Source of the DNA: a virus
Length of the DNA stretch: 64,000 bases
Reading direction: 5' to 3' (one strand)
Virus record (IMG/VR): IMGVR_UViG_3300017917_001112
Coordinates: 1 to 64,000 of that record
Below the pieces are notes generated by a model. It searched no databases, had not been told where the DNA came from, and saw only the letters and a list, made by a program, of their open reading frames with translations. The position numbers and the translations under genes were made by a program. Of the stretch, positions 1-64,000 are shown in pieces; the stretch's first letter is position 1, and each line of letters opens with the position of its first letter.

Positions 1-352
1 ACTAGCTGTATTACTTGCTGACGCACCTGCTGATGCATCTGCTGCAATGACTGCTGCAAGTTTAATGGCACAGAACAATGTATGGTATCCATATGTTGAA
101 ATGGCTGATGATGAATCACTCAAAGGACTACCTGCACAATTGCGTATGAATGCGATTGCGACACATGGTGGAACTACGAAAGAGAGATTCGAATCGTATT
201 CTCTTGCTGCAAGTATTGTTGGTAAGTGTCACTTCTGCGTAAAGGCACACTACGATGGGTTGAAGAAAATGGGTTACTCTGTAGAGCAACTTCGTGACAT
301 TGGTCGTATTGCTGCAGTTATGAATGCGTGCGCTAAAGTGCTAAATAGTTAA
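1..352 (+). CDS. ahpD: AhpD-like alkylhydroperoxidase / carboxymuconolactone decarboxylase family (5' truncated by window edge)
   Basis: C-terminal SLAASIVGKCHFCVKAH (CxxC..H) and AASLMAQNNVWY typical of AhpD; frame open upstream of 47. Confidence 0.8.
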   Translation, partial: LAVLLADAPADASAAMTAASLMAQNNVWYPYVEMADDESLKGLPAQLRMNAIATHGGTTKERFESYSLAASIVGKCHFCVKAHYDGLKKMGYSVEQLRDIGRIAAVMNACAKVLNS

Positions 353-353
353 T

Positions 354-449
354 ATGGATGAAACAGAATTAAAACTTAGACAGATGTATCTTGATACTGC
401 GAAATCAATTGTGCAGTTTATTAAAGCAAAACATTTCGGGTATTGTTAA
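354..449 (+). CDS. small hypothetical protein (31 aa, MDETELKLRQMYLDTAKSIVQFIKAKHFGYC)
   Basis: read manually; follows a CTAAATA late-promoter-like motif at 343-349. Confidence 0.4.
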   Translation: MDETELKLRQMYLDTAKSIVQFIKAKHFGYC

Positions 450-454
450 GAATT

Positions 455-718
455 GTTGTAATCCCTTCAAAGAGAAGGTGTTCTGGACGGGAGTTCGATT
501 CTCCCCACCTCCACCAATTATCTTTTCCAAGATAAAAGAAGATAATTGATGGGGGTGACTAGGTTTCGACAGGGCAAGATATCAGAGACGGCAACACGGT
601 AGGCGATGACCGTAAATCAAGCAAATCAAAGTAAACGCAAACGATGAAGTTTACGCATTGGCAGCTTAATCGCTGACTAGGGTTTCGGTTGGTTTCCTCG
701 TAACAGAATAACCAACCA
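455..718 (+). ncRNA. ssrA: circularly permuted (two-piece) tmRNA, tag peptide ANDEVYALAA
   Basis: acceptor piece with T-arm GGAGTTCGATTCTCC and CACCTCCA-CCA ends at 516; hairpin spacer 517-550; coding piece starts GGGGGTGACTAGGTTTCGAC at 551; G3.U70 pair; tag ORF 637-669. Confidence 0.93.
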
Positions 719-719
719 T

Positions 720-727
720 TATAAATA
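720..727 (+). promoter_or_regulatory. T4-type late promoter TATAAATA
   Basis: exact consensus upstream of the 815 operon. Confidence 0.65.
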
Positions 728-814
728 AGTTTATCCACAGTAAATGGATCATGGTGATAGTAACCATGTAAAAAACTATCAACACTTACACACAACACAG
801 AAAGGAAGTAAACT

Positions 815-1096
815 ATGTCAAATATGACTCCGTTCGAGATTCGCCTTGAACTACTAAAAATGGCGAAAGATATGCTTACTGAGGACTACTACGGTAAGCG
901 AGAGCAAGTTTCTAACGACTGGCAAGTCAAAGTAGAAGTTGCTAAACTAAATGGTGGTGCGATTCCAGAACATCCTGGATTCCCTATCTATCCATCCGAA
1001 GCTGATATTATCGCAAAAGCAAATGCGCTTAATGGCTTCGTAAGTCAAATCCCCCAAACTACACAAGAAAAGACTACTATCAAGAAGTCCACCTGA
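815..1096 (+). CDS. hypothetical protein of T4-like phages (TPFEIRLELLKMA...EADIIAKANALNGFV)
   Basis: ORF with AAGGA SD; sequence style resembles conserved T4-like hypotheticals. Confidence 0.75.
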   Translation: MSNMTPFEIRLELLKMAKDMLTEDYYGKREQVSNDWQVKVEVAKLNGGAIPEHPGFPIYPSEADIIAKANALNGFVSQIPQTTQEKTTIKKST

Positions 1097-1105
1097 TATG
1101 GGATT

Positions 1106-1135
1106 GGAGAGCGCACTCACGTGCGTTCTCTTTAA
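1106..1135 (+). terminator. hairpin, possible terminator
   Basis: GAGAGCGCAC-tcac-GTGCGTTCTC followed by TTT. Confidence 0.5.
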
Positions 1136-1153
1136 CTAATTAAGGAGATTAGA

Positions 1154-1699
1154 TTGAAACACTTACTAGCAATTATAGTAACATTAATACTCATCATATA
1201 TCTACTATTAAATGGAACATCAAGAGCTTTCGAAATTTCTTCAATAATCGAAGTGCCATACAAATTTTTAAATGCTTCAGAAAAAAGAGAAATTGATTGT
1301 TTAGCAGACAATATCTACTATGAAGCAGGATATGAACCCAAAGAGGGAAAGGTTGCTGTTGCTGCAGTGACTATGAATCGTGTTAAATCAAAACAGTTTG
1401 ACAGCACAGTATGTGGTGTTGTTAAGCAAAAAACACAAGGTGTTTGTCAGTTCACATGGTTATGTGACGGATCTAGTAAACGCAGACCAAATCCAGATAT
1501 GTATGAACAAGCAAGACAAATTGCATTATATGTTTACTTCAATCATTCAGTTATTGAAGATATGACAAAGGGAGCTATATATTATCATGCCGACTATGTT
1601 TCTCCAGGTTGGAATAATCTGAAGAAGACAGTTAAGATTGGTCGCCACATCTTTTACATTGACCCGAAAGTGAATACAAACTATGCTTCAAAAACTTAA
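1154..1699 (+). CDS. SleB-like cell wall hydrolase (Hydrolase_2)
   Basis: CLADNIYYEA.GE...GKVAVA.VTMNRV...CQFTW...YYHADYVSP.W....IGRHIFY motifs; N-terminal membrane anchor. Confidence 0.9.
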   Translation: MKHLLAIIVTLILIIYLLLNGTSRAFEISSIIEVPYKFLNASEKREIDCLADNIYYEAGYEPKEGKVAVAAVTMNRVKSKQFDSTVCGVVKQKTQGVCQFTWLCDGSSKRRPNPDMYEQARQIALYVYFNHSVIEDMTKGAIYYHADYVSPGWNNLKKTVKIGRHIFYIDPKVNTNYASKT

Positions 1700-2240
1700 T
1701 ATCAAATTAGATTCAGGCGATTCAAAACAAAATTTCTTTTTATTTATGGATGAGGTTACTACCGCATCTTGTAAAAATATTGTTGAGTGGATCTTTAGTT
1801 GTAATTTTGATGACGAACATTATGATTATTTAAATCTAATCATTTGCTCTCCAGGTGGCGATCTTAATGCTGCATTCGCAGTAATCGACACAATGAAAGG
1901 AAGTCATATTCCAGTAAGAACAATTGGTCTTGGTCAAATTGCTTCTGCTGGTTTGTTGATGTTTATTGCTGGTGAACAAGGAGCAAGAATTCTTACACCA
2001 AATACATCAATACTTTCGCATCAATATTCTTGGGGTTCTTTCGGTAAAGAGCATGAATTGTTTGCTCAAGTAAAAGAATTCGATTTAACAACAAAAAGAT
2101 TAATTACTCATTACAAGAAGTGCACTGGGTTAGAAGAACAAATAATCCGTGATAAATTATTACCACCACAAGATGTTTGGTTATCTGCTCAAGAAGCAAA
2201 GAAACTAAACCTATGTGATATTGTAAAGGATCTATACTAA
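1683..2240 (+). CDS. clpP: ClpP-like ATP-dependent protease proteolytic subunit
   Basis: ICSPGGD, GQIASAG (catalytic Ser), ILSHQ (His), DVWLSAQEAKKLNLCDIV. Confidence 0.9.
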   Translation: MLQKLNIKLDSGDSKQNFFLFMDEVTTASCKNIVEWIFSCNFDDEHYDYLNLIICSPGGDLNAAFAVIDTMKGSHIPVRTIGLGQIASAGLLMFIAGEQGARILTPNTSILSHQYSWGSFGKEHELFAQVKEFDLTTKRLITHYKKCTGLEEQIIRDKLLPPQDVWLSAQEAKKLNLCDIVKDLY

Positions 2241-2404
2241 TGAACTGGCTAAAATACTCAGGTGTGTTTCTTACCTTCGCAGTGAATCCATTTCACTGGA
2301 GATTGGGTTTAGAATGGGGAAAAGACGAACTAAGTGCATGGACGCTCAAGTTGAATTTGCTTCCACTTGGCGTCCATGTTGTTGTTGATAATGGTGATTG
2401 GTAA
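2240..2404 (+). CDS. small hypothetical protein (54 aa, MNWLKYSG...VVVDNGDW)
   Basis: read manually; ATG overlaps clpP stop (TAATG). Confidence 0.65.
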   Translation: MNWLKYSGVFLTFAVNPFHWRLGLEWGKDELSAWTLKLNLLPLGVHVVVDNGDW

Positions 2405-2926
2405 TTATAAAGCAAAGAACAACCAGTGAGCATTAGCCAAAAGCAATGCTCCAACTGCGCCAGCTGCAGCACCAGCCCAGAACAATGACATAGTAACTGC
2501 TAGAATAGAAGCAGTTGTCAAAACAATACCAATCTGCAATAATGAACCAGCGTATGTGAAGAAGGGTGACTTCTTCTTCGCTGCATCACGTTCTTCTTCA
2601 AGAATCTTTGCTTTAGCAGCAATTTCTTTCTTATCTGCTTCCATGCGTTTTGCTTCAGCATCTAATTTAATTTTAGCAGAACCATTTGCTTGAAGAGCAG
2701 CTGTTTCATATAAAACTTGACGCACATTTTTCGCTTGATACCAAGACCAAAGATTGTTTGCTGAAATTGTGTTATTTAAAATTTTACTAGAGTTAGAACC
2801 ACCAACAAGCGTATTGATTGCTAATAGAGCAGCCATAATAGAAATAGTAATAGCTGCCTTTCCTTTTATAATTGCTTCGCGTTCGCTGCGTGATAGTGGT
2901 TTCTTTTCTTGTGTTGTCTCAGACAT
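2405..2926 (-). CDS. membrane protein, DUF4337-like
   Basis: TM segments; NNLWSWYQAKNVRQ and LLQIGIVLTTASIL motifs. Confidence 0.7.
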   Translation of the reverse strand: MSETTQEKKPLSRSEREAIIKGKAAITISIMAALLAINTLVGGSNSSKILNNTISANNLWSWYQAKNVRQVLYETAALQANGSAKIKLDAEAKRMEADKKEIAAKAKILEEERDAAKKKSPFFTYAGSLLQIGIVLTTASILAVTMSLFWAGAAAGAVGALLLANAHWLFFAL

Positions 2927-3013
2927 TACTTGTCCTTCCTAAGTAGTCGAATGGCATATAGTGTAACTGGAGAATCCAGTATACATATATATCAAATAAA
3001 AGAAATGGGATAT

Positions 3014-3514
3014 TCATTTCCCAGCAAGTGGATTATCAAGAGCACGTTGAATTTTTCTATCAACAGCTTGATCAACTTGCTTCAATTCTTTACGCAAATC
3101 ATTAACATCTTGACCAACTTCGCGTTGTGATTGTTTTGCACTACGCTCAACTTGTTCAACTGTATTCTCTAAACGACGGATATCGCTCTTTAAATCATTT
3201 TTAATGTCTTGTGTATATTGAACTGACTTCTCAGATTGAACTGCAATTACATCTAATTTTTTGTGAATCTCGGATAAATCTGGTGATACATATTTCGCAA
3301 TCTTTTCTTTCATGCTTTGATAATCTTTATACACCTCAAAAGCACCATACAAACCACCGAGGATTGAAGATACGATAGTAAATGCTACCATTAATTTTGC
3401 TGGTGTAAACTCGTATCCGCCAATGCTGATAACAGTATCTTTACTAGCATACTTCTTAACAGCAGCTTCTGCTTCGTCAATTTTTTTATTGACGTCTTTG
3501 ATTTCTTCTGTCAT
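3014..3514 (-). CDS. hypothetical membrane-anchored coiled-coil protein
   Basis: one TM helix, heptad-rich region, ends ALDNPLAGK. Confidence 0.7.
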   Translation of the reverse strand: MTEEIKDVNKKIDEAEAAVKKYASKDTVISIGGYEFTPAKLMVAFTIVSSILGGLYGAFEVYKDYQSMKEKIAKYVSPDLSEIHKKLDVIAVQSEKSVQYTQDIKNDLKSDIRRLENTVEQVERSAKQSQREVGQDVNDLRKELKQVDQAVDRKIQRALDNPLAGK

Positions 3515-3524
3515 TTTACTTTCC

Positions 3525-3728
3525 TTATTTTTGTCTTTCTAATTGTTTTACCATACTGCGCATTTTTATCAACTCAGAAGCAGATGGACCTGCTGGTGTT
3601 TCTTTATCCATTTGTATAGTCAATTCTTTTGGTTCACTTTTAGTATACCAATACGCAGCGATTGCAAGAACTAGAACTTGCAGTAAATAATAAACCATAA
3701 ACGATTCGAATAAAACTGTTATTTCCAT
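3525..3728 (-). CDS. small membrane protein
   Basis: hydrophobic N-terminus; overlaps the upstream gene in an operon. Confidence 0.55.
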   Translation of the reverse strand: MEITVLFESFMVYYLLQVLVLAIAAYWYTKSEPKELTIQMDKETPAGPSASELIKMRSMVKQLERQK

Positions 3729-6145
3729 TGTAGTTCTACCATTTCGTTGTGTAATCTTTCTGATGCTCCAGATAAACCTCTAAGTGTTCTTGCATTGTCT
3801 ACGTTTTTTTGATTATTATATACAGTAAATGGTTGATAACCACGTCCGTCTGGTATAAAAGTTTTTCCGTAAACATCAAATCCTGGAACAAATGACATTG
3901 CAGAGATAACTACAGTTTGCACTTGTTTTTGTTGCTCGAAGTTTTGAGCATTCGACATTTCTTTTTGTGCTTCTTTTCCTTTTGATATCTCTTGTTGTTT
4001 TGCTACTTCTGCTCTTCTTTCATTAATTTCCTGTCTTGCTGTTTTTTGACCTCCAGCATTTTGAGAATCTGATTTAGCAGGTGTGCTCTGCGCACTTTGA
4101 GTAGTGCCTCCGCTAGTAGTCCCATCTTGTTTTTTCTCCTCTTGTCTTTTATCTTCTTGTTTCTCTTGTTTTCTTTCTGCGGCAACAGCAACAGCAGTAG
4201 GTGCTGGACCAGTGTTGTTTTCACTATTTTGTTTAGATAATTGAACTGGAGCAGCTGGTTCTGCAGCAGAATTAACTATTGCACTTTCTTTAATTACTCT
4301 GTCAGCATTACTATCACCTGTTTTAGAAACACCTGCCTCTATCTTACCATCAGAAGCAACAGCAATAGTTGTTTCTGTAGTAGATCTTGTAAAAGAAGTT
4401 GGCGATGGATTAGAAGAATTAGAAGCAGTTGAACTAGATGAATTTGAATTGTATCCTGGACACATTTTATTGGATTGTGGATTAGAACCACAAGAAGCAA
4501 GTGTCGTTGTGTAATTTGGGCAATAAGAATATGTTAATTGATTACTAGAGCAAGCATTACTAGCAGTAGTATATCCTGAACAAAGAGTATTACTCAGAGG
4601 ATTTGTTGAGCATGTTGTTTGTGCTGTTGAATATCCTGGACAATATGAAGCATATAGTGCATTCGAACTACATTGTGTTGTAGCATTTTGATAACTTGGA
4701 CAGTAAGACGCATAAAGTGGATTTAATGCGCATTGAGTTGAAGCAGTATTATATCCTGGACAAGCAGAGTCATACAATGGATTCGCTGTGCATTGTTGAT
4801 TTAGATATGCTTGAGCATATCCTGGACACTGCGGTGCATATAGAGGATTTAAAGAACATTGTTGAGTTAAATAAGCAGCAGCATATCCTGGACAAGAAGG
4901 ATTGTATAATTGATTAAGTGTGCATTGTTGATTGAAATATGCAGCAGCATATCCTGGACATTGTGGATCAAACAAAGCATTAGATGAACACTGTTGGTTG
5001 AAATATGCTTGAGCATATCCAGCACAAGATGGTGATGATAGGGGATTCGTTAAACATGGATCTGCTGTGTAAACTGCATTGCTATACATGTTACTGATTG
5101 TAGCAGTACCACTTGTCCAAGGCGACATTGCGAATGCTCCAAGAGTTGACATTGGAACAGAAGAGTTTAATCTGTATTTTTTTGAATACGAACCAGATAC
5201 TCCGTTGTTTCCACCATTATGTGTATTTGATTCGCTGAATATTGTTGCATTGTTGGTATCAGTTATAACTGTAGCAACACCTGCATCTGAATACTGCCAA
5301 CCTGTTAAACAAATACCAAACAAATCAATAAAGCTGCAGTATCTACCAGCAACATTGTAATTATATCCATAATCAAACCCATGAATAGTAGCACCTGCGC
5401 CTGCTAAAGCCAGTGCTTGATTGATAGCATATGCTTGGGTTCCTGTAGTTCCAGGTAAAAGATTATTACTTATTTGTACTGTATTATATCCTGGACATGA
5501 TGGAGAGTATGCTGGATTACTAACACATGGGTCAACTGTATAGTTTAATTTAAAATATGGATCTTTGAATTGTGGTCCATAATAACCTGCCCAAAATCTA
5601 CTGTCTTTACCAGTAAAAGAAAGAGTGGCATCGCCTACGCTCGCCAAAGAATATGGATTAGCAAATGTTTGCGTTTGACTCCATTGTGTCCATCCAGTAG
5701 TTGTTGCTGGTAAATTGTGAGAATATGATTGTAATACTGAACCATTATTACTTTTGATAGCTGCTGTAACTGATAGTGTTCCATCATAAGGATTTTGATT
5801 CATGTAAGTAGCACCATATTCCATGCCACCAATTTGAATTCCAGAACCAGATAGTGCTGAGTTAATTGCTAATGTATAACCGATAGTACCCTGAGTATAA
5901 CCAAACATAAACAATCCAGTTGATGCATTGTATCCAGGTTGATTACCACCAACAAAACCACCACCAGTTGAATTAGTAAGAGTAAATCCAGTCCAGTTAT
6001 ATTGTGTTCCTGCTGGAGCAGGATTAACTGTTGTTCCTGCTAAATTTGGAGTAGTTTGAACTTGTGCGTTAGAGTAAGAGAATGAGCAAAATAATAACAG
6101 GAATGCTCCAACCCACTTTGTTATCGAGTTCAAGATTCTGCTCAT
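3719..6145 (-). CDS. secreted Cys-rich repeat protein (808 aa)
   Basis: signal peptide; 11 repeats of C-x2-N-x6-C-[PAS]-[GSN]-Y; charged low-complexity C-terminus. Confidence 0.8.
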   Translation of the reverse strand: MSRILNSITKWVGAFLLLFCSFSYSNAQVQTTPNLAGTTVNPAPAGTQYNWTGFTLTNSTGGGFVGGNQPGYNASTGLFMFGYTQGTIGYTLAINSALSGSGIQIGGMEYGATYMNQNPYDGTLSVTAAIKSNNGSVLQSYSHNLPATTTGWTQWSQTQTFANPYSLASVGDATLSFTGKDSRFWAGYYGPQFKDPYFKLNYTVDPCVSNPAYSPSCPGYNTVQISNNLLPGTTGTQAYAINQALALAGAGATIHGFDYGYNYNVAGRYCSFIDLFGICLTGWQYSDAGVATVITDTNNATIFSESNTHNGGNNGVSGSYSKKYRLNSSVPMSTLGAFAMSPWTSGTATISNMYSNAVYTADPCLTNPLSSPSCAGYAQAYFNQQCSSNALFDPQCPGYAAAYFNQQCTLNQLYNPSCPGYAAAYLTQQCSLNPLYAPQCPGYAQAYLNQQCTANPLYDSACPGYNTASTQCALNPLYASYCPSYQNATTQCSSNALYASYCPGYSTAQTTCSTNPLSNTLCSGYTTASNACSSNQLTYSYCPNYTTTLASCGSNPQSNKMCPGYNSNSSSSTASNSSNPSPTSFTRSTTETTIAVASDGKIEAGVSKTGDSNADRVIKESAIVNSAAEPAAPVQLSKQNSENNTGPAPTAVAVAAERKQEKQEDKRQEEKKQDGTTSGGTTQSAQSTPAKSDSQNAGGQKTARQEINERRAEVAKQQEISKGKEAQKEMSNAQNFEQQKQVQTVVISAMSFVPGFDVYGKTFIPDGRGYQPFTVYNNQKNVDNARTLRGLSGASERLHNEMVELQWK

Positions 6146-6148
6146 TTT

Positions 6149-6679
6149 TTACTTTAAAGGTTCTGCTGGTTTATCCATGTTTACGACTGGTGGTAATACA
6201 GCATAATTACCAACTGCCTTTTTATCAACATTATCTAATACTCCACGCTTTTTCCATTCTTCTTTTGCTGCTTCTCCAATTTTACCCTCAATAGGACATG
6301 GTGTTCCTGCTGCTAACATAGAAGCAAATACACGCTCGTCTTGACATAGTGTTGCAACTGCTGCTACTTTCATTCCCATGTCATAAAGATTTTTGGAAAG
6401 TTTAATTCTTTCACAATTCATATCTCTCATAGTCCCACCCATGGAGATACCAAGAATTTGAGTTTGAACTGCACCAGATGCTGCTACTGCGCAGACATCG
6501 TTATTGATGGTTGTAATTGCTGGAGCCACTGCTGTAGGAGGTGGCGATTTAATTGTTGTTGTGCTATTTGATGTTGAGTCTGTTGTGCTTCTAGAAGTCG
6601 AGTCGGTTACAATTGGTTGAGCAATCGCAAGTGATGAAACCATGACCAAAAGACTCGCCGATGCGAATTTTTTAATCAT
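6149..6679 (-). CDS. secreted hypothetical protein with Cys residues
   Basis: likely start MIKKF at 6679 with SD; signal peptide; PPPTAVAP...DVC...NCERIKLS...CQDERV...GTPCP. Confidence 0.75.
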   Translation of the reverse strand: MIKKFASASLLVMVSSLAIAQPIVTDSTSRSTTDSTSNSTTTIKSPPPTAVAPAITTINNDVCAVAASGAVQTQILGISMGGTMRDMNCERIKLSKNLYDMGMKVAAVATLCQDERVFASMLAAGTPCPIEGKIGEAAKEEWKKRGVLDNVDKKAVGNYAVLPPVVNMDKPAEPLK

Positions 6680-6744
6680 TTTACTACCTTTACTGTTTAG
6701 GTTTTTATAATTATCATTGTATAGGGGATTCACACATTCAACAT

Positions 6745-6752
6745 TATTTAGT
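6745..6752 (-). promoter_or_regulatory. late-promoter-like ACTAAATA for the minus-strand operon
   Basis: TATTTAGT on + strand; the same motif occurs at other late operon starts. Confidence 0.5.
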
Positions 6753-6769
6753 CTTGTTCGGATATTTAC

Positions 6770-6798
6770 TTGACATATATTATTTGAAAGCGTAAAAT
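6770..6798 (+). promoter_or_regulatory. sigma70-type promoter
   Basis: TTGACA-17bp-TAAAAT. Confidence 0.65.
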
Positions 6799-6848
6799 AC
6801 CAGTGTAGGGGTTGATGTAAAAGACCTTACAAACTGTAGGGTTATCGC

Positions 6849-6877
6849 TTGACAAATATTCAGAACTAGAGTATAAT
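6849..6877 (+). promoter_or_regulatory. sigma70-type promoter
   Basis: TTGACA-17bp-TATAAT. Confidence 0.85.
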
Positions 6878-6883
6878 TGAAGT

Positions 6884-7189
6884 ATGAAAGGAAATATAAT
6901 GATTAATGAAATTGATAAAGAGATCCTGCTCATAACTCAGGAAGAATGTGCTGAAGTCAGTCAAGCAATCAGCAAAGTGTTTCGATTTGGTGCTGATGAT
7001 GTATTCAAAGGAATAAGCAATCGTCAACATCTTGAAGAAGAAGTTGGTGATTTAATGTGTATGATTGATCTTCTCATCGATAATGGTATCGTCAGCGAAG
7101 CAGCTGTGATGACTGCGAAACATGAGAAGATGAACAAGTTGATGACGTGGTCAAAAATTTTTTCCGAAATTGAAGAAAAAAGTGCTTGA
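6884..7189 (+). CDS. mazG: MazG-like nucleotide pyrophosphohydrolase
   Basis: EECAEVSQAISK...LEEEVGDL motif pair. Confidence 0.8.
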   Translation: MKGNIMINEIDKEILLITQEECAEVSQAISKVFRFGADDVFKGISNRQHLEEEVGDLMCMIDLLIDNGIVSEAAVMTAKHEKMNKLMTWSKIFSEIEEKSA

Positions 7190-7214
7190 CATATATAAAT
7201 AGATGAGGTATACT
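7186..7214 (+). promoter_or_regulatory. sigma70-type promoter with an embedded TATAAATA late motif
   Basis: TTGACA-17bp-TATACT; TATAAATA at 7194-7201. Confidence 0.8.
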
Positions 7215-7251
7215 TAATACCTCGATAATTGATAAAAGGATTTCAATTCAA

Positions 7252-7374
7252 ATGTTACAACTCTGTATGCATCAGCAAAGTTTAAGAGCCATCAAGGGAT
7301 GGTCGCTAGATGCACGCACATCAACATTTGCGTATGGCAATCCAGAGATTGATTGTGGGGGTACGGTAAGGTAA
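7252..7374 (+). CDS. putative attenuator leader peptide (40 aa, MLQLCMHQQSLRAIKGWSLDARTSTFAYGNPEIDCGGTVR)
   Basis: AAAGGA SD at 7235-7240; contains all 20 amino acids; last codons carry the antiterminator strand GGGGTAC. Confidence 0.7.
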   Translation: MLQLCMHQQSLRAIKGWSLDARTSTFAYGNPEIDCGGTVR

Positions 7375-7400
7375 ACGACCAAAAGTTTCCAAACCAAAGT

Positions 7401-7437
7401 ACCCCAAGAGATGAAAGTCCTTGGGGTTTTTTGTTTT
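7401..7437 (+). terminator. intrinsic terminator of the putative attenuator
   Basis: ACCCCAAG/CTTGGGGT stem plus TTTTTGTTTT; 5' strand overlaps GTACCCC, complementary to 7358-7364. Confidence 0.85.
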
Positions 7438-7456
7438 GTAGGCTATCAAAAAGTGC

Positions 7457-7485
7457 TTGACAAAATTAAAGAGTTAAGATATAAT
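7457..7485 (+). promoter_or_regulatory. sigma70-type promoter of the tRNA array
   Basis: TTGACA-17bp-TATAAT. Confidence 0.85.
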
Positions 7486-7496
7486 TCTTACTCTAC

Positions 7497-7510
7497 TGTT
7501 CTTTAACAAT
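7497..7510 (+). promoter_or_regulatory. rrn-type boxA antitermination element
   Basis: TGTTCTTTAACAAT vs rrn boxA TGCTCTTTAACA, just after the predicted transcription start. Confidence 0.7.
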
Positions 7511-7523
7511 TTGTTCACCTTGT

Positions 7524-7599
7524 GCTCGGTTCGTCTATCGGTCTAGGACACTGCCCTTTCACGGCAGGAAGAGGGGTTCGATTCCCCTACCGAGTACCA
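7524..7599 (+). tRNA. tRNA-Glu(TTC)
   Basis: cloverleaf; anticodon arm CTGCC-CTTTCAC-GGCAG; CCA. Confidence 0.95.
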
Positions 7600-7600
7600 T

Positions 7601-7715
7601 TTATTTTGCTGATTGTAAGCGATGGGCTTGATCATGCCTGACTAACTATGACGATAAGATGTAAACTCGAGTAAAGCATATGAGTCATAGCATACAGTGC
7701 AGTCAGCAAAATCAA
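7601..7715 (+). ncRNA. unassigned structured RNA (long closing stem with internal hairpins)
   Basis: ATTTTGCTGATTGTA pairs with TGCAGTCAGCAAAAT; inner CTATGAC/GTCATAG and GGGC/GCCT. Confidence 0.5.
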
Positions 7716-7716
7716 T

Positions 7717-7754
7717 GGTAGTAGACTCGTCGGGAGACGCTCAGGCTACCACCA
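7717..7754 (+). ncRNA. CCA-ended tRNA-like minihelix
   Basis: GGTAGT...GCTACC-ACCA acceptor-like stem enclosing a small CGTC/GACG hairpin. Confidence 0.45.
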
Positions 7755-7760
7755 ATTTAT

Positions 7761-7834
7761 GCGGGATTAGTTTAATGGTAAAACGGCAGTCTTCCAAACT
7801 TCAGTCGTGAGTTCGATTCTCACATTCCGCTCCA
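7761..7834 (+). tRNA. tRNA-Gly(TCC)
   Basis: cloverleaf; loop CTTCCAA; TCCA end. Confidence 0.93.
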
Positions 7835-7841
7835 CTTATAT

Positions 7842-7934
7842 GGGTGTGTTGATGCTATGGCGTGTGCATCCTCGGACTGTAAATCCGATCCCTCTGGGTA
7901 AACATTGTTGGTTCGACTCCAACCACACCCACCA
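7842..7934 (+). tRNA. tRNA-Tyr(GTA), atypical extended D-arm
   Basis: TCGGA-CTGTAAA-TCCGA; long variable arm; ACCA. Confidence 0.9.
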
Positions 7935-7939
7935 TATAA

Positions 7940-8014
7940 GGTTCCAAAGTGTTCACGGACGCACGTTGGCTTGTCACGCCAAAAGAAGGGGATCGTTACC
8001 CCTTGGGACCGCCA
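7940..8014 (+). tRNA. tRNA-Asp(GTC)
   Basis: TTGGC-TTGTCAC-GCCAA; non-canonical T-loop ATCGTTA; GCCA. Confidence 0.9.
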
Positions 8015-8022
8015 AATACTAC

Positions 8023-8051
8023 TTGACAATTTTTAATGTTTAGTGTATAAT
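8023..8051 (+). promoter_or_regulatory. sigma70-type promoter inside the tRNA array
   Basis: TTGACA-17bp-TATAAT. Confidence 0.85.
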
Positions 8052-8075
8052 TGTTGTTTTTATTAGGAGAAAGAA

Positions 8076-8138
8076 ATGAAATTTATGAAGCGAAAGCGTA
8101 AGATGAAATGTCGAAAACGATTTGGGGGTATAACTTAG
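8076..8138 (+). CDS. Lys/Arg-rich micro-ORF (MKFMKRKRKMKCRKRFGGIT) running into tRNA-Lys
   Basis: strong AGGAG SD at 8065-8069 right after the promoter; stop lies inside the tRNA-Lys D-arm. Confidence 0.5.
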   Translation: MKFMKRKRKMKCRKRFGGIT

Positions 8139-8197
8139 TGGCAAAGTAGTAGGCTTTTAACCTATTAACCAGAGTTCGATTCTCTGTACCCCTACCA
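8124..8197 (+). tRNA. tRNA-Lys(TTT)
   Basis: GTAGG-CTTTTAA-CCTAT; ACCA. Confidence 0.93.
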
Positions 8198-8246
8198 ATC
8201 GCAATTATAAAAGCACACTAAATTAGTAGTGTATTTCTATAATTGA

Positions 8247-8322
8247 CGCAGAGTATGGAAGTGGTCATCCGTTCGGTCTCATAAGCCGAGAATCGCAGGT
8301 TCGAATCCTGCCTCTGCAACCA
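8247..8322 (+). tRNA. tRNA-fMet(CAT), initiator type
   Basis: C1:A72 mismatch; loop CTCATAA. Confidence 0.88.
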
Positions 8323-8329
8323 GTTTCGT

Positions 8330-8405
<76 letters not shown>

Positions 8406-8410
8406 GTTTT

Positions 8411-8466
8411 AGGATTCTTTCAGCAATTTAAAAACTTTCACTGTTAATGAAAAGAAAGCGAATCCT
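8411..8466 (+). ncRNA. CAGCAA-stem RNA 1 (Y-RNA-like; cargo is an Asn-type anticodon stem-loop)
   Basis: AGGATTC..TTCAGCAA...GAATCCT-GTT enclosing TTTCA-CTGTTAA-TGAAA. Confidence 0.75.
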
Positions 8467-8477
8467 GTTGTTTTATT

Positions 8478-8551
8478 GCCCTCATAGTTAAATGGTATAA
8501 CAGTTGCCTTGTAAGCATCAATTCGCAGTTCGATTCTGTGTGGGGGCACCA
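8478..8551 (+). tRNA. tRNA-Thr(TGT)
   Basis: loop CTTGTAA; ACCA. Confidence 0.92.
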
Positions 8552-8560
8552 AATTTTTAT

Positions 8561-8639
8561 CCGAGTGTAGGAAAGTCTGGTTTAATCCGTCTGCTTTGGG
8601 AGCAGAAGATCGCAGGTTCGAATCCTGCCACTCGGACCA
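8561..8639 (+). tRNA. tRNA-Pro(TGG)
   Basis: TCTGC-TTTGGGA-GCAGA; ACCA. Confidence 0.95.
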
Positions 8640-8646
8640 TCAATAT

Positions 8647-8720
8647 GGGGAATTAGTTAAATGGGATAACATCGGCTTTGCAAGCCGAGATTGAGAGTTC
8701 GATTCTCTCATTCTCCACCA
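8647..8720 (+). tRNA. tRNA-Ala(TGC)
   Basis: G3.U70; loop TTTGCAA; ACCA. Confidence 0.95.
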
Positions 8721-8726
8721 TGTTTT

Positions 8727-8843
8727 AGGATACTTACAGCAAATAAAAACTGCTCTTGAAAAGCAGAGGTTGTTGGTTCGAGTCCAACATTGTGTCTGAT
8801 GGCACGATTAGATCAATTGGTAGATCGCTAGAAAAAGTATCCT
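8727..8843 (+). ncRNA. CAGCAA-stem RNA 2 (YrlA-like circularly permuted tRNA cargo, TGA anticodon loop)
   Basis: AGGATACTT/AAGTATCCT closing stem; order is anticodon arm, variable, T-arm, loop-closed acceptor stem, D-arm. Confidence 0.85.
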
Positions 8844-8853
8844 GTTGTTTTTT

Positions 8854-8930
8854 GCCCCGATGACGGAATTGGTATACGTGCTTGCCTTAGAAGCAAGATT
8901 CTGAGAGTTCGAGTCTCTCTTGGGGCACCA
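8854..8930 (+). tRNA. tRNA-Leu(TAG), short variable loop
   Basis: CTTGC-CTTAGAA-GCAAG; ACCA. Confidence 0.92.
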
Positions 8931-8935
8931 TCTAT

Positions 8936-9025
8936 GGAGAGTTGGCAGAGTCTGGTTTATTGCACCTGTCTTGAAAACAGACGGATAGAAATGTCCCGTG
9001 AGTTCGAATCTCACACTCTCCGCCA
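8936..9025 (+). tRNA. tRNA-Ser(TGA)
   Basis: loop CTTGAAA; long variable arm; GCCA. Confidence 0.95.
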
Positions 9026-9030
9026 AATTA

Positions 9031-9105
9031 GCATCGTTAACTCAGTGGTAGAGTGCTTCCCTTACAAGGAAGAGGTCGGGAGTTCGACCCTCTCACGATG
9101 CACCA
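9031..9105 (+). tRNA. tRNA-Val(TAC)
   Basis: CTTCC-CTTACAA-GGAAG; ACCA. Confidence 0.95.
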
Positions 9106-9110
9106 AGTTT

Positions 9111-9210
9111 AGAATCGGTTCAGCAAAACATTTAACGTAGCTCATCGGTAGAGCAATTGCCTGCAACGCAATCAGAGTGGGTTCGATTCCCATCGATAAA
9201 AAACGATTCT
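9111..9210 (+). ncRNA. CAGCAA-stem RNA 3 (acceptor-less tRNA body, GCA anticodon)
   Basis: AGAATCG/CGATTCT closing stem; D-arm TAGCTCATCGGTAGAGC, ATTGC-CTGCAAC-GCAAT, T-arm GTGGG-TTCGATT-CCCAT; no acceptor stem or CCA. Confidence 0.8.
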
Positions 9211-9220
9211 GTTGATTAAT

Positions 9221-9296
9221 GCCCCATTGGTGAAATGGATGATCATACTGTGCTACGAACGCAGAGGTGGAGGTTCAATTCCTTCATGGGGTGCCA
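9221..9296 (+). tRNA. tRNA-Arg(ACG)
   Basis: loop CTACGAA; GCCA. Confidence 0.93.
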
Positions 9297-9304
9297 AACC
9301 ATTC

Positions 9305-9379
9305 AGCCGTGTAGCTCAGAGGAAGAGCAATCGCTTGATAAGCGATAGGTCGACATTTCGAAACTGTCCATGGCTACCA
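9305..9379 (+). tRNA. tRNA-Ile(GAT)
   Basis: ATCGC-TTGATAA-GCGAT; atypical T-arm GACAT-TTCGAAA-CTGTC; ACCA. Confidence 0.88.
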
Positions 9380-9384
9380 AATAT

Positions 9385-9458
9385 ATCTCGATAGTGTAAC
9401 GGCAGCATACCAGTCTCCAAAACTGTTGGTGGGGGTTCAAATCCCTCTCGGGATGCCA
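9385..9458 (+). tRNA. tRNA-Trp(CCA)
   Basis: loop CTCCAAA; GCCA. Confidence 0.92.
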
Positions 9459-9463
9459 TATAT

Positions 9464-9538
9464 GGTGATGTAGCACAGTGGTAGTGCAACTGCTTCATAC
9501 GCAGTAGGTCGTTGGCTCGAATCCAACCATCACCACCA
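9464..9538 (+). tRNA. tRNA-Met(CAT), probably elongator
   Basis: ACTGC-TTCATAC-GCAGT; T-loop CTCGAAT; ACCA. Confidence 0.85.
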
Positions 9539-9545
9539 AATCTGT

Positions 9546-9624
9546 TGGGGATTAGCCAAGTCTGGTCTAAGGCAGTGGTCTTTGAAGCCATCATTCACTG
9601 GTTCGAATCCAGTATCCCCTGCCA
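9546..9624 (+). tRNA. tRNA-Gln(TTG)
   Basis: loop CTTTGAA; unpaired 1:72; GCCA. Confidence 0.93.
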
Positions 9625-9631
9625 ATTCTAT

Positions 9632-9707
9632 GGTGTCTTTAGTGTAGAGGTTCGCACCCGACTCTGTGAAAGTCGTAGTATGGGATCGTTCCCCATAAGG
9701 CACCCCA
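9632..9707 (+). tRNA. tRNA-His(GTG)
   Basis: 8-bp acceptor with G-1; CGACT-CTGTGAA-AGTCG; T-loop ATCGTTC. Confidence 0.9.
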
Positions 9708-9716
9708 AACAATTTT

Positions 9717-9792
9717 GCTGCTTTAGCTGATGTGGTCATAGCAGGGGTCTGAAGAGCCTCGGAAAGTAGTTCGATTCTACTAGGCAGCACCA
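9717..9792 (+). tRNA. tRNA-Phe(GAA)
   Basis: loop CTGAAGA; ACCA. Confidence 0.92.
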
Positions 9793-9797
9793 AACAT

Positions 9798-9873
9798 GCG
9801 GAAGTAATTCAGTTGGTAGAATGTCTGCTTGCCAAGCAGAATGTCGCGAGTTCGAGTCTCGTCTTCCGCTCCA
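9798..9873 (+). tRNA. tRNA-Gly(GCC)
   Basis: TCTGC-TTGCCAA-GCAGA; TCCA. Confidence 0.95.
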
Positions 9874-9893
9874 GTCTTAGATCTTGTAGGGTA

Positions 9894-9922
9894 TTGACAT
9901 TTATTCGTTTTCGAGGTATAAT
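9894..9922 (+). promoter_or_regulatory. sigma70-type promoter
   Basis: TTGACA-17bp-TATAAT. Confidence 0.85.
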
Positions 9923-9942
9923 ATACTTTTAAGGAGAAATAA

Positions 9943-10104
9943 ATGAACGTCTATATTCTTTTTTCTAATAAAAATGTTATCGGTCTCGCTAAAGATGAAG
10001 CCGAAGCGAATCTTATGCTGTCTGAATATGAAATGGCTTTAGGTGCTGAAGACGCTGGTGATTTGTCTTTTATGGTTTGTGAAGTTAGCGAATATTGTGA
10101 TTAA
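9943..10104 (+). CDS. small acidic hypothetical protein (53 aa, MNVYILFSNK...)
   Basis: read manually; AAGGAG SD directly after the promoter. Confidence 0.7.
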   Translation: MNVYILFSNKNVIGLAKDEAEANLMLSEYEMALGAEDAGDLSFMVCEVSEYCD

Positions 10105-10123
10105 ATTTTAAGGAGATTGATTT

Positions 10124-10708
10124 ATGCCTAGTGTGTTTTTAGTGAGCGACACGCACTTCGGACACGCAGGTGTTTGTAAATTTTTGCGTGAGGATGGAAG
10201 TAAACTTCGACCATGGGACAATTCAGAAGAAATGGACGAAGACATGGTTAAGAGATGGAACGAAACAGTAAAACCAACTGACAAAGTTTACCATCTAGGT
10301 GATGTTGTTATTAATCGCAAAGCATTAAACATTATGCGTAGATTAAATGGTGATAAAGTTTTGATTCGTGGCAACCATGACATCTTTAAAGATGAAGATT
10401 ATCGTCAACACTTTAGAGAACTTCGTGCATATCATGTGATGAACGGAATGATTCTTTCACACATACCTATTCACGCAGATAGTCTTGGTCGTTTCGGTGT
10501 CAACATTCACGGACATCTACATTCTGGTAGAGTTATGAGACAACCTGAAGGTAGATACGGAATTCCAATAATTGATGCAAGATATCATTGCGTTTGTGTT
10601 GAACAAACAGACTTTCGTCCGATTTTATTTGAAGATGTTATTCAAAGAATTAAAGACGAGGGTGGGGTTATTGGTTTTAGAAATGGTAATGGTCCCTGTA
10701 TAGATTAG
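10124..10708 (+). CDS. calcineurin-like metallophosphoesterase
   Basis: SDTHFGH, HLGDV, RGNHD, LSHIP, IHGHLH motifs. Confidence 0.92.
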   Translation: MPSVFLVSDTHFGHAGVCKFLREDGSKLRPWDNSEEMDEDMVKRWNETVKPTDKVYHLGDVVINRKALNIMRRLNGDKVLIRGNHDIFKDEDYRQHFRELRAYHVMNGMILSHIPIHADSLGRFGVNIHGHLHSGRVMRQPEGRYGIPIIDARYHCVCVEQTDFRPILFEDVIQRIKDEGGVIGFRNGNGPCID

Positions 10709-10797
10709 GAGATTGGGCAGGATGGTAATGCAGCAGTTTGCTAAACTGTAGATCGTAGGAATGCGGTCAGTGGGTTCGACTCCCACAGTCTCCGCCA
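10708..10797 (+). tRNA. tRNA-Ser(GCT)
   Basis: loop TTGCTAA; long variable arm; GCCA. Confidence 0.95.
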
Positions 10798-10802
10798 TTT
10801 TT

Positions 10803-10879
10803 GTCGCCATAGTTCAGTTGGATAGAACAACTGCCTTCTAAGCAGTAGGTCGCAGGTTCGAGTCCTGCTGGCGACGCCA
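10803..10879 (+). tRNA. tRNA-Arg(TCT)
   Basis: ACTGC-CTTCTAA-GCAGT; GCCA. Confidence 0.95.
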
Positions 10880-10890
10880 TATATATTTTT

Positions 10891-10968
10891 GCCCCTGTGG
10901 ACAAATTGGTAAAGTCGTCTCTCTCAAAAGGAGAAGTTCTCTCAGTTCGAATCTGAGCAGGGGTACCA
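10891..10968 (+). tRNA. tRNA-Leu(CAA), short variable loop
   Basis: loop CTCAAAA; ACCA. Confidence 0.9.
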
Positions 10969-10973
10969 AATTT

Positions 10974-11048
10974 GGGCTGGTAGCTTAATGGTAAAGCAGC
11001 CGACTCATAATCGGTTGAGTGAGAGTTCAATTCTCTCCCAGCCCACCA
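10974..11048 (+). tRNA. tRNA(CAT), probably Ile2 (lysidine) type
   Basis: GCCGA-CTCATAA-TCGGT; GGGCTG acceptor; ACCA. Confidence 0.8.
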
Positions 11049-11062
11049 TTAATGGAGATAGT

Positions 11063-11596
11063 ATGAATCTAAACAATTTTGTAAAAGTTTATAATGTTGT
11101 GCCGAAAGATATATGTGAGTCGGTGATATTGTTATACGAGAATGATGAAGAGTGGAAAACACACAACTGGTATAACAATATTTCTGATGAAAAGAAAGCA
11201 CATCACACAAAGGAACTTGATGTCCTTTACAATAAAAATTTAGATGTTCTAAAACAATTTTTACAAAGTGCTTTACATAAATACTATGATGAGTTAAAAT
11301 TAAGTAACTTGGTAAGCAATCACAGTAATATAAGATTGAACAAGTATAAGACAGGAACTGTAATGTCAGAGCATTTTGATTTGATACGCAGAAATCCAAC
11401 AGATGGAATTCCTGTTCTTACATTTCTTGGCATACTAAATGACAATTTTAAAGGTGGACAATTTGTTTTAAACGGAGAGGTATTGAAATTAAAGCAAGGG
11501 GACATTATTATGTTTCCTTCTACGTTTCTATATCCGCATAGTGTAACAGAGGTAACAGAAGGAACAAGATATACATTTGTTGCTTGGGCATATTAA
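11063..11596 (+). CDS. 2OG-Fe(II) oxygenase
   Basis: HFD...LNDNFKGG...FPSTFLYPHSVTEVTEGTRY; start reassigned to MNLNNF (GGAG SD) because 10988 lies inside a tRNA. Confidence 0.88.
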   Translation: MNLNNFVKVYNVVPKDICESVILLYENDEEWKTHNWYNNISDEKKAHHTKELDVLYNKNLDVLKQFLQSALHKYYDELKLSNLVSNHSNIRLNKYKTGTVMSEHFDLIRRNPTDGIPVLTFLGILNDNFKGGQFVLNGEVLKLKQGDIIMFPSTFLYPHSVTEVTEGTRYTFVAWAY

Positions 11597-11597
11597 T

Positions 11598-11675
11598 GTT
11601 GGGGTGCCAGAGTGGTCTAATGGCGCAGTCTGCAAAACTGTCGATTCGTGGGTTCGAATCCCACCCTCAACTCCA
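11598..11675 (+). tRNA. tRNA-Cys(GCA)
   Basis: loop CTGCAAA; U73; TCCA. Confidence 0.93.
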
Positions 11676-11681
11676 AACAAT

Positions 11682-11758
11682 GCGGATGTGACGGAATAGG
11701 TATACGTATCGGACTTAAAATCCGAGTTTTGAGGGTTCGAGTCCCTCCATCCGTACCA
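11682..11758 (+). tRNA. tRNA-Leu(TAA), short variable loop
   Basis: TCGGA-CTTAAAA-TCCGA; ACCA. Confidence 0.92.
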
Positions 11759-11777
11759 GTTTAAATCGGAGGTTGAT

Positions 11778-12266
11778 ATGAGATATAGAGAAAAAATCAA
11801 TATTCAAGAAGTCAGAGATTTCGTTGAACAATGTGATCCAACAACAAAGATTTACATTGGTTGTGACTCTGAGAGATATAAAGTTGGCAAACAATGGTAT
11901 GCTGACTATATTCTTGCTGTTGTTGTTCATATCAATGGTAACAATGGATGTAAAATTTTTGGTGCGGTTCAGAAAGAAATGGACTTTGATCAAAAATACA
12001 ATCGTCCACGTATGCGTTTAATGAATGAAGTGTACAAGGTTGCGGAACTTTACTTAGAGCTTGCTCAAGAAATTCCGAATGATATCGAAGTTCACTTAGA
12101 CATTAATCCGAATGAAAACTATGGTTCTTCATGTGTAATAAACGAAGCAGTTGGTTACATTCGTGGAATGTGTAATGTTGTACCTTTGGTAAAACCGAAC
12201 GCATTCGCAGCATCTTATGCTGCAGATCGAATGAAACATGTTGTTGATTTTAGAAAAAGTGCTTGA
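11778..12266 (+). CDS. RNase H-like YkuK (DUF458) family protein
   Basis: IYIGCDS...RLMNEV...IEVHLDIN...KPNAFAASYAAD. Confidence 0.8.
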   Translation: MRYREKINIQEVRDFVEQCDPTTKIYIGCDSERYKVGKQWYADYILAVVVHINGNNGCKIFGAVQKEMDFDQKYNRPRMRLMNEVYKVAELYLELAQEIPNDIEVHLDINPNENYGSSCVINEAVGYIRGMCNVVPLVKPNAFAASYAADRMKHVVDFRKSA

Positions 12267-12291
12267 CATTTAAACATGTATCAAGTATAAT
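12263..12291 (+). promoter_or_regulatory. sigma70-type promoter for RNAs 4-5 and the Ro60-like gene
   Basis: TTGACA-17bp-TATAAT. Confidence 0.85.
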
Positions 12292-12311
12292 ATGATTTGT
12301 AAATTGAGAAA

Positions 12312-12529
12312 AGGATGGGTGCAGCAAGTATAAATTACTTAATGCCGAATGCCAGACAGAGGAGGACCACCGAAAGGTGTATTTTAAAACTGGCTAGACA
12401 GAAAAGTTGAAGTAAATCTGACGCTGGAAAGACAGCAAGATGATAGTATCCTATCAGTTTTCAGTGGGGCTGTCCGAAAGGAGACACTGGGGTTAGAATA
12501 AACCAAGTTAACATCAACCCAACCATCCT
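12312..12529 (+). ncRNA. CAGCAA-stem RNA 4 (218 nt, multi-hairpin cargo)
   Basis: AGGATGG..TGCAGCAA...CCATCCT-GTT; inner hairpins include CACC-GAAA-GGTG, GCTG-GAAAGA-CAGC, TGATAG/CTATCA, CAGTG/CACTG. Confidence 0.75.
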
Positions 12530-12553
12530 GTTATTTTTTGTTATAGGAGTTTT

Positions 12554-12668
12554 AGAATAGGTTCAGCAACCAAAATTACTAACAGCGAAAGCTGTATCAA
12601 GGGGTCGGGTTCGCCTGACGACCTGAGTTTCGAGTTCTCAGGTAAAACAAAAAGTAGAAAACTATTCT
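12554..12668 (+). ncRNA. CAGCAA-stem RNA 5 (three-hairpin cargo)
   Basis: AGAATAG..TTCAGCAA...CTATTCT-GTT; ACAGC-GAAA-GCTGT, GTCGGG-TTCG-CCTGAC, ACCTGAG/CTCAGGT. Confidence 0.75.
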
Positions 12669-12684
12669 GTTAAATGAGGTAATT

Positions 12685-14103
12685 ATGAACACTTTTGTTT
12701 CTGCCGTACAAAATCAATCTGCACGCACAACTAACGGCATGCGTGCCCGTAAATCTACTGCGTCTGCTTGCGTAGACTTGTTCTTCAAGATCGGCGCATC
12801 TCGTGGTAAAGATATCACGAAAGACTTCGTTGCTGCTTATGTTGAGAATCGCGAAGTAGCATTGCGTATTGCGCAGTGGGTTCGTGACGCACGTGGTGGC
12901 GCAGGTGAACGTGACTTGTTCCGTCAAATCCTGAAGTATCTTGACAAGCATCAACCTGAAGATGCTGCTCTTCTGTTGAACAAAGTTCCAGAGATCGGTC
13001 GTTGGGATGACATCTTTGTCGTAGAGAAAAACAAGCCAAAAGCATTTACTATGCTGGGTGATGCTCTGCGTGAACGTAATGGTCTTGCTGCTAAGTGGAC
13101 TCCACGTCAAGGTAAGTTGGCTGTTGAAATCCGTAACTTCTTTGGTATGTCTCCAAAGTTTTACCGTAAGTCTTTGGTCGAACTGACTAAAGTTGTTGAA
13201 ACTCAGATGTGCGCAAAAGACTGGGATAACATCAACTTCAGCCATGTGCCTTCTGTTGCGTCTGCACGCTACAAGAAAGCATTTTACCGTAACACTCAAG
13301 AGTACGCAAAGTACGTTGCGGAATTGGTGAAAGATCCAAAAGACCGCACTATGGATGTGAAGGTAAACGCTGGTGCAGTATATCCATACGATGTACTGAA
13401 GGGTGTTGTTGGTCACTATGTGACTAACTTCAACAAGACAGAACTTGACCTTGTTGAAAAACAATGGGAAGCACTCGAAAACTTTGTTGGTGACGCAAAC
13501 GTGTTGCCACTGGTTGACGTGTCTGGTTCTATGTCTGTGCCTGTTGGTAAGAACGCAAACCTTTCTTGCCTTACTGTTGCTGTATCTCTGGGTCTATACC
13601 TAGCAGATAAAAACACAGGTAAGTTCAAGGACACGTTCTTGACTTTCTCTGGCTCACCAGAGTTGCTGCATCTGAAAGGTACAATCCTGCAGAAAGTGCA
13701 ACAAATGGTTAAGTCTAACTGGGATATGAACACTAACTTGGTGAAGGCGATGGATAAAATCCTGAAGACTGCCAAGGACGGTAACGTGCCTCAGGAAGAA
13801 ATGCCAGAAATGCTTCTGATTCTGTCAGACATGCAGTTCGATCAATGCGCAAAGTTTGACGACTCTGCGATGAAAATGATTGAACGTAAGTTCAACGAAG
13901 CTGGTTACGATCTGCCAAAGATCGTGTTCTGGAATCTGAATGCGCATGACAATGTGCCTGTGAAGTATGACACACGTGGGGTTGCTTTGGTTTCTGGATT
14001 CAGCCCAGCAATCATGAAAGCAGTTCTTGCTGGTGATACTGAACAGTTTACACCAGAAGCAATTATGCTGAAGGCAGTTATGGTGGATCGTTACGCCATC
14101 TAA
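12685..14103 (+). CDS. Ro60/TROVE-like RNA-binding protein with C-terminal vWA domain (DUF2828-type)
   Basis: RDARGGAGER, GRWDD, AAKWTPR, VPSVA, YPYD; MIDAS DVSGSM; LSDMQFD; IVFWNL; VSGFSP. Confidence 0.85.
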   Translation: MNTFVSAVQNQSARTTNGMRARKSTASACVDLFFKIGASRGKDITKDFVAAYVENREVALRIAQWVRDARGGAGERDLFRQILKYLDKHQPEDAALLLNKVPEIGRWDDIFVVEKNKPKAFTMLGDALRERNGLAAKWTPRQGKLAVEIRNFFGMSPKFYRKSLVELTKVVETQMCAKDWDNINFSHVPSVASARYKKAFYRNTQEYAKYVAELVKDPKDRTMDVKVNAGAVYPYDVLKGVVGHYVTNFNKTELDLVEKQWEALENFVGDANVLPLVDVSGSMSVPVGKNANLSCLTVAVSLGLYLADKNTGKFKDTFLTFSGSPELLHLKGTILQKVQQMVKSNWDMNTNLVKAMDKILKTAKDGNVPQEEMPEMLLILSDMQFDQCAKFDDSAMKMIERKFNEAGYDLPKIVFWNLNAHDNVPVKYDTRGVALVSGFSPAIMKAVLAGDTEQFTPEAIMLKAVMVDRYAI

Positions 14104-14116
14104 ATAAAGTAACAGG

Positions 14117-14140
14117 TGGGGCACTTGTGCCCCATTTTTC
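14117..14140 (+). terminator. intrinsic terminator
   Basis: TGGGGCAC-tt-GTGCCCCA followed by TTTTT. Confidence 0.8.
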
Positions 14141-14152
14141 ATTGGAGGTAGG

Positions 14153-14965
14153 ATGACGGAAAGAACAGTAAAAGAAATATTTGATGAGCAGGGTTATTAT
14201 GGACCTGTTCGTTTTTTAGCAACACATAAAATTTATGAATATCAAACAGAAGTATATCGTTTGATGCGTGAGATGGATTGGATGAATACCGATTATCGTT
14301 GTAAAGCAAATGTTCTTTTCCCATTTATTAATGAGATATCAAAACAAATTGTAATTGTTGATTATGTAAAACAAATTCTTGGACCTAACTTTTCTTGTTG
14401 GGACACACTCATTTGGGTTAAAGATCCAGAGAGCGATAATTATGTTTCATGGCATCAAGATGCTACATATTGGAACTTCTTGCCAAAAGAAAGAGGATTG
14501 ACTGTTTGGGTAACTCTATCTGGGGCAACAAAAGAAATGGGTTGTCTTCAGTATGTTCCTGGATCACATAAACATGGGCAGAGAATGCATTCAGATATTA
14601 AGAATGATGAAAATTTACTTATGCGTGGACAAACAATTGATGAACATGATAAAGAAAATGTTGTTCATGTTGAGGCGAGACCAGGAACATTTATAATGCA
14701 TAATCCATTTATTGTTCATGGCTCAGATGCAAATCGTTCTCAAACACCAAGAGTTGCTATGGGTTTTATTTATGTTGCTACTGACGCAAAACCGATTGCT
14801 ACATTTTCTCCAGAATCAACTGTGATGGTTTCTGGTGTTGATGAATATAACTATATGTTACATGATCCAGAGCCAACAGGAAAATGGGAAGAGGATATTA
14901 AAGTTTGGAAACAAGCATATGATAGGCAGCACGACAATTACTACAAGATGGAACAAGTTTTCTGA
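14153..14965 (+). CDS. phytanoyl-CoA dioxygenase (PhyH) family 2OG-Fe(II) enzyme
   Basis: WHQDATYW, GCLQYVPGSH, HGSDANRSQTPR. Confidence 0.9.
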   Translation: MTERTVKEIFDEQGYYGPVRFLATHKIYEYQTEVYRLMREMDWMNTDYRCKANVLFPFINEISKQIVIVDYVKQILGPNFSCWDTLIWVKDPESDNYVSWHQDATYWNFLPKERGLTVWVTLSGATKEMGCLQYVPGSHKHGQRMHSDIKNDENLLMRGQTIDEHDKENVVHVEARPGTFIMHNPFIVHGSDANRSQTPRVAMGFIYVATDAKPIATFSPESTVMVSGVDEYNYMLHDPEPTGKWEEDIKVWKQAYDRQHDNYYKMEQVF

Positions 14966-15446
14966 TTGGCGTGATGCTGATATAAGTAAAACTAATGTTC
15001 TCAAACACATAAAATTACCAGCTACTTGTTTTCTCTCTGCGAATGCTTGGGGATTAAAAGGAAAACTTCCAGGAGGTAAACACTCTTGGATTGCTGAGTA
15101 TAATGGTTATACTTGGAAAACATTTGAGATCACCGATCGTGAAACAATAGAAGTTCAGCAAGCAAATATTCTCTTCTGCGAAAGAGACAATTATACTGAG
15201 AGACAGCTGATAGTTTCCGATCGTGATCCATCTACTCTCTGGTTTGGTAATCAACCAAGATTAGATGGTATCTTCAATTGGAAAGGTATAGAAGAATACT
15301 ATCCTCTCAACACAAACATCAATCTAGCGTTCAATAATTGTAACACATATTTGAGTTACATTGCTTGGCGTTATCATTTTAAATTGAAACTTCCATACAT
15401 CGGTTTCAAAGACAAGTCATTTTGGGAAAAGCATGAAATTAGATGA
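14835..15446 (+). CDS. hypothetical protein (true start probably further downstream)
   Basis: fills the gap between neighbours; HSWIA and NNCNTY could be a permuted papain-like His/Cys pair. Confidence 0.55.
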   Translation: MLMNITICYMIQSQQENGKRILKFGNKHMIGSTTITTRWNKFSDWRDADISKTNVLKHIKLPATCFLSANAWGLKGKLPGGKHSWIAEYNGYTWKTFEITDRETIEVQQANILFCERDNYTERQLIVSDRDPSTLWFGNQPRLDGIFNWKGIEEYYPLNTNINLAFNNCNTYLSYIAWRYHFKLKLPYIGFKDKSFWEKHEIR

Positions 15447-16614
15447 GTTGAATTTTCAATACTCTAAAGACAATCATTATCGTTGGGGTTGGGGCGATGA
15501 TGATACTGAATGGTTTAATGAACCAAATTACGAACAACCATTCAAGATGACGATTGGTAGATGCACAAGAAAGCCAAAGTCATTTCGCGAAGAATGCATT
15601 CTAGCAACAGAACATTTATGTACTCAATATGATAAGCCAATCTATGTTGGTTTGTCTGGTGGTCTTGATTCTCAGATTGTGTGTCTAACTCTACTAGAAC
15701 TTAAGATGCCATTTATACCATGTATTATTGTTATGGAAGATAATTATAATTTACACGATGTTCTAAACGCAAAAGAATTTTGTGAGAAATACAACTTAAA
15801 GTATAAAGTATTTAACATTAACATGGGCGAGTTTTATTCCAAATACTGCCCAGAGATTGTTAAGAAATATAAAATCACAAATGCAAGAACAACAATGCAG
15901 TTGTGGCTTGAACAGTTTACTAAAGATGGAATCTTTATTATGGCTGGTGGTGATATGCAACTTACCAGATATAAACTTGGAGAACCATCATATGATACCA
16001 CAGATGGATTGCTAATTAATCCTCTATCATCAACAGCCCCAATGACAAAATGCACATGGGGTTCTCATCCAACACCAATTTTACAACATCTTATTTCGCA
16101 AGGGGGAATGGGAACAACAAAGTATTTTATGTATAGTCCCGAACTAATTGCTTCTGTTGTTCTTAGTAAAGAAGTTGAATCATTCGTAAACATACAAGAC
16201 GTATTATACAGCACAGCATTAGTGCCACGTTCGAAGTTTTGGTTGTTGTATAACTACATTGCCAAATCGCAATTATATGCGAACAATTGGCCAGAGTTAA
16301 TTCTTCGACCAAAATATCATGGTTTCGAATTCGTCGAAAAGAATCTTGAATATTCGAAACTAAAGAAAGAAGCGATCGAAGAATATAGTAAAGAGAACGA
16401 CAAGAAAGGTATTTACATAGAGTACACAGAATTGAAGGAGTATTTTTCTTCGGTTGGACCACAGAAGATATGGTATAGTAATCCGTTGGTCAAACAAACT
16501 TCTTCGATCAAGGGTTTTATTGAGAGCATATCCCTCAGGGAACAAACGAAGAATGATTTGTTCGAAGATGAGGATTTATTGGATGAATATGAGGGTGGGG
16601 GTATTGACATTTAA
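15433..16614 (+). CDS. PP-loop (adenine nucleotide alpha-hydrolase-like) protein
   Basis: VGLSGGLDSQ motif; ends LRPKYHGFE. Confidence 0.65.
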   Translation: MKLDELNFQYSKDNHYRWGWGDDDTEWFNEPNYEQPFKMTIGRCTRKPKSFREECILATEHLCTQYDKPIYVGLSGGLDSQIVCLTLLELKMPFIPCIIVMEDNYNLHDVLNAKEFCEKYNLKYKVFNINMGEFYSKYCPEIVKKYKITNARTTMQLWLEQFTKDGIFIMAGGDMQLTRYKLGEPSYDTTDGLLINPLSSTAPMTKCTWGSHPTPILQHLISQGGMGTTKYFMYSPELIASVVLSKEVESFVNIQDVLYSTALVPRSKFWLLYNYIAKSQLYANNWPELILRPKYHGFEFVEKNLEYSKLKKEAIEEYSKENDKKGIYIEYTELKEYFSSVGPQKIWYSNPLVKQTSSIKGFIESISLREQTKNDLFEDEDLLDEYEGGGIDI

Positions 16615-16632
16615 TCAATATTCAGGTATAAT
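16604..16632 (+). promoter_or_regulatory. sigma70-type promoter
   Basis: TTGACA-17bp-TATAAT. Confidence 0.85.
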
Positions 16633-16665
16633 ATAATTACCTAAACTTAAAAAGGGAATTTTAAA

Positions 16666-17334
16666 ATGAAACGAAGTGTAGTTGTTATGGCTGTTGTTGC
16701 GTTATTTGCTACTGGTTGTTCTTCAACCAAAACAGTAACAAAACTTCCACCTGATGCTCCAGCACCAGTGGCAAAACTTGAAAAGAAAGAAGCAGAGTTT
16801 TTAAAATCTAATGGTTCTATCAAAGTTGAATTTGATGAATCAGGAAATTTTTATGGACTTGTTTCAACTGGAACTGCATATATTCAAACCAATCATACAT
16901 CATCACGCGAAGATGCAATGAATGTTGCTTTGATGCGTGCTAAACGAAATGTAACTGAGTTTCTGAATAATGATGTAAGTTCAAATAAGTTTTCAAAAAC
17001 AATCACCAAAACTCTTATGAAGAGCGATGCTAATGAATCACTCAAATCTAATAAAATTGAGGGAAATGACAAAGCATCAAATTTAGATGACTTAGAAGAT
17101 GGTGGTGGTAATTCAGAAACAGCAACTGCCGAAGATCGTGCTAAGGGACAGCGTGTTGCTACTTATGTTAAAGAGCAAATGACTGATAATTCTGCTGCTT
17201 TGTTGCGTGGTTTGGTAATTACCAATCGTAGCGTAGAGAAAGACAGTAATCTAGTATCAGTTGAAGTTCGTGTTTCTAAACACTCAATTGCTGCTTCTCA
17301 TCAACTTAAATCTATGATTGAAGGATTGCGATAA
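16666..17334 (+). CDS. lipoprotein (LPP20-like)
   Basis: lipobox FATG-C after a hydrophobic signal; TGTA...AMNVALMRAKR. Confidence 0.7.
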   Translation: MKRSVVVMAVVALFATGCSSTKTVTKLPPDAPAPVAKLEKKEAEFLKSNGSIKVEFDESGNFYGLVSTGTAYIQTNHTSSREDAMNVALMRAKRNVTEFLNNDVSSNKFSKTITKTLMKSDANESLKSNKIEGNDKASNLDDLEDGGGNSETATAEDRAKGQRVATYVKEQMTDNSAALLRGLVITNRSVEKDSNLVSVEVRVSKHSIAASHQLKSMIEGLR

Positions 17335-17335
17335 A

Positions 17336-18367
17336 ATGAAAACTCTTGTTGTGGCAACTTTGTTTGTCTCACAAGTTGCCTTTGCTGCTACAACAATCCA
17401 CTCAACAGGTAAGGGTGAAACGCAAGACGAAGCAGTTCGCCGAGCGAAGATCTCTGCTGTTGAGACGATAACAGGTTCTTTCAATCTTGGTCATCGCAGT
17501 GTTCGTGGCGATCGATACAATGAAGAAATTGATGATTATGTTTCTGGAATCATTATCGAATCAGAGATCTTGACTTCTGAGAAGAAAGATGGACTGTGGC
17601 ATGTTAAAATTCGTGCTGTTGTTGATGATAGCAAACAAGGTACGTTCGAAGTCCAGCGTGACAAACCTTTGTTCAATGAGCGAACGCAAAATAAAATCGC
17701 TGAGATGAACAATCGTAAAGAGGTTATGGACAAACTTGACTCTAATGGTCAGATGCTTTATGTTTCTGACCAGCGAGTTGATGTGAGACCCCACCATGAT
17801 GTTACTGTTGTTACGATTAGTGGTCGGGTGAAGTGGCAACAAAAATGGGTACAGGATTTTGAGAAGTTTGTTCTTTATGCTGGTAATATGAATACAGCAA
17901 AGAAGACTTACCAAAGCAGTGTTTACTTACCAGTTTCTTTCTCTAATCCAATTTTTGTTGTTGGTAATATCCTGTCGAATCCATCGGAAAGTGAAACACG
18001 TCCAGGATATGCTTATTGTTTTGTTGAAAGTGGTAGTAGACTTGATCAACAACGATGCGCAAATCTTGGATATGAGATGCGAAACTTTCCCAAATTTAAC
18101 ACCATCAAAGCAACGATTGTGTTTAAGGATACCGAGGGAAGGGTTATTCAGAATTTGAATTACACCAAGTTTGACATCAAAGTAGCAGATTTTGCTAGTG
18201 CTGGAACAACCAAGAAAGACAACTTCTTATTCTTTAGCACCTCGCATTATTTCAAAACAAATACATCTATCGTAATGACAGATGCATCTGTTCCTGTTAC
18301 TTTTGATTTTACTGTGAGAAATGAACTTGTGCCGAAGATTGGCTCATATTCAGTTGTTATTAACTAA
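17336..18367 (+). CDS. secreted protein, FlgT/LPP20 N-terminal-like domain
   Basis: signal peptide from MKTLV; STGKGETQDEAVRRAKISAVE motif. Confidence 0.6.
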   Translation: MKTLVVATLFVSQVAFAATTIHSTGKGETQDEAVRRAKISAVETITGSFNLGHRSVRGDRYNEEIDDYVSGIIIESEILTSEKKDGLWHVKIRAVVDDSKQGTFEVQRDKPLFNERTQNKIAEMNNRKEVMDKLDSNGQMLYVSDQRVDVRPHHDVTVVTISGRVKWQQKWVQDFEKFVLYAGNMNTAKKTYQSSVYLPVSFSNPIFVVGNILSNPSESETRPGYAYCFVESGSRLDQQRCANLGYEMRNFPKFNTIKATIVFKDTEGRVIQNLNYTKFDIKVADFASAGTTKKDNFLFFSTSHYFKTNTSIVMTDASVPVTFDFTVRNELVPKIGSYSVVIN

Positions 18368-18373
18368 GGAGAA

Positions 18374-18523
18374 ATGATGGAAATCAATATTAAAAAAGTG
18401 GATAATGGATTTGTCGTAGACTTCCAAAATCCAGAACATGATGTATACCAAACATATGTTTTTACAAAATACAGCCAAGTTGTTAAGTTCTTGCGTGAGC
18501 ACCTTAACGGAAAGGTTGAGTAA
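18374..18523 (+). CDS. small hypothetical protein (49 aa, MMEINIKKVDNGFVV...)
   Basis: read manually; AAGGAG SD; stop overlaps the next ATG. Confidence 0.7.
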   Translation: MMEINIKKVDNGFVVDFQNPEHDVYQTYVFTKYSQVVKFLREHLNGKVE

Positions 18524-18798
18524 TGACATTAGAACAAGCAAAGAAAGAGTTCGCTAATTATTTGAATTCAGCTGACCCTGATGCTAGTTTGTATGAGATT
18601 TATAATGCGTTCGTTCTTGAAAAGATGAAAATGGATAAATATTTTTCTATCTTTCTTGATGAGAATGAACACGAAATGAATCTTTCAGAAAACTATGACA
18701 GCCCAGCTTGGCAAATTTATAAACAAAAAATGAAAGATTATAATGTTATCGAAAGATTTGTTAACCAATCGAGGTATTACCTTACTAAAAATGTTTGA
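18523..18798 (+). CDS. hypothetical protein
   Basis: translationally coupled ORF. Confidence 0.65.
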   Translation: MTLEQAKKEFANYLNSADPDASLYEIYNAFVLEKMKMDKYFSIFLDENEHEMNLSENYDSPAWQIYKQKMKDYNVIERFVNQSRYYLTKNV

Positions 18799-19006
18799 TA
18801 ATCCAAAACAATTTTCTTTACACATAGAAGCAATGGTAAAAGAAAAAAAGATTTCGCACATGGATGCTGTGTTGGAATATTGTAAAGAAAATTATCTTGA
18901 ACCAGAAGATGTTAAAAAGTTGATCAATAAATCACTTAGAGATAAGATTAAGGTAAATGCTACAGAACTCAATTACTTCCCAAAACAAGCCACACTCGAT
19001 GTCTAA
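18791..19006 (+). CDS. gp33: late transcription coactivator gp33
   Basis: FSLHIE..VKE..ISHMDAVLEYC...LINKSLRDKIKVNA.ELNY; synteny with gp59/gp32; start at MFDNP. Confidence 0.88.
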   Translation: MFDNPKQFSLHIEAMVKEKKISHMDAVLEYCKENYLEPEDVKKLINKSLRDKIKVNATELNYFPKQATLDV

Positions 19007-19619
19007 TGATAAAGCATTAAATGCTTATAGGATGTATCTCGCAGCAAAATTACATTTTACAACTGACAAATACGACATAACAGAGTTTCATGCTAAAGTT
19101 CGTGTGTCACGTAAAGCATTTGATGGGAGAAACCAGCATGCATTATATGAAAAATTTGCGGATAAGTTTGATTCCAAATTAGATATGGCACAATATTTAA
19201 TCGCAAATTTTGCCTATGGTGCTTGGGGCAATACAGATATTGTTTATGGTACAACAGAGTCCGATCAAAACTTTAAAGAATGGAATCGTAGGAAACAGTC
19301 TTTAACACAGGTGTTTAAAACTGACCTAAGTAAAATTAGACTTGAGTGGGAAACAAATAAGTTGGATCCATTTCTTGAGGACTTAACTTCTAAGTTTCCT
19401 AAAGTCCCACATTTGTTTCAAATGTATATTGGTAAACACATAACACTTGAAACAATTATTTTGCTAGATAGATTTCAACCTTTTCTTAAACTATGGAAAG
19501 AAAATATGGGACAACTGTTTGAGGATGATATGCGTAGGATTATTAAATCAAAACCATTTATTAGATTCGATGAGAAAAAAATAAAACCAGTTTTTGTGGA
19601 GTTTATTGAAGAGATTTAA
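18999..19619 (+). CDS. gp59: helicase loader gp59
   Basis: AYRMYLAAKLHFTTDKYD...YLIANF...ITLETIILLD. Confidence 0.9.
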   Translation: MSNDKALNAYRMYLAAKLHFTTDKYDITEFHAKVRVSRKAFDGRNQHALYEKFADKFDSKLDMAQYLIANFAYGAWGNTDIVYGTTESDQNFKEWNRRKQSLTQVFKTDLSKIRLEWETNKLDPFLEDLTSKFPKVPHLFQMYIGKHITLETIILLDRFQPFLKLWKENMGQLFEDDMRRIIKSKPFIRFDEKKIKPVFVEFIEEI

Positions 19620-19621
19620 TT

Positions 19622-19831
19622 ATGGGTCACACCTACCGAAAAGAAAAGACCTTCGACGAGAGGTCTAGTAACAAAACCAAAAGACATATTACTGCTGAAC
19701 ACCAGCGAAAAACAAATAAGAATCGAAGAGTCATCGATGTTCTTTATGAAGACGATGATGAAATTGATTATGAAGACGACTATGAGGATGACTATGAACC
19801 TGACGAAGTTCAACACAATAAATCGAAGTGA
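19622..19831 (+). CDS. small basic/acidic hypothetical protein
   Basis: ORF directly after gp59. Confidence 0.6.
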   Translation: MGHTYRKEKTFDERSSNKTKRHITAEHQRKTNKNRRVIDVLYEDDDEIDYEDDYEDDYEPDEVQHNKSK

Positions 19832-20594
19832 ACACTTTGATGCTATTGCTATCAACAAGAAATTAGATATTGAAACTGTAAAAGACAAAGAAACTGGATT
19901 GCGTTATTTTGTTGTCAAGAATGTGCTTGAAAATCCAGATAAGTTTGTTGATTTAATTTCTAAGCACAATGCATATGGTGGCGACGTGGAAGTTACAACT
20001 CCTGGATATCGTCAATTGATAAGTTCTCTTGAGATTCCAACAATCTCAAAATTATATGCTCAAGTGTTTCGTGAATTTACTAAAGTTGATACCAAATTAT
20101 CAAGTTGGTATTATACTACAAATATCTTTCATAAAGACATGGTAATCAAAAACAGCAATAATATGCCAAGATTTGAACCATATCCTGTAGCAACATCATT
20201 ATGCTTGACAGAAAACCCAACAGTTGGCTTGGGATTCTATAAAATTAAACTTGACAAATATCAAGCAGTAAGGTATAATGATGATATTAAAGAATTGTCT
20301 GATGATATGTTTAAGAAAGCATTTCCTATTTACTCAGGAAATGATGAACAAGAACTAAAGTCATGGACAAACTTTGAAAGAAATGAAAATTGGGAACTGT
20401 ATGCGTTTGAAAAATTCGAATACAACAGTGCGGTTATTTATGACCCATTGTTCTTTCATCAAGTGTTATTCGATAACAACAAACTAGACAGTGTTCAATA
20501 TTCATTAGTTGGCTTTTTGGATTCTCCAATTGTTAAAGTTCCTTTTTGGGATATGACGGAAAAAAATATTGAAGAGAACAAAAAGAATGACTAA
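19794..20594 (+). CDS. hypothetical protein, degenerate 2OG-oxygenase-like (DUF6445-like)
   Basis: VVKNVLENPD...PGYR...YNSAVIYDPLFFH pattern; start uncertain. Confidence 0.5.
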   Translation: MNLTKFNTINRSEHFDAIAINKKLDIETVKDKETGLRYFVVKNVLENPDKFVDLISKHNAYGGDVEVTTPGYRQLISSLEIPTISKLYAQVFREFTKVDTKLSSWYYTTNIFHKDMVIKNSNNMPRFEPYPVATSLCLTENPTVGLGFYKIKLDKYQAVRYNDDIKELSDDMFKKAFPIYSGNDEQELKSWTNFERNENWELYAFEKFEYNSAVIYDPLFFHQVLFDNNKLDSVQYSLVGFLDSPIVKVPFWDMTEKNIEENKKND

Positions 20595-20663
20595 ATAGTT
20601 GTATATCATGGTAATGTGACATACGACAAAACTTATATACTTTTATACGACAAAGGAAAACAT
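20590..20663 (+). promoter_or_regulatory. gene 32 leader: late-promoter-like ACTAAATA plus putative autoregulatory operator
   Basis: ATACGACAAA repeated at 20621 and 20645; GTTGTAT can pair with ATACGAC; G-poor tract. Confidence 0.5.
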
Positions 20664-21584
20664 ATGGATATCAATACACTTCGCAAATCTCGCACACAAG
20701 ATTTCTCTAAAATTCTTGGTGAGTTTGATAAAATCGCAAAGCCATCAGGCGAGGGTGGTAAATCTTACGAAGACGATCGTTTCTGGAAACTAACTCCAGA
20801 TAAAGCAGGTAATGCTACAGCTACGATCCGTTTTCTCCCACGTGTCGAGGGCGACGAGTTTCCGTGGGTTCGAATCTTCAATCACAGTTTCCAAGGACCA
20901 ACTGGTAAATGGTACATCGAGAACAGTTTAACGACTCTCGGTGAGAACGATCCTGTTGGTGAATTAAATTCACGTCTATGGAACAGTGGCTCTGAAGCAA
21001 ATAAAGAAATCGCTCGTAAGCAAAAACGTAAGTTGACTTACATTGCTAATGTCCTAATCATCAACGATCCTGCTAAACCAGAAAACAATGGACAAGTTAA
21101 ATTGTTCAAGTTTGGTAAGAAAATCTTTGATAAAATTATGGATAAAGCCAATCCTACTTTTGAAGATGAGAAACCAGTTCTTGTTTTCGATTTGTGGGAA
21201 GGTGCAGATTTTAAATTGCGTATGCGTAAAGTGGATGGTTATGCTAATTACGATCAATCACAGTTTATGGATCAGACAGAAATTGCTCCAACTGATGAAG
21301 CAAAACTTGCTATTGTCGAAAAACAATACAAGTTGTCTGAGTTTTTGGATCGTAAGAACTTTAAAACTTATGATGAACTCAAGCGTAAACTTGAACAGGT
21401 TTTAAGTGGTGAGGGTGCTCCATCTCGTACTGCTGCGCAGATTGCTGAAGAAGAAGATCGTCCTGAAGCACCTGCTCCAAGAATCGCTTCTAAGCCAGCT
21501 GTTGCTCCAGCAAAATCATTAGCTACTACTGCTGATGATGAAGAAGATGATTTGTCTTACTTTCAAAAACTAGCAAACGAATAA
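20664..21584 (+). CDS. gp32: single-stranded DNA-binding protein gp32
   Basis: DDRFWK, IRFLP, GKWYIENSLTTLG..DPV, FKFGKKIFDKI; acidic tail DDLSYFQKLA. Confidence 0.97.
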   Translation: MDINTLRKSRTQDFSKILGEFDKIAKPSGEGGKSYEDDRFWKLTPDKAGNATATIRFLPRVEGDEFPWVRIFNHSFQGPTGKWYIENSLTTLGENDPVGELNSRLWNSGSEANKEIARKQKRKLTYIANVLIINDPAKPENNGQVKLFKFGKKIFDKIMDKANPTFEDEKPVLVFDLWEGADFKLRMRKVDGYANYDQSQFMDQTEIAPTDEAKLAIVEKQYKLSEFLDRKNFKTYDELKRKLEQVLSGEGAPSRTAAQIAEEEDRPEAPAPRIASKPAVAPAKSLATTADDEEDDLSYFQKLANE

Positions 21585-21593
21585 TAATCTGAC

Positions 21594-21620
21594 TGGGGAA
21601 CTTCGGTTCCCCATTTTAAT
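21594..21620 (+). terminator. intrinsic terminator with UUCG loop
   Basis: TGGGGAAC-TTCG-GTTCCCCA-TTTT. Confidence 0.9.
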
Positions 21621-21621
21621 T

Positions 21622-22281
21622 ATGCAAGCGATAGAATTTCACAAACTATTTTATACACCTGTTTGGCGTTTTAAGTATCCAGACTTTAAGAACGATCAAG
21701 AATTTTTTGTAAAATATCTTGCTAAAGATGAAATGTATTTAAGTGATCGTGAGAAGAATGGTCTTCAAATAACAAGAGCAAATTTACACAAAGATCCAAA
21801 ACTTCAAAAGTTGACTGACTTCATACACGAATGTGGCAAGTCTGCGATGAGTGATATGGGTTATGTCCCCAATTGTGCAATTACAAGTTTATGGGCAACT
21901 CGTCAGCGTGCACAAGGTTACCATCACCCACACTATCACAGAAATAGTTTCTTGGGTGGTGCTTTTCATTTATTTGATATTGATGGTAATGCTAGTGGTA
22001 CTGTAATGTATAATAATGAATCATCGAAATATGCAGTTGAACCTGCTATTGATGTAACACGTGAACAGATGTTACAGAATGATGCTATTATGCCTTTTAT
22101 ACCAGGAACAATGATACTATTTCCTTCTTGGGCAATGCATTATACACAACCAACATCATGTCGTTATAGAATTGTTCTTGCAACAAATATTATGCCAATA
22201 GGAAAAACTAACAGCGATCATTTTGATAGATATAACTATCCAGATCCAAGTAATATGGAATTAAAGGAATACGGCGATTAA
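21622..22281 (+). CDS. putative 2OG-Fe(II) oxygenase (TIGR02466-like)
   Basis: HHPHYHRNSFLGG...ILFPSWAMH...RIVLATN. Confidence 0.8.
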   Translation: MQAIEFHKLFYTPVWRFKYPDFKNDQEFFVKYLAKDEMYLSDREKNGLQITRANLHKDPKLQKLTDFIHECGKSAMSDMGYVPNCAITSLWATRQRAQGYHHPHYHRNSFLGGAFHLFDIDGNASGTVMYNNESSKYAVEPAIDVTREQMLQNDAIMPFIPGTMILFPSWAMHYTQPTSCRYRIVLATNIMPIGKTNSDHFDRYNYPDPSNMELKEYGD

Positions 22282-22871
22282 CGCCAATATGGTCCTTCCC
22301 AATACAAGTCTAAATGATATTTTTTTCCTGATAGAACAGGCATTAATTGTGTAAATCGGAATGCTGGATAGATGACCAGCGTTCCCCTCATTCTCATTTC
22401 TTGTGGTTTTGGTTGATCTTTTGTTCCCCCAAAATACATAATAAAATCTCCACCTTCGTATTCATTTGTATCAGATAAAACTACTGTTGCGCAGAGTTTT
22501 CTTTGATTCGCATTTGAAATCCAATTAACATTTTGATGTTTTGTCCAGAATGCTTTTTCTGCTCCATCATATTCACTTATCAAAAAGTTTTTTGGTTTCC
22601 ATGATTCATCCCAATTAATACTGAATAGGAACACTTCTTCGTTGATGTGTTTCGCTGTTTCTGTTATTTTGTCTATAATAGATTTAATCTCTGGTTTATC
22701 AATATCAAGCTGTAGAGATTTACTAATTCTATATGTGAAATCAACTTTTGCTGGCGCAAAGCCAATCATTGAGCGGACAGATTTTTCCTCATTAGTTTTG
22801 TAATGATTTAATAGAATACTACATTCATTTTCTGTTAAAAATTTTGTTGAATAATATAATTCGCCAAGCAT
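22278..22871 (-). CDS. 2OG-Fe(II) oxygenase fold protein with altered metal ligands
   Basis: RKL.ATVVLSD..EYEGGD...GTLVIYPAF...PVLSG...W.EGP; HxD is HQN and the distal His is missing. Confidence 0.7.
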   Translation of the reverse strand: MLGELYYSTKFLTENECSILLNHYKTNEEKSVRSMIGFAPAKVDFTYRISKSLQLDIDKPEIKSIIDKITETAKHINEEVFLFSINWDESWKPKNFLISEYDGAEKAFWTKHQNVNWISNANQRKLCATVVLSDTNEYEGGDFIMYFGGTKDQPKPQEMRMRGTLVIYPAFRFTQLMPVLSGKKYHLDLYWEGPYWR

Positions 22872-22885
22872 TATAATCTCCTGTT

Positions 22886-24541
22886 TTACGCTGTTGGATA
22901 ATATCTTCTATCTAGGTATTTCTGATAAGTGGTATCTGTATTCTTGGTGTCTTTTGGACCTTGTTGTGTCGTAGTATTATTTACTACGTTTGTCACTGGG
23001 GCATTTACACTAGTGTTATTCGCTGTTGATTGCGAATTGACTGCTGCCTGCGCATCTTCAACACCACGTCTGCGGAGTTTAATTTCTCCTGCTTGAGATG
23101 GTGGAATTGGTTCTGGGGCTGGAGCAGTAGATGGTTTATCAGAAACCTTTACCATTCCAGACTTAGGTTGTAGATTTTTTTCTTGTAGATATCTTTTGTC
23201 TGCAAATTTTTCTGCCATTGAACGATTATTGCCTGACAGTTTTAATTCTTCTTGGAAAATTTTCTGATAAAGTGGATCTTTTGCTTTTACTTCAGGATCA
23301 ACTGACTGTCCTTGAGATGTGCTTTCTGTGCTAATTGGTGCTGCTTGAGCTGCTGCTGGTGCTGCCATATCCCCACCAGTTCCTGTTACTGCTTGATAAC
23401 CAGATACTGCTCCACCACCTGCTTTTTTACCTAACCATTTACCACCAATATAACCTGCTGCTCCACCAAGTAGACCACCAACAGCCATTCCGATTGGACC
23501 ACCGAATGCGCCAAGCATAGCACCTGCTTTTGCACCAGCGAGAGCACCACCAGCAGCACCTACGCCACCACCTACTGCTTCACCTTTTTTAACTTGTCCT
23601 TGTTCTTTTGTAATTTCTCCAGCATCAACTTGTCTTTGTGCCTCAGAGTAATCACCATATGCATCAGCTGCAGCTGTTCCTACTGCTAGTATACCACCAC
23701 CAACTTTTGCAACTGTACCAAGTTTACCAGCCATTCCTGCTAGTTTGCCCACTTTTCCTGCAGTTCCTGCTGCTTTACCACCACGTCCGAGCAGGTCAGC
23801 AGCACCACTAAGTAAGCCACCTCCACCACCTCCACCAACACCATTTTCCGCAATGGTTTTCAATGCTTCAAGCATCTCTTCAGTGCGTTTATCCATTTTC
23901 TTAAAATGGTCATCGGTAATTGTATAAAGAGCAGTAATATCTTCTTGTTCTTTTTTCTGTACCTCGAAATGTTCAGTCGCAACTTCTGCTGCTTCCATTT
24001 CCTTTTCAGCAGATTGTATTTGATTTAAACTTTGATCAGCGGAACCTTCTTGTTTGTCGCCTGTTCTTGGATCTAAATTCTTAATCGCATCAACAAGTTC
24101 TTTTTGTTTCGCAAGATTTTCTTCGCTTACTTTATAACCTGCTTCTCGAATTCTTGCTTCTTCTTCTTGAAGTCGTTTCAATTCTTCACGTTTAGATGTA
24201 ATTTCTTCAAACAATGAATCAGCAATTTGACGAGAGGTGTCTGCTGATAATGTTTTTCCTGCTTCTGAATATTGCTGAAAGTCGCCAATAAATTTTTCTT
24301 TATCTTGACGACGTTGCTCTTTTGCTTCTGATTTGTCTTTATATGCCTTAGCAATGCCTGTTAGACCCAAACTTTCGAAAAAAGATGAACCAGTTAAACC
24401 AGCACCTTGTTTGCCACCTGTTACGGATGTTCTTCCTCTCTCGTAGTTAGATTTGATACTATCTGCGAGGTCTCCTGCAAACTGTCTAAGTTTTAAGTTT
24501 CCAGGTTGGTATTCTTCTAGTTTGTCTAACACTAATCTCAT
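22886..24541 (-). CDS. baseplate hub / tape-measure-like protein (gp29-like)
   Basis: position after gp26-gp51; Gly/Ala-rich GGAAG segment; C-terminal NAPVTNVVNN. Confidence 0.55.
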   Translation of the reverse strand: MRLVLDKLEEYQPGNLKLRQFAGDLADSIKSNYERGRTSVTGGKQGAGLTGSSFFESLGLTGIAKAYKDKSEAKEQRRQDKEKFIGDFQQYSEAGKTLSADTSRQIADSLFEEITSKREELKRLQEEEARIREAGYKVSEENLAKQKELVDAIKNLDPRTGDKQEGSADQSLNQIQSAEKEMEAAEVATEHFEVQKKEQEDITALYTITDDHFKKMDKRTEEMLEALKTIAENGVGGGGGGGLLSGAADLLGRGGKAAGTAGKVGKLAGMAGKLGTVAKVGGGILAVGTAAADAYGDYSEAQRQVDAGEITKEQGQVKKGEAVGGGVGAAGGALAGAKAGAMLGAFGGPIGMAVGGLLGGAAGYIGGKWLGKKAGGGAVSGYQAVTGTGGDMAAPAAAQAAPISTESTSQGQSVDPEVKAKDPLYQKIFQEELKLSGNNRSMAEKFADKRYLQEKNLQPKSGMVKVSDKPSTAPAPEPIPPSQAGEIKLRRRGVEDAQAAVNSQSTANNTSVNAPVTNVVNNTTTQQGPKDTKNTDTTYQKYLDRRYYPTA

Positions 24542-24723
24542 TTGTTAATTCTCTCTTGTAATCTTTGTCGTTCTTCTTCTAGATGTTGTAACAACATCGA
24601 GACATATATCTCCCTCTCAAATGGCATCATATTCTCTAGTTCCTCAAGCGAGTATTTATGATGCTGAACTAAACCGAAATTTATTTGATAATGATTAAAC
24701 AAGTTTTCATGACTAAGGCACAT
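24538..24723 (-). CDS. gp51: baseplate hub assembly catalyst gp51
   Basis: NFGLVQHHKYSLEELENMMPFEREIYV. Confidence 0.92.
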   Translation of the reverse strand: MCLSHENLFNHYQINFGLVQHHKYSLEELENMMPFEREIYVSMLLQHLEEERQRLQERINK

Positions 24724-25433
24724 TAAAAAAAACTGTCAATTCCTTCAATGATATATTCATTATGAGTGTCACATTTAGAACATTTGTATTCAATTTTTTG
24801 TTGTAAACGTGGTGTGGTTTCAAAAAACTTTTTAATTTTATCAGTAGGTGCTCTCGGCAGTCCCTCAACGAATTTAATCAAATCTTGTTTTTTCTGTTCT
24901 TTTGCAGGATAAACTGATTCTTTATCATAAATGTAATCAATACAATTTACAATAAGTTCCAAAATTTGATCAGGATTTGATATATCTAATTTGGAAATAT
25001 CTTTTAGAATGGAAGCATTCGCATACTTCATAACTACACCAACATCATCAAACAAATCGATCTTATTACTATGACCTTCTGGCTTAATCACTTCTGGTTC
25101 AATCTTAAAAGATATCTTTGTTTTTTCTTTACATTCATCATTCTTACATGTAAAAATCAATTCAACCTCTTCACCAACTGATTTAGAACGCAACTGAGTA
25201 AACATATATTCTAAATCAAAAATGGCAAGATCATCAACATTAATTTCTTTATCTAAAATACAATCAGCAATAACTGTTTTTAGAGTATCAATCATATTTA
25301 ATTCTTCTTCGCTTTGTTGCGCAAGAAGAAGGTTTTTCTCATCCTTAACAAGAAATGGTCTATATTTAATTTGCTTTCCAGTAGAAGGCAAAGTAGTTGT
25401 ATAGACAGGATGTTTATACATTGGTAATGTCAT
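24723..25433 (-). CDS. gp26: baseplate hub subunit gp26
   Basis: LPSTGKQIKYRPFLVKDEK, FDLEYMFTQLRSKSVGE, CxxxxC/CxxC, ends EGIDSFF. Confidence 0.92.
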   Translation of the reverse strand: MTLPMYKHPVYTTTLPSTGKQIKYRPFLVKDEKNLLLAQQSEEELNMIDTLKTVIADCILDKEINVDDLAIFDLEYMFTQLRSKSVGEEVELIFTCKNDECKEKTKISFKIEPEVIKPEGHSNKIDLFDDVGVVMKYANASILKDISKLDISNPDQILELIVNCIDYIYDKESVYPAKEQKKQDLIKFVEGLPRAPTDKIKKFFETTPRLQQKIEYKCSKCDTHNEYIIEGIDSFF

Positions 25434-25435
25434 TA

Positions 25436-25867
25436 TTATTCCCCTTTAGACATATTACTAATTAACTTATTCAACTCAGCTGTACTTCCAACAAATATTG
25501 CATTGTTGTTTGTTACATTTTTCTTAGGAGATGAACCATCTTTTGTTTCTTCTAAATTCTGTTTCTGTTTATGAAGATCCATGAGTTGTTGATTCACATC
25601 AGCAAGTTGTTTAATTAAAGTGCCAACAACTTCAAAGGCACGTGGATGCTCAGAGGCTTTGGCAACCTCAAGAGCACCCATCAAAGCATCTTCCCCTTGT
25701 AACAGAAGAAGATGTAGATTCTTTCTTGTCTGATCGAAGTCAGACTCAACTTTTTCAGTAGGTGTTTCAACAACATCATCTTTAATTACAAGATTTGTTG
25801 TTACACCTACTTTTTCATTTTCAACTTCAATGTCAAAAACTTTACTCAATTCTTTATCAATCTTCAA
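25436..25867 (-). CDS. gp16: terminase small subunit gp16
   Basis: SEHPRAFEV...NNNAIFVGSTAEL. Confidence 0.9.
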   Translation of the reverse strand: MKIDKELSKVFDIEVENEKVGVTTNLVIKDDVVETPTEKVESDFDQTRKNLHLLLLQGEDALMGALEVAKASEHPRAFEVVGTLIKQLADVNQQLMDLHKQKQNLEETKDGSSPKKNVTNNNAIFVGSTAELNKLISNMSKGE

Positions 25868-26279
25868 TTTTCATGCGTCCTTTAGGAACAACAGGAGCAT
25901 CATCAGGAATTTTAGCAGATGCCATTGGTGATGGTGTTACTGTTGGTGTTGGTGATAATGATGGCATACTTGAACTTATTGGAGATGGAGTTGGTGAACC
26001 TACTGATGTTGGAACAGTTGATGCTCCAGCAACTTTCTCTTGCGTTCTACCCCAAGCAGCAATACCTAATACAGCACCCATAGCCAAGTGAAATAAACCT
26101 GCACCCTGTAGTGTTAGAGGATTCCATTGTGTAACAGGTTGATGTAATACTGCTTGTAGAATTGACCAAGCTACTGGAAATAAAACCATGTCACAGAAAC
26201 ATACAACCATATACATCCATCCCATAGCAGGACGCCATTTCTTTTGCATCCAATCTTCTTTTGCCTTTTCTTCTGACAT
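25857..26279 (-). CDS. 3TM-type holin
   Basis: KWRPAMGW...W.PLTLQGAGLFHLAMGAVLGIAAWGRTQEK. Confidence 0.8.
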   Translation of the reverse strand: MSEEKAKEDWMQKKWRPAMGWMYMVVCFCDMVLFPVAWSILQAVLHQPVTQWNPLTLQGAGLFHLAMGAVLGIAAWGRTQEKVAGASTVPTSVGSPTPSPISSSMPSLSPTPTVTPSPMASAKIPDDAPVVPKGRMKIED

Positions 26280-26306
26280 AATTACCCTTTCTTTTTATTA
26301 TTGTTG

Positions 26307-26975
26307 TTATATGTCAAGTTCCATTAATGGCCAATCTAATGATGTGCCAGCTACATTAAATGATGTAATTCCACCATCAAGTAAATTTTGAAATGATGGT
26401 GATCCCATATTAAAATCAGGGATTGTTGCTTCTTGCCCATCACCACTGTCTACAACTAATGGTATCCAATATTTGTATTCTATTGTTACTGATAATTTTG
26501 TTATTTCTTTTGAACCAGCACTATAAGAAATTGGTGCTACTGTTTTAGGATATGCTTCATATAATCTTACAGCATATTTTGGTTTCTCTTGATCGCTCGC
26601 ATCTAGTTGATCAATTTCAATTGTTCCAACATAATCTTGATAATAAGTTATCATTCTGGAAACAGGATTTATAATGAGTTGTTGCCATTGGTCCCAAAAT
26701 CTTTTTATGTCCATTCTATTATCTAAGATCCATTCCATAGTAATTGGATCATATTGTCTATTATAAATTACTTCACGTTGTTCGCCATATGTTAATACTG
26801 GATTTGATACAAAATTTAATCCAGGCATAGATACACCTTGACAAAGAAGTCTTAGTTTTGTATCTGGCGCACCACCAACCATTGATTGTGGTGGTGTAAT
26901 TGTTACAAGATAACGATTGTCTCTTGCCAATCCTTCTGCTTTTACTTGTGATATAAACTCGTTAATTGATGCCAT
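26307..26975 (-). CDS. gp54: baseplate-tail tube junction protein gp54
   Basis: GLARDNRYLV, LCQGVSMPG, LYEAYP...LSVTIEYKYW; start MASINEF; adjacent to gp2. Confidence 0.8.
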   Translation of the reverse strand: MASINEFISQVKAEGLARDNRYLVTITPPQSMVGGAPDTKLRLLCQGVSMPGLNFVSNPVLTYGEQREVIYNRQYDPITMEWILDNRMDIKRFWDQWQQLIINPVSRMITYYQDYVGTIEIDQLDASDQEKPKYAVRLYEAYPKTVAPISYSAGSKEITKLSVTIEYKYWIPLVVDSGDGQEATIPDFNMGSPSFQNLLDGGITSFNVAGTSLDWPLMELDI

Positions 26976-27559
26976 TAGATTGCCCTCTTGGAGTCTCTCC
27001 AAACTGTGTCTTTGCTTGTTCCAACAAATCTTTCAACAGGAAGCAACATAGCAGTTACCCAATCATTTGGATTTATCTCAACGAATCTACTCATAACATG
27101 ATTATTCAAATACATTTTTACGCAAGGCTGTGCCGATGCGAATTTTGCGCTTCCAGCAATAAGTTGATATTTGAATCTTAATCTTGTTTGTTCTGTTAAA
27201 CCAGCTGTGGTTGAAAATTGTAATAATCTATCTAACAACCTTACACGCAAAAGTGGTGGTAGATAGTGAAAATTTAATCCATAAAATCCACCCTTCACTT
27301 TTCTAAATGGCAAAACTAGCGGAAATCTATCATAGTATGGAAGCGTGTCTTTATGTTTTGGGTCATAGTAAAATAGATACATACTACCAGGAACCATTGT
27401 TGATGTTAGAGTTCCATCTCGCAAAACTTTTTGCGGTGTTGCTGTAGATAGTTTTTTGATCTGTGCGGTGAACCACTGTTGCGACCTTTTAGCAGCAGTC
27501 ATATCATATGCGCTATCGTTAAAGATAGATTCTAATTTACCAGTTGATTGTTTTTTCAT
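26975..27559 (-). CDS. gp2: DNA end protector gp2
   Basis: YDPKHKDTLPYYDRFPLV, GLNFHYLPP..R. Confidence 0.95.
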   Translation of the reverse strand: MKKQSTGKLESIFNDSAYDMTAAKRSQQWFTAQIKKLSTATPQKVLRDGTLTSTMVPGSMYLFYYDPKHKDTLPYYDRFPLVLPFRKVKGGFYGLNFHYLPPLLRVRLLDRLLQFSTTAGLTEQTRLRFKYQLIAGSAKFASAQPCVKMYLNNHVMSRFVEINPNDWVTAMLLPVERFVGTSKDTVWRDSKRAI

Positions 27560-27563
27560 TCAA

Positions 27564-28022
27564 TTATTTAGTCTTATACCAATTATTTGTTATACCAAGA
27601 TGTTTTTCAGTAAGAATTATAAATTCCCATCCTCTGTCATTGGCGTACTCTTTTGCAGCTTTCCACTTGGCTTCGTTTTTACCCCATGTTACAACTTCTT
27701 CTAAATACTTTTTGGTGACTCTTCTTTGTATTTCTGGTGGTTTTGTTTGAGTTTCTGGTTTTATTTCAATAAGATAAGTTTTTAATTTGCCAGTTTTTTC
27801 TTTGACCTGTACCTGAAAATCTACAAAGTAGCGATGCAGTTTGTTGTCGATTGGAGATAAATATGGAATGACAGTCTCCTCAGAACGCCACTTTGTTACA
27901 GTGGGTTTCTCATCTGCCCAAATCATAAAACGAAGTTCCCAACTGCTACGATATATTATGTTAGTTGGGTCTCCATCATATTTTTGAGGATTTTTCGGTC
28001 TAAATTTGCCTTTATGAAACAT
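27564..28022 (-). CDS. gp4: head completion nuclease gp4
   Basis: NPQKY.GDPTNIIYRSSWE, HRYFVDF, EIKP, NEAKWKAA. Confidence 0.95.
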   Translation of the reverse strand: MFHKGKFRPKNPQKYDGDPTNIIYRSSWELRFMIWADEKPTVTKWRSEETVIPYLSPIDNKLHRYFVDFQVQVKEKTGKLKTYLIEIKPETQTKPPEIQRRVTKKYLEEVVTWGKNEAKWKAAKEYANDRGWEFIILTEKHLGITNNWYKTK

Positions 28023-28066
28023 GAATAAATAATACTAAATAACAACCTTCTCTATTTAGGACCATC

Positions 28067-29290
28067 ATGGCAGGCACAAAACAAGCTCCTCAAACACCAA
28101 AAGTAACAAGAGAAACTTCACTTGACCGAAGCAAATATAATGTAGAAAATTTACACTATCCAATTGACTTATTCAGCAGTCAAGGTGGCGAAACTGGAAG
28201 ATCGGAAAATAGTTTTTACAATCAACCATATCTTAATTACGTTGTGTTTTACATTAATGTTTCTGAACAATCACGTGTGTTTTCAGAAGGAAAAATTGCT
28301 GTAGTTGGAGATGTTGACAAAACAGATCAAAACACTGTTCAAGGTAAACAAGTAAGTATGGGTGCTGCTACTGGTGCTGCAGCAACAGGTGGGGCTGCTC
28401 TTGGTGGTGTAACAGGAGCAGCAGCAGGAGCAACAAAAGGTGCTGGTGAAATTGGAACACAGGGTGGAACTGCTCGTTTCTTAAAAGGAACAATTGGCTC
28501 TGCTGCAGGTGGCGCAGTCGCAGGTGGTGCTGGTGCTGGCGCAGCAGTTGCATATGGAAAACTTTTAGAAAACACTCCAGGTCTTACTGGTTTAAAAGCG
28601 ACGCAAAAAATTAAACGTCTTAGAAATGCTATTGCCCTTCATGTACCAAACGAAGTAAACGTAGGTTACAGAGCGACATATGGCGAAGAAGAACTTGGTG
28701 CAATTTTTGGTGCAGCTGCTGAAGCAGGAACATCTACTGCTGGTGCTGCTAGTACTGGAGCAGCAGGTGCTGCTCTCAAAGGTCTTGAGATGAATCCTGC
28801 TAGAGGAATGTTATCTGCTTTGTATAAAGCAGCACCAAATCCAAGAAAAGAACAACTTTTTAAATCTATGGAATTTCGTAGATTTTCTTTTAACTATCAG
28901 TTTGCTCCTCGCTCACCACAAGAAGCAGCTAATGTAAAAAGAATTATCAATACATTTAAATTTTACATGCATCCAGAATTTCAAAACAATGTGAATAAAA
29001 TGCTTTATTTGTTTCCTTCTGAATTTGATATTGTTTATTATTTTGGGGATAAAGAACATCCTCATTTAAACAGAATTTCAACTTGTGTTCTTACTGATTT
29101 ACAAGTTAACTACTCACCAAACGGACAATTAGCTACACATCCTGATGGTTTCCCAACACAAATAAATGTGCAGATGCAGTTCTTAGAACTAGAGACATTG
29201 ACGAAAGAAAGATTCTTAGGTCAAGGTCCAGATGGAAAAGCGAACTTCAGCAATCAGAACTTTGCAGATGCCAACTTAGCGTCATTCTAA
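28067..29290 (+). CDS. gp48: baseplate tail tube cap gp48
   Basis: NPRKEQLFKSMEFRRFSFNYQFAPRS..EA, CVLTDLQVNYSP, FLELETLTK. Confidence 0.88.
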   Translation: MAGTKQAPQTPKVTRETSLDRSKYNVENLHYPIDLFSSQGGETGRSENSFYNQPYLNYVVFYINVSEQSRVFSEGKIAVVGDVDKTDQNTVQGKQVSMGAATGAAATGGAALGGVTGAAAGATKGAGEIGTQGGTARFLKGTIGSAAGGAVAGGAGAGAAVAYGKLLENTPGLTGLKATQKIKRLRNAIALHVPNEVNVGYRATYGEEELGAIFGAAAEAGTSTAGAASTGAAGAALKGLEMNPARGMLSALYKAAPNPRKEQLFKSMEFRRFSFNYQFAPRSPQEAANVKRIINTFKFYMHPEFQNNVNKMLYLFPSEFDIVYYFGDKEHPHLNRISTCVLTDLQVNYSPNGQLATHPDGFPTQINVQMQFLELETLTKERFLGQGPDGKANFSNQNFADANLASF

Positions 29291-29291
29291 C

Positions 29292-29810
29292 ATGTCATAC
29301 TTTAAAAATTTCCCAGTTGCTGTTATAGATTTTTCTGAATTTGGTGAAGAGCCAAAAGAATATTTAATATCAGACATAATTACAAATGTCAGAATTAAAA
29401 GTGAATTATTCAACAATTTAATATATTACGAAGAATATGATATTCGAGATGGTGAGAATCCAGAAATAATTTCTGAAAAATTTTATGGAACACCTTTTTA
29501 TCATTGGGTAATAATGTTAACAAACGAAAGATATGATTACATAAATGATTTTCCCCTATCACAAAAACAATTAGAAAATTTTATTGATGAAAAATATGGA
29601 GCAACAAAAGACAACATTAGACATTATGTTTCCACAGATGGTTATATTGTCATGTCAGATTATGTAAATGATAATGGTGTTGCCGATGCTACACCTGTGA
29701 CTAATTATGAATATGAGATTCAAACAAATGAAGATAAACGAAGAATAAAAATTATTCCACCAGATGTTCTTGGTGAAGTTTTACGACAGTTTAGAGAGAT
29801 TCTTAAGTAA
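29292..29810 (+). CDS. gp53: baseplate wedge subunit gp53
   Basis: YFKNFP, YDIRDGENPEIISEKFYG...HWVIML.N, NYEYE...NEDKRRIK. Confidence 0.93.
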   Translation: MSYFKNFPVAVIDFSEFGEEPKEYLISDIITNVRIKSELFNNLIYYEEYDIRDGENPEIISEKFYGTPFYHWVIMLTNERYDYINDFPLSQKQLENFIDEKYGATKDNIRHYVSTDGYIVMSDYVNDNGVADATPVTNYEYEIQTNEDKRRIKIIPPDVLGEVLRQFREILK

Positions 29811-31102
29811 TGAGTGATATTGAACAGATTAAATCTGCTGGTGATTATCAATTAGTTGATGTGAAAATTGGTTCCGCTAGAGGAACAATTTTTGATGTAT
29901 TTAATTTCGTGGTTGATATTAACATATATGAAGACATGTTTTCTCCAACTATGTCTGGTAACATCACATTAAATGATGCTCAAGATCTTATCAATTTAAT
30001 GCCAATGATTGGAGAAGAAAAACTTTTAATCACATTTAAAACTCCATCTATCGATGAGAAAGATGGTTTATATGAACAAGAGTTTTACATTTATAAAATG
30101 ACGGATAGAGAATACACAGCTGAGAGAGCTGTTCGCTATAAATTACATTTTATTTCATTTGAAACTGTTCGCGATTTAAATTCAAAAATAAGCAAAGGGT
30201 TTGCTGGAACAATTAGTACAGTTGTTGAACAAATTCTTACACAAGAATTGAGAACTACTAAAAAACTTAATATTGAGAAAACAAAAAACACAACAACATA
30301 TGTTTCTAATTTTTGGACACCATTTACCAATATTAGTTTTTTGTCGAAAAGATCTATATCGCAAGAAACTGAATCAGCGAATTTTATATTTTTCGAATCA
30401 AACAGAGGATTTAATTATGCGAGCATTGATACATTATTAACTCAGAATGCAAAAACCAAATACATTTATGATAACAACTCAAGAGATCCAAGTGGTGATG
30501 GTGGTGGTTCAGTAAGAGATATTGCAGAAACTTTGTCACGCATCAATTCTGTAAAAATTAATACTGGGTTTGATTATATGAATAGAATTCAATCTGGTAT
30601 GTATAAAAGTAGATTGATTACACATGAGATTGTTACAAAAACATATAATGTTCAAACATTAACATATGAAGATGAGTTTAAAAAACACAATCACCTGAAC
30701 AAATATCCTTTATCTACAGTAAATTTACCATCAAAAACATTTGCTTTCTTAGACGTTCAACCAAGAGCATTAGAAAATTTTAGTAATTTTAAATCAGATA
30801 AGATGAAATCTTGGTATTTAAAACATATTATGCAGATGTCTGAAGCGAATGCATATTATATGGATTTAACTGTTCCAGGAAGAAGCGATTTGTGTGTTGG
30901 TGATATTGTAGATGTTTATATGTATAGACCCACACCATTTAATCAGAAAGATCAAGAAGAACAATTACTTGATAAAACATTTTCTGGAAGATACATGATT
31001 GCTTCATTGTGTCATAACTTAAATAGAGAAAAGCATGAAATACATATGTCAGTAATTAAAGATTCCTTAATTATTGATTTACAGAAAGAAGGCACAGATT
31101 AA
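29810..31102 (+). CDS. baseplate hub protein (gp27-like)
   Basis: NIYEDMFSP.MSG, IGEEKL, FFES..GFN, VPG...VGD, SGRYMI; between gp53 and gp5. Confidence 0.7.
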   Translation: MSDIEQIKSAGDYQLVDVKIGSARGTIFDVFNFVVDINIYEDMFSPTMSGNITLNDAQDLINLMPMIGEEKLLITFKTPSIDEKDGLYEQEFYIYKMTDREYTAERAVRYKLHFISFETVRDLNSKISKGFAGTISTVVEQILTQELRTTKKLNIEKTKNTTTYVSNFWTPFTNISFLSKRSISQETESANFIFFESNRGFNYASIDTLLTQNAKTKYIYDNNSRDPSGDGGGSVRDIAETLSRINSVKINTGFDYMNRIQSGMYKSRLITHEIVTKTYNVQTLTYEDEFKKHNHLNKYPLSTVNLPSKTFAFLDVQPRALENFSNFKSDKMKSWYLKHIMQMSEANAYYMDLTVPGRSDLCVGDIVDVYMYRPTPFNQKDQEEQLLDKTFSGRYMIASLCHNLNREKHEIHMSVIKDSLIIDLQKEGTD

Positions 31103-34020
31103 TGATTCTTTATACAGGTGTTGTTGAAAATAGAATTGATCCCGCTCGACTTGGACGTTGTCAAGTTCGAGTAGTAGGATTGCATTCAGAAAATAGAAAA
31201 GATTTACCAACAGAGTTGCTTCCTTGGGCATATCCAATGCAACCTGTAACTTCTGCTGCAATGAATGGAATTGGTTACACACCTCTTGGTCCTGTTGAGG
31301 GAACATGGGTTATTGTATTTTTCCGTGATGAGGAAAAACAACAACCAATTATGATGGGAACTATTGGTGGCATTCCACAGAATACAGAAATTAGTACAAA
31401 TTATTTGAATGATGGTGACGATTACTTAATCAAAACAGATGGTCAAGTAGAAACAGGTTCTAGTACTCCACAACAACAAACTGAGGGTGGTTCGAACAGC
31501 ACAACACCAACACAAGAAAATCAACAACAAACAACTGAACAAGCAATTGGTGTTTTAACTGATGGTGATTTAGAAAAATACAAAATTGCTGTCGCTAGAT
31601 TAGAAACAACTTCTGAACCTGGAGGTGCTTTAGAGTTTGGAACTAAAGGTGTTCTTGGTGCACAAAACTATGGTGCTGTAAATGCGCAAGGACGTGTTGG
31701 TAAATATCAAATGACTGGACCAGCATTAAACTCTCTTGGTTATGTTGGAAGAACATTAAACGCAAACGCAGAAACGGAGCCACCATCTAATCAAAAACTT
31801 GCTGATGATACAATTTGGCAAGGCAAAAGTGGATTAAAATCTGTTACAGAATTTCTTGGTAATGCTGAGATCCAAGAAAAAATTATGGAAGAGTGGACAC
31901 GTTTTAATTATAATGAATTAAAGCGTTACGGATTAATTGATGATAAAACTGATAAAAAGATAATTCTTGGTTATTTGCATGCATCTCACCCAGAAGGTGT
32001 TGCTCGTGCAAGAGCATTAAAATCAGGACAAGATGTTCAAGATGGATATGGTAATACAACAACTGAATTATACAAAAATGGATATGCTTCGCTAGAAGGA
32101 GATCCGCCAAAAACATTACCTCAAAATGTGCCAGCTGGTGTTGATGCAAATACTGTGCCGATTGGTGAAAAGAATCCTGATGGTACAGTTTCTAATGGTG
32201 GACCAGGAGTTCCACAGTTTGGTTTTAAAGATCCATTCAACAAATATCCATTAAAAGAATTATTAAACGAACCAGACACAAATCGTTTGGCTAGACATGA
32301 ACAAGTATCTAAAACAATTGTTGGTTTAAAAGATTCAACAAGAACTACAAAAGTTCCAGTGGCAATTACTAAAGCAACTTGGAACCAACCAGAATCGCCA
32401 TATAATGCAATTTATCCATACAATCATGTGTACCAATCAGAATCTGGACACGTGCAAGAATGGGACGACACACCAAACAATGAGCGAATTCACACTTATC
32501 ACACCAAAGGCACTTTTACTGAAGTAGATGCTAATGGCACACAAGTAAATCGTATTGTTGGAGATGGCTATTATGTTGTTGATAGAAATGGATATTTGTA
32601 CATTAAAGGCGCATATAATCTAACAGTTGATGGATCTACTAATGTTTTCTTTAGAAGTGATGCTAACATTGAAGTAACAGGCGATGCTAAAATCTATGCT
32701 AAGAACAACGTAGATATGCGTGTTTCTGGAAAAATGGATTTGTCCGTTTTAGAAGATTTAAACATCAGATGTAAAAATTTCAATTTAGAAACTGTTGAAT
32801 CTGCTAATGTAAATACTACTACAACATTAAATTTATTGTCTAAACAAGATACGAATATCGTATCTAAACAAAATTTATTTTTAACAACTACACAAAACAC
32901 AAATATCAAAGCCAAAGGTAACTTGTTTTTGACTAGTAACCTTTCGACAAACTTTAAAGTTAAAAGTATTCTTAACATAACAGCAGACAAAAACATAAAC
33001 ATGCGTTCAGAAGACGACATGAACATTGCTTGTTTCTCTATTTTAAATATTCGTGGCTCTGCTGTTGCGACACGTGCTAATCAGCGTTTTGATATTAGTT
33101 CTGGTACAAATGTGAATATTGTTGGTTCTGGTAGAATTGGTTTAAACTCTGGTGGACTTGGCGCATTACCACCACAGAGTATTACTACTGCTTCTGAAGC
33201 AACTGATGCTACTGAAGTAGATGTTACAGATTTAGAAGAAGCAGAAGCAAGAGAAACTCCAGTAAATTCTAAGTTTGAGCACTTAGCATTACCACCAAGA
33301 GGTGCTTCTGCAGCAACACAATTCGAGGCTCCAGAAGATGGCGATCCAACTGCATTCGTAGAAGGAAAAAGACAGAGAGGTGATATGCCACCAACAGACC
33401 AAAAACCAAAAGAAGTTGAGGGTTCACCAAAACCACAAGGAATACCACCAGAGGGTAAAGCTGTAACTTGTGAAGCATTTAAAGATATGACAGAATTCCC
33501 ACTGAATACTAAATTGTCAGACAATTTCTATCTTGGCGACTTCGTTCCAGGTGGTGGTAAAGGATACATCAATGGCGCAACTTTACCGCATAAATTACAA
33601 GACCAAGCAGGTTTAACTAAAGCGCAAATTATATGTAATTTAAAAGCATTGGCACAAAATACTATGGAAGCAATTATTAAAATTGTTCCGAAATCAGACA
33701 TAATTATCACTTCTGGTTATCGACAACTTGGTTTACTTGGTGTTGAAAGCGCAACATCACAGCATCCAAGAGGTATGGCTTGCGATATTGTATTAAGAAA
33801 ATCAGCAACTGATCGTAAAAAACATCATGATTTGATACAAGAAATTGCTGCTAAAGTTCCACACGATCAGTTAATTTTAGAATATCAGGATCCAAATGTA
33901 GTATGGATTCATGTATCATACAATGGACAGGGCAATCAAAGAAAACAAGATTTTACTATGAACAATCACAAGACTTATGCTGGAACATATCCAAATGGTG
34001 GTCATAAACTAATCGTATAA
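31102..34020 (+). CDS. gp5: baseplate central spike gp5 with a lysozyme-like domain and C-terminal peptidase M15
   Basis: OB-fold GVVENRIDP.RLGRCQVR; YPYNHV..SESGH..EWDDTP; GKYQM; SGYR...SQHPRGMACDI...WIHVS. Confidence 0.92.
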   Translation: MILYTGVVENRIDPARLGRCQVRVVGLHSENRKDLPTELLPWAYPMQPVTSAAMNGIGYTPLGPVEGTWVIVFFRDEEKQQPIMMGTIGGIPQNTEISTNYLNDGDDYLIKTDGQVETGSSTPQQQTEGGSNSTTPTQENQQQTTEQAIGVLTDGDLEKYKIAVARLETTSEPGGALEFGTKGVLGAQNYGAVNAQGRVGKYQMTGPALNSLGYVGRTLNANAETEPPSNQKLADDTIWQGKSGLKSVTEFLGNAEIQEKIMEEWTRFNYNELKRYGLIDDKTDKKIILGYLHASHPEGVARARALKSGQDVQDGYGNTTTELYKNGYASLEGDPPKTLPQNVPAGVDANTVPIGEKNPDGTVSNGGPGVPQFGFKDPFNKYPLKELLNEPDTNRLARHEQVSKTIVGLKDSTRTTKVPVAITKATWNQPESPYNAIYPYNHVYQSESGHVQEWDDTPNNERIHTYHTKGTFTEVDANGTQVNRIVGDGYYVVDRNGYLYIKGAYNLTVDGSTNVFFRSDANIEVTGDAKIYAKNNVDMRVSGKMDLSVLEDLNIRCKNFNLETVESANVNTTTTLNLLSKQDTNIVSKQNLFLTTTQNTNIKAKGNLFLTSNLSTNFKVKSILNITADKNINMRSEDDMNIACFSILNIRGSAVATRANQRFDISSGTNVNIVGSGRIGLNSGGLGALPPQSITTASEATDATEVDVTDLEEAEARETPVNSKFEHLALPPRGASAATQFEAPEDGDPTAFVEGKRQRGDMPPTDQKPKEVEGSPKPQGIPPEGKAVTCEAFKDMTEFPLNTKLSDNFYLGDFVPGGGKGYINGATLPHKLQDQAGLTKAQIICNLKALAQNTMEAIIKIVPKSDIIITSGYRQLGLLGVESATSQHPRGMACDIVLRKSATDRKKHHDLIQEIAAKVPHDQLILEYQDPNVVWIHVSYNGQGNQRKQDFTMNNHKTYAGTYPNGGHKLIV

Positions 34021-34023
34021 TAT

Positions 34024-34293
34024 ATGGCAAAAGTAGCATTACAAGGAATCTCGACAGTTGGTGCAGGTGTTCTACTTGGGAACATTAGCGCAGGTGTATT
34101 TGTAAATGATAGAATACCAGGAGTCGTTGGAACAAGAGCTGCTTCTCATGGTAGAGCACCACATAATGCGTCAGTAATAACTCAAGGAAATCCTCGTGTT
34201 TTTGTTGGAAATATTCCTCTGTCTTTTGAGGGTGCTGCAACAAGTTGTGGTGATCCAGTAACGAATGGGTCTGCAGATGTTACTGTTGGATAA
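34024..34293 (+). CDS. PAAR-type spike tip (gp5.4-like)
   Basis: VFVN...H...H...VFVGN...SCGD....GS.DV.VG. Confidence 0.85.
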   Translation: MAKVALQGISTVGAGVLLGNISAGVFVNDRIPGVVGTRAASHGRAPHNASVITQGNPRVFVGNIPLSFEGAATSCGDPVTNGSADVTVG

Positions 34294-34299
34294 AAATCA

Positions 34300-34629
34300 A
34301 TGTCAATTAAAGAACTTGATGATCAAAAGAAAAACTTTGTTAAAACATATACCGCAAGGGAGTTGTTTGACTTAGTATTTACAGACTATAAAAATGCACC
34401 ATCCGAGTTGGCTAAGATTCCAAACTTAGAAAATTTGGCTAAACAAAGAGTTTCCCAGTTGGTAAATGCAACTGGTATTCCTCCCAAAGTTATTGAAGAC
34501 TTTTTTGAAATTGTTCAGGAAGTTAAAATTGAAGCAGTAATTATTCAGGAAGAAGCAGCAGCTACTGCTGCAGCAGCAGAAGCAGCAGCATCAAGTTCTG
34601 GTGGTGACTCAGGTGGTGGTGGTGGATAA
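34300..34629 (+). CDS. hypothetical protein
   Basis: ORF in operon; Ala/Gly-rich tail. Confidence 0.6.
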   Translation: MSIKELDDQKKNFVKTYTARELFDLVFTDYKNAPSELAKIPNLENLAKQRVSQLVNATGIPPKVIEDFFEIVQEVKIEAVIIQEEAAATAAAAEAAASSSGGDSGGGGG

Positions 34630-34646
34630 ACGAATAAATAACAAAT

Positions 34647-35048
34647 ATGGCTACAATTAACAGAACAACTCAAATATTTAGAGATTTCGATCTCGCATTT
34701 GCAGCGCACCCAAACACTAAAGATTTAGCAGTAAAGCGCAATCAAGATGCAGTTAAGCAGTCTCTTAAAAACTTAATTCAAACTCAATATTTTGAGAGAC
34801 CATTTCACAGTGAAATTGGTTCTCCTGTTAGAGCACTATTATTTGAGTTGGCAACACCACTAACAACCAACGCAATTAGACGTGGAATTATCGATGTTAT
34901 TTCTAACTTTGAACCGAGAGTTCGTCTCGAAGATGTTCAAGTTCTTATGAGAGATGAAACTAATGAATGTGACATTTCAATCACTTATTCTGTTGTTGGT
35001 TTACAAACTTTAGAACAACTTGACATAACATTAGAGAGAACAAGATAA
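34647..35048 (+). CDS. gp25: baseplate wedge subunit gp25
   Basis: DFDLAF..HP, AVKQSLKNLI.T..FERPF, NFEPRV. Confidence 0.95.
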   Translation: MATINRTTQIFRDFDLAFAAHPNTKDLAVKRNQDAVKQSLKNLIQTQYFERPFHSEIGSPVRALLFELATPLTTNAIRRGIIDVISNFEPRVRLEDVQVLMRDETNECDISITYSVVGLQTLEQLDITLERTR

Positions 35049-35049
35049 A

Positions 35050-36816
35050 ATGGCTGACTCAACAAAACTTAGAGTAACAGAATTAGACTTCGATGCAATT
35101 AAAAATAATCTTAAAGATTATTTACAATCACAAACAGAATTTACTGATTATGATTTCGAAGGCTCTGCCCTATCAAATCTTTTAGATTTACTTGCATATA
35201 ACACACACTATAATGCTGTATATGCAAACTTTGTTGCCAACGAAATGTTTTTGGATACAGCATCAAAAAGATCTTCTGTTGTATCATTGGCAAAACATTT
35301 TGGTTATACACCAAGATCTATTCGTTCTCCAAAAGCAAGGATTAATTTATCTGTTGTAACAACAGGAGCACCACAGTCTTTATTATTACCAATCAACACT
35401 CCATTCGTAACGACTATTGATGGGATTGACTATACTTTTTATAATCGTAGTAATATTATTGTATCTCCCACATCAACAAATAATTTTACATTTTCTAATA
35501 TAGAAATTGTTGAGGGAACACCATTGTCATATAGATTTACTGTAGCGAATGGACAAAAAACTTTTATTTTACCAAACCTAAACATAGATACAACAACATT
35601 AACAGTTGAAGTGCAAAACAGCATTTCTGATGCAACAAGAACAACATACTCATTAGCTGAGGATATTGTTGCTGTATCTTCAACAGATACTATGTATTTT
35701 CTAGAAGAAACACGTGATGGTTTCTATCAGATGGTATTTGGTGACGACAATATTGGTAAAGCATTGGCTGATGGTAATATAATAAATGTTACATATTTAA
35801 TTTCAAATGGAAAAAAATCAAATAACGCTACTTCATTTACGCTTGGTAGTTCTGCTGGTTTTACTATCTCATCAGCAACAATAACACTTGCGCAAAAAGC
35901 TGCTGGTGGTAAAGATGCAGAAACAGTTGATTCTATTCGTTATAATGCTTCAAGATTTTTCACATCACAAAATCGTGCTGTTACTGCTGAGGATTATAAA
36001 AATATTATTTTAGCAGAATATTCAGACATTGATGCAATTTCGGCATGGGGTGGTGATGAAAATGATCCACCAATTTACGGAAAAGTTTTCATTAGTGCTA
36101 AACCAACAAATGGAACAACTCTATCTAATGAACTAAAAACAGAATTGGGAAGAATTTTACAAAAGAAAAATGTTGTTGGTATTACACCAGAGTTTGTTGA
36201 TCCAGAAATTTTATATCTAACAGTAGATACAAAATATTATTTTGATCCATCCAAATCAACACAACAAGAATCAACAATTACAGCAAATATAATTTCTGCA
36301 ATTAAACAATACAGAGATGCATATTTGGACAATTTTGATTCTATTTTTAGAAGAAGTAAATTCAGCAGAGCTGTTGATTACACAAACAAAGCAATTTTAA
36401 ACAGCAACACAGATATTAAGTTGTTTAAAATTTTAAAAGTAAATACAGAAAATCCAGTAAATTATACAATAAATTTTGTTAATCCAATCAAAAACATAAC
36501 AAGCACTGCGTTTAGATTGTTTAATGATTCAGAATTGTATTACATAGAAGATGATGGAATCGGTAATATTAGAAGATTTCATTACAGCAATAATCAAAAA
36601 ATTTTTGATTCACTAACATTTGGTACGATTAATTATGAATTAGGAACAATTAAAATTCCTACTGTTGCTATTTCATTATTAACAGATAATTGTAAAATTT
36701 TCGCTGAACCAAAACTGCAAGATGTGGTGTCATTAAGAAATCAAATTATTACAATTTTAGACTCTGACATTATTGTCGAAGGCATCGCTGATACAAGAAA
36801 ACCATTGGTACGATAA
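35050..36816 (+). CDS. gp6: baseplate wedge subunit gp6
   Basis: LDFDAIKNNL, FTDYDFEGS, LAYNTHYNA, QNRAVTAEDY, WGGDENDPP.YGKV. Confidence 0.95.
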   Translation: MADSTKLRVTELDFDAIKNNLKDYLQSQTEFTDYDFEGSALSNLLDLLAYNTHYNAVYANFVANEMFLDTASKRSSVVSLAKHFGYTPRSIRSPKARINLSVVTTGAPQSLLLPINTPFVTTIDGIDYTFYNRSNIIVSPTSTNNFTFSNIEIVEGTPLSYRFTVANGQKTFILPNLNIDTTTLTVEVQNSISDATRTTYSLAEDIVAVSSTDTMYFLEETRDGFYQMVFGDDNIGKALADGNIINVTYLISNGKKSNNATSFTLGSSAGFTISSATITLAQKAAGGKDAETVDSIRYNASRFFTSQNRAVTAEDYKNIILAEYSDIDAISAWGGDENDPPIYGKVFISAKPTNGTTLSNELKTELGRILQKKNVVGITPEFVDPEILYLTVDTKYYFDPSKSTQQESTITANIISAIKQYRDAYLDNFDSIFRRSKFSRAVDYTNKAILNSNTDIKLFKILKVNTENPVNYTINFVNPIKNITSTAFRLFNDSELYYIEDDGIGNIRRFHYSNNQKIFDSLTFGTINYELGTIKIPTVAISLLTDNCKIFAEPKLQDVVSLRNQIITILDSDIIVEGIADTRKPLVR

Positions 36817-39800
36817 ATGACTATCGCTAAAGTAAATCCATCAGTAGTTGTTGATTATCAAGCACCTGAGTTTATTCGCTCAGATTATGCTAAGTTTATC
36901 ACATTCTTACAAAAATATTATCAATACTTAGAACAATCTGATAAAGCACTTGGTGTTATTAGAAATCTAGAAACATATAATGACATCGATGAACAAGACG
37001 ATGATGATATTGTTACTACATTTTATACATTGTTTTTACCAGACTTTCCTCAAGTATTAAAAGCAGATAAGAAATTTGTTCTTAAAAACATTGTTGAGTT
37101 TTACAACTCAAAGGGTTCTATTGACTCGGTTAAATCTTTCTTTAGAATTTTATATGGTGAAGAAATAGAAGTATATCTACCAAAAGTAGATGTATTAAAA
37201 TTAAATGCTGGTATTTGGACAAAAGTATTTAAAATTAAGATATACAATCTTTCTTCTGGAACAATAGACAAACTTTTAAATTCTGAAATTTATCAGATCG
37301 ATTCAGTAAATGGAAACATTACTGTAAGAGCAAGAGTAGTTGATTATGATCCACTTGATAGCGTTCTGTATTTAACTGCTGACAATGTAATTTTAAATTT
37401 CTCATCATCTTCTGTTGTTTATGCTATAAACAGCGAAGGAACTTCCGTAACATTTAATTTAAGAACACAACTATCAGAAACATCAATAACATATACAGGT
37501 CTTGGTTATATTCCAGGCGATGATGCAATTCTGTCAACTTCAGTTTCTAATACTGAGGATATTAAAGTTGATGGTATTTCCGCTGGCTATGTTCAAGATA
37601 TAGTTTTAGAAAATGCAGGTGACAATTATTCTATTTTTGATACTATTTCTTTTGGCACATTAAATGCTGGCGATAGAGCAGCTACTGCTAAAATTGCTAG
37701 AACAATTAACAAAGATGTTGTTTCCGAAATAGGTGATGTTAATTGGGTAGATTCAGAAGATAGAATTGTGTATGAAGATGGATTTGAATTGAGACAAGAG
37801 ATGGGCAATTTTGGTTCAGAAATCTCAACACCAAATTTAAAACTTTCTGACGAAACTACAACAAATATAAACACAGGATCAATATCTTCTTCTGAATTTG
37901 GATTTTTGTTAGAGCAACAGGGCGATGAAGTTATAACTTATTCAAGAGCATCATACACATATAATCAGGGATTATTCAGAGCAATTATTCCAAGAATTGG
38001 TTCTACATCAAACTATTCAATCAATTGGGCAAGAAATGAAGGCATTGCTGTTGAGTTGATTGATGAGGAACTTTGGGTTGGTACAAATCAATGCACAACA
38101 GGAACACCATCTTGTCCAGGAACTGTTATTATTGAGTTTGATACAGAGACAGATTATAACGCATTAGACAGAATTGAAGCAACAAATAGATCTACAGTAA
38201 ATGCACCAATTGTATCAACTCTAACTTCAAAATCAACAGACACAAAAATTTTAGATCAAAAAATTGGTGGTCTTTCAGAAACACAACAAATTGGTGTATA
38301 TAAATTCGGACAAGAAACACTTTCTCCATTATACCCATTTTCTGAATCAGATATTGTTAGAGACAGACCTATTGTTTACATTCGTGAAAGAAACACATTA
38401 TATGGTCATGACTTAAACACAACAAGACCATGGGAATATAAATTTATTTTTAAAAAGAACATAAAGGTTAATCTTAAAATTTTTATAATGCCAGTGCAAT
38501 ATGACATAAGAGCAATACAAATTTTAGATGAAGATGGCAGTGATTATATTTCTGAAACAAGTTCCAATGATACTTTTATTTTAGAAAACTCGGAACAAAC
38601 AATTAATGTAAAAAACTTTGATCCTCTAACAGATGTTTCCTCAAATCAAATAACAATTGCAAATCATCCATATAAACAAGGAGAAATTGTTCGTTTTAAT
38701 ACGACAGAGGGTTCTAGTATTATGGGTGGTGCAACCGATGGCGAATTATTTTATGCGCATATTGTTAATGCAAATACAATTAAACTTATTCCATATGGTA
38801 GAGAAAATTTACATTATCAATTATTCAGAACAATTACGCCAGCAGCAAGTTCTGGTGTAAATACAATTTGTTCTTTTGTTGGAGCGCATGTTACTAATGG
38901 TGTTGATTATACATCAAATGATGTTGAACAATCTGCCATTTCAATTTATGCAAGAAAGCGTTCATGTGGATCAAGAGATCTAGATCTAAAATATAATTTA
39001 GATCCAAACATCCCAGTAGATTCTGTTACCAATTTAAAAACAACATATCCATATACTGTTGATAATAAAGTTTATCTTTATCAGTCTATTAATGAAAATG
39101 TTGACTACATTATTTTAGAACGTGCAGATTTTGCAACTAGTGACCAAGTAAATTTAGAATTTGAAATTGATAAAAGAAGCGACAATGAAGCAGAAGGTTA
39201 TGTTACATATCCATATCTTGCTATGGAAACTTCTTCCACAGCAATTGTTCCTCACAATGATGAAATTGAAATTCCAGATTTTAATTCTGTTCGTGTTATG
39301 ATTGAGCGTAAATCTTTACAATCAGTAGATGACATTAATCGTGGTGAGCAAAGATTATTTAAATCATGGGATGACTATGCAGAAATAAGCCCAGCTCAAG
39401 AATTGTTTCATGTTGCACAACCAGTTTACAATGATGAATATGGTGAAACTCCATATTTAACAGTAGCATATCCAACAAATACATCAGATTATGTTTCTGG
39501 TCCATCCGAATTTTCAAATATTGGATCAACCGTAATGATCGCTTCATCTAAAAATAACTCAGTATATTTTACAGATGGTACTGGTGTTGGATCTTTCAAA
39601 TTTGCAGCAGAGTTCGAAGAACAAAGAAGAATTAGTATTATTGAACAAGAATATTACGACAATGTGCCATCATTAGTTACATCGGAAAATGGTCCACTGG
39701 GACAAACTTCTTCTAGTTCTGGCGCATATAAATCTAATGCGAAAAGATATTTTACTATTGGATTTTCATTGCCAGAAGAGTTAAATGTTTATTTTGATTT

Positions 39801-42800
39801 ACCCTTTGAAGTAAATTTAAGAAATATTATCGACAGTTTACCTCATACTACATCTACAATTAAACGTGATACTAGAGAATATATTTCTACTGAAGATACA
39901 GCGTTTAGAGGAGAGTCTGTTTACCTTGCGGAAGATGGAGAATATTTGGCATATGAAATAAATGATGATGGTTTTAATTCACTTGCTGAAGGCAATCTAT
40001 CAATTTTAGAACCAACTATAATGATTGAATTCTTTTCTCCTTCTCTACCATCAACAGATCCAAAAAAACATGTTGTGTATTATGGAAATAAAGCTGAGTA
40101 TACTAAAATATCAAGCGATGTGCAAAGAACAACATATCAATTTTTAAATTGTTGGTCACCAAATTCAATAGTAGTTCCAGACACAACAATTAGAGATTAT
40201 ACTGTATCAATTAGATCATTACATAAAACAGATACTATTATTGAAAAACTTTCTGATAATAGAATGTTAGTAGTAGATCCATCTACGTCAGTTCTTAATG
40301 GTGCATATGTTTCCCCATTCGTTAGAGATTTATATATTCGCAAGGGCGAAAACGATTACGGCAAATACATTAAGTTTTACTCAAATCAAACTGATGCAAT
40401 AGCAGACACAAATTCAATTGTTCCTTTCTCTTTAGGAACAAGTTTTGGTTCTAATTTTGATGGAAATGAATTGTTTTATAATCCTATTGTTTCTGGAAAT
40501 ACTGTTGCTTCAGCAGTAAGTAATCCTGTAAACAAATCATTCAATGGTATGACCACTGAGAATAATATTTCAATATCAAGATATTTTGATCCAGCATCAG
40601 ATGTTACAACAGGAACACCTGGAAGTATTACTATTCAAAATCATGGTTTTGCTGATGGTTCATGGGTAAGATTTAGAGCAGATTTTAATGGGACAACACC
40701 AACAGGATTAACTGATGATACAACATATTATATTAAAGTTATAAATTCTAACACAATTAGATTAGCAACATCCAAAGATAATTATAATTCTTCTACATTT
40801 GTGAACATAACTGCATTTGGTTCAACTGGTAAAACTTGTTCTCTTCAAACAATACCACAGTCTTTCACATATAATTCAATCAAAGAAAATTCATTTGATA
40901 CAAGAAAATATATTGACAATGTACAAATTATTTCAGTTGATACAGTATCAGGTATTTTAACAACAGCCTCAAATCATACATTGAGAAGTTTAAGCACTTT
41001 AGTTTACAATACATCAGGAACTCCAATAGGTGGATTAGTTGCTGGTAAAACTTATTATGCAATATTTGTTACCGAAACTCAATTGAGATTAGCAGAATCT
41101 AAGAATGATGCTCTTCTTTCAATTTATGTACCAGTAACATCTGCTGGAACAGGAACACATGTTATTGAAATTGATGGTTCTAATGGTAACATGCTTGCTA
41201 ATTCAGCTACAAAAGAGCAGTTCTTCTATACACCAAACTACAAAAATTATTTTAAAAATGGTGATGAAGTAGAATTTAGACAACAAAGAGTATTAAGTCC
41301 AGGAATTGTTTCTGGGCAAACTATGTATGTTAAAGATTCAATAAGCACAGGATCTCAAGAACATTTTACGCTAACTACAAATTCTAATGGAACAACAATA
41401 AACTTTGGAACTGCAACAACAAATGCTGCAGGTGTTAACACCTCAACTGATATAATCACTGCATCAAATCATGGTTTCTACACTGGCGAAGAATTGACAT
41501 ACTCAAGCAGCGGAACTTCTATTCAAACTGCTAGTGGCAATTTACCATCAACTGTTTATGTTATTCGTTTAAGCGCATCAACATTTAAAGTTGCCTCTAG
41601 TTCTGAAAATTCATTGGTTGGAACTCCGATTAATCTTACAGGAGCAGGTAGTGGTACACATTATTTTTATAGAACAAACATAACAACTGCTTCAGAAATC
41701 GCTGAGGTAATTCCTCTGTCAACTAGATCGAATGTTAATATGGCATTGAATCCCTCAACTACAGGTACTGGTTATGAAGAGTTTACAATTATGTTTTCAG
41801 ATTCTCTACAAACAGAAACAGGTGTTATTGACAACATCGTATTAACATCTCCTGGATCTTACAAAAGAATACCAGAAATGTCGATTGATGTTGGTCCAAG
41901 AAATGGATCTGGTGCAGTTTTGTATCCAATCATCAAAGACATTGGAAAATTAAGATCTCTAGAAATTTTGGATGGTGGTTTACATTCTACAAATAGAACT
42001 CTATTATTACCAGCCACATTTATTGGAACAACAGCAACTGGAACATTTACTATTGGTGAAACAGTTAAAGTTGGATTGACCGAAGTTGGAACATTGGTTT
42101 CAGTAATTGGAAGATATTATAAAGTTAAACCAAATGGTGGTGCCACAATAATTACATTTGGTGATACAATTACAGGAGTAACATCTGGAGCAACTGTTGT
42201 TGTTGGAAGAAATTATACAATTACTGCTGTAACTATTTCTTCTGCAGCAGCATTTACTACTAGCGAAAAACACTACATTGCAAGAGGCGATAAAGTTAAA
42301 ATATCTGGTTTAGCCACTCAAGGTGTCGCGAATGGAATATACTATGCTTCGCCAATTAATGATACACAATTTAGATTATACACCGATTCTTCACTATCTA
42401 CAATCGTCGGAACAAACGCACCAGCATATGTAAGTGGTGGTTCAATTATTGTTGGTCTTTACATAGCAGATGCAATTGCATCTCCTGGATCAATTACGTC
42501 ATCAACAGCCAACGGATCGACTGTCAATTACGAGGGCGATAAACAGTTGCTTAACACAACAATGAAACTGCAGGATTCATACTATTATCAAGATTATTCA
42601 TATGTTGTAAGAGGTTCTAATACATTCGATAACTGGAAACCATATTTTAACAGATTGGTTCATCCAGCAGGCATGGCTGTATTTGGAGAGGTTGATTACT
42701 TTATGACAAGTAAAGCCAATGAAAAACTAGGTAATACAGAGGTTACTGGAAGTTCAATAAATAATACAAGCACTGCAATCATAACAGAGATGACTACATA

Positions 42801-42801
42801 A
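36817..42801 (+). CDS. gp7: baseplate wedge initiator gp7-like (1994 aa)
   Basis: N-terminal PEFIRSDY.KFITFL..YY, FYNSKGS..S...FFRILYG; C-terminal LQDSYYYQDYSY...LVHPAG. Confidence 0.85.
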   Translation: MTIAKVNPSVVVDYQAPEFIRSDYAKFITFLQKYYQYLEQSDKALGVIRNLETYNDIDEQDDDDIVTTFYTLFLPDFPQVLKADKKFVLKNIVEFYNSKGSIDSVKSFFRILYGEEIEVYLPKVDVLKLNAGIWTKVFKIKIYNLSSGTIDKLLNSEIYQIDSVNGNITVRARVVDYDPLDSVLYLTADNVILNFSSSSVVYAINSEGTSVTFNLRTQLSETSITYTGLGYIPGDDAILSTSVSNTEDIKVDGISAGYVQDIVLENAGDNYSIFDTISFGTLNAGDRAATAKIARTINKDVVSEIGDVNWVDSEDRIVYEDGFELRQEMGNFGSEISTPNLKLSDETTTNINTGSISSSEFGFLLEQQGDEVITYSRASYTYNQGLFRAIIPRIGSTSNYSINWARNEGIAVELIDEELWVGTNQCTTGTPSCPGTVIIEFDTETDYNALDRIEATNRSTVNAPIVSTLTSKSTDTKILDQKIGGLSETQQIGVYKFGQETLSPLYPFSESDIVRDRPIVYIRERNTLYGHDLNTTRPWEYKFIFKKNIKVNLKIFIMPVQYDIRAIQILDEDGSDYISETSSNDTFILENSEQTINVKNFDPLTDVSSNQITIANHPYKQGEIVRFNTTEGSSIMGGATDGELFYAHIVNANTIKLIPYGRENLHYQLFRTITPAASSGVNTICSFVGAHVTNGVDYTSNDVEQSAISIYARKRSCGSRDLDLKYNLDPNIPVDSVTNLKTTYPYTVDNKVYLYQSINENVDYIILERADFATSDQVNLEFEIDKRSDNEAEGYVTYPYLAMETSSTAIVPHNDEIEIPDFNSVRVMIERKSLQSVDDINRGEQRLFKSWDDYAEISPAQELFHVAQPVYNDEYGETPYLTVAYPTNTSDYVSGPSEFSNIGSTVMIASSKNNSVYFTDGTGVGSFKFAAEFEEQRRISIIEQEYYDNVPSLVTSENGPLGQTSSSSGAYKSNAKRYFTIGFSLPEELNVYFDLPFEVNLRNIIDSLPHTTSTIKRDTREYISTEDTAFRGESVYLAEDGEYLAYEINDDGFNSLAEGNLSILEPTIMIEFFSPSLPSTDPKKHVVYYGNKAEYTKISSDVQRTTYQFLNCWSPNSIVVPDTTIRDYTVSIRSLHKTDTIIEKLSDNRMLVVDPSTSVLNGAYVSPFVRDLYIRKGENDYGKYIKFYSNQTDAIADTNSIVPFSLGTSFGSNFDGNELFYNPIVSGNTVASAVSNPVNKSFNGMTTENNISISRYFDPASDVTTGTPGSITIQNHGFADGSWVRFRADFNGTTPTGLTDDTTYYIKVINSNTIRLATSKDNYNSSTFVNITAFGSTGKTCSLQTIPQSFTYNSIKENSFDTRKYIDNVQIISVDTVSGILTTASNHTLRSLSTLVYNTSGTPIGGLVAGKTYYAIFVTETQLRLAESKNDALLSIYVPVTSAGTGTHVIEIDGSNGNMLANSATKEQFFYTPNYKNYFKNGDEVEFRQQRVLSPGIVSGQTMYVKDSISTGSQEHFTLTTNSNGTTINFGTATTNAAGVNTSTDIITASNHGFYTGEELTYSSSGTSIQTASGNLPSTVYVIRLSASTFKVASSSENSLVGTPINLTGAGSGTHYFYRTNITTASEIAEVIPLSTRSNVNMALNPSTTGTGYEEFTIMFSDSLQTETGVIDNIVLTSPGSYKRIPEMSIDVGPRNGSGAVLYPIIKDIGKLRSLEILDGGLHSTNRTLLLPATFIGTTATGTFTIGETVKVGLTEVGTLVSVIGRYYKVKPNGGATIITFGDTITGVTSGATVVVGRNYTITAVTISSAAAFTTSEKHYIARGDKVKISGLATQGVANGIYYASPINDTQFRLYTDSSLSTIVGTNAPAYVSGGSIIVGLYIADAIASPGSITSSTANGSTVNYEGDKQLLNTTMKLQDSYYYQDYSYVVRGSNTFDNWKPYFNRLVHPAGMAVFGEVDYFMTSKANEKLGNTEVTGSSINNTSTAIITEMTT

Positions 42802-42802
42802 A

Positions 42803-44830
42803 ATGCCACAGTACGCAATAATCAAACAAAAAACTAAAGCAAGAAATGCTGCGAATTACGCAGCACAGATCGCTGATGGGGATACTTCTTTGTATTTTTA
42901 TTTTGGAAATCCAGTTTCTTGGGCAACAGTTCCAGGTGGTACAAATAATGACACAAATCCACCAGCACCTAAAGATAACTTAATTGTTGAAAAACAAATT
43001 TGGGATGGAATTATAGGTTTAAAGAAAATAACTGGTTCTGATGTTAAGCGTGGTTTTAAGAGAGTAAACTGGACCAATGGTCAATACTATGATATGTATC
43101 GAGACGACTATGATGGTTCAACAGTTACTGGTGTAAGTTTAGCTGGTGACTATACAAACACAAAACCATTGTCATTAGCAAGATCTAATAATTTGGTGTT
43201 GGTCGACGATGCTGGTGTTTTTAAACTGTATCGCTGTATTGACAACAGAAGCACAACAACAGGAAATCCAATAGCATCCACTACTAAACCAACATTTACA
43301 ACAGCAAGTATTCAAACTCTTGCTGATGGTTATAAGTGGAAATTTATGGGCGAATTAAGTTCAACAGATATTTCCAACTATCTAACAACAAATCATTGCC
43401 CACTCCCAAGTATTGCGGCAACTTCTGCAGCAAATGGTAACGCAACTTCTGTTGTTATGACTAGTCGTGGTGAAGGATATGCGTCAGTTCCAACAGTTAC
43501 TGTTAAGGGCGATGGTACTGGTTTGACTTTAGGAACACCTGTTGTTGTTTCTGGACGTGTGGTTTATGTTCCAATTACTAGCGTAGGAACAGGTTATACT
43601 TATGCAACAGTTACATTTTCTGGTGGTTCGCCAACAACTGCTGCTACTGCTAAAATTATTGTTGCACCAAAAGGTGGATTTGCCAACAATGTAGAGCAAG
43701 AAATAGAACCAAACTTTTTGTTAATCTCCGCATCTAATGAAGAAACTGATGATTATTTTACAACAAGAGGAAATGCACCTACACAATATGGCAACTCTGA
43801 TGTAGCTGGATTGACTTATCGTGTCGTTGGATTATTAGAAAATCCATATAACTATGGAACAACAACAGTTTCTACTGCTAGTTTACTTACAAATTTTACA
43901 GAACACAAAGTTAATTTAATTTCTGGATCAGTTTCATATGGAGACAGATTTACAACAGCAACAAGTGGTTTGAGTAATCCAGTTGCTACAGTTGTTTCGG
44001 TAAGAGATAATACGTCATCAATTGTTAACACAATTTCATTTAATGCAGCAACAGCAGTAAATGGAACAACAAATGAACTAACATCTATTGGTCACAATCT
44101 TGTTACTGGTGACTCTATTCTTTATAATAACAATGGTGGAACTTCTGTAGGTGGATTAACAACAGGTCAAACATATTATGTAATCAAAATTACTGTTGAC
44201 ATTATTAAATTGGCGACTTCTTATGCTAATGCAACATTAGGAAATGCTATACCAATAACTCCTGGAATAGGACTTGGTCATACATTGACACAAACTATCG
44301 TTCAAAAATATGTTGGCTTGGTTAAAACTACAGAACAGTTAATTCAAAATAATCCAATTGTTTCTGGAAACTTACTAACAAGAACAGACAATACAGCTTC
44401 TATGTATGTTGGTCCATATGTTGCGTTTAATGGAAGCAATTTGGGTGTTGTTGGTGTTGGAACAGACATTCTAACTATTCCTGGACATCCGTTTAAAACT
44501 GGAGATTCAGTAGTTTATAGTTCTGGTGCTGGAACAGCAATTGGCACTACAGGTTCTGTCCTTGTTTCTGGAAATACATACTATATAATTCGTATCTCAA
44601 CAAATGAGATTAAATTAGCAACATCATTGGCCAATGCAAACAATGGAATTGCCATAGATTTAATTGGTGCTGGTACTGGAACAACCCACACCTTAACCTA
44701 CAACGGAACAGACAGTGTATATTTACCAACTGCTGAAAAATACAGTGGTAATATAATTTTCACAGAATACAGAAATGCTGTAACTAGAAGTACAGTAAGA
44801 GAAAAATTTAGATTTGTTCTTGAGTTCTGA
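42803..44830 (+). CDS. gp8: baseplate wedge subunit gp8-like
   Basis: W..G..YDMYRDDY, YRCIDN, DGYKWKFM, KYSGNIIF.E.R...R....EKFRFVLEF. Confidence 0.85.
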   Translation: MPQYAIIKQKTKARNAANYAAQIADGDTSLYFYFGNPVSWATVPGGTNNDTNPPAPKDNLIVEKQIWDGIIGLKKITGSDVKRGFKRVNWTNGQYYDMYRDDYDGSTVTGVSLAGDYTNTKPLSLARSNNLVLVDDAGVFKLYRCIDNRSTTTGNPIASTTKPTFTTASIQTLADGYKWKFMGELSSTDISNYLTTNHCPLPSIAATSAANGNATSVVMTSRGEGYASVPTVTVKGDGTGLTLGTPVVVSGRVVYVPITSVGTGYTYATVTFSGGSPTTAATAKIIVAPKGGFANNVEQEIEPNFLLISASNEETDDYFTTRGNAPTQYGNSDVAGLTYRVVGLLENPYNYGTTTVSTASLLTNFTEHKVNLISGSVSYGDRFTTATSGLSNPVATVVSVRDNTSSIVNTISFNAATAVNGTTNELTSIGHNLVTGDSILYNNNGGTSVGGLTTGQTYYVIKITVDIIKLATSYANATLGNAIPITPGIGLGHTLTQTIVQKYVGLVKTTEQLIQNNPIVSGNLLTRTDNTASMYVGPYVAFNGSNLGVVGVGTDILTIPGHPFKTGDSVVYSSGAGTAIGTTGSVLVSGNTYYIIRISTNEIKLATSLANANNGIAIDLIGAGTGTTHTLTYNGTDSVYLPTAEKYSGNIIFTEYRNAVTRSTVREKFRFVLEF

Positions 44831-44864
44831 TAAATATAAAAGATTACCATTCGGAGAAAAATAA

Positions 44865-47800
44865 ATGGATTTTAATGTAGCTCCATACTACGATGATTAT
44901 GATGAGGATAAGAAATTCCTCCGTGTCTTGTTTCGTCCTGGATATTCACTGCAAGCACGTGAATTAACACAAGCGCAAACAATTTTACAAAAACAAGTTC
45001 AGAGAATCGGCGACTATATTTTTCAAAATAAGTCGAGAGTTATTCCTGGAGCAGCGACTTTTGCAGGCGCATTTTCCATTAAACTTGAACCATTAGAAGT
45101 CGACACAGGAACAAATTTAGACACATTTATTAGAGCAGTTGATGGCATTACTGTTATTGGTGAAACAACAGGTGTCCGTGCAACTATTGTTTTATGTGAA
45201 CCATCATCTACAGCAGGCGATCCACCATTATTGTATATCAAATATCTTGCTGAGGGATTTAATGGCGAAACTGAGTTTGCCCAAAATGAAATTTTAAGTT
45301 TTACTGTTGTTCCTATTAGAACAATAAATTCTCAAGGACAAGAAGTTGAGACATCACCAACATATACAGATCCAATTAGTGGAGAAGTAACTACCGCTCT
45401 TGTTGGATCATATCGTGTTAGAATTCAAAATGCTACTGATTATCAGTCGTTAGCATCTATTGCCTTAATTAATACTGGTATTTTCTATGTAAATGGAGCA
45501 TTTGTAAAAGTAGATGCACAAAAAATATCATTAGCAAAATACAGTAATGAACCATCATGCATGATAGGTTTAGATATTGTTGAAACAATTGTAACACCAG
45601 AAGAAGATGATTCGTTATTAGACAATTCAACTGGTGCACCAAACTATACAGCTCCTGGTGCTCATCGTTATAAGGTGGATTTGGTTCTTAATAAAAAAGA
45701 AATTGGTTTCGAGTCTGAAAATTTTATTCTTTTATTAACATTAAGAAGTGGTATTTTAGAGTATTCCGCAAAAGGAACAAGTCTTTCCTATTTAGAAACA
45801 TTGTTGGCACGTAGAACATTTGACGAATCAGGCGATTATACAGTTAGACAATTTGAAATTGAAGTAAAAGAGCACAGAAATTCAGACCAAGGTCAATGGG
45901 CTGGTATTACAAATTATCAAGTTGGGGATGTGGTTTATTACACAAATCCAACAACAAACATAGTTCAATATTATGTGTCATTAGACAATGGTGTTTCTGG
46001 AACAAGTGCCCCAACACATTCATCAGGATCAGTTAGTGATGGTGGCATTCGCTGGAGATATACCCCAGAAGCCAGATATGATTATGGTCTTTATAATGAT
46101 GCTGAGGGTGGCGATACAGATAAAATAGCATTTGGTCTCAAAAATGGTAAAGCATATGTTAAAGGATTTGAGTATGAAACTAATGGTGTTCGCTATATCG
46201 AAGCACCAAAGGCAAGAGATTTCGCTAGAATAACAAATACAGGCATTCCAATTGCTATTGGTAATTTAATTGATGTCATTCCATTCGGTGTTCCTGATAT
46301 TGATGGTTATCAAATTGTTGATTTATTTAAAGTCGACACACCACCAACCACTGCTCAAACTATGGGCACTATGACAGCATCTACAGATGGGTCTGGTACT
46401 GCCACACCAAACAATGCAGTAGCAAAATTAACTTATGCAATTGTTCAAACACAAGCAGGCGCAACAGCAATTACTGAATATCAAGTTGCAAAATTATTAG
46501 CATCCAATGTTACAACAACTACATTCCCAGTTGCATTAAATTCTTTTGCATCTTCTGGTGGTGCTGCTAACAGCTATGGCACATATTTAACAACATCAAG
46601 AGTTGGTACTGCTCGTATTCGTTATATGGAGGGTGGTCAAACATTAAACGGACGTGCTACTGCTAAGATCTCTCTAATGGATGTTCAGATGAATCCAGGA
46701 GAAGATTTCCGTAAAGTTCGTGTTATCGGCACACCTCTGTCACTCGGCTCAACATCAGCAGGTGGAGATCCACAGTGTTTCCGTGCTTTGGTAATTCCAA
46801 CAACATATAACTCAACATTCATTGGTCAATCTACTGTTGCTACAACAGGAAACAATAACGTAGATATGTCTGGTCTTGGAACAAAATGGGTTTCTGGATC
46901 AACATTAACTGCTGGAGATATGGTTTGGTTCCCAAATGCTCCAACACAATTTTTCTTTGTTCGCGATTTACAAGGTTCGGATCGTACAGCCAAAGTAACT
47001 ACATGGGGATCTTTCGCATTATCTGGTCCATTAAATCGAGCAGATTGTGTATATCAAGCACCAGAAGATTTTGATTCCTTGTTTGCGATGCCAAAAACGG
47101 ATATCTATACAATCCGTGGTGGCGAAACATTACAAGATAACAACACAACCTATACAACATTAGAAAAATATACTGCTTCTGGAGATGCTGGTTCTACATT
47201 CGTAAGTATTAATCTATCGGTTCCAGATCCAGACCAATTACAAATTACTACACCAACTGCGTTTGTTGTTATTAACAATACAACTGGAGAAGCAATGAAT
47301 GTGTTTGATGTAACATTAACAACATCAAACACAGCAACAATTAGATTAATCGCATCATCAAGTCGTGTTGGAGCGATTGCTAATTTGCAGAATGATTCAT
47401 ATACAGTTTATGCTCCAGTATTAAAGCGTTTAATTAATGCAAAAGAAAAAGTAAAATCTCTTGTTTCTTCTACATTAAATCTATCATTACAAACAACAGT
47501 AGAACTTGACATTATTAACATCAATAAAGCTGACATTTATCGTGTGTTAAAAGTTGAAATGTTCCCAAATGTTATCTTTGGTAATGACATTTCTGGATTA
47601 GCGACTGGTAGTGGTATTGACATTACAAGTAATTATGAGTTCGATAATGGTCAGCGTGATACGCACTATGACTTAGGTCGTTTGATTAAAGGTAAATCAG
47701 TACCTTTCCCAACAGGTCCAATTAGAATTACGTTTGAATATTTTGAACACTCGTCTGGCGATTATTTTTCTGCTGACTCATATCCTGATTTGTTATACGA

Positions 47801-50800
47801 AGAAATTCCAAATTTCTTTAGTAAAATTACAGGAAGAACAACAAGTCTTCGCGATGTATTAGATTTCCGTCCACGTGTTAATGATGGTGGAACATTTGAT
47901 GGTGGAACAGCGTCATTAACTTCTTTACCACAACGCCAATATGGATTGCAGTGTGACTTTGCTTACTATCTACCAAGAAAAGATAAAATTGTTTTAAGCA
48001 AAACAGGTGGTTTCAATTTAATTCAAGGTGTTTCTTCTGACAATCCACAGTTGCCAGCAACTCCTGACGATACAATGCACTTGTTTGATGTAGAATATAA
48101 ACCATATACTTATCGTGCAAACTCTAGTAATATCGTAATTAAACCAATCGATAATCGAAGATTTACAATGAAGGATATTGCTAAACTAGAAAAGCGTATT
48201 AGCAATTTAGAACAAGCAGTGACTTTGAATTCATTGGAAAAAGAAACAGCTCAGTTCTCTATCAAAGATCAAGATGGTTTAGATAGATTTAAAAATGGAT
48301 TTATAGTTGATAACTTCACTGGGCATAAAGTTGGTAATGTATTAGATCCAGATTATGAATGTTCTATTGATATTGTTAATCGTGTTCTTCGTCCATCGTT
48401 TAATACAATCGGTGTTGATTTATTGGAAGTTGCAACAACAAATCAAGATCGTAATACTGCTGGTTATCGCATTCACGAAGGTAATATCGTAACATTGCCA
48501 TATTTTACTGGAACAGAATTTTATTATAAAAATAAAAACGAAATTCAATCCATCACTAACAAAGGCAATAATGCAACTGCAGCAGAGAGATCTAGAAAAG
48601 AATCTTTGATTCGTGAAAACAATGATTTGGTTATTATGGAACAACCATATGCAACAGAGTCCACACAAATCACATCTCTTACTCAAGGTCCAGGAACTGG
48701 TATTATTTCGTTGTTCCCATCAACAGACTCTTGGGTTGAAACAGATATTCCACAAGAGTTGGTAATTAATGAAGGTGGAACATATGATAGCGTTGCTGCG
48801 CAAGCAGATGCTCTTGGTATTGATTTTGGTACTATATGGAATCAGTGGCAAGTTTCATCTCTTGGAACACCAGTTACAACTGTTTCTGCAAATTCTTGGA
48901 GACAGGGTGGTGGTACATATACAGCAACAACAACAGTTGTAACACAACAAGTCAATGAAACAGCAAAAGGAAAGTCGACTTCTTTAAATGAAAGTGTTGG
49001 ATTAACAGAAGTTAGAGGAAGATTATCAGCAAGACAATCTGTATCGTATGTTCGTTCTCGTCCAGTTGTATTTGTTGCATCTGGTATGAAAGCAGGAACA
49101 CGTGTTTATGGATTCTGCGATGAAACAAATGTAACAGATTATTGTACACAAGCATCTAGACTGTATCTAGCTGCTAGAAAATTTAATTACGGAGTAGTTC
49201 CTTTTCAATTTGGCACAGCCAATACTGAAAGACAAGTATTTTTAACATATAATACGGATTCAGTAGAAACAGGAAATGCTTCTAATTACGAAAGAACTTT
49301 TATGGGTTCTTTAGCGAATGATTTAGCATCATTTACCAGTATTTTTACATCTATCTATACAGGTACAGAAACATCACCAACATCATTAACAATAAGCCAA
49401 ACATTAAATGACACTGCTCGTGCAATTATTGCTCCAAACTCAGAAATTACTGCGTTTACTAAAGGAGAAATTATTCGTGGTCAAACATCAGGTGCTACTG
49501 CTATTGTTATTCTGCATGAACAATCAACAAATGCAACAACTGGTCAACCAGATGGTGTTCTAGATACTTTACACGTAATTAATGTGCGTGGTGTGTTCCG
49601 TGCTGGTGAGGCTATTTTAGGAACAATCAAGAGAAATGAATTAAATGGTGGTGTATTAACACTACAATTACGTGGCGCAAATCATATTGAAGCAGCTGCA
49701 CCAGGAGTATTAGTAACAACTGGTACTGGTCGTATCGCTGGTGTTTGGCATTTGACTTCAGGACAAGTTATTAACAATCGTGCTTCACCAAGATTTTTAA
49801 CAGGTCGTCGTGTGTTTATGTTGTCAGATTCTACAACAAATGCATCAACTGCGAGAACAACTTATGCTGAAGCTGTTTATGCTGCTGTCGGTATCATTGA
49901 TGCTTCTCAGGGTGGTGTAATTGGTGTTCGTAATGCATCTATCGGTGTTGGTGATGTTAGTCGTGACAGAACATATACACAACAATTATCATCAACTACA
50001 AAATACACATTTGTTCCAGATCCACCACCACCAAGAAGATCTACCGATCCTCTAGCACAAACATTTATGGTTACTGCGCAAGATGGATCTAATCCTGAAG
50101 GATGTTTCTTAACAGAAGTTGAACTGTTTTTTGAAACTAAAGATGCTATTACACCAATCATTCTTGAAGTTCGCACAACAGACAATGGATTCCCAACAAC
50201 TACTGTTCTTCCATTCGCACAAAAAGTTGTTTACCCAGGAGACATTTTAACATCAAGAGATGCAAGTATTGGAACACCAATTAGATTCCCTGCTCCTGTT
50301 CATGTTAAAAACGATACTCTTTACGCTTTAGTTGTAACAGCTATGTCGCCACAGCATAGATTGTTTACTGCGACATTGGAAAAAACAGATATTACTCCAG
50401 CAAAACTCGGCAAAGTATTAAAGACGCCATCTCTTGGTTCTATGTTTAAATCGCAGAACTCAACAACATGGACGGAATCACCAACACAAGATTTGAAGTG
50501 TAATATTTTTAGAGCAGTGTTTAATACCACAACTGGCACAACGACTTTGGGTGGAACTGCTGCTACCACAGGAAATTATTTAACACTTAGAAATGGTGAT
50601 GTTTTGCCAGGATCTAACGCAGGAAGAAGCACAAAATTTACTGCTCTTGCTACAAACCCCTTCCGTGTAGAATTAGGTAAAAGCGAGATTATTGTTCGTC
50701 ATCCAAATCATGGTATGTCAACTGGTTCATATGTCTCTTACAGAAATGTTACTGGTTCAGATCAATTTGGATTTTTGAATACACAGTTTAACAGTGAAAC

Positions 50801-53054
50801 ATTTGTTAAAAATCAATTTGATGTTAAAACATCTACGTTTATTTCTACTGGTAATCTTGTAAAACACTTAGTTTATAAAGTATACAGTCACGATCTATAC
50901 AGTATTCGAATTTATGATGGTACTGCTGCTAAACTTGCAACTGCATCTGGTCAATTCGGTGGCGATCAAATTATTGCTACAAGAAATGCTCCGTTTACAA
51001 CATTACATCCAGTTCTAGAAGTATTAAATTTCCAATCAACTGGTGTTAATGCTCAAATTAAAACTACATCAGGTCGTAGTCCAACTGGTTCTGAAACACC
51101 CTATCAGAAAGATAGTAATTGGACTGATATTGTACTAAATGATAATAATTATTTTAATTCGCAGCGTGTTATTCTTAATCGTCAAAACGAAGCAGATTTG
51201 TTAGATAGAGCGTTCTCATTTGAAATGCGTGTTCAATTACAATCATCTACTAAGTTTTTATCACCAATTATAGATTTAGATCGTGCGATGGCTATCGTTA
51301 CACAAAATCGCATTGATGACCCATTAACAACTAAAAGTATTAACAGCAACTATTTCTCAGTTACTGGTGGGTTTGATGGTACAGCAATTTATAACTCTGA
51401 ATACGACAATAAAGAAGGTGGTGTTCAAATGGGTTATATTACAAGAAAACTACAATTTAAAAATACTTCTAAGTTATTAAAGGTTCAACTTGCTGCTTCT
51501 ATTCCTTCAAACTGCGGAGTCAATAAGAGCACACCAACTATAACATTACCAATTAAGTTTCAGTCTGGATCAAGAGTTTCTGAACATCCTGCAATTATTG
51601 TTCAAAGATCTAAAATATCTACATCATATCCAGTCAATTCAACTGCTATCGAATTTCAAGCAGTAACAGGTATTGTTGATGGTATGTATGTTTATGGTCC
51701 AGGTATTCAAGAGGGAACACGTGTTAACGGTATCGCTGGTTTAATTTTAACTTTGGATAAAGCAATAAAAGCAACAATTCCTTCTTCAACACAAGGTTCT
51801 GTTTATTTCTTTACTGCGTTTGATATTTCTCAGTCAGATAAAACTAAACAAATAGATGTTGGAGATTATGTAACATACAGTGGAGCAGGAACACCAGTTC
51901 CAGCCAATACATATGTTACTTTTGCTCCAAAGAATACATACTTTACTAAGAAAGTTGGTTCATATGCCACTGGGTCATTTGTTCAAGCATCTGCTGATAA
52001 TCCAGTAACTTTAACAAACACAACTACTGGTGGTATTGATCCAACAACAAACAATATGACAGTTTTTGTTGATAATATTTCTGATATTAAATTGGGTATG
52101 TATTGCTATGTCAAGTTCTACAACTCTAATGACGGAACATTCACTTGGTCTGCTGCAACTGTTCGTCGTGTTTTAAGAATAAATACTGATGCTAAATCAA
52201 TTGTTCTTGAAAAATTGAGCACATTGGATGAATGGTCATCGATTGGTTTTAGTAGTTCATTCTACTTCAACCAAAACAATAGTATTATTACATTCTTTAA
52301 TCCTGTAATTAAACTAAATCAAGCAGTCACTGGTGCAGTTGAACCAACATTGAGCACAAGAACACCAACGAATTTATTAACATTTACTTCACCTCCAAAT
52401 GCTGAGATTGAAGTATATGCTAAAGTTTCGAATGCTGGTAATGCCACATCGGCAGCTGCTTTGTCATTCAGCTCTAATGAATACAACGCAGTAACAAACC
52501 CATATGGTGTTGATAGTACAAATGACATTATATATTTCCCAATTGCGCACAATTTAAATACTGGTTCTGCTGTTTTATATAACGCTGGTTCTAATACAAT
52601 CACAAACCTAAGAACAGGAACAGTATACTATGCAGTTGTTGTAAGTACGACCTCAATTAAATTGGCTACAACATTTGCAAATGCAATTGAAATCGGAAGA
52701 GCAACACCTGGATTTACACCAATAAACATTGCAGCTACAGCTGTTCAAGAATCTCATTCGTTTACTGATGTAAACCAGAAAGATCAGGCATCAATTGATG
52801 ATGATTTGTTCTTTAGAATTCTTCCTGATGTTGTTGTATCTGGTGATTCTTCTAACTATGGTGGTAATAATCCAATATTAACAAGTAAAGGTTTATTAAC
52901 TACTACAGATAATCCTGAAGAATTTGTTGATCATTCATTTACTGTTGACAATTTACAACCATTTAATACAGCGATCATTAAAATTGTTATGAGATCTAGA
53001 AATCCAGCGTTTGTGCCAAGAGTTCAGGATCTAAGAATTATTGCTACAGCATAA
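44865..53054 (+). CDS. large virion structural protein (VrlC/DUF4815-like, 2729 aa)
   Basis: FNVAPYYDDY, LFRPG..QARELTQ.Q, LARRTFDESGDY, RFKNGF.VDNF, DPLAQTF. Confidence 0.85.
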   Translation: MDFNVAPYYDDYDEDKKFLRVLFRPGYSLQARELTQAQTILQKQVQRIGDYIFQNKSRVIPGAATFAGAFSIKLEPLEVDTGTNLDTFIRAVDGITVIGETTGVRATIVLCEPSSTAGDPPLLYIKYLAEGFNGETEFAQNEILSFTVVPIRTINSQGQEVETSPTYTDPISGEVTTALVGSYRVRIQNATDYQSLASIALINTGIFYVNGAFVKVDAQKISLAKYSNEPSCMIGLDIVETIVTPEEDDSLLDNSTGAPNYTAPGAHRYKVDLVLNKKEIGFESENFILLLTLRSGILEYSAKGTSLSYLETLLARRTFDESGDYTVRQFEIEVKEHRNSDQGQWAGITNYQVGDVVYYTNPTTNIVQYYVSLDNGVSGTSAPTHSSGSVSDGGIRWRYTPEARYDYGLYNDAEGGDTDKIAFGLKNGKAYVKGFEYETNGVRYIEAPKARDFARITNTGIPIAIGNLIDVIPFGVPDIDGYQIVDLFKVDTPPTTAQTMGTMTASTDGSGTATPNNAVAKLTYAIVQTQAGATAITEYQVAKLLASNVTTTTFPVALNSFASSGGAANSYGTYLTTSRVGTARIRYMEGGQTLNGRATAKISLMDVQMNPGEDFRKVRVIGTPLSLGSTSAGGDPQCFRALVIPTTYNSTFIGQSTVATTGNNNVDMSGLGTKWVSGSTLTAGDMVWFPNAPTQFFFVRDLQGSDRTAKVTTWGSFALSGPLNRADCVYQAPEDFDSLFAMPKTDIYTIRGGETLQDNNTTYTTLEKYTASGDAGSTFVSINLSVPDPDQLQITTPTAFVVINNTTGEAMNVFDVTLTTSNTATIRLIASSSRVGAIANLQNDSYTVYAPVLKRLINAKEKVKSLVSSTLNLSLQTTVELDIININKADIYRVLKVEMFPNVIFGNDISGLATGSGIDITSNYEFDNGQRDTHYDLGRLIKGKSVPFPTGPIRITFEYFEHSSGDYFSADSYPDLLYEEIPNFFSKITGRTTSLRDVLDFRPRVNDGGTFDGGTASLTSLPQRQYGLQCDFAYYLPRKDKIVLSKTGGFNLIQGVSSDNPQLPATPDDTMHLFDVEYKPYTYRANSSNIVIKPIDNRRFTMKDIAKLEKRISNLEQAVTLNSLEKETAQFSIKDQDGLDRFKNGFIVDNFTGHKVGNVLDPDYECSIDIVNRVLRPSFNTIGVDLLEVATTNQDRNTAGYRIHEGNIVTLPYFTGTEFYYKNKNEIQSITNKGNNATAAERSRKESLIRENNDLVIMEQPYATESTQITSLTQGPGTGIISLFPSTDSWVETDIPQELVINEGGTYDSVAAQADALGIDFGTIWNQWQVSSLGTPVTTVSANSWRQGGGTYTATTTVVTQQVNETAKGKSTSLNESVGLTEVRGRLSARQSVSYVRSRPVVFVASGMKAGTRVYGFCDETNVTDYCTQASRLYLAARKFNYGVVPFQFGTANTERQVFLTYNTDSVETGNASNYERTFMGSLANDLASFTSIFTSIYTGTETSPTSLTISQTLNDTARAIIAPNSEITAFTKGEIIRGQTSGATAIVILHEQSTNATTGQPDGVLDTLHVINVRGVFRAGEAILGTIKRNELNGGVLTLQLRGANHIEAAAPGVLVTTGTGRIAGVWHLTSGQVINNRASPRFLTGRRVFMLSDSTTNASTARTTYAEAVYAAVGIIDASQGGVIGVRNASIGVGDVSRDRTYTQQLSSTTKYTFVPDPPPPRRSTDPLAQTFMVTAQDGSNPEGCFLTEVELFFETKDAITPIILEVRTTDNGFPTTTVLPFAQKVVYPGDILTSRDASIGTPIRFPAPVHVKNDTLYALVVTAMSPQHRLFTATLEKTDITPAKLGKVLKTPSLGSMFKSQNSTTWTESPTQDLKCNIFRAVFNTTTGTTTLGGTAATTGNYLTLRNGDVLPGSNAGRSTKFTALATNPFRVELGKSEIIVRHPNHGMSTGSYVSYRNVTGSDQFGFLNTQFNSETFVKNQFDVKTSTFISTGNLVKHLVYKVYSHDLYSIRIYDGTAAKLATASGQFGGDQIIATRNAPFTTLHPVLEVLNFQSTGVNAQIKTTSGRSPTGSETPYQKDSNWTDIVLNDNNYFNSQRVILNRQNEADLLDRAFSFEMRVQLQSSTKFLSPIIDLDRAMAIVTQNRIDDPLTTKSINSNYFSVTGGFDGTAIYNSEYDNKEGGVQMGYITRKLQFKNTSKLLKVQLAASIPSNCGVNKSTPTITLPIKFQSGSRVSEHPAIIVQRSKISTSYPVNSTAIEFQAVTGIVDGMYVYGPGIQEGTRVNGIAGLILTLDKAIKATIPSSTQGSVYFFTAFDISQSDKTKQIDVGDYVTYSGAGTPVPANTYVTFAPKNTYFTKKVGSYATGSFVQASADNPVTLTNTTTGGIDPTTNNMTVFVDNISDIKLGMYCYVKFYNSNDGTFTWSAATVRRVLRINTDAKSIVLEKLSTLDEWSSIGFSSSFYFNQNNSIITFFNPVIKLNQAVTGAVEPTLSTRTPTNLLTFTSPPNAEIEVYAKVSNAGNATSAAALSFSSNEYNAVTNPYGVDSTNDIIYFPIAHNLNTGSAVLYNAGSNTITNLRTGTVYYAVVVSTTSIKLATTFANAIEIGRATPGFTPINIAATAVQESHSFTDVNQKDQASIDDDLFFRILPDVVVSGDSSNYGGNNPILTSKGLLTTTDNPEEFVDHSFTVDNLQPFNTAIIKIVMRSRNPAFVPRVQDLRIIATA

Positions 53055-53281
53055 TGGAAAATTTATTAAAAGTCGAAGGCGAGCGACATCTGTATAAAGA
53101 TCCTAATACAGGTGTTGTTCTAAATAATGATAGAGCAGGATACGAAGCATATTTGGCTCAGCGTGCTGCTAATGAGGCAAAACGAGAGCAGATGAATAAT
53201 GTTCAAGAACAAATTGACAGCTTGAAGGGTGACATTGCTGAGATAAAACAAATTCTAAAATTTTTAGTAGAGAAACTTTAA
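53054..53281 (+). CDS. hypothetical coiled-coil protein
   Basis: KVEG..HLYKD..TG.V.N; usually follows the VrlC-like gene in T4-like phages. Confidence 0.75.
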   Translation: MENLLKVEGERHLYKDPNTGVVLNNDRAGYEAYLAQRAANEAKREQMNNVQEQIDSLKGDIAEIKQILKFLVEKL

Positions 53282-53619
53282 TGGCACTAGTACAAGCACT
53301 TTATATCGACCAAGGAGCAGATTTCTCCACTGGCATCACATTATATGCTGACAACGGTATTACACCATTAAATCTTACTGGTTACTCATTTACTTCGCAA
53401 ATGAGAAAATCATATGCATCATCTACTGCTACAACATTTGTGTGCACAGTTCCCTCTCCTGCAACAGGACAGGTGATTCTTACGCTGACTGCTACTCAAA
53501 CAGGCTCATTAAAACCAGGAAGATATCTTTATGATATCGAAATGGTAGATACGAGCAACTACAGAACAAGACCAGTAGAAGGAATTGTTGTCGTATCGCC
53601 ACAAATTACTCAAGTCTAA
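53281..53619 (+). CDS. virion structural protein
   Basis: IDQGADF...NLTGY...QMRKSY...LKPGRY.YDIE...VEGIV.VSP. Confidence 0.75.
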   Translation: MALVQALYIDQGADFSTGITLYADNGITPLNLTGYSFTSQMRKSYASSTATTFVCTVPSPATGQVILTLTATQTGSLKPGRYLYDIEMVDTSNYRTRPVEGIVVVSPQITQV

Positions 53620-53676
53620 TAACTAGAAACCCAACACTGTTATTATACAGGGTATACAAATAAATGTCAAATTAAA

Positions 53677-56600
53677 ATGTCAAATGCCAAAGGTTCTGAC
53701 AAAAGTAACAAGATAAGCAGTACACCTAATAAGGTTACGGCAACATCTCGTTCAGAAACCAAAGGCATTTCTTCAGAAAATCTAAGACAGACAGTACAAA
53801 AAGCAGTCGCAATGCCTGCTGCAGCTGTTCGAGCAGCAATGGCAAGCGCACGCACTGGTGCTGCAGCTGTTCGAGTTGCTTACGATGTTCTTAGTAGACT
53901 TCTTACTCTTGTTGAGTCTGGTGTTGTTATCGATGCCAAAACTTTACAATTAACAAAAGCAGCAATTGATGCTGTTGGAATTACCGATGATGTTTCTATT
54001 GTCAATCTTGGTAAATTCCATGCTCAAATCGTCACACTTAATGATGTTCTTACTCGAGTTGTTTCGTTCTATAGATCGTATAACGATACAACAATATCTC
54101 AAGATCAACCAGCCAAGACAATATCCAAAGCACCATTCGCAGATACTGCGTCTTATACTGATGCACGTGTATTCACTGTAGGTAAAAACTTTACTGAGGT
54201 TTTACAATCATCTGATAACTTCAGTAAAGTTGTTACATTCTTGCGCAGTAAACAAGACATCATTCAAACTGCTGATGCGAAAACATTTGCAATAACTAAA
54301 CCAAAAACTGATGTTGTTTCTCTTGCTGATACTTTCCCCAAACTGATTAGTAAACCAAGATCTGATACATTTGGATTAAGTGATTCTGATATAATTAACT
54401 TTGGTAAAAATGTTAGCGAAATACTTAGAGGCAATGATTCGAGAACATTAGTATTTACTAAAAGAGTTTCTGATTTCTTATTGGTTGCTGATCAGTTTCT
54501 TGGTGAGTCAGGTGTTCTTGTCGTAAGTGATTCAGAAGTTGATCTTTCTGCTATCTCAGATTCGCTTGCAAGAATTGTTTCATTTGTTCGTTTTTTCCAA
54601 GATGTTGCAAGACCACAAGAAAATCTTTCTAGAGTTGTAAACAAACCAAGAACAGACAGACTTACAGTTAATCAACAATTAACAAGAGTTGTTTCGTTTA
54701 ATCGTGTTTTTAATGACACGGACACTGCAGTTGATGTATTTTCTAGAATTGTCAATTTCGTAAGAGCATATAGTGACACACTAACAATACCAGAATTACC
54801 AGCAAAATCATTAAGCAAAGCACCATTTAGTGATACTGAAGCAACAGCAGATGATTCAACAATACAATATTCTAAACTAAAACAAAATTTAATTGCAGCT
54901 GGAGACAGTTTTAATAAAATTGTTCAGTTCTCTCGCAGCTTTAACTCTGGCGCAAATACAGTTGATACTGCTGACATTATTGCAACGATAAAACAGTTTA
55001 ATCGTGCTTTCTCAGAAGTTCCAAACATTGTAGAAAACTTTAGTAAAGTTGTTTCTTACATCAGAAGCAAGTCAGATACCTCTTATCTAGCAGACAATTT
55101 TTCTAAGGTTGTTTCTTTCGTTCGTTTATTTTCCGAAACACCATCAGCAGTAGATAATTTTAGTAGAATAGTTTCTTATTTAAGATCGTTTAGTGACACT
55201 GCTGGCGCATCCGAAACATTTTCTCGTGTTGTTTTGTATCCAAGATCGTTCGCTGATGTTTCTAGATCAGCTGATCAAATTACAGCAAGAGTGTTTAGTA
55301 AAGTTCTTGCTGATGTTATTCGTGTTAGCGATAGTATGTACTTCAGTTCTATTATTGAACCAGCTGCATTTCCACCAGCAGATACACAAAGAATTACGGA
55401 TAGTGTTAGAAAAATTGTATCATATGTTAGAAATTATGCTGACACAGCAAAAGCACAAGATGCTGACACAATTACATACAATAAAGTTGCTGGTGCAAAT
55501 GTATTCAATGTCTGGTCCGACTTTAATGAACTTCAGGGAACATTTGAACTTTGTCAATATTATCCAGATTATAGAGTTGAATACCTAAAACTAAATGAAA
55601 CATTTGCTAAGAATTATTCTAAGCGAATTGGTCCATTTACATATTATTATGATGCTACTTGGACTGATTTTAATGAACTGTCGCTTGGTGCAACTATCGA
55701 TCAAGAAATTGCGCAAGAGTTTTGGAGACAAGCGTATTCATTAGATCACGATCTCGTAACCTTTACAGAAACATTTAGAAAAACTGTTTCTTATGTTAGA
55801 AGTTACTCAGACACTGCAGCAGGTTCTGATACTGCTGGAAGATTTTTATCTAGAACAGTTGGTGATGTAAGAAGTCGAGTATTTAATGATTTTGCTGAAC
55901 TATTTTATACACAAGAAACATATACAAATATTCGTGGTTATGGAGCAGTAATTTCTGTTTCTCTTGTTTCAGGTTCATATGTTGCAACAATAACAAATGC
56001 TGGAACAGGTTATACTGCAGGAAATTTGTTTACTGTTGATTTGGGTGGTGGTAAATCTTGTTCATTTACTGTTGCTACTATAAATGGAACTGGTGGTATT
56101 TTAACTATTTCTGGATTATCGGTTAATTTTTCAACAGTTAGATCTTCAGTTCTAAGTGATTTTTTAGATTTTACATATCCTATTATTGACGATAGCGAAA
56201 GCATTAATAACTTTACCATTACGTTCTCAGAAACAGGTCCATTTGTTTCTAACATTGGTCCAACAGCGTTAAGTCGTCACAATGTTTTAGGACAAGAATT
56301 ATTATTTACACTTCGTGATAAATCTGATGGGGATAAAGTTTCTTATACAGATTCAACAGCAAGAACATTTACTAAAATTGCTGTTGATCCATATCCACAA
56401 GGTTTTTGGAATGACTATAATGAATTGACATTTGGTGGTCTGCCATATTTGGATCAAGATTTAACACAAACATTTATTAAATCTAAACCAACAAGTGTTA
56501 CTATTCTTGATGTTTGTTCAAAAGCCACACTTGGTCTGACTAAAACCAATTCTGAAATTATTAACTTACTTGAAGTAAAAACTCTTACACTTCGTAAACC

Positions 56601-59001
56601 AAGTGCTGATACTGCAGCTGCTGGTAATGAAACATTAACAAAAGTTATAAACAAAACTGCTGGAGAAATTCAAGTAAATACTTGGACAGATTTACAAGAA
56701 TTTATTTTCTCTGGAATAATGGGTATTGACTATGGAACAAAATATGATGCTATTCTTGTTCCCGATTTGGCAGCAAAAGGATTTACAAAAACATTATATT
56801 TCGATTCGTATGTTTGGAGAGATTATAATGATTTAACATTCGCAACAGCAACGGATCAATTCTCTACATTTACGTGGGGAACTAGAGAATACACAGAAAT
56901 AACTAGAGTTGCTGATGATGCTAGAAGATCTATAAGACCAAATAAATCAGAACAAATCAACCTAGCAGAAGGAATTGGTAAAGAAGTTTCTATTGATGGT
57001 GGTGATGGTCGTTTAGCATCATATTTCCGTGATTGGCTTGGTATTAATCCTATTGGAGAACACAGTATTACTGGTGAACCAATTATGGATGAAGAGTTAA
57101 CATTAACATTTGTTCCAGGTAGCAAAACAGATTTTGTTAGAACAACAGATTCTGCTCCAAAAACATTTACGAAGTCACCAATTATCAGAGTGTCGCCATA
57201 TTGGAGTGACTTTGCTGAGTTAACATTGGCAACAGCATATGACCAAGAGTTGGTTCAGTATCAACCAACAACAAGACCAGAGACTATTAAAACTGCTGAT
57301 CTATTCACTAAAATTTGGACAGCATCTAGAACATTTAATGACACAGTTACAATAACTGATTCATTGTTATTATCTAAGAATGGTGGACCGCTATTCACAT
57401 TGCTTTATGGCACCAATGACATTTCAAGAGCATCTGAATCTCTTGCTAGATACATCGGTTTGGCAGCAGGTAATGTTTCTTCATATTATAGCACTTGGCA
57501 AGATTATCCAGAACTTGAAGTATCTTTAGAATTAGCGCAATATTATTATCGTGGAACAGATTCTACAGTTGATATTGGTAAAATTACTGATCAAAAGGCA
57601 AACCTGTTTACAAAACAGGGTGGTAGAACACAAAGTATCATGGACTATTCCTTCAATGAGGAAATATTCTATGATAGAGATTTGCGTTTACAATTTGCTC
57701 AGGATTATGTAACAGAAATAATTAGACCAGTCGAAGTTATTACATTAGATTATGGAAAAAATCCAGTAGAATTTGTTCGTTTAACAGAAACAATGCCAAG
57801 GTATATAACAAAACCATATATTGGCGACACTACTGTTTCTGTTGATAGAAATATATGGAATCCTCTTTACATCGCATATGTAAGTAACTATGAGGAAGAT
57901 ATTCGTCTTGGCAATTATCCAGATTACAAAATTGATAGAGTTACATTACCAGACACTGATGTAATTAATTACACAAAAGTTGGTGGACAATCACCAGTAA
58001 ATACTTGGAATGACTATTTAGAAACAGCAAGATCTGTTTATGATTTAACATTGTTGACATATGGCTATTATGGACCATCGAACAATGCATTTCCTTATAC
58101 AATATTCAATAAGTATACTGAGGAATTTGTTTACGAAGAACTATATGAGCTGATTAGAACTCCATTTAGAACAGAGTTTTTAGATGCTGCTGATGCGTTA
58201 TTTAGAACTGTAAATTTCAACAGAGTTTATACAGAAACAACGACAGCTGTTTCCCAACCAAGCATTCAGTTTTCTCCAGCAGCAAAAGCGGAGATTATAA
58301 CTGCTGGATTTAATAGCAACAGACAATTCGGAAAAACTGCTGGTTCTAATGTATGGCAAGTTTGGAATGATTATAATGAATTGCATCCATTTAATGAACT
58401 TGCTCAAAATTATCCAGATTACAGAGTTGAGTATTTAACTTCAGTTGATGTAACTGTAAAAAAACCAACAAAAGGTTTAAGCGATGTTCCAAGAGCGACT
58501 GATTCTGTTATATTTGTTAAGGGCAAAAATCCAAGCGATTTACCAAGAGCAACTGATTTGCCACAAAAAGGATATAGCAAAATCCTTGGCGATCAATCTG
58601 ACTTCTTCTGGATTGATTCATATGAAGTATTAAGTTTTGATCCAAGATTATTGACATTTGGAGCATATACAGAGTTTAAGAGAGATAAAGCAAGAACCGC
58701 AGACTCTGACACTATACAATATGGCAAACAGGGTGGCTCATATAGAGCACACATCTGGAACGATTATATGGAACTCGAAAATTTTAACGAGTTAACACAA
58801 TATTGGCCAGATTATGTAACTGAACTGATGTTGCCAGCAGATGAAACGATATTCAGTGTAACAAAAAGAGTTTCGGATACATTCGAAGCGAACACGTCAG
58901 GTGCAGCAAGATTATATCCACCAAATGGCTACGCAACTAATACTCCAATCATCTATTTTGCGGACGATTATGAGCAAAGTATCGTAACCTCAACATTTTG
59001 A
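53677..59001 (+). CDS. large repetitive virion (tail/fibre-like) protein, 1774 aa
   Basis: tandem ~19-aa D.F.[KR].VS[FY].R.FSD repeats and recurrent W.D[YF].EL motifs. Confidence 0.7.
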   Translation: MSNAKGSDKSNKISSTPNKVTATSRSETKGISSENLRQTVQKAVAMPAAAVRAAMASARTGAAAVRVAYDVLSRLLTLVESGVVIDAKTLQLTKAAIDAVGITDDVSIVNLGKFHAQIVTLNDVLTRVVSFYRSYNDTTISQDQPAKTISKAPFADTASYTDARVFTVGKNFTEVLQSSDNFSKVVTFLRSKQDIIQTADAKTFAITKPKTDVVSLADTFPKLISKPRSDTFGLSDSDIINFGKNVSEILRGNDSRTLVFTKRVSDFLLVADQFLGESGVLVVSDSEVDLSAISDSLARIVSFVRFFQDVARPQENLSRVVNKPRTDRLTVNQQLTRVVSFNRVFNDTDTAVDVFSRIVNFVRAYSDTLTIPELPAKSLSKAPFSDTEATADDSTIQYSKLKQNLIAAGDSFNKIVQFSRSFNSGANTVDTADIIATIKQFNRAFSEVPNIVENFSKVVSYIRSKSDTSYLADNFSKVVSFVRLFSETPSAVDNFSRIVSYLRSFSDTAGASETFSRVVLYPRSFADVSRSADQITARVFSKVLADVIRVSDSMYFSSIIEPAAFPPADTQRITDSVRKIVSYVRNYADTAKAQDADTITYNKVAGANVFNVWSDFNELQGTFELCQYYPDYRVEYLKLNETFAKNYSKRIGPFTYYYDATWTDFNELSLGATIDQEIAQEFWRQAYSLDHDLVTFTETFRKTVSYVRSYSDTAAGSDTAGRFLSRTVGDVRSRVFNDFAELFYTQETYTNIRGYGAVISVSLVSGSYVATITNAGTGYTAGNLFTVDLGGGKSCSFTVATINGTGGILTISGLSVNFSTVRSSVLSDFLDFTYPIIDDSESINNFTITFSETGPFVSNIGPTALSRHNVLGQELLFTLRDKSDGDKVSYTDSTARTFTKIAVDPYPQGFWNDYNELTFGGLPYLDQDLTQTFIKSKPTSVTILDVCSKATLGLTKTNSEIINLLEVKTLTLRKPSADTAAAGNETLTKVINKTAGEIQVNTWTDLQEFIFSGIMGIDYGTKYDAILVPDLAAKGFTKTLYFDSYVWRDYNDLTFATATDQFSTFTWGTREYTEITRVADDARRSIRPNKSEQINLAEGIGKEVSIDGGDGRLASYFRDWLGINPIGEHSITGEPIMDEELTLTFVPGSKTDFVRTTDSAPKTFTKSPIIRVSPYWSDFAELTLATAYDQELVQYQPTTRPETIKTADLFTKIWTASRTFNDTVTITDSLLLSKNGGPLFTLLYGTNDISRASESLARYIGLAAGNVSSYYSTWQDYPELEVSLELAQYYYRGTDSTVDIGKITDQKANLFTKQGGRTQSIMDYSFNEEIFYDRDLRLQFAQDYVTEIIRPVEVITLDYGKNPVEFVRLTETMPRYITKPYIGDTTVSVDRNIWNPLYIAYVSNYEEDIRLGNYPDYKIDRVTLPDTDVINYTKVGGQSPVNTWNDYLETARSVYDLTLLTYGYYGPSNNAFPYTIFNKYTEEFVYEELYELIRTPFRTEFLDAADALFRTVNFNRVYTETTTAVSQPSIQFSPAAKAEIITAGFNSNRQFGKTAGSNVWQVWNDYNELHPFNELAQNYPDYRVEYLTSVDVTVKKPTKGLSDVPRATDSVIFVKGKNPSDLPRATDLPQKGYSKILGDQSDFFWIDSYEVLSFDPRLLTFGAYTEFKRDKARTADSDTIQYGKQGGSYRAHIWNDYMELENFNELTQYWPDYVTELMLPADETIFSVTKRVSDTFEANTSGAARLYPPNGYATNTPIIYFADDYEQSIVTSTF

Positions 59002-59005
59002 AGTT

Positions 59006-59013
59006 TATAAATA
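59006..59013 (+). promoter_or_regulatory. T4-type late promoter TATAAATA
   Basis: exact consensus in an intergenic region. Confidence 0.75.
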
Positions 59014-59061
59014 AAACAGTAGAAATTTGATTCCTACCATAGATCTAAGGAGAAAAAAACA

Positions 59062-59529
59062 ATGATTTACGAAGATTTAGCTGCAGTTGGACGCCTGAAA
59101 ATTCAGGTTATTAGTCCAGATGGCAAAGTTAAAGATGAGAGAGAAGTTAAGAACTTAGTTGTCGATAGTGGTAAAACATTTATCGCAGCTTCTATGCTCA
59201 AAACAACAACAAACTCACCAGCTGCTATGACACACATGGCGATTGGTACCAACGCTACTGCTGCAGCTGCAGGTGATACTGCCCTTGGTGGAGAGGTTGG
59301 AACACGTGTTACATTTTCACCAGCAGCTTCAAATGCCTCGAACGTAGTCACTTACGTTGGTACATTCCTACCAAACAATCCATCTACTTCGCAAGGTATT
59401 CAAGAAGCAGGTATTTTCAACAATAGTTCTGGTGGAACAATGTTGTGTCGTACTACTTTTGCTGTTGTTAATAAAGACCCAGCAGATACATTAGCAATTA
59501 CTTGGACAATCACAATCAACGCACCTTAA
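59062..59529 (+). CDS. tail fibre N-terminal/collar-like structural protein
   Basis: KNLVVDSG...HMAIGT....A.GDTALGGE...EAGIFN...GTMLCRT.F.V.NK...D.L.ITWTI. Confidence 0.75.
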   Translation: MIYEDLAAVGRLKIQVISPDGKVKDEREVKNLVVDSGKTFIAASMLKTTTNSPAAMTHMAIGTNATAAAAGDTALGGEVGTRVTFSPAASNASNVVTYVGTFLPNNPSTSQGIQEAGIFNNSSGGTMLCRTTFAVVNKDPADTLAITWTITINAP

Positions 59530-59543
59530 TATAGGGGTTTGAT

Positions 59544-60011
59544 GTGGCTGGCAATTTAACGCTAAGAACATTAAGTAACGCAGGAGATACCACAAAAGGA
59601 TCTCCTCTTACTGCTTCTGAGATTGATCAAAATTTCATCAATCTGAGAGATGCAGCGACTGTTACATTGTTGGATGAATTAACAAACAACTTTGATGGAT
59701 CAACAAAATCATTTTCGTTGACCTATAATACAGTTCCTGTTAGTGTTAGCAGTCCACATGCGCTGTTAGTATCTCTTGGCAATTTGTTGCTGACACCATA
59801 TAGTGTTAATACATACGAAGAGTATGTATTTCAACAAGAAGTGGATGTTGTTCTTGAGGGTGACTATACTGTTTCTGGAAGTAATATTACTTTCGTAAAC
59901 GCACCCAACAGAGGACAAAAATTTTATGGAAGATTGTTGGGAACATATGTTAATAGTGTTAACACTGCAACAAGGAATATTTTCAGAGCAATCCCAATTG
60001 TGCTTTCTTAA
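59544..60011 (+). CDS. virion structural protein
   Basis: TKGSPLT..EID.NF.NL motif; FDG.TK.F.L. Confidence 0.65.
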   Translation: MAGNLTLRTLSNAGDTTKGSPLTASEIDQNFINLRDAATVTLLDELTNNFDGSTKSFSLTYNTVPVSVSSPHALLVSLGNLLLTPYSVNTYEEYVFQQEVDVVLEGDYTVSGSNITFVNAPNRGQKFYGRLLGTYVNSVNTATRNIFRAIPIVLS

Positions 60012-60058
60012 GTAAACTAAATAAAGAAAATTGGACTAATAATCAACGGAGACTAAAA

Positions 60059-63000
60059 ATGGCAAGAAATGTCCTACCTGATCAATATTATACATTTGAC
60101 CCATCAACAAGAACAATTACACTAAGACGTGCTGTCAAACGTGAATCGCTCCTGTTGATTACCAATGTAACAACAAATACAGTGATTTACAACTTCAGTG
60201 ATCCAAACCTGAAGGCAACATCTTACACGCACACTACAGGTGGTGCAGCGTTAGGATACCAAAGTGATGCGATTACAACAATCGTATTACAATACAATAC
60301 AACATCCATGTCGGCAACTGATAAATTACAAGTTATCGTTGACGAATACGAAAGTAAGTTTACTCCTGGCGAAACATTAATGGATCCAGTTGGTAAATTC
60401 CGTACTTCTCAGCCACAATCTTTAATTGATACTGACTTTGAATATGGTTTACAGCCAACTAAATGGGAACAATTATCATTAATCAATAATCGTCCATCCG
60501 CTTTCATTAACTTGGATCGTCCAAACTTTGGTCGTTCTCAAGCATCCGCTACAACTATTACTAACTTAACAGTATCAAATGGATCTCGTCTTGTTACTGT
60601 TACTGTTGGCGCTTCCACTGGTTTCGCAGTTGGTCAAATGGTATTGATCCAAGATTCTGCTTGGGCTCCAGCTAATGGTCTTTTTATGATCGAAACAGTT
60701 CCAAGTGGTACTACTTTCACTTATAAAGCAAACGAAGCATGGATAACTGGTGCTACACCATCAACCGATATTAATGATGCTAATATCCCAACAACAATTT
60801 ATGACGCACAGTTTTTTACTGGCGCAGGTTTGGGTGGTACACCAACATATGCTGCTCCATCTGGTCAGTTACAACAAGTTACTTGCACATTACCACATGG
60901 TCTTGAGATTGGTAACGAAATTGCTTTGATTAACAGCAAAACAGGTGGTGCAACAGATTCTCAATATGGTAATCACTTTGTTTACTCTATTCTATCACCA
61001 ACTGTATTCTGCTACTACACAGATACTACTGCTAACGCTGGTGCTCCAACAGGTTCTGCTAACACCATTTACATGCGTCCTCCTGGAACATCAAATCATC
61101 GTCCATTTGATGGTGGTGTAACATTCTCTACAAATACACCTTCTCACAATCAACAAATGATTCGTCAGACACGTCGTTACTTCCGTTACCAGTCTGGTAA
61201 AGGTGTTCAAGTATCGACTGGTACAGCACTAAAGTCACAGATTTCTGTTGATGCGATGACATCATCAGGCTCTACTGTAACTGTTTACACCAAGTTCCCA
61301 CACAACTTACAGCCAACAGTTAGTATTAAAGTGTTTGGCGCAACCGAATCTGCATATAACGGAACATACACTGTAACACGTGTAATTGATCGTTATCGTT
61401 TTGAATATACTGCTTCTGGTACACCATCAGCAGCAACAGCTTCTGGTAACTTCCAAATCAGTGTTGACTCATGGTATGGTGGTACAAACCGCACTGGTAT
61501 ATTTGACAGTCAGAATGGTATCTTCTTTGAACACGATGGACAAGGACTGTTTGCTGTTCGTCGCTCTTCAACATATCAAATCGGTGGTTTCGTTTCCATC
61601 AACGCTGCTGATAACACAGTTACTGGTTTAACAACAAATGGTGTAACAACTCAGTTCGCTAAACAATTACAACCAAACGATTTTATCGTATTGCGTGGTC
61701 ATACTTATCGTGTTCTAAACATCGCTTCTGACACAAGCATGACAATTTACCCAGCATATCGTGGTACTTCTAACTTGACAAAAGGTATTATTTCTAAGAC
61801 AGTCGATACCAGAGTTGCACAATCTGCTTGGAACATGGATCGTTGCGATGGTACAGGTCCAAGTGGCTTTATTTTAGATACATCTAAGATGCAAATGTAC
61901 TACATGGATTACTCATGGTACGGTGCTGGTTACATTCGTTGGGGTTTCCGTGCTGCTGATGGTAACATTATTTACTGTCACAGACAAATGAATAACAACT
62001 TGAATTCTGAAGCATATATGCGTTCTGGTAACTTACCAGCTCGCTATGAGACAAATACTATTTCTAAGTATACATTCTCTACTGCTACTTTCGGTTCTTC
62101 TGATACAACAATCAACGTAGCATCAACTACCGAATTTCCAAGTTCTGGCACATTGATGGTCCGCAACGGCACTCAAACAGAATATATTAACTACACAACC
62201 AAATCAGCTACTACATTTGGTGGTATTACTCGTGGTCAAGCAGGTGCTTCTATAAGCAGCACACATACTAGTGGTTCTAATACAGTAACTGTTTCTTCAA
62301 CAACAGGTGTTCAGGTTGGACAGTTTGTCGTACCTCCTTCTTTGGGCATTTTCCCACACGGTACATATGTTGTAAGTTTTATTGCTAATACATCGATCAC
62401 ACTAAGTCGTGCTGCTCAGTCTTCAGCAACTACTACATTGGTATACGCTCCAATGGGTCAAACTGCTCAGACATTTACATACTCAGCAACAGCACCAACA
62501 ACTGTTCAGTTGCACGCTCCGCTAGTTGGTTCACAAATTAACCACTGGGGTACTTCCGTAATGATGGATGGTCGCTTCGATGACGATAAATCATTCGTGT
62601 TCTTGCGTGGTATGACAGCACCAATTAACATTGGTATTGGCGCAACAAACGCATTGTTGGCTCTACGTATCGCACCTCACGTATCGAACGGATCAGCTGC
62701 TTCTGCAATTAGTTCTCGTGATATCGTAAACCGCATGCAAATGGTTCTACGTCAAATCGGTATTCTATCTAATGGACGTTTCCTAGTTCAGTTGTTCTTG
62801 AACTCAACCCCATCATCTGCTGGTACATGGGTATCACAAGGTGGTTCGTCATTGGCTCAGTATATCATCTACACAGCTGGTACAACAATGTCTGGTGGTG
62901 AAATTATCGGTGGTTTCTATACAAACCCAGGATCTGGTACTGGTTATACAACAACAACCAGCGATTTGAATCTTGTCCGTGATCTAGGTAACTCTATCCT

Positions 63001-63136
63001 TGGTGGTGGTGGTACTGCTGGTAACACAAACATTTATCCAGATGGTCCAGATACTATTCACGTTGTTGTAACAAATATTACTGGTACTGCACAGGATATT
63101 GCTTGTCGTGTGGCTTGGACTGAAGCACAAGCATAA
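60059..63136 (+). CDS. virion structural / tail fibre protein (1025 aa)
   Basis: DPVGKFRTSQPQSLIDTDFEYGLQPTKWE, RQTRRYFRYQSGKG, YSWYGAG.IR.G, HWGTSVMMDG.FD.DK. Confidence 0.75.
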   Translation: MARNVLPDQYYTFDPSTRTITLRRAVKRESLLLITNVTTNTVIYNFSDPNLKATSYTHTTGGAALGYQSDAITTIVLQYNTTSMSATDKLQVIVDEYESKFTPGETLMDPVGKFRTSQPQSLIDTDFEYGLQPTKWEQLSLINNRPSAFINLDRPNFGRSQASATTITNLTVSNGSRLVTVTVGASTGFAVGQMVLIQDSAWAPANGLFMIETVPSGTTFTYKANEAWITGATPSTDINDANIPTTIYDAQFFTGAGLGGTPTYAAPSGQLQQVTCTLPHGLEIGNEIALINSKTGGATDSQYGNHFVYSILSPTVFCYYTDTTANAGAPTGSANTIYMRPPGTSNHRPFDGGVTFSTNTPSHNQQMIRQTRRYFRYQSGKGVQVSTGTALKSQISVDAMTSSGSTVTVYTKFPHNLQPTVSIKVFGATESAYNGTYTVTRVIDRYRFEYTASGTPSAATASGNFQISVDSWYGGTNRTGIFDSQNGIFFEHDGQGLFAVRRSSTYQIGGFVSINAADNTVTGLTTNGVTTQFAKQLQPNDFIVLRGHTYRVLNIASDTSMTIYPAYRGTSNLTKGIISKTVDTRVAQSAWNMDRCDGTGPSGFILDTSKMQMYYMDYSWYGAGYIRWGFRAADGNIIYCHRQMNNNLNSEAYMRSGNLPARYETNTISKYTFSTATFGSSDTTINVASTTEFPSSGTLMVRNGTQTEYINYTTKSATTFGGITRGQAGASISSTHTSGSNTVTVSSTTGVQVGQFVVPPSLGIFPHGTYVVSFIANTSITLSRAAQSSATTTLVYAPMGQTAQTFTYSATAPTTVQLHAPLVGSQINHWGTSVMMDGRFDDDKSFVFLRGMTAPINIGIGATNALLALRIAPHVSNGSAASAISSRDIVNRMQMVLRQIGILSNGRFLVQLFLNSTPSSAGTWVSQGGSSLAQYIIYTAGTTMSGGEIIGGFYTNPGSGTGYTTTTSDLNLVRDLGNSILGGGGTAGNTNIYPDGPDTIHVVVTNITGTAQDIACRVAWTEAQA

Positions 63137-63146
63137 TGATGTGTAA

Positions 63147-64000
63147 ATGTCAACAGAACTATCTTTACCTCAAAATGGTCTAAGAGTAGGTGATCAAATT
63201 GTTGCTGAGGGAGATAATGTCTCCCTTGGTAATAATGTTGGCGTTAGAAACGATCTCCGTGTTGGCAACACCCTTTATACGAAGCGTGTTGCCTCACCAT
63301 TTGTGACGACATATCATGACATTAATAGTCAAAATGTTGTTATAGATTGTAATTATCAAACGCACAATGTTATTCTTCGAGCAAATGCAACAGGAATTAC
63401 ATTTAACAACGTCCCACCCTCTACTGACGGATCTCTTATCATTACCGTATATTTTAATCAAGATACGGTAGGTGGTAGAGCAATCTCATGGAACACAGCA
63501 ACTAATATTCGTTGGCCAAATACTGGTTTATCTGCTGGTAATCCAATTTATCCAGCATTACAATCATTACCAAACAGAATTGATGTTTTTAAATTTGTAA
63601 CTTTTGATGGTGGAACTTCTTGGATTGGCTATCTAGACAATCCAGTAACATATTTGGATGTGCCTTCAATACAGTATTTGACTACTGCTATGAATGCACC
63701 AACTGTTGTTCAGGAGAGATTCTTTACAACAATGCCAACTTCGCATATATCAACAGCCACAACAACACCTGCTGATGCTCCTCTGACAGCTACCATAACA
63801 CCAAAGTTCGCAAATAGCAGAATAGAAGTTGTTTTCTTTTCAACCATGGCTTATGGTGCTGCTGCTTCATCTCAACTTGGCGCAATATTGTTGCGTGATA
63901 TCAATGGTGGTGGATACACCACATTAACTCCAAGAACTGGTAGCGCAAGTAGATATACATATGGTTGGTTCTATAAAGAGAGTGGATGGGACGAGGCAAC
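63147..64000 (+). CDS. tail fibre-like protein (3' truncated by window edge)
   Basis: read manually from MSTELSLPQ; QD.VGGR.ISW...IRWP...D.F.F.T.DGG..W motif. Confidence 0.65.
   Translation, partial: MSTELSLPQNGLRVGDQIVAEGDNVSLGNNVGVRNDLRVGNTLYTKRVASPFVTTYHDINSQNVVIDCNYQTHNVILRANATGITFNNVPPSTDGSLIITVYFNQDTVGGRAISWNTATNIRWPNTGLSAGNPIYPALQSLPNRIDVFKFVTFDGGTSWIGYLDNPVTYLDVPSIQYLTTAMNAPTVVQERFFTTMPTSHISTATTTPADAPLTATITPKFANSRIEVVFFSTMAYGAAASSQLGAILLRDINGGGYTTLTPRTGSASRYTYGWFYKESGWDEA

Follow-up and report, generated by a model that had tools for sequence, protein, structure and literature searches.

Leader-peptide transcription attenuators control amino-acid operons, and include trpL, hisL, leuL, thrL, pheL and the multivalent leader of ilvGMEDA. 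An anti-antiterminator is not a universal requirement of this class. T-box riboswitches also use competition between a terminator and an antiterminator, in their case to control transcription by tRNA status, with one uncharged tRNA bound through a specifier codon and a T-box bulge, and no translation involved. There are also leader ORFs that we take to report general translation stress, namely toiL-topAI in E. coli and the antibiotic-sensing leaders. In these, a stall at many positions of a small ORF presumably switches on the downstream genes, mostly by way of Rho or by unmasking of a ribosome-binding site; they are not known to be designed for full amino-acid coverage or to control tRNA genes. 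To our knowledge, the regulation of phage tRNA genes is essentially undescribed, and full-text searches of the published literature turned up no account of tRNA genes governed by a leader peptide. What phage tRNAs are for has been a matter of debate for decades; the proposed roles include codon compensation, translation during host tRNA decay, and evasion of tRNA-cleaving defences (PMC10264068, PMC11555353).

How does the phage locus described here compare with these systems? It shares several features with the leaders of amino-acid operons. A short ORF is followed by an intrinsic terminator, and a mutually exclusive antiterminator shares a strand with that terminator. Judged by geometry, a ribosome at the stop codon would mask the antiterminator strand and a ribosome stalled upstream would free it, and an upstream hairpin could act as a pause signal. 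There are also clear differences. First, the leader has no run of a single codon; instead, each of the 20 amino acids, and almost every isoacceptor family, is sampled about once or twice. Second, the regulated genes would be tRNAs rather than enzymes. Third, unlike trpL, the element has no conserved anti-antiterminator, and a lack of translation should give read-through rather than super-attenuation. Fourth, most members of the family appear to be leaderless, and the genome that carries the element is that of a phage. The likeness to T-box riboswitches lies in the competing helices and in control by tRNA status; the difference is that the sensor here would be an ORF. The most economical reading is that the mechanism belongs to the class of classical attenuation, and differs in its pan-amino-acid leader, its tRNA targets, the absence of an anti-antiterminator and its frequent leaderless starts. 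We consider it highly likely that the element attenuates transcription through ribosomes on a leader peptide, with overall decoding capacity as the signal and phage tRNA synthesis under feedback control.

Anatomy of the leader element

The phage, from lake water, is represented by a single contig of 165,256 bp with 36.9% GC, and the window analysed here is its first 64 kb (64,000 nucleotides). Searches of the deposited phage genomes in INPHARED with megablast and blastn found no near relative, the sole match being a tRNA-Glu gene. After the MazG-like gene, the order of features is promoter, AAAGGA, ORF, terminator, second promoter, boxA-like site, and tRNA-Glu, the first gene of the array, which starts at 7524 (Table 1). 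The −35 box of the leader promoter overlaps the stop codon of the MazG-like gene. An nhmmer search with the family profile found no second copy of the element in the 165-kb genome.

Table 1. Features of the leader element and its surroundings; positions are those of the window.
Feature	Position	Strand	Details
MazG-like gene	6884-7189		Pfam PF03819; directly upstream of leader element
Leader promoter, sigma70-type	7186-7214	+	TTGACA-17-TATACT; 11/12 match; conserved in window clade
Predicted 5' UTR	7221-7251	+	31 nt; SD-like AAAGGA at 7235-7240; specific to window clade
Leader ORF	7252-7374	+	ATG start; 40 sense codons and TAA; all 20 amino acids; 34 distinct codons
Conserved hairpin inside ORF	7288-7304	+	CCAT-N6-ATGG; in main clade, CCACT-N4-AGTGG; candidate pause hairpin
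CACGCACA	7313-7320	+	Nearly invariant at nucleotide level across family
Antiterminator hairpin	7358-7405	+	16 bp; −20.0 kcal/mol; stop codon (7372-7374) in 5' strand
Intrinsic terminator	7401-7437	+	CCCCAAG (7402) ... CTTGGGG (7420), then TTTTTTGTTTTG; −15.3 to −15.8 kcal/mol
Second promoter	7457-7485	+	Perfect consensus (12/12); between terminator and array
BoxA-like site, TGTTCTTTAACAA	7497-7509	+	Just before first tRNA
tRNA array	7524-11758	+	28 ARAGORN calls; all 20 amino acids; few ORFs interspersed

The original prediction, made from the letters of the sequence, had described much of this layout. The promoter, the Shine-Dalgarno (SD) sequence and the strong terminator that it proposed are all present, as is a 40-codon ORF with the predicted amino-acid and codon counts: Gly is represented by all four of its codons, and Ala, Arg, Ser and Leu by three apiece. 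Its count of 27 tRNA genes falls one short of the ARAGORN total. It had also pointed to the complementarity of GGGGTAC (7358) and GTACCCC (7399). That pairing is exact and forms the base of the antiterminator hairpin; the part to be revised is the extent of the antiterminator, which is a hairpin of 16–20 bp rather than a 7-bp helix. At its 3' base the hairpin has CCCC (7402-7405), with which the 5' arm of the terminator begins. The terminator consists of a stem of 7 + 3 bp, an invariant loop, AGATGAAAGTC, and a T-run. When the nascent RNA of the window is folded up to 7406, the minimum-energy structure is the antiterminator; hence, without a ribosome, the terminator should be pre-empted.

The start signals differ across the family. 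Two features of the window clade weigh against efficient use of its start: AAAGGA is separated from the ATG by a long spacer of 11 nt, and the predicted fold pairs the SD. A leaderless mRNA is implied for 42 of 55 unique elements, whose sigma70-like −10 box lies just 6–7 nt ahead of the ATG. Most relatives therefore appear to be leaderless.

What lies between the terminator and the array bears on how much an attenuator could control. The original prediction carried the caveat that the promoter at 7457, being downstream of the terminator, would limit the attenuator to boosting expression. The caveat stands for the window clade and for the 20 of 50 elements (window included) that have such an added consensus promoter; since this promoter is downstream of the terminator, the attenuator of the window can only add to a basal level. 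It does not stand for the other 30 of the 50, in which the first tRNA (Gln) is at most 60 nt from the T-run, with no sigma70-like promoter between them (at most 8/12). On these promoter predictions, read-through is the only visible route into the array in those 30 elements. Other promoter types, phage middle or late, may be present in the short spacers. For example, one spacer subgroup has a candidate T4-type middle promoter with a MotA box (TGCTTTA-N13-TACAAT), which the others lack. The boxA-like TGTTCTTTAACAA of the window comes within one mismatch of the rrnB boxA of E. coli given in PMC2176067, and a relaxed boxA-like motif is found in 41 of 50 relatives. This candidate site suggests rrn-type antitermination of the array once polymerase is past the gate. 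A small covarying hairpin with the loop CATCG(T/A) follows the terminator in 33 of 53 elements.

A conserved family with two covarying helices

The MazG-like protein has 580 relatives in IMG/VR. Among 80 MazG-like loci that were fetched, five have a homologous element, complete in length, at the corresponding position, and more distant MazG-like loci have a divergent copy 1.2–2.3 kb further on. A scan of IMG/VR with the invariant terminator loop motif gave 72 loci, which together with the earlier MazG-like loci yielded 64 unique sequences; 59 distinct elements were aligned. One scan match, L092, appears to be unrelated to the family, being a match to the terminator motif with neither an ORF nor downstream tRNAs. 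An ATG-initiated ORF of 36–45 aa that ends just before the terminator is kept in 63 of the 64 unique elements, L092 being the exception, and a same-strand tRNA array lies downstream of every element with enough downstream DNA. Pairwise identity of the leader peptides has a median of 50% and goes down to 9%. Thus, the expectation that leaders before tRNA arrays in related phages would keep their codon and amino-acid diversity despite low peptide identity is borne out.

Both helices are maintained across the family. The antiterminator of the main clade has the form GAGGGTTTTGG-AAGTAGAC-loop-GTCTACTT-CC(C)AAAACCCTC. Over the 59 elements, antiterminators have a mean stability of −22.5 kcal/mol, compared with −7.7 kcal/mol for shuffles (z about −6). 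For the terminator, 99.8% of alignment cells are paired. In an unrefined MAFFT alignment, nine pairs of the antiterminator and four of the terminator have changed on both sides. The observed covariation score is not attained in any of 500 shuffles, and it collapses in slid controls. Individual elements provide examples of compensation within a helix: TTTTGG:CCAAAA has become TTTAAG:CTTAAA in L127, and TAC:GTA has become TGT:GCG in L143. Alignment column 211 is shared by the two helices. It is U in the main clade and C in the window clade, and it covaries both with its antiterminator partner (A/G to G) and with its terminator partner (A to G). The covariation of antiterminator and terminator that had been proposed as a check in relatives is thus found in both helices, with the shared column following each of its partners. 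The hairpin inside the ORF has 90% of its cells paired, and four of its six pairs show changes on both sides. By analogy with trpL, it may serve as an RNA polymerase pause or synchronising hairpin.

Could the element be an untranslated structured RNA, such as a riboswitch-like or T-box-like sensor, or a small RNA released at the terminator, with an ORF that is open by chance? The transcript of the window does fold well below shuffled controls (z = −3.9), and there are nucleotide invariants that go beyond a coding explanation, namely CACGCNCA and the terminator loop AGAUGAAAGUC. However, cmscan of window positions 1–14000 at E ≤ 1 found no Rfam family for the element, the T-box (RF00230) included, apart from a lone match to another family in 7370-7431 that is spurious (17.5 bits). 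The reading frame is kept through many indels across the homologues, the stop codon has a fixed place in the hairpin, and the start codon either stands, as AUG, at the predicted 5' end of the transcript or has AAAGGA upstream of it. The coverage of amino acids and isoacceptors described below would also be meaningless for an RNA that is not translated. An untranslated element is therefore very unlikely.

Amino-acid and isoacceptor coverage is maintained by selection

How unusual is a leader with 20 amino acids and 34 distinct codons? One comparison is with the phage's own genes, using the 41,114 windows of 40 codons in its ORFs of at least 150 aa. The full set of 20 amino acids is reached by 0.23% of these gene windows, and at least 19 by 2.2%. 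The number of distinct codons per gene window has a mean of 24.3 and a maximum of 33, such that the leader exceeds every one of them. The codon diversity of the leader, which the original prediction had said should be compared with the genome background, is thus higher than that background. Similarly, among the 166 ATG-initiated ORFs of 36–45 aa in six frames, the window leader is the only one with at least 19 amino-acid types. The match to the tRNA array is also close. Of the 25 anticodon species in its array, the leader samples 24, missing only Leu-CAA; gene windows sample on average 16 of the 25, with a maximum of 22. A further comparison is with stop-free, composition-matched shuffles of the window ORF: P is 0.019 for 20 amino acids and 0.009 for at least 34 codons. 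Measured against its own shuffles, this single ORF is moderately unusual and alone would not settle the matter. Hence, the decisive evidence is that from the family.

There are 52 distinct peptides in the family. All 20 amino acids are present in 33 of them and 19 amino acids in the other 19; none has fewer. The residue missing from those 19 peptides is mostly Val, even though their arrays carry tRNA-Val. Coverage is thus not absolute. Several explanations for this pattern that do not involve selection on coverage were considered. One is that balanced base composition is the source of the diversity. For the 55 unique ORFs, composition-matched shuffles lead one to expect 0.9 complete ORFs and 6.0 that have at least 19 amino acids, whereas 35 and 55 are observed; composition thus gives a chance of 1.7% per ORF, which accounts for fewer than 1 of the 35, and was rejected as the source. 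Another is conservation of residues. When residues are shuffled within columns, about 6 of the 52 peptides come out complete and about 21 have at least 19 amino acids, with maxima of 14 and 32. A third is mere inheritance from one ancestor. This was simulated along the peptide tree, starting from a complete ancestor and using column-specific residue frequencies; again, about 6 of 52 peptides are complete and about 21 of 52 have at least 19 amino acids, with maxima of 20 and 38. Inheritance was likewise rejected. The observed values, 33 of 52 and 52 of 52, are above the maxima of both null models, and amino-acid coverage is therefore maintained by selection, beyond residue conservation and shared ancestry.

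Coverage extends to isoacceptors. Both codon boxes are used for Ser in 55 of 55 leaders, for Leu in 55 of 55, for Gly (R/Y) in 52 of 55 and for Arg in 45 of 55. All four of these pairs of boxes are sampled in 42 of 55 leaders, compared with 1.7% of gene windows. The number of distinct codons is above the expectation from synonymous recoding in every leader ORF. At the 24 loci with at least 15 downstream tRNAs, the leaders sample 471 of 501 anticodons (94%).

These data also bear on whether the leader is no more than a small gene and its terminator, encoding a peptide that has a function of its own, in which case the hairpin would be a stability or processing element and the overlap of the two helices would be due to chance. 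The peptides of the main clade do share a conserved core, HLPLxSGW..R(T/P), and some columns have a coding signature: variation in the His, Leu, Pro and Gly columns is mainly at the third codon position. The window also has a separate promoter for its array. The overall excess at the third position is weak (entropy 0.99, versus 0.84 and 0.85). Such weak selection on residue identity fits a leader in which composition outweighs sequence, and is not proof of translation. The peptide has no match to a Pfam family, and at identities as low as those found here, coverage is kept by residues that shift position; for example, the alignment column occupied by Cys, Val, Tyr, Asp, His or Asn differs from clade to clade. 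The overlap between hairpin and terminator is kept, with three-way covariation, in two clades of different sequence (CCCC and CCCTC). The hairpin exceeds the terminator in stability in 57 of 59 elements, which would disable a plain terminator. Lastly, in 30 of 50 relatives, no array promoter is visible besides that of the leader. On this evidence, a plain small protein gene is a very unlikely explanation.

Ribosome position and the proposed mechanism

The position of the leader's stop codon and the distribution of its codons relate the ORF to the antiterminator. In 52 of 59 elements, the distance from the antiterminator base to the start of the stop codon is 15 or 18 nt. By textbook footprint dimensions, a ribosome that holds the stop codon in its A site reaches about that far, and on terminating it would thus mask the basal 5' strand in full. 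All 20 amino acids are already encoded upstream of the antiterminator strand in 34 of 59 elements. The last five to six codons contribute Val alone, and do so in four sequences of the window clade; the single Val codon of the window leader is within the antiterminator strand. Thus, the diversity lies in the codons at which a stall would be productive, and the codons locked in the helix are redundant. Asp fits less well, as it is usually encoded one to two codons before the antiterminator base, which is the edge of the productive stall zone. The geometry, both in the position of the stop codon and in the placement of coverage, fits the attenuation logic of the original prediction, in which the antiterminator strand is masked once a ribosome arrives at the stop codon and freed by one that stalls.

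We infer that the ORF is translated, that the position of the ribosome decides termination, and that stalling has a physiological trigger. In the window, RNA polymerase would start at the leader promoter, and a ribosome would translate the 40-codon ORF. On reaching the stop codon, the ribosome would cover the 5' strand of the antiterminator (7358-7376). With this strand masked, the CCCC at 7402-7405 would be free to pair with 7423-7426, the terminator would form, and transcription would end at the T-run. If instead the ribosome stalled in roughly the first 33–35 codons, or if there were no translation, the more stable antiterminator would form first. The terminator would then be blocked, and polymerase would read into the tRNA genes, past the boxA-like site. 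Accumulating phage tRNAs would relieve the stall and the gate would shut again. This would be a homeostatic loop, because the phage tRNAs read almost every leader codon.

A rival explanation keeps the same attenuator and changes the signal. The element would respond to the general state of translation rather than to the supply of individual tRNAs, and would act as a timer or as a gauge of global capacity. Read-through would occur when ribosomes trail the polymerase, for example when ribosomes or factors are scarce, during host shut-off, or under the influence of toxins or temperature. In that case the leader, by virtue of its complete coverage, would represent phage mRNAs as a whole reasonably well. 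This explanation is favoured by the antiterminator being the default structure when there is no ribosome. It is also favoured by the lack of an anti-antiterminator: RNAalifold found no conserved 1:2-type helix in the family, and the long 5' hairpin of the window involves a 5' UTR that is absent from 42 of 55 relatives, such that this pairing is impossible in those leaderless elements. Any failure of translation should therefore give read-through. However, a pure coupling gauge needs no particular composition, yet both coverage and the use of the Ser, Leu, Gly and Arg boxes are under selection, and the coverage sits in the zone of productive stalls. We regard a signal of general translation state as unlikely, though it deserves serious consideration.

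If the attenuator senses decoding capacity, what would make ribosomes stall? Candidate natural causes include tRNA-targeting defences and the decay of host tRNAs during infection (PMC10264068, PMC11555353). Codon-usage mismatch and starvation are further candidates. One possibility, which we put forward tentatively, is that the leader is a phage alarm for attack on the tRNA pool, whether by host anticodon nucleases, by other tRNA-depleting defences or by the phage's own degradation of host tRNAs, and that the alarm opens the gate to a near-complete set of replacement tRNAs. If so, tRNA-based counter-defence would be inducible and self-limiting rather than constitutive.

What would such an element mean for phage biology? 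First, control of tRNA genes by an attenuator would be new. Second, so would an attenuator that responds to the complete decoding repertoire rather than to one amino acid; if this reading is true, nature has here a compact sensor for the capacity of translation. Hundreds of relatives in IMG/VR show the family to be abundant. For the phages that carry it, the attenuator predicts that tRNA expression is controlled by feedback and perhaps induced by defence.

Start of the leader and its conserved nucleotides

Where would the leader transcript begin? In 42 of 55 leaders (IMG/VR loci L083-L151; for example, L085:745-949), the 3' end of a -10 box, TA(T/G)AAT, lies only 6-7 nt upstream of the ATG, so the predicted mRNA would begin at its own AUG, i.e., it would be leaderless. 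Leaderless mRNA is unusual for attenuators. In the window clade, to which the window's element belongs, the 5' UTR, including an SD-like AAAGGA, is predicted to pair with AATCCAGAGAT, a conserved sequence close to the 3' end of the leader ORF, forming a long hairpin (7225-7356). Folding of the whole transcript including this hairpin gives z = -3.9. On this model, the hairpin could restrict translation to a single pioneer ribosome; the pairing is not conserved beyond the window clade.

Two short sequences, CACGCNCA and AGAUGAAAGUC, show little or no variation among family members, and this holds for synonymous positions as well. The family also includes five elements that the terminator-motif scan did not pick up. 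Four of these encode new leader peptides, while the L040 peptide is that of L037. The L065 leader has only 32 aa, yet it includes 19 amino-acid types.

Features of the window and additional family members
Feature	Position	Remarks
tmRNA	407-737	Rfam beta_tmRNA, 173 bits; tmRNA_permuted, 154 bits
808-aa protein	3719-6145	- strand; signal-peptide-like N-terminus
TTGACA-17-TATAAT promoters (five, 12/12)	6849, 7457, 8023, 9894, 12263	all + strand; within 6 kb
CACGCNCA	7313-7320	in leader ORF; invariant or nearly so family-wide
AGAUGAAAGUC	7409-7419	terminator loop; invariant or nearly so family-wide
boxA-like TGTTCTTTAACAATTTG	7497-7509 (region 7497-7517)	immediately 5' of first tRNA
472-aa protein	12685-14103	DUF2828 + DUF7788; downstream of sub-threshold YrlA match
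Additional leader elements	L019:4216-4338, L025:4225-4347, L046:4055-4177, L040:4935-5063, L065:4925-5023	same family

Transcription signals and neighboring genes

Several of the five 12/12 promoters are preceded by AAAAAGTGC, e.g., at 7178 and 7449; the arrangement resembles a cassette of closely spaced early promoters running through the tRNA region. The boxA-like TGTTCTTTAACAATTTG has one mismatch to E. coli rrnB boxA, and a relaxed version of the motif was found in 41 of 50 relatives (spacers of L081-L151). In 33 of 53, a mini-hairpin that covaries and has a CATCG(T/A) loop lies upstream of it. Since this order matches the boxB-boxA order of rrn leaders, the analogy suggests Nus-factor antitermination of the phage tRNA array.

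A match to YrlA, a Y RNA-like family, lies within the array (8740-8854) and is sub-threshold, at 31 bits versus a gathering score of 69. The 808-aa protein contains many Cys-Pro-Gly-Tyr repeats of the CPGY(A/N/T) type.

tmRNA, host and ribosome rescue

The phage-encoded tmRNA, whose tag is ANDEVYALAA, points to a betaproteobacterial host. It also points to a phage that invests in ribosome rescue, alongside a putative stall-sensing leader.

What the first reader, a model, noticed from the sequence alone, without database searches (positions are those of the whole stretch)
8411..14103. Candidate new Ro60/Y-RNA-like system: a DUF2828-type TROVE-vWA protein plus five RNAs sharing a CAGCAA 'handle' with interchangeable cargo
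Seen: five elements (8411-8466, 8727-8843, 9111-9210, 12312-12529, 12554-12668) share AG[G/A]ATnnn-TNCAGCAA...nnAT[C/T]CT-GTT. Their 7-9 bp closing stems co-vary (AGGATTC/GAATCCT, AGGATACTT/AAGTATCCT, AGAATCG/CGATTCT, AGGATGG/CCATCCT, AGAATAG/CTATTCT), while CAGCAA is invariant and the interiors are unrelated. Two sit between a sigma70 promoter and the TROVE-like gene; three are interleaved with tRNAs. Known: bacterial Ro60 (Rsr) binds a conserved end-to-end stem of adjacent Y RNAs (Yrn/YrlA), which carry tRNA-mimic effector domains. Inference: this divergent Ro60-like family has its own RNA class with a different handle motif, and one protein is loaded with several guide, decoy or tether RNAs.
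Basis: partly seen in the sequence, partly recalled or inferred. Interest (0 to 1): 0.95.

Follow-up and report, generated by a model that had tools for sequence, protein, structure and literature searches.

The report
Phage Ro60-like protein with partner RNAs
A large freshwater phage encodes a ring-shaped Ro60-like protein together with five small RNAs that share one "handle" and carry tRNA-like parts; the same pairing occurs in very distant phages, and the handle matches the unexplained Class I RNAs of social amoebae, one of which also has this protein.

Summary
All five elements sit at the stated coordinates, and they are the only such elements in the 165-kb phage genome. Each has a 7-9 bp terminal stem (AG...CU), a 3-nt linker, CAGCAA and a 3' GUU tail.

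The gene at 12685-14103 is a DUF2828+DUF7788 protein. Its predicted fold matches Ro60 over the full length, but its sequence does not match TROVE.

- **Relatives:** 80 related viral loci hold 220 same-strand elements, against 2 in each control. Stem positions co-vary.
- **Distant phages:** a covariance model built on this clade finds the RNA beside the gene in distant phages of six host groups. It finds none in five tRNA-rich phages that lack the gene.
- **Cargo:** the short RNAs carry anticodon-stem-loop mimics. The mid-size RNAs carry YrlA-like permuted tRNA mimics.
- **Rfam:** no family reaches its gathering score. The nearest are Dictyostelium Class I RNA and YrlA.
- **Amoeba link:** Class I RNAs share every handle feature, and the dictyostelid Tieghemostelium lacteum encodes a homologue that is 34% identical.

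Binding and function are untested. This scan found the same protein-RNA pair before on other phage DNA. I found no description of the RNA family in the papers I could search. I rate it a new variant of the Ro60-Y RNA kind, of high interest.

The parts
8411..8469 (+). E1: 56-nt handle RNA. It has a 7-bp stem AGGAUUC/GAAUCCU, linker UUU, CAGCAA and a GUU tail. The cargo is a 5-bp hairpin with the anticodon-like loop CUGUUAA (GUU, Asn-like).
   Evidence: R1 71 bits; RF01414 33.4 bits, below the gathering score of 41.5
8727..8846 (+). E2: 117-nt handle RNA with a 9-bp stem. The cargo is an anticodon-like hairpin (loop CUUGAAA), a T-arm, a capped acceptor-like hairpin and a D-arm, i.e. a permuted tRNA mimic of the YrlA type.
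   Evidence: YrlA 31.2 bits, below the gathering score of 69; fold z -3.9; R1 45.7 bits
9111..9213 (+). E3: 100-nt handle RNA whose cargo is a whole tRNA-Cys(GCA)-like cloverleaf (9131-9201). It is a second copy beside the tRNA-Cys at 11598-11675.
   Evidence: R1 34.4 bits
12263..12291 (+). Perfect sigma-70 consensus promoter (TTGACA, 17 nt, TATAAT) driving E4, E5 and the gene.
12312..12532 (+). E4: 218-nt handle RNA with a multi-hairpin cargo that has no recognisable tRNA part.
   Evidence: z -3.0; orthologue in L001 5606-5823
12554..12671 (+). E5: 115-nt handle RNA. The cargo is three hairpins: a GNRA loop, a UUCG loop and a T-loop-like 9-nt loop. It ends 16 nt before the start codon, and the GAGG ribosome-binding site lies at 12676-12679.
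   Evidence: z -3.3; R1 38.5 bits
12685..14103 (+). Gene for a 472-aa DUF2828+DUF7788 protein (PHROG 850). The predicted fold is Ro60: a helical ring plus a vWA domain with MIDAS residues D278, S280 and S282.
14117..14139 (+). GC-rich hairpin followed by TTTTT, the likely terminator of the E4-E5-gene unit.
   Evidence: read; the scan lists the hairpin on the - strand
7524..11758 (+). tRNA array (28 tRNA calls) that hosts E1-E3. Perfect sigma-70 promoters lie at 7457, 8023 and 9894.

Best explanation
The window encodes a Ro60-like ribonucleoprotein system of a family that has not been studied as such.

Shown:
- The 472-aa DUF2828+DUF7788 protein has the Ro60 fold.
- Five same-strand RNA genes share a handle: a terminal stem joining the 5' and 3' ends, a 3-nt linker, unpaired C-N-G-C-A-W and a GUU tail.
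- This RNA family travels with this gene family across phages of six bacterial host groups.
- The variable cargo mimics parts of tRNA.

Inferred:
- The RNAs are cut out of the tRNA-array transcript (E1-E3) and out of the gene's own leader (E4, E5).
- The ring protein binds the handle, as Ro60 binds the terminal stem and 5'-strand motif of Y RNAs, and so shields the RNA ends.
- The tRNA-like cargo then acts towards enzymes that recognise tRNA. It could serve as a decoy or sponge for host anticodon nucleases and other tRNA-directed defences. It could instead tether repair or decay enzymes to damaged tRNA, as Y RNA tethers PNPase to Ro60.
- E5 ends 16 nt before the start codon, so binding to the leader copies may also feed back on the protein's own synthesis.

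My odds: about 0.6-0.7 that the RNAs are bound partners of the protein, and about 0.35 that the role is decoy or tether in conflicts over tRNA.
For: - **Fold:** the AlphaFold2 model has pLDDT 89.7. The 12 best PDB matches are all Ro60/Rsr/phiLo Ro60 over the full length, with E 3e-10 to 3e-8 and TM 0.50-0.64. The MIDAS residues are invariant.
- **Association in relatives:** 80 loci give 220 forward elements, against 2 reverse-complement and 2 reversed controls. 206 lie upstream of the gene and 2 downstream, and 65 of 71 loci have one ending within 500 nt of the start.
- **Reverse test:** I scanned IMG/VR with the 5' half of the handle alone. 90 of 97 matches have the 7-bp closing arm plus GT, where I estimate about 3% by chance. 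The gene is on at least 44 of 77 contigs, most of them fragments, and always on the same strand.
- **Covariation:** 5 of 7 stem pairs change on both sides.
- **Distant phages:** by direct scan, elements lie in the same locus and on the same strand as the gene in 9 of 9 phages (hosts Mycobacterium, Listeria, Staphylococcus, Enterococcus, Fusobacterium, Campylobacter, E. coli, Vibrio, Synechococcus), directly beside it in most and in the tRNA array in Vibrio. Model R1 gives 18 hits with E<1, all on the gene's strand.
- **Negative control:** R1 gives no hit below E 0.5 in 1.04 Mb of five tRNA-rich phages that lack the gene.
- **Cargo:** 54 of 75 short RNAs have a hairpin with the loop C-U-NNN-A-A, against a mean of 3.7 in shuffles. 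39 of 60 mid-size RNAs have a T-arm motif. E2 folds as a permuted tRNA.
Against:
- Bas63 gp130 protects T7 from Ppl when expressed alone, without the phage's RNAs. At least one activity therefore does not need them.
- The protein matches Ro60 only by fold. Profile-to-sequence E-values are 0.3-0.8, and Pfam TROVE is not hit.
- The stem counts come from elements that were selected for pairing.
- In Dictyostelium the only proven direct binder of a Class I RNA is an RRM protein, Rnp1A (PMC7919456).
- The decoy or tether role rests only on the shape of the cargo and on gene neighbourhood.
Confidence: 0.6

Rival explanations
1. The elements are real RNAs, but they work with another protein, either a host factor or a phage RRM-type or La-type protein. 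They sit beside the DUF2828 gene only because both serve the same pathway of tRNA damage and repair.
For: In Dictyostelium the direct binder shown for a Class I RNA is the RRM protein Rnp1A (PMC7919456). Bas63 gp130 acts against Ppl without its RNAs.
Against: The RNA and the gene stay together across host phyla while all other neighbours change. This includes phages where the Rfam scan found no tRNA in the fetched stretch (Faith1, Fusobacterium phage) or only one (Staphylococcus phage). The fold is that of a protein family whose members bind exactly this RNA layout: a terminal stem with a 5'-strand motif (PMC4201824).
Confidence: 0.15
2. The elements are cis-acting transcript features: processing, stability or insulation signals of the tRNA operon, and a regulatory leader of the gene. 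They are not stand-alone RNAs.
For: E1-E3 lie between tRNAs. E4 and E5 lie between a promoter and the start codon, and E5 ends 16 nt before the ATG. The flanks are U-rich.
Against: Five tRNA-rich phages without the gene have none. In Faith1, the Staphylococcus phage and wV8 the elements lie downstream of the gene, not in its leader. An unpaired motif kept across phyla, together with cargo that mimics tRNA parts, is not what a cleavage site needs. A leader role can coexist with the main explanation.
Confidence: 0.15
3. The elements are small mobile DNA (MITE-like inverted repeats, or tRNA-derived repeats) that spread within tRNA arrays.
For: Short inverted repeats flank variable inserts, there are several copies per genome, and some cargos derive from tRNA.
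Against: The arms co-vary to keep pairing instead of keeping one sequence. All copies are on one strand: 220 against 2, and 166 against 0. The asymmetric unpaired motif and the GUU tail are conserved. I saw no target-site duplications or transposase.
Confidence: 0.03

Closest known systems
Bacterial Ro60 (Rsr) with the Y RNAs YrlA/YrlB and Yrn1 (Rfam RF02553; Chen et al. 2014, PMC4201824)
   Same: Both have a ring-plus-vWA protein fold. Both have one or more small RNA genes within a few kb on the same strand. In both, a terminal stem joins the RNA ends and a conserved 5'-strand motif sits beside it. Both have a cargo that is a permuted tRNA mimic with a T-arm, a capped acceptor and a D-arm (E2).
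   Different: The protein is a different sequence family (DUF2828+DUF7788, not Pfam TROVE). The handle motif is C-N-G-C-A-W next to the stem, not GNCGAAN0-1G. YrlA scores stay at 38 bits or less against a gathering score of 69. There are up to six RNAs per locus, and many are only 50-66 nt with a bare anticodon-arm mimic.
Thermus phage phiLo Ro60 with Yrl1/Yrl2 (PMC12135203; PDB 9KOP, 9L5Y)
   Same: It is a phage-encoded Ro60-fold protein with partner RNA genes directly upstream of the gene. The structures are among the top fold matches.
   Different: phiLo Ro60 is a canonical TROVE protein. Its RNAs carry CGAA in an internal bulge. Binding to the RNAs and to host PNPase is shown by experiment, whereas nothing is shown here.
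Class I RNAs of Dictyostelia (Rfam RF01414; Kjellin et al. 2021, PMC7919456)
   Same: The layout and the conserved letters are the same: an (A)AG start, a 6-7 bp stem of variable sequence joining the ends, a U-containing linker, CAGCAA, an A/U-rich stretch, a variable interior and a CUGU end. The size (42-65 nt) matches the short phage class (49-66 nt). The dictyostelid T. lacteum, which has Class I RNAs, also has a DUF2828+DUF7788 protein.
   Different: The phage RNAs stay below the family's gathering score: the best is 33.4 against 41.5, and only 1 of about 17 elements was hit in another scan. Class I genes have their own DUSE promoter and are dispersed, and none lies within 10 kb of the T. 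lacteum gene. Their proven binder is Rnp1A. Their cargo is not reported to be tRNA-like.
Bas63 (Felix-O1-type phage) gp130, a counter of the Ppl defence (PhageMaP preprint 10.1101/2024.10.10.617714)
   Same: It is a Ro60-like protein directly upstream of a tRNA array, like gp47 of the Felixounavirus wV8. wV8 gp47 is 38% identical to the window's protein and is followed by four handle RNAs.
   Different: I did not fetch the Bas63 record itself. The preprint only guesses that some 'tRNA' genes are Y RNAs and describes no RNA family. Whether the window's protein counters any defence is unknown.

Membership tests
Ro60 / TROVE proteins (Pfam PF05731) | Ring of helical repeats joined to a vWA domain with a MIDAS site (fold) | tested here: met
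   The model has pLDDT 89.7. The 12 best PDB matches are all Ro60, full length, with E down to 3e-10. D278, S280, S282, T350 and D382 are invariant in 45 sequences.
Ro60 / TROVE proteins (Pfam PF05731) | Significant sequence match to the TROVE profile or to Ro60 sequences | tested here: not met
   Pfam lists only DUF7788, DUF2828 and a weak VWA_2 match, even at E up to 10. phmmer and a profile against PDB give Ro60 at E 0.2-0.8, in the vWA part only.
Ro60 / TROVE proteins (Pfam PF05731) | Binds Y RNA or misfolded RNA | not testable with these tools
   This needs RIP or a gel shift.
DUF2828 + DUF7788 (PHROG 850 'RNA-binding protein') | Profile matches above the curated cut-offs | tested here: met
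   PF25043 scores 167 bits and PF11443 scores 81 bits. phrog_850 gives E 6e-138. There are 6256 clusters at E<=1e-3 and 711 cultured-phage records.
YrlA Y RNA (Rfam RF02553) | Score at or above the gathering score of 69 bits | tested here: not met
   E2 scores 31.2 bits, and the best relative scores 37.7 bits. Nothing reaches the gathering score in the window or in 8 distant loci.
YrlA Y RNA (Rfam RF02553) | Ro60-binding motif GNCGAAN0-1G near the 5' end | tested here: not met
   The conserved motif is C-N-G-C-A-W at positions 11-16. The defining motif is taken from PMC4201824.
YrlA Y RNA (Rfam RF02553) | tRNA-like domain (T-arm, capped acceptor, D-arm) | tested here: met
   E2 folds this way. 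A T-arm motif is present in 39 of 60 mid-size relatives. It is absent from the short class and from most of the long class.
Dictyostelid Class I RNA (Rfam RF01414) | Score at or above the gathering score of 41.5 bits | tested here: not met
   E1 scores 33.4, E2 scores 20.0, and one relative scores 32.5.
Dictyostelid Class I RNA (Rfam RF01414) | Short stem joining the ends, with conserved (A)AG start and CUGU end | tested here: met
   The layout is AG + 5 variable pairs ... CU + GU(U). The defining features are taken from PMC7919456 and its preprint.
Dictyostelid Class I RNA (Rfam RF01414) | 11-nt motif CCUUACAGCAA next to the 5' arm (near-invariant T3, C6, C9, A10, A11) | tested here: inconclusive
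   CAGCAA is present in 83% of elements chosen without the motif, with C1, G3, C4 and A5 near-invariant. The linker is one nucleotide shorter and has a conserved U. The CCUUA part is kept only in some elements (E2: CUUACAGCAA).
Dictyostelid Class I RNA (Rfam RF01414) | DUSE promoter about 60 nt upstream; dictyostelid genome | tested here: not met
   These are phage genes inside sigma-70-driven operons.

The most novel reading that the evidence does not exclude
The Class I RNAs of dictyostelid social amoebae are abundant, developmentally regulated and about 600 million years old. They have been reported as unique to that group and have no known mechanism. In this reading they are the Y-RNA-like partners of the amoebal DUF2828+DUF7788 Ro60-like protein, and phages, amoebae and probably giant viruses share one ancient RNP module with a common RNA handle. 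That would give Class I RNAs a protein partner and a testable function. It would also make the phage system a tractable model for them.
Probability: 0.45. Interest if true: 0.92.

Novelty: new variant of a known kind. Interest (0 to 1): 0.85.

Why it matters
Ro60-Y RNA particles are known from animals, some bacteria and a few phages. This finding points to a second, much larger branch. Its protein family has thousands of clusters and occurs in more than 700 cultured phages, including Felix O1, P100 and mycobacteriophages used in the laboratory and in biocontrol. That branch has its own RNA handle and a set of exchangeable tRNA-mimic cargos that genome annotation currently misses or mislabels as tRNAs.

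The finding offers a concrete hypothesis for how a reported counter-defence protein (Bas63 gp130) might work. It also bears on why phages interleave odd RNAs with their tRNA genes. Finally, it links a 20-year-old orphan RNA class of Dictyostelium to a candidate protein partner that can be tested directly.

Tried and rejected
**Searches that found nothing**
- Rfam at gathering thresholds finds only tRNA and tmRNA, both on the window and on 8 distant loci. A first gathering scan of 11 loci was swamped by tRNA rows and told me nothing.
- RF01414 at relaxed thresholds hits only 'UUCUUUCAGCAA'-type elements and never reaches its gathering score. I therefore do not file the RNAs as Class I members.
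- A megablast of the region against cultured phages matches only tRNA pieces.
- Model R1 and Rfam find no handle RNA within 10 kb of the T. lacteum gene, of a chytrid gene, or of two giant-virus-like metagenomic contigs.

**Explanations ruled out**
- Association with tRNA arrays as such, by the five gene-less tRNA-rich phages.
- A mobile-element reading, by strand bias and covariation.

**Sources not available**
- The T. lacteum scaffold is not held for whole-record searches, so the phage model could not be run on real Class I genes.
- No D. discoideum orthologue appeared in the one search that could have shown it, but that search was weak.
- The identity of DDB_G0281243 could not be looked up.
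- Avesson et al. 2011 and the supplements of Chen et al. 2014 are not held.

**Not used**
- Complex prediction, because it cannot model RNA.

Full report
**The observation.** The window is the first 64 kb of a 165,256-bp viral record with direct terminal repeats. It is a T4-like phage: it has a gp32-type ssDNA-binding protein and baseplate and tail proteins. It also carries a permuted tmRNA and 28 tRNA calls.

Each starts with AG and has a 7-9 bp stem closed by a complementary arm ending in CU. CAGCAA sits at positions 11-16, and GUU follows the 3' arm. A scan of the whole genome for 'AG + 7-bp stem + GT' gives 38 chance-level pairs on both strands. Exactly five of them carry C-N-G-C-A-N in register, and they are the reported five.

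Four perfect TTGACA-17-TATAAT promoters lie on the same strand. One of them (12263-12291) precedes E4, E5 and the gene. A GC hairpin plus TTTTT follows the gene.

**The protein.** ORF 12685-14103 matches Pfam DUF7788 (4e-49), DUF2828 (8e-23) and PHROG 850 'RNA-binding protein'. Pfam TROVE is not matched, and Ro60 sequences reach only E 0.2-0.8.

An AlphaFold2 model built from 45 diverse homologues has pLDDT 89.7 and pTM 0.89. Its 12 best PDB matches are all Ro60: Xenopus, human, Deinococcus Rsr and Thermus phage phiLo. They align over the full length with E 3e-10 to 3e-8 and TM 0.50-0.64. Plain vWA domains follow only at E>2e-3. The MIDAS residues are invariant. The protein is therefore a Ro60-fold protein of a separate sequence family.

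The family is very large. It has 6256 clusters at 50% identity and 711 cultured-phage records. These include Felix-O1-like, Listeria P100-like, mycobacteriophage ('Ro-like RNA binding protein'), Staphylococcus, Campylobacter, Vibrio, Enterococcus and Synechococcus phages.

**Is the RNA family real, and does it follow the gene?**
- *Relatives.* In 80 related viral loci (protein identity 65-94%), a scan for AG-stem, CAGCAA, closing arm and CUGU finds 220 elements on the gene's strand. The reverse complement gives 2 and the reversed sequence gives 2. 206 lie upstream of the gene and 2 downstream. 65 of 71 loci have one ending within 500 nt of the start codon.
- *Consensus.* The consensus of 191 unique copies is UUUU | AGGAUAG | GUU | CAGCAA | seven G-free A/U-rich positions ... 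A-rich | CUAUCCU | GUUGUUUU. Five of the seven stem pairs change on both sides while staying paired. That count is circular, because the copies were selected for pairing.
- *First non-circular test.* I scanned IMG/VR with the 5' half only (TTTTAGGATNNNTTCAGCAA). Of 97 matches, 90 have the 7-bp closing arm plus GT, where I estimate about 3% by chance. At least 44 of 77 contigs, most of them small fragments, carry the gene, and it is always on the same strand.
- *Second non-circular test.* I selected on UU-AG, a 7-bp Watson-Crick stem and GUU, without using the motif. This gives 166 forward and 0 reverse-complement elements. The hexamer is CAGCAA in 138; the rest are CCGCAA, CAGCAT or CTGCAA.
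- *Distant phages.* In nine phages whose proteins are only 27-49% identical to the window's, the same layout lies in the same locus and on the same strand as the gene. In most it is directly beside the gene; in the Vibrio phage the copies lie in the upstream tRNA array. The first two letters vary by lineage (AG, UG or AA). The stem, the U/A linker, CAGCAA and the 3' G remain.
- *Covariance model.* Model R1, built only from this clade's short elements, gives 18 hits with E<1 in 242 kb. All are on the gene's strand and all lie at these places.
- *Negative control.* Five tRNA-rich phages without the gene (T5, T4, RaK2, LucasX, phiPsa300; 1.04 Mb) have no hit below E 0.5.

The RNA follows the gene, not tRNA arrays.

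**The cargo.** The relatives fall into size classes of about 49-66, 79-133 and 142-263 nt, plus a few longer calls.
- *Short class.* Of 75 short RNAs, 54 contain a hairpin of at least 4 bp with a 7-nt loop C32-U33-NNN-A37-A38. Shuffles give a mean of 3.7 and a maximum of 8. The 'anticodons' are mostly UGU, UUU, GUU, GGA, UGA and UCU. E1 carries the loop CUGUUAA, the same loop as the tRNA-Asn gene just upstream of it.
- *Mid-size class.* Of 60 mid-size RNAs, 39 carry a T-arm motif. E2 folds into an anticodon-like arm, a T-arm, a capped acceptor-like hairpin and a D-arm. This is the permuted tRNA mimic known from YrlA.
- *Window elements E3-E5.* E3 wraps a whole tRNA-Cys-like cloverleaf. E5 has three hairpins, one of them T-loop-like. 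E4 (218 nt) has no recognisable tRNA part.
- *tRNA calls.* Only 4 of 191 elements contain something that ARAGORN calls a tRNA.

**Known families.** No Rfam family reaches its gathering score on any handle RNA. YrlA is approached only through the tRNA-like cargo (38 bits or less against 69). Its Ro60-binding motif GNCGAAN0-1G, and the CGAA of phiLo Yrl1/2, are different from the handle here.

The other near match was unexpected. Rfam RF01414, the Class I RNA of Dictyostelium, scores 33.4 bits on E1, 20 bits on E2 and 32.5 bits on one relative, against a gathering score of 41.5.

The papers on Class I RNAs describe a stem of about 6 bp joining the ends, a conserved (A)AG start, a CUGU end and an 11-nt motif CCUUACAGCAA beside the 5' arm, in which C6, C9, A10 and A11 are near-invariant. 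They also describe a variable remainder and a length of 42-65 nt, and they report the class as unique to Dictyostelia (PMC7919456 and its preprint). Feature by feature this is the phage handle. By score the phage RNAs are not members.

**The amoeba side.** A profile search for longer homologues returned a protein of the amoebozoan Cavostelium apophysatum. Using it as a query returned DLAC_02580 (KYR00564.1) of Tieghemostelium (Dictyostelium) lacteum, 504 aa, with both DUF2828 and DUF7788.
- It is 34% identical to the window's protein over nearly the full length (E 3e-72). By eye it keeps about 30 of the 33 positions that are invariant in phages.
- It lies without introns in a 1.22-Mb scaffold among ordinary eukaryotic genes.
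- D. lacteum is one of the species in which Class I RNAs were confirmed by northern blot.
- Homologues also occur in Nematostelium, Flabellula, a chytrid, an ascomycete and plants. Two long metagenomic contigs that carry the gene look like giant viruses to me.
- In a quick unrooted tree the phage proteins form one clade (support 100). T. lacteum groups with other Amoebozoa (support 96). This does not suggest a recent transfer from phage.

Three points weigh against the link. No Class I-like RNA lies within 10 kb of the eukaryotic genes. No D. discoideum orthologue appeared, although that search was weak. The proven binder of Class I RNA is the RRM protein Rnp1A.

The same pull-down also recovered DDB_G0281243, a protein of unknown function. 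I could not check what it is.

**Mechanism.** I commit to a Ro60-like RNP.
- *RNA release.* The RNAs are released from the tRNA-array transcript and from the gene's leader.
- *Binding.* The ring binds the handle and shields the RNA ends.
- *Cargo action.* The tRNA-part cargo engages tRNA-directed enzymes. It acts either as a decoy for host anticodon nucleases or as a tether for repair or decay enzymes.

Four things point this way:
- the shape of the cargo;
- the constant company of tRNA arrays;
- RtcB and RNA ligase genes near the gene in P100;
- published results on relatives: a Felix-O1-type homologue, Bas63 gp130, counters the Ppl defence, and phiLo Ro60 with its Y-like RNAs captures host PNPase.

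Against it, gp130 works without its RNAs when moved to T7, and nothing has been measured in this phage.

**Verdict.** The finding is real. This scan had already reached the same reading on other phage genomes (eight earlier notes). I reached the Class I resemblance before reading those notes. From the notes I took only the lead to the PhageMaP preprint, which I then read.

Full-text searches for the family name, for Class I RNA together with Ro60 or phage, and for the gene names found no description of this RNA family or of the amoeba link.

Noticed in passing
window 407-760 (+); L081 3737-4137; L089 4398-4748: The phage carries a permuted (two-piece type) tmRNA with tag ANDEVYALAA. Synechococcus phage BUCT-ZZ01 has a permuted tmRNA and an Enterococcus phage has a standard tmRNA, each within a few kb of its DUF2828 gene.
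   Followed up: no
window 7457-7485, 8023-8051, 9894-9922, 12263-12291 (+): Four perfect 12-of-12 sigma-70 consensus promoters (TTGACA, 17 nt, TATAAT) lie on one strand within 5 kb. They divide the tRNA/RNA region into separate transcription units.
   Followed up: partly
window 9131-9201 (+): The tRNA-Cys(GCA) called by ARAGORN and Rfam is the cargo of handle RNA E3, and a second tRNA-Cys(GCA) lies at 11598-11675. Some annotated phage 'tRNAs' may therefore be parts of Y-like RNAs.
   Followed up: partly
window 10124-10708, 10988-11596, 11778-12266, 14153-14965, 15433-16614 (+): Protein genes are interleaved with the RNA genes: a metallophosphatase, a 2OG-Fe(II) oxygenase, an RNaseH-like PF04308 protein, a PhyH-type dioxygenase and a PP-loop ATPase. 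This set could act on RNA or nucleotides.
   Followed up: no
L083 (Listeria phage P100) 10120-16227: Genes annotated as tRNA splicing ligase (RtcB), RNA ligase, phosphohydrolase and phosphoesterase lie just downstream of the P100 DUF2828 gene. This is an RNA-repair neighbourhood.
   Followed up: no
L211 and L213 (JGI metagenome contigs of 116 kb and 217 kb): DUF2828+DUF7788 genes sit among glutamine synthetase, protein kinase, Skp1, histone deacetylase, SNF2 and Bax-inhibitor genes. The contigs look like giant viruses or small eukaryotes. No handle RNA was detected beside the genes.
   Followed up: partly
G023 (IMG/VR contig behind L121) 30202-30555 and 31548-32561: The DUF2828 gene is in two pieces about 1 kb apart on the same strand. 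An inserted element such as an intron or a homing endonuclease is possible.
   Followed up: no
L210 (Logan contig from run ERR3252994, 1578 nt): A contig barely longer than the T. lacteum DUF2828 coding sequence carries the whole gene. This would fit a transcript assembly, but the library type was not checked.
   Followed up: no

What the first reader, a model, noticed from the sequence alone, without database searches (positions are those of the whole stretch)
8411..8466. Minimal 56-nt RNA displaying only an Asn-type anticodon stem-loop
Seen: the smallest family member contains only TTTCA-CTGTTAA-TGAAA, a 5-bp stem with a 7-nt loop identical to the anticodon loop of the tRNA-Asn immediately upstream (8330-8405) but a different stem. 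Inference: the anticodon loop is the presented element, which supports a decoy or bait model against anticodon nucleases or modification enzymes.
Basis: partly seen in the sequence, partly recalled or inferred. Interest (0 to 1): 0.7.

Follow-up and report, generated by a model that had tools for sequence, protein, structure and literature searches.

The report
Phage RNA displaying a bare anticodon hairpin
A lake phage encodes a 56-base RNA that carries only the anticodon hairpin of asparagine tRNA on a conserved "handle"; that handle travels with a Ro60-shaped phage protein, so the RNA is probably that protein's partner and may bait bacterial enzymes that cut tRNA.

Summary
A 7-bp closing stem (8411-8417 with 8460-8466), an invariant CAGCAA and a 3' GUU enclose a 5-bp, 7-nt-loop hairpin. 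Its loop and closing pair (ACUGUUAAU) match tRNA-Asn 80 nt upstream.

It is one of five "CAGCAA-handle" RNAs in this phage. I found 159 unique copies in 72 viral contigs, mostly inside tRNA arrays.

The handle co-occurs with a DUF2828 protein (12685-14103) whose model matches Ro60 structures. All 4 complete contigs and 7 cultured phage groups have both; T4 and T5 have neither.

Of 87 minimal copies, 32-42 carry canonical anticodon loops (0.7 expected) with at least 11 triplets, led by Lys-UUU and Thr-UGU. 81% of the U36 loops carry U36-A37-A38-U39, the motif shared by targets of the PARIS nuclease AriB. The rest carry other loops. Adjacency to tRNA-Asn is coincidence (3 of 36).

Protein binding and decoy function are inferred, not shown. 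The family is absent from Rfam and from the papers I searched. It resembles Dictyostelium Class I RNAs, and a dictyostelid encodes a DUF2828 protein.

This scan has noted the family before in at least 35 other genomes.

The parts
8330..8405 (+). tRNA-Asn(GTT), the upstream neighbour; its positions 31-39 (8360-8368, ACTGTTAAT) equal the hairpin loop plus closing pair of the element
   Evidence: ARAGORN; Rfam tRNA 67.1 bits; sequence
8406..8410 (+). 5' flank GTTTT; the flank (A)GTTTT is conserved across the family and may be a processing site or a 5' tail
   Evidence: Column counts: T at positions -4 to -1 in 126-147 of 159 copies. The processing role is inference.
8411..8417 (+). 5' strand of the 7-bp closing stem (AGGAUUC); the first two bases, AG, are invariant
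   Evidence: 20 distinct stem sequences, and all four Watson-Crick pair types at stem positions 6 and 7
8418..8426 (+). Handle core: UUU linker plus invariant CAGCAA (8421-8426), single-stranded
   Evidence: Invariant in the 83 aligned minimal copies. The same motif, as UUACAGCAA, occurs in Listeria, Staphylococcus, Campylobacter, E. coli and Mycobacterium phages.
8427..8435 (+). A/U-rich spacer
   Evidence: Alignment A2
8436..8452 (+). Anticodon-stem-loop mimic: UUUCA / C32-U33-G-U-U-A37-A38 / UGAAA. It reads U36-A37-A38-U39-G40-A41.
   Evidence: Near-identical hairpins sit in different closing stems in L041 and L056.
8453..8459 (+). A-rich 3' spacer (AGAAAGC); the run of A before the 3' stem strand is conserved in the family
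   Evidence: Column counts: A in 101-133 of 159 copies at five positions
8460..8466 (+). 3' strand of the closing stem (GAAUCCU); the last two bases, CU, are invariant
8467..8477 (+). 3' tail GUUGUUUUAUU, running up to the 5' end of tRNA-Thr (8478). G was required by the extraction; U (146 of 158) and U (133 of 158) were not required.
8023..8051 (+). Perfect-consensus sigma-70-type promoter (12 of 12) that heads the tRNA operon containing the element
   Evidence: no + strand terminator-like site before the next promoter at 9894, apart from tRNA-arm look-alikes
8724..8851 (+). Family member E2: the same handle carrying a permuted tRNA body with an anticodon arm (loop CUUGAAA)
   Evidence: Rfam YrlA 31.2 bits, below cut-off; R1 47.2 bits
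9108..9218 (+). Family member E3: the same handle carrying a tRNA-Cys-like body without CCA
   Evidence: R1 41.6 bits
12309..12540 (+). Family member E4: the same handle with a cargo of about 190 nt, directly after the promoter at 12263-12291
12551..12672 (+). Family member E5: the same handle with a cargo of about 90 nt, ending 13 nt before the Ro60-like gene
   Evidence: R1 39 bits
12685..14103 (+). Gene for the Ro60-like protein (472 aa; DUF2828 + DUF7788; MIDAS motif DVSGSMS), the presumed partner of the handle
   Evidence: Pfam; PHROG 850; AlphaFold2 model; Foldseek top 13 listed matches all Ro60/TROVE, E 1.6e-8 to 3.8e-5

Best explanation
The 56-nt element is a small non-coding RNA. It is transcribed within the phage tRNA operon and released when the flanking tRNAs are processed. 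It has two modules.

The first is a constant handle: a 7-bp closing stem that starts AG and ends CU, a single-stranded (U)NCAGCAA on the 5' side, an A-rich 3' side and a 3' GUU. By analogy with Y RNAs and Ro60, the handle most likely docks the RNA on the phage's Ro60-like DUF2828/vWA protein, whose gene lies 4 kb downstream behind two larger family members.

The second is a variable cargo. Here it is nothing but an anticodon stem-loop of the tRNA-Asn(GUU) type. I think the hairpin is presented as a look-alike of the tRNA anticodon arm to proteins that read that arm. The likeliest targets are host tRNA-cutting defence nucleases of the PARIS AriB kind, so that the particle soaks up or intercepts them.

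What is shown: the family exists, the stem and hairpin are conserved, the family is linked to the protein gene, and the loops are anticodon-like.

What is inferred: physical binding to the protein, release as a discrete RNA, and the decoy function.
For: Family and structure:
- Five copies in the window share the handle with unrelated cargos.
- There are 159 unique copies in 72 viral contigs.
- 156 of 205 motif hits have the complementary 3' strand, against 3 in the control; there are 20 stem variants.
- The hairpin columns are 78.6% paired and all 5 pairs show compensatory changes.

Link to the protein:
- The adjacent ORF folds like Ro60.
- Homologues lie in 33 of the 116 fetched contig pieces.
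- All 4 complete contigs that carry elements also carry the gene, counting the window's own genome.
- The handle sits next to the gene in cyanophage BUCT-ZZ01, Vibrio phi-pp2, Listeria P100/CKA15, E. coli wV8, Campylobacter F336, Staphylococcus S-CoN_Ph4 and Mycobacterium Faith1.
- T4 and T5 have tRNA clusters but no such gene, and they have no handle.

Transcription: the element lies between perfect-consensus promoters inside a tRNA operon. E4, E5 and the protein gene share another promoter.

Anticodon mimicry:
- 32 strict and 42 looser anticodon-type loops occur among 87 minimal copies, against 0.73 expected.
- 41 of 42 triplets end in U or A followed by A37-A38, against 57% of the 1003 phage tRNAs in the same contigs.
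- The commonest triplets are Lys-UUU (10 in the strict count, 12 in the looser one) and Thr-UGU (7 and 8); Asn-GUU is also present.
- UAAU at positions 36-39 occurs in 25 of 31 U36 cargos, against 112 of 359 U36 tRNAs. It is present even where the phages' own tRNA-Lys and tRNA-Arg mostly lack it.

Literature:
[quoted passage not shown] These tRNAs share UAAU, and a U39A change abolishes cutting (PMC12409363).
- Bas63 gp130 is Ro60-like and lies upstream of that phage's tRNA genes. It counters the Ppl defence system (bioRxiv 10.1101/2024.10.10.617714).
- In Listeria phage CKA15 the homologous protein is abundant, and highly transcribed unannotated regions lie upstream of it among the tRNA genes (PMC12282133). 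The three handle RNAs sit there behind their own promoter.
Against: - There are no expression, end-mapping or binding data for this phage.
- The hairpin is thermodynamically weak. It is absent from the single-sequence minimum-energy fold (z = -0.95) and from the RNAalifold consensus.
- About half of the minimal copies carry loops that are not anticodon-like, so anticodon display cannot be the whole function of the family.
- The handle is not the canonical Ro60-binding motif (GGUCCGA or GNCGAA; PMC4201824). The protein is DUF2828, not Pfam TROVE.
- Bas63 gp130 alone, expressed in T7-infected cells without phage handle RNAs, was enough to counter Ppl.
- AriB also needs D-loop contacts, so a bare hairpin may bind it poorly.
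- The phage has no detectable RtcB, Rnl1 or Rnl2. The host and its defence systems are unknown.
- The skew to A/U-rich triplets may partly reflect the A+T-rich composition.
Confidence: 0.55

Rival explanations
1. Tether rather than decoy. As Y RNA ties Ro60 to PNPase, the anticodon hairpin recruits a host protein that binds anticodon arms to the Ro60-like ring. Candidates are the t6A or i6A modification enzymes, an aminoacyl-tRNA synthetase or a ribonuclease. The effect would be to redirect or regulate that protein for the phage's benefit, for example in tRNA quality control.
For: - Y RNAs act as tethers and gates (PMC4201824; phiLo Ro60 with host PNPase, PMC12135203).
- All the cargo triplets have U36 or A36 followed by A37-A38. 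From established knowledge, this is the context of t6A37 and i6A37 modification.
- Other family members carry whole or permuted tRNA bodies.
Against: - No partner enzyme is identified.
- The triplet skew to Lys and Thr and the UAAU motif fit nuclease targets at least as well (PMC12409363).
- The cargos that are not anticodon-like are unexplained.
Confidence: 0.2
2. The handle is the only functional part, serving to gate or stabilise the Ro60-like protein. The cargo is evolutionary filler left from tRNA-derived ancestors, so the anticodon look is inherited and not used.
For: - Cargos are very diverse, and half are not anticodon-like.
- Larger relatives carry whole tRNA bodies from which hairpins could derive by deletion.
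- The protein alone works against Ppl.
Against: - The hairpin geometry (5 bp, 7 nt, C32-U33, A37-A38) is kept through compensatory changes.
- UAAU is kept even where the phages' own tRNAs of that anticodon lack it.
- The triplet use differs strongly from the phage tRNA repertoire: Lys-UUU is about 26% of cargos and 2.4% of tRNAs.
Confidence: 0.12
3. It is a processing spacer. The stem and its flanking U-rich tracts are punctuation for RNase E, RNase III or RNase P in the tRNA operon, and the element has no role of its own.
For: - 91 of 159 elements lie within 30 nt of a same-strand tRNA.
- The conserved AGUUUU and GUU(U) flanks look like RNase E sites; this is inference from the known RN|WUU preference.
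Against: - The elements also occur outside tRNA arrays with their own promoter, next to the protein gene (Listeria P100/CKA15, Staphylococcus phage).
- T4 and T5 tRNA clusters have none.
- An invariant single-stranded CAGCAA and a conserved inner hairpin are not needed for punctuation.
Confidence: 0.06
4. It is a miniature mobile DNA repeat with inverted ends (MITE-like), or a chance hairpin, without RNA function.
For: It has terminal inverted 7-mers and occurs in many copies per genome.
Against: - The stems vary by compensatory change and are not copies of one repeat; there are 20 variants.
- The five window copies and those examined in cultured phages lie on the same strand as the neighbouring tRNA and protein genes.
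- Conservation spans phages of several bacterial phyla alongside a 31-49% identical protein.
- Shuffles exclude chance.
Confidence: 0.02

Closest known systems
Y RNAs with Ro60/Rsr: metazoan Y RNAs, Deinococcus Yrn1, Salmonella and mycobacteriophage YrlA/YrlB (Rfam RF02553), Thermus phage phiLo Yrl1/2
   Same: - Small RNAs whose 5' and 3' ends pair into a protein-binding stem, with a variable effector module.
- They are encoded next to a ring-shaped TROVE+vWA-type protein.
- Several RNAs go with each protein.
- The modules mimic tRNA. The window's E2 aligns to the YrlA T, acceptor and D arms.
   Different: - The protein is DUF2828, not Pfam TROVE.
- The handle is a stem plus UNCAGCAA, not GGUCCGA or GNCGAA.
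- No copy reaches the YrlA cut-off; the best score is 31 bits against 69.
- This member has no T, D or acceptor arm at all, only an anticodon arm, which YrlA lacks.
Dictyostelium Class I RNAs (Rfam RF01414; Kjellin et al. 2021, PMC7919456)
   Same: - Both are 42-65 nt, with a short covarying terminal stem that starts with G and an adjacent conserved motif (CCUUACAGCAA).
- Many phage copies read UUACAGCAA.
- Both have a variable middle, a 3' C-UGU, and occur as multi-copy gene families.
- The element scores 33.4 bits, which is above the authors' candidate threshold of 25.
- A dictyostelid, Tieghemostelium lacteum, encodes a DUF2828 protein 34% identical to the phage protein over its full length.
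   Different: - The score is below Rfam's cut-off of 41.5.
- It has a bacterial promoter and tRNA-operon context, not the DUSE promoter element.
- The only shown direct binder of Class I RNA is the RRM protein Rnp1A.
- No anticodon-like cargo has been described for Class I RNAs.
- Homology is not proven.
Phage tRNAs that neutralise tRNA-targeting defence: T5 tRNA-Lys/Thr/Asn variants against PARIS AriB (PMC11464382, PMC12409363) and phage tRNA-Tyr against retron effectors (PMC11555353)
   Same: - They are phage-encoded and lie in tRNA clusters.
- They concern the same anticodon classes (Lys-UUU, Thr-UGU, Asn-GUU, Tyr-GUA).
- The anticodon arm is the contested surface.
   Different: - Those are working tRNAs that replace cut host tRNAs because they lack the recognition motif.
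- This RNA cannot be charged, and it keeps the motif (UAAU). That is what a bait would do, not a replacement.
Bas63 gp130, a Ro60-like anti-Ppl counter-defence protein (PhageMaP preprint, bioRxiv 10.1101/2024.10.10.617714)
   Same: - It is a Ro60-shaped phage protein encoded directly upstream of the tRNA genes.
- Genetic evidence shows that it counters a bacterial defence system.
- The authors guessed that some annotated tRNAs are its Y RNAs.
   Different: - I did not align gp130 with the window's protein. I examined the arrangement only in the related phage wV8.
- The protein alone was enough in T7.
- No RNA partner was defined in that work.
Stable RNAs of unknown function in phage tRNA clusters (T4 rnaC/rnaD; T5 RNA I, III, IV, 1, 2, 3, X)
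   Same: They are small stable RNAs, some tRNA-like, co-transcribed with phage tRNAs.
   Different: - Neither phage has the DUF2828 gene.
- Neither tRNA region matches the handle model.

Membership tests
Y RNA / YrlA (Rfam RF02553) | Encoded beside, and bound by, a Ro60/Rsr (TROVE+vWA) protein | tested here: inconclusive
   Genomic linkage to a protein with the Ro60 fold is strong. However, the protein is DUF2828, not Pfam TROVE, and binding was not tested.
Y RNA / YrlA (Rfam RF02553) | Terminal stem carrying the Ro60-binding motif GGUCCGA or GNCGAA(N)G | tested here: not met
   The stem is present, but the conserved motif is (U)NCAGCAA. The canonical motif is taken from PMC4201824.
Y RNA / YrlA (Rfam RF02553) | Score at or above the family's gathering cut-off (69 bits); tRNA-like T, D and closed acceptor arms | tested here: not met
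   YrlA gives no match to 8403-8480. E2 reaches only 31.2 bits. The element has no T, D or acceptor arm.
Dictyostelium Class I RNA (Rfam RF01414) | Length 42-65 nt; short terminal stem beginning with G and pairing with the C of a 3' CUGU | tested here: met
   The element is 56 nt. Stem AGGAUUC pairs with GAAUCCU and is followed by GUU, giving ...C-C-U-G-U-U. The feature definition is from PMC7919456.
Dictyostelium Class I RNA (Rfam RF01414) | 11-nt motif CCUUACAGCAA next to the 5' stem strand (near-invariant T3, C6, C9, A10, A11) | tested here: inconclusive
   The element has UUCUUUCAGCAA. CAGCAA and a U two bases before it are conserved. E2 and many cultured-phage copies read (C)UUACAGCAA. 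The register is off by one base.
Dictyostelium Class I RNA (Rfam RF01414) | Gathering cut-off of 41.5 bits; DUSE promoter about 60 nt upstream; occurrence in Dictyostelia | tested here: not met
   The score is 33.4 bits. The promoter context is a sigma-70-type tRNA operon. The source is a phage genome.
tRNA | Cloverleaf with acceptor, D, anticodon and T arms | tested here: not met
   ARAGORN and Rfam tRNA give no call at 8406-8477. Only an anticodon-arm look-alike is present.
CAGCAA-handle RNAs of DUF2828 phages (undescribed family, defined here and in earlier notes of this scan) | 7-bp covarying closing stem (AG...CU), three bases, CAGCAA, A-rich 3' side, 3' G(U/G); located near a DUF2828 gene or in that phage's tRNA array | tested here: met
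   Model R1 gives 72.4 bits, but the element was in the training set. The gene lies at 12685-14103.

The most novel reading that the evidence does not exclude
The element belongs to a cross-kingdom ribonucleoprotein family. DUF2828 Ro60-like proteins would bind small RNAs through a stem-UUACAGCAA handle. The orphan Class I RNAs of Dictyostelium would be the eukaryotic members, having been thought unique to social amoebae.

In phages the handle would present interchangeable tRNA parts. Bare anticodon hairpins that keep the UAAU recognition motif would act as baits that neutralise tRNA-cutting defence nucleases such as PARIS AriB.
Probability: 0.3. Interest if true: 0.9.

Novelty: new variant of a known kind. 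Interest (0 to 1): 0.8.

Why it matters
If the reading holds, phages carry a programmable RNA display system. One protein-docking handle would present different tRNA look-alike parts, down to a bare anticodon hairpin.

- This would add an RNA-bait layer to the conflict over tRNAs between phages and bacterial defence nucleases, alongside the known strategy of encoding resistant tRNAs.
- It would give a partner RNA, and a testable function, to a protein family found in at least 711 cultured phage records. One member of that family already has genetic evidence for counter-defence.
- It would give the first mechanistic lead for Dictyostelium Class I RNAs, which have been unexplained since their discovery: test whether they bind the amoeba's DUF2828 protein.
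- The family is missing from Rfam, so these genes are currently unannotated, or are miscalled as tiny ORFs or pseudo-tRNAs, in phage genomes.

Tried and rejected
- **Pseudoknot.** I considered pairing of CAGCA with the 3' UGUUG and rejected it on geometry: there would be no linker between the 3' stem strand and the second helix.
- **First motif search.** It used the wrong spacing and missed the copies; I corrected this.
- **Pfam TROVE, RtcB, Rnl2 and Rnl1 in the phage.** None was found. The Rnl1 control rang nowhere, so that result is uninformative.
- **Near-identity search of the tRNA region against cultured phages.** Only scattered tRNA matches came back, with no close relative.
- **Rfam at permissive thresholds.** No family other than Class I matched the element; CRISPR-DR19, mir-234 and Bp1_738 are noise.
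- **Class I model on six further loci.** Only one copy exceeded E 0.5, at 28.8 bits, so the Class I resemblance stays below the cut-off.
- **Class I RNA gene near the dictyostelid DUF2828 gene.** None lies within 10 kb.
- **Identifying the D. discoideum orthologue.** I also tried to learn whether the Class I pull-down protein DDB_G0281243 is the DUF2828 protein. The best representatives carry no names, and no paper or supplement gives its domains. Avesson 2011 is not held.
- **CKA15's most transcribed region (26,236-26,727).** It is not the three handle RNAs (25,278-25,574); it matches ROOL RNA instead. Published expression therefore supports the handle RNAs only indirectly.
- **Bas63.** I could not find it among the listed rows when checking its relation to wV8.
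Full report
**1. The observation**

The window is the first 64 kb of a complete 165-kb phage genome with direct terminal repeats. It holds 28 tRNA genes and a permuted tmRNA.

The element lies between tRNA-Asn (8330-8405) and tRNA-Thr (8478-8551). It reads AGGATTC-TTT-CAGCAA-TTTAAAAAC-TTTCA-CTGTTAA-TGAAA-AGAAAGC-GAATCCT, followed by GTT.

The loop plus its closing A-U pair (ACTGTTAAT, 8440-8448) is identical to positions 31-39 of the neighbouring tRNA-Asn (8360-8368). The remaining stem bases differ. No tRNA is called here.

On its own the hairpin is not convincing. The minimum-energy fold keeps the closing stem but not the hairpin, and the energy is ordinary, with z = -0.95.

**2. It belongs to a large family**

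Four other + strand elements in the window share the same frame. They are E2 (8724-8851), E3 (9108-9218), E4 (12309-12540) and E5 (12551-12672). Their cargos are unrelated:
- E2 carries a permuted tRNA body.
- E3 carries a tRNA-Cys-like body.
- E4 and E5 carry larger RNAs.

I then required the reverse complement of the first seven bases, plus G, within 450 nt.
- This gave 161 elements, 159 of them unique, in 72 sources.
- 156 of 205 motif hits have such a partner downstream, against 3 in an upstream control of the same size.
- The stems come in 20 sequence variants, with all four Watson-Crick pair types at stem positions 6 and 7.
- Stem position 8 avoids Watson-Crick pairing: 27 observed against 48 expected, often G.A.

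Features that the extraction did not impose are also conserved:
- U two bases before CAGCAA
- an A-rich run before the 3' strand
- UU after the 3' G
- a (A)GUUUU 5' flank

Cargo lengths cluster in several classes. Eighty are 20-40 nt (the minimal class, like this element), 37 are about 60-100 nt (tRNA-sized), and the rest are longer.

The elements live in tRNA arrays. ARAGORN finds 1003 tRNAs in 68 of the 72 sources. 91 of 159 elements lie within 30 nt of a same-strand tRNA.

**3. The handle travels with a Ro60-like protein**

The ORF 13 nt downstream of E5 (12685-14103, 472 aa) matches Pfam DUF2828 and DUF7788 and PHROG 850 "RNA-binding protein". It has a MIDAS motif, DVSGSMS.

An AlphaFold2 model built from 23 homologues has pLDDT 77.8. 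Its 13 best listed PDB matches are all full-length Ro60/TROVE structures: Thermus phage phiLo, Xenopus, Deinococcus and human. Their E-values run from 1.6e-8 to 3.8e-5. Pfam TROVE itself does not match anywhere in the phage.

Co-occurrence of the protein gene with the RNA elements:
- Homologues at 41-80% identity lie inside 33 of the 116 fetched contig pieces, often directly after an element.
- Of 15 further contigs searched whole, 9 have the gene. The 6 without it are fragments estimated at 3-62% complete.
- All 4 complete genomes have it, counting the window's own.

711 cultured phage records encode the protein, always next to the tRNA genes in the records I inspected. A regular-expression scan and a covariance model built from 83 minimal copies (R1) find the handle beside the gene in seven unrelated groups:
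- cyanophage BUCT-ZZ01
- Vibrio phi-pp2
- Listeria P100/CKA15 (three copies behind their own promoter)
- E. coli wV8 (four copies)
- Campylobacter F336
- Staphylococcus S-CoN_Ph4 (three copies)
- Mycobacterium Faith1 (three copies)

T4 and T5 have tRNA clusters with stable RNAs but no such gene. Neither has the handle; the best R1 score there is 11.9 bits.

In the window, perfect-consensus promoters lie at 8023 and 12263. The first places the element in a tRNA operon. The second places E4, E5 and the protein gene in one unit.

**4.

Among the 87 unique minimal copies:
- 42 have a stem of at least 5 bp with a 7-nt loop. Shuffles give a mean of 4.7 and a maximum of 12.
- 32 have a strict anticodon-type loop, Y-U-NNN-R-N. 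Shuffles give a mean of 0.73 and a maximum of 4.
- A looser scan gives 42.

On the 83-sequence alignment the hairpin columns are 78.6% paired, and all five pairs show compensatory changes. Slid controls give 38-46%. RNAalifold, however, predicts only the closing stem.

The remaining copies carry other loop types:
- loops containing UGG
- a 9-nt ACUAUAAUC type, which is the copy just upstream of the protein gene in many contigs
- a CGCUAA/UUAGCG type

Anticodon display is therefore real and selected, but it applies to about half of the minimal copies.

The identity with the neighbouring tRNA-Asn is a coincidence of position. Only 3 of 36 such elements that flank a tRNA share its anticodon.

**5. 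What kind of anticodon arm is displayed**

41 of 42 triplets end in U or A and are followed by A37-A38. Only 57% of the 1003 phage tRNAs in the same contigs have U or A at position 36.

Lys-UUU makes up about a quarter of the cargos but 2.4% of the tRNAs. Thr-UGU makes up about a fifth of the cargos but 3.7% of the tRNAs.

U36-A37-A38-U39 occurs in 25 of 31 U36 cargos, against 112 of 359 U36 tRNAs.
- The phages' own tRNA-Lys(UUU) mostly read UAAC.
- Their tRNA-Arg(UCU) shows no UAAU among its listed forms, yet UCU cargos read UAAU.
- Seven cargos read UAAUCA.

Belukhina et al. (PMC12409363) report on the PARIS nuclease AriB:
- These tRNAs share UAAU.
- Cleavage is at U36AAUC|A41.
- A U39A change abolishes cleavage.
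- T5's resistant tRNAs rescue infection.

The element here reads U36AAUG-A41. This overlap is the best current support for a bait role, but it is circumstantial. AriB also needs D-loop contacts, the host is unknown, and A+T-rich composition may contribute to the skew.

**6. Published hints about the protein**

PhageMaP (bioRxiv 10.1101/2024.10.10.617714) shows that Bas63 gp130 counters the Ppl defence system. gp130 is a Ro60-like protein encoded just upstream of that phage's tRNA genes. The protein alone rescues T7, which argues that at least this activity does not need phage handle RNAs. I did not align gp130 with the window's protein.

In Listeria phage CKA15 the homologue (CKA15_055) is found in virions. 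Strongly transcribed unannotated regions lie upstream of it, and the authors guessed that these are Y RNAs (PMC12282133).
- The three handle RNAs map to 25,278-25,574, behind a TTGACA promoter.
- The single most transcribed region (26,236-26,727) instead matches ROOL RNA.

**7. Comparison with known families**

The design is that of a Y RNA: a terminal protein-binding stem, a variable module, tRNA mimicry, and a gene next to a Ro60-type protein. The defining Ro60-binding motif and the Rfam YrlA cut-off are not met.

The only Rfam family that matches the element is Dictyostelium Class I RNA, at 33.4 bits against a cut-off of 41.5.
- The two share the G-initiated covarying stem, the adjacent (CC)UUACAGCAA motif, the 3' CUGU, the length of about 60 nt and the multi-copy habit (PMC7919456).
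- Many cultured-phage copies read UUACAGCAA exactly.
- The dictyostelid Tieghemostelium lacteum encodes a DUF2828 protein (DLAC_02580, 504 aa). It is 34% identical to the phage protein over its full length (E 3e-72) and sits in ordinary eukaryotic gene context.
- One of four proteins pulled down with Class I RNA DdR-21 is DDB_G0281243, of unknown function (bioRxiv 10.1101/2020.04.05.026054). I could not find out what it is.

I found no description of the phage RNA family in Rfam 15 or in the paper library.

**8. Earlier notes of this scan**

The same family has been noted in at least 35 other genomes, with similar readings. Those notes agree with what I found independently. One of them gave me the PhageMaP lead.

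**9. Verdict**

- Most likely (about 0.75): the element is a partner RNA of the phage's Ro60-like protein.
- Plausible but untested (about 0.4): its anticodon hairpin serves as bait for tRNA-cutting defence enzymes.

Noticed in passing
L132:4468-5019 (Listeria phage P100); corresponds to about 26,236-26,727 of phage CKA15: Matches ROOL RNA (RF03087) at 86 bits (cut-off 99.1), E 7e-16. The position coincides with the most highly transcribed region of CKA15. The authors had annotated that region as three tiny ORFs (CKA15_059-061) and left it unexplained.
   Followed up: partly
window 8077-8139: A 20-codon ORF (MKFMKRKRKMKCRKRFGGIT) has a good ribosome-binding site. It follows the perfect-consensus promoter at 8023 and runs into the start of tRNA-Lys (8124). 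It is very rich in Lys and Arg codons and may be a leader peptide that senses tRNA supply.
   Followed up: no
window 7600-7760: A 160-nt spacer lies between tRNA-Glu and tRNA-Gly. Its ends (TTTTGCTGATTG ... CAGTCAGCAAAA) can pair. It does not have the CAGCAA-handle layout, and its nature is unknown.
   Followed up: no
window 12309-12540 (E4) and 12551-12672 (E5): Two handle RNAs with cargos of about 190 and 90 nt sit between a perfect-consensus promoter and the Ro60-like gene. Neither cargo matched an Rfam family at the gathering threshold. E5 contains a GNRA hairpin and a T-arm-like hairpin.
   Followed up: partly
tRNA genes in loci L009-L124; window 8124-8197: The phages' own tRNA-Lys(UUU) mostly read U36-A-A-C39 (14 copies) and less often UAAU (8 copies). 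The window's copy reads UAACCU. Position 39 is where phage T5's PARIS-resistant tRNA-Lys differs from the E. coli tRNA.
   Followed up: partly
L131:8404-8529 (E. coli phage wV8) and L136:~6533-6655 (Mycobacterium phage Faith1): Handle RNAs with permuted tRNA bodies occur in cultured phages. The Faith1 copy again shows a CTGTTAA (Asn-type) loop. Some stretches of the wV8 tRNA array are annotated as tRNA-OTHER pseudogenes; I did not check whether the handle RNAs are among them.
   Followed up: partly
L134:10001-11515 (Tieghemostelium lacteum genome): An intronless DUF2828 gene sits in a social amoeba between ordinary eukaryotic genes. Its product is 34% identical to the phage protein. Related proteins also turned up from a green alga, two fungi and protist transcriptomes.
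   Followed up: partly
window 407-760: The phage encodes a permuted (two-piece) tmRNA with the tag ANDEVYALAA. A similar permuted tmRNA lies near the Ro60-like gene of cyanophage BUCT-ZZ01 (L129:1737-2137).
   Followed up: no
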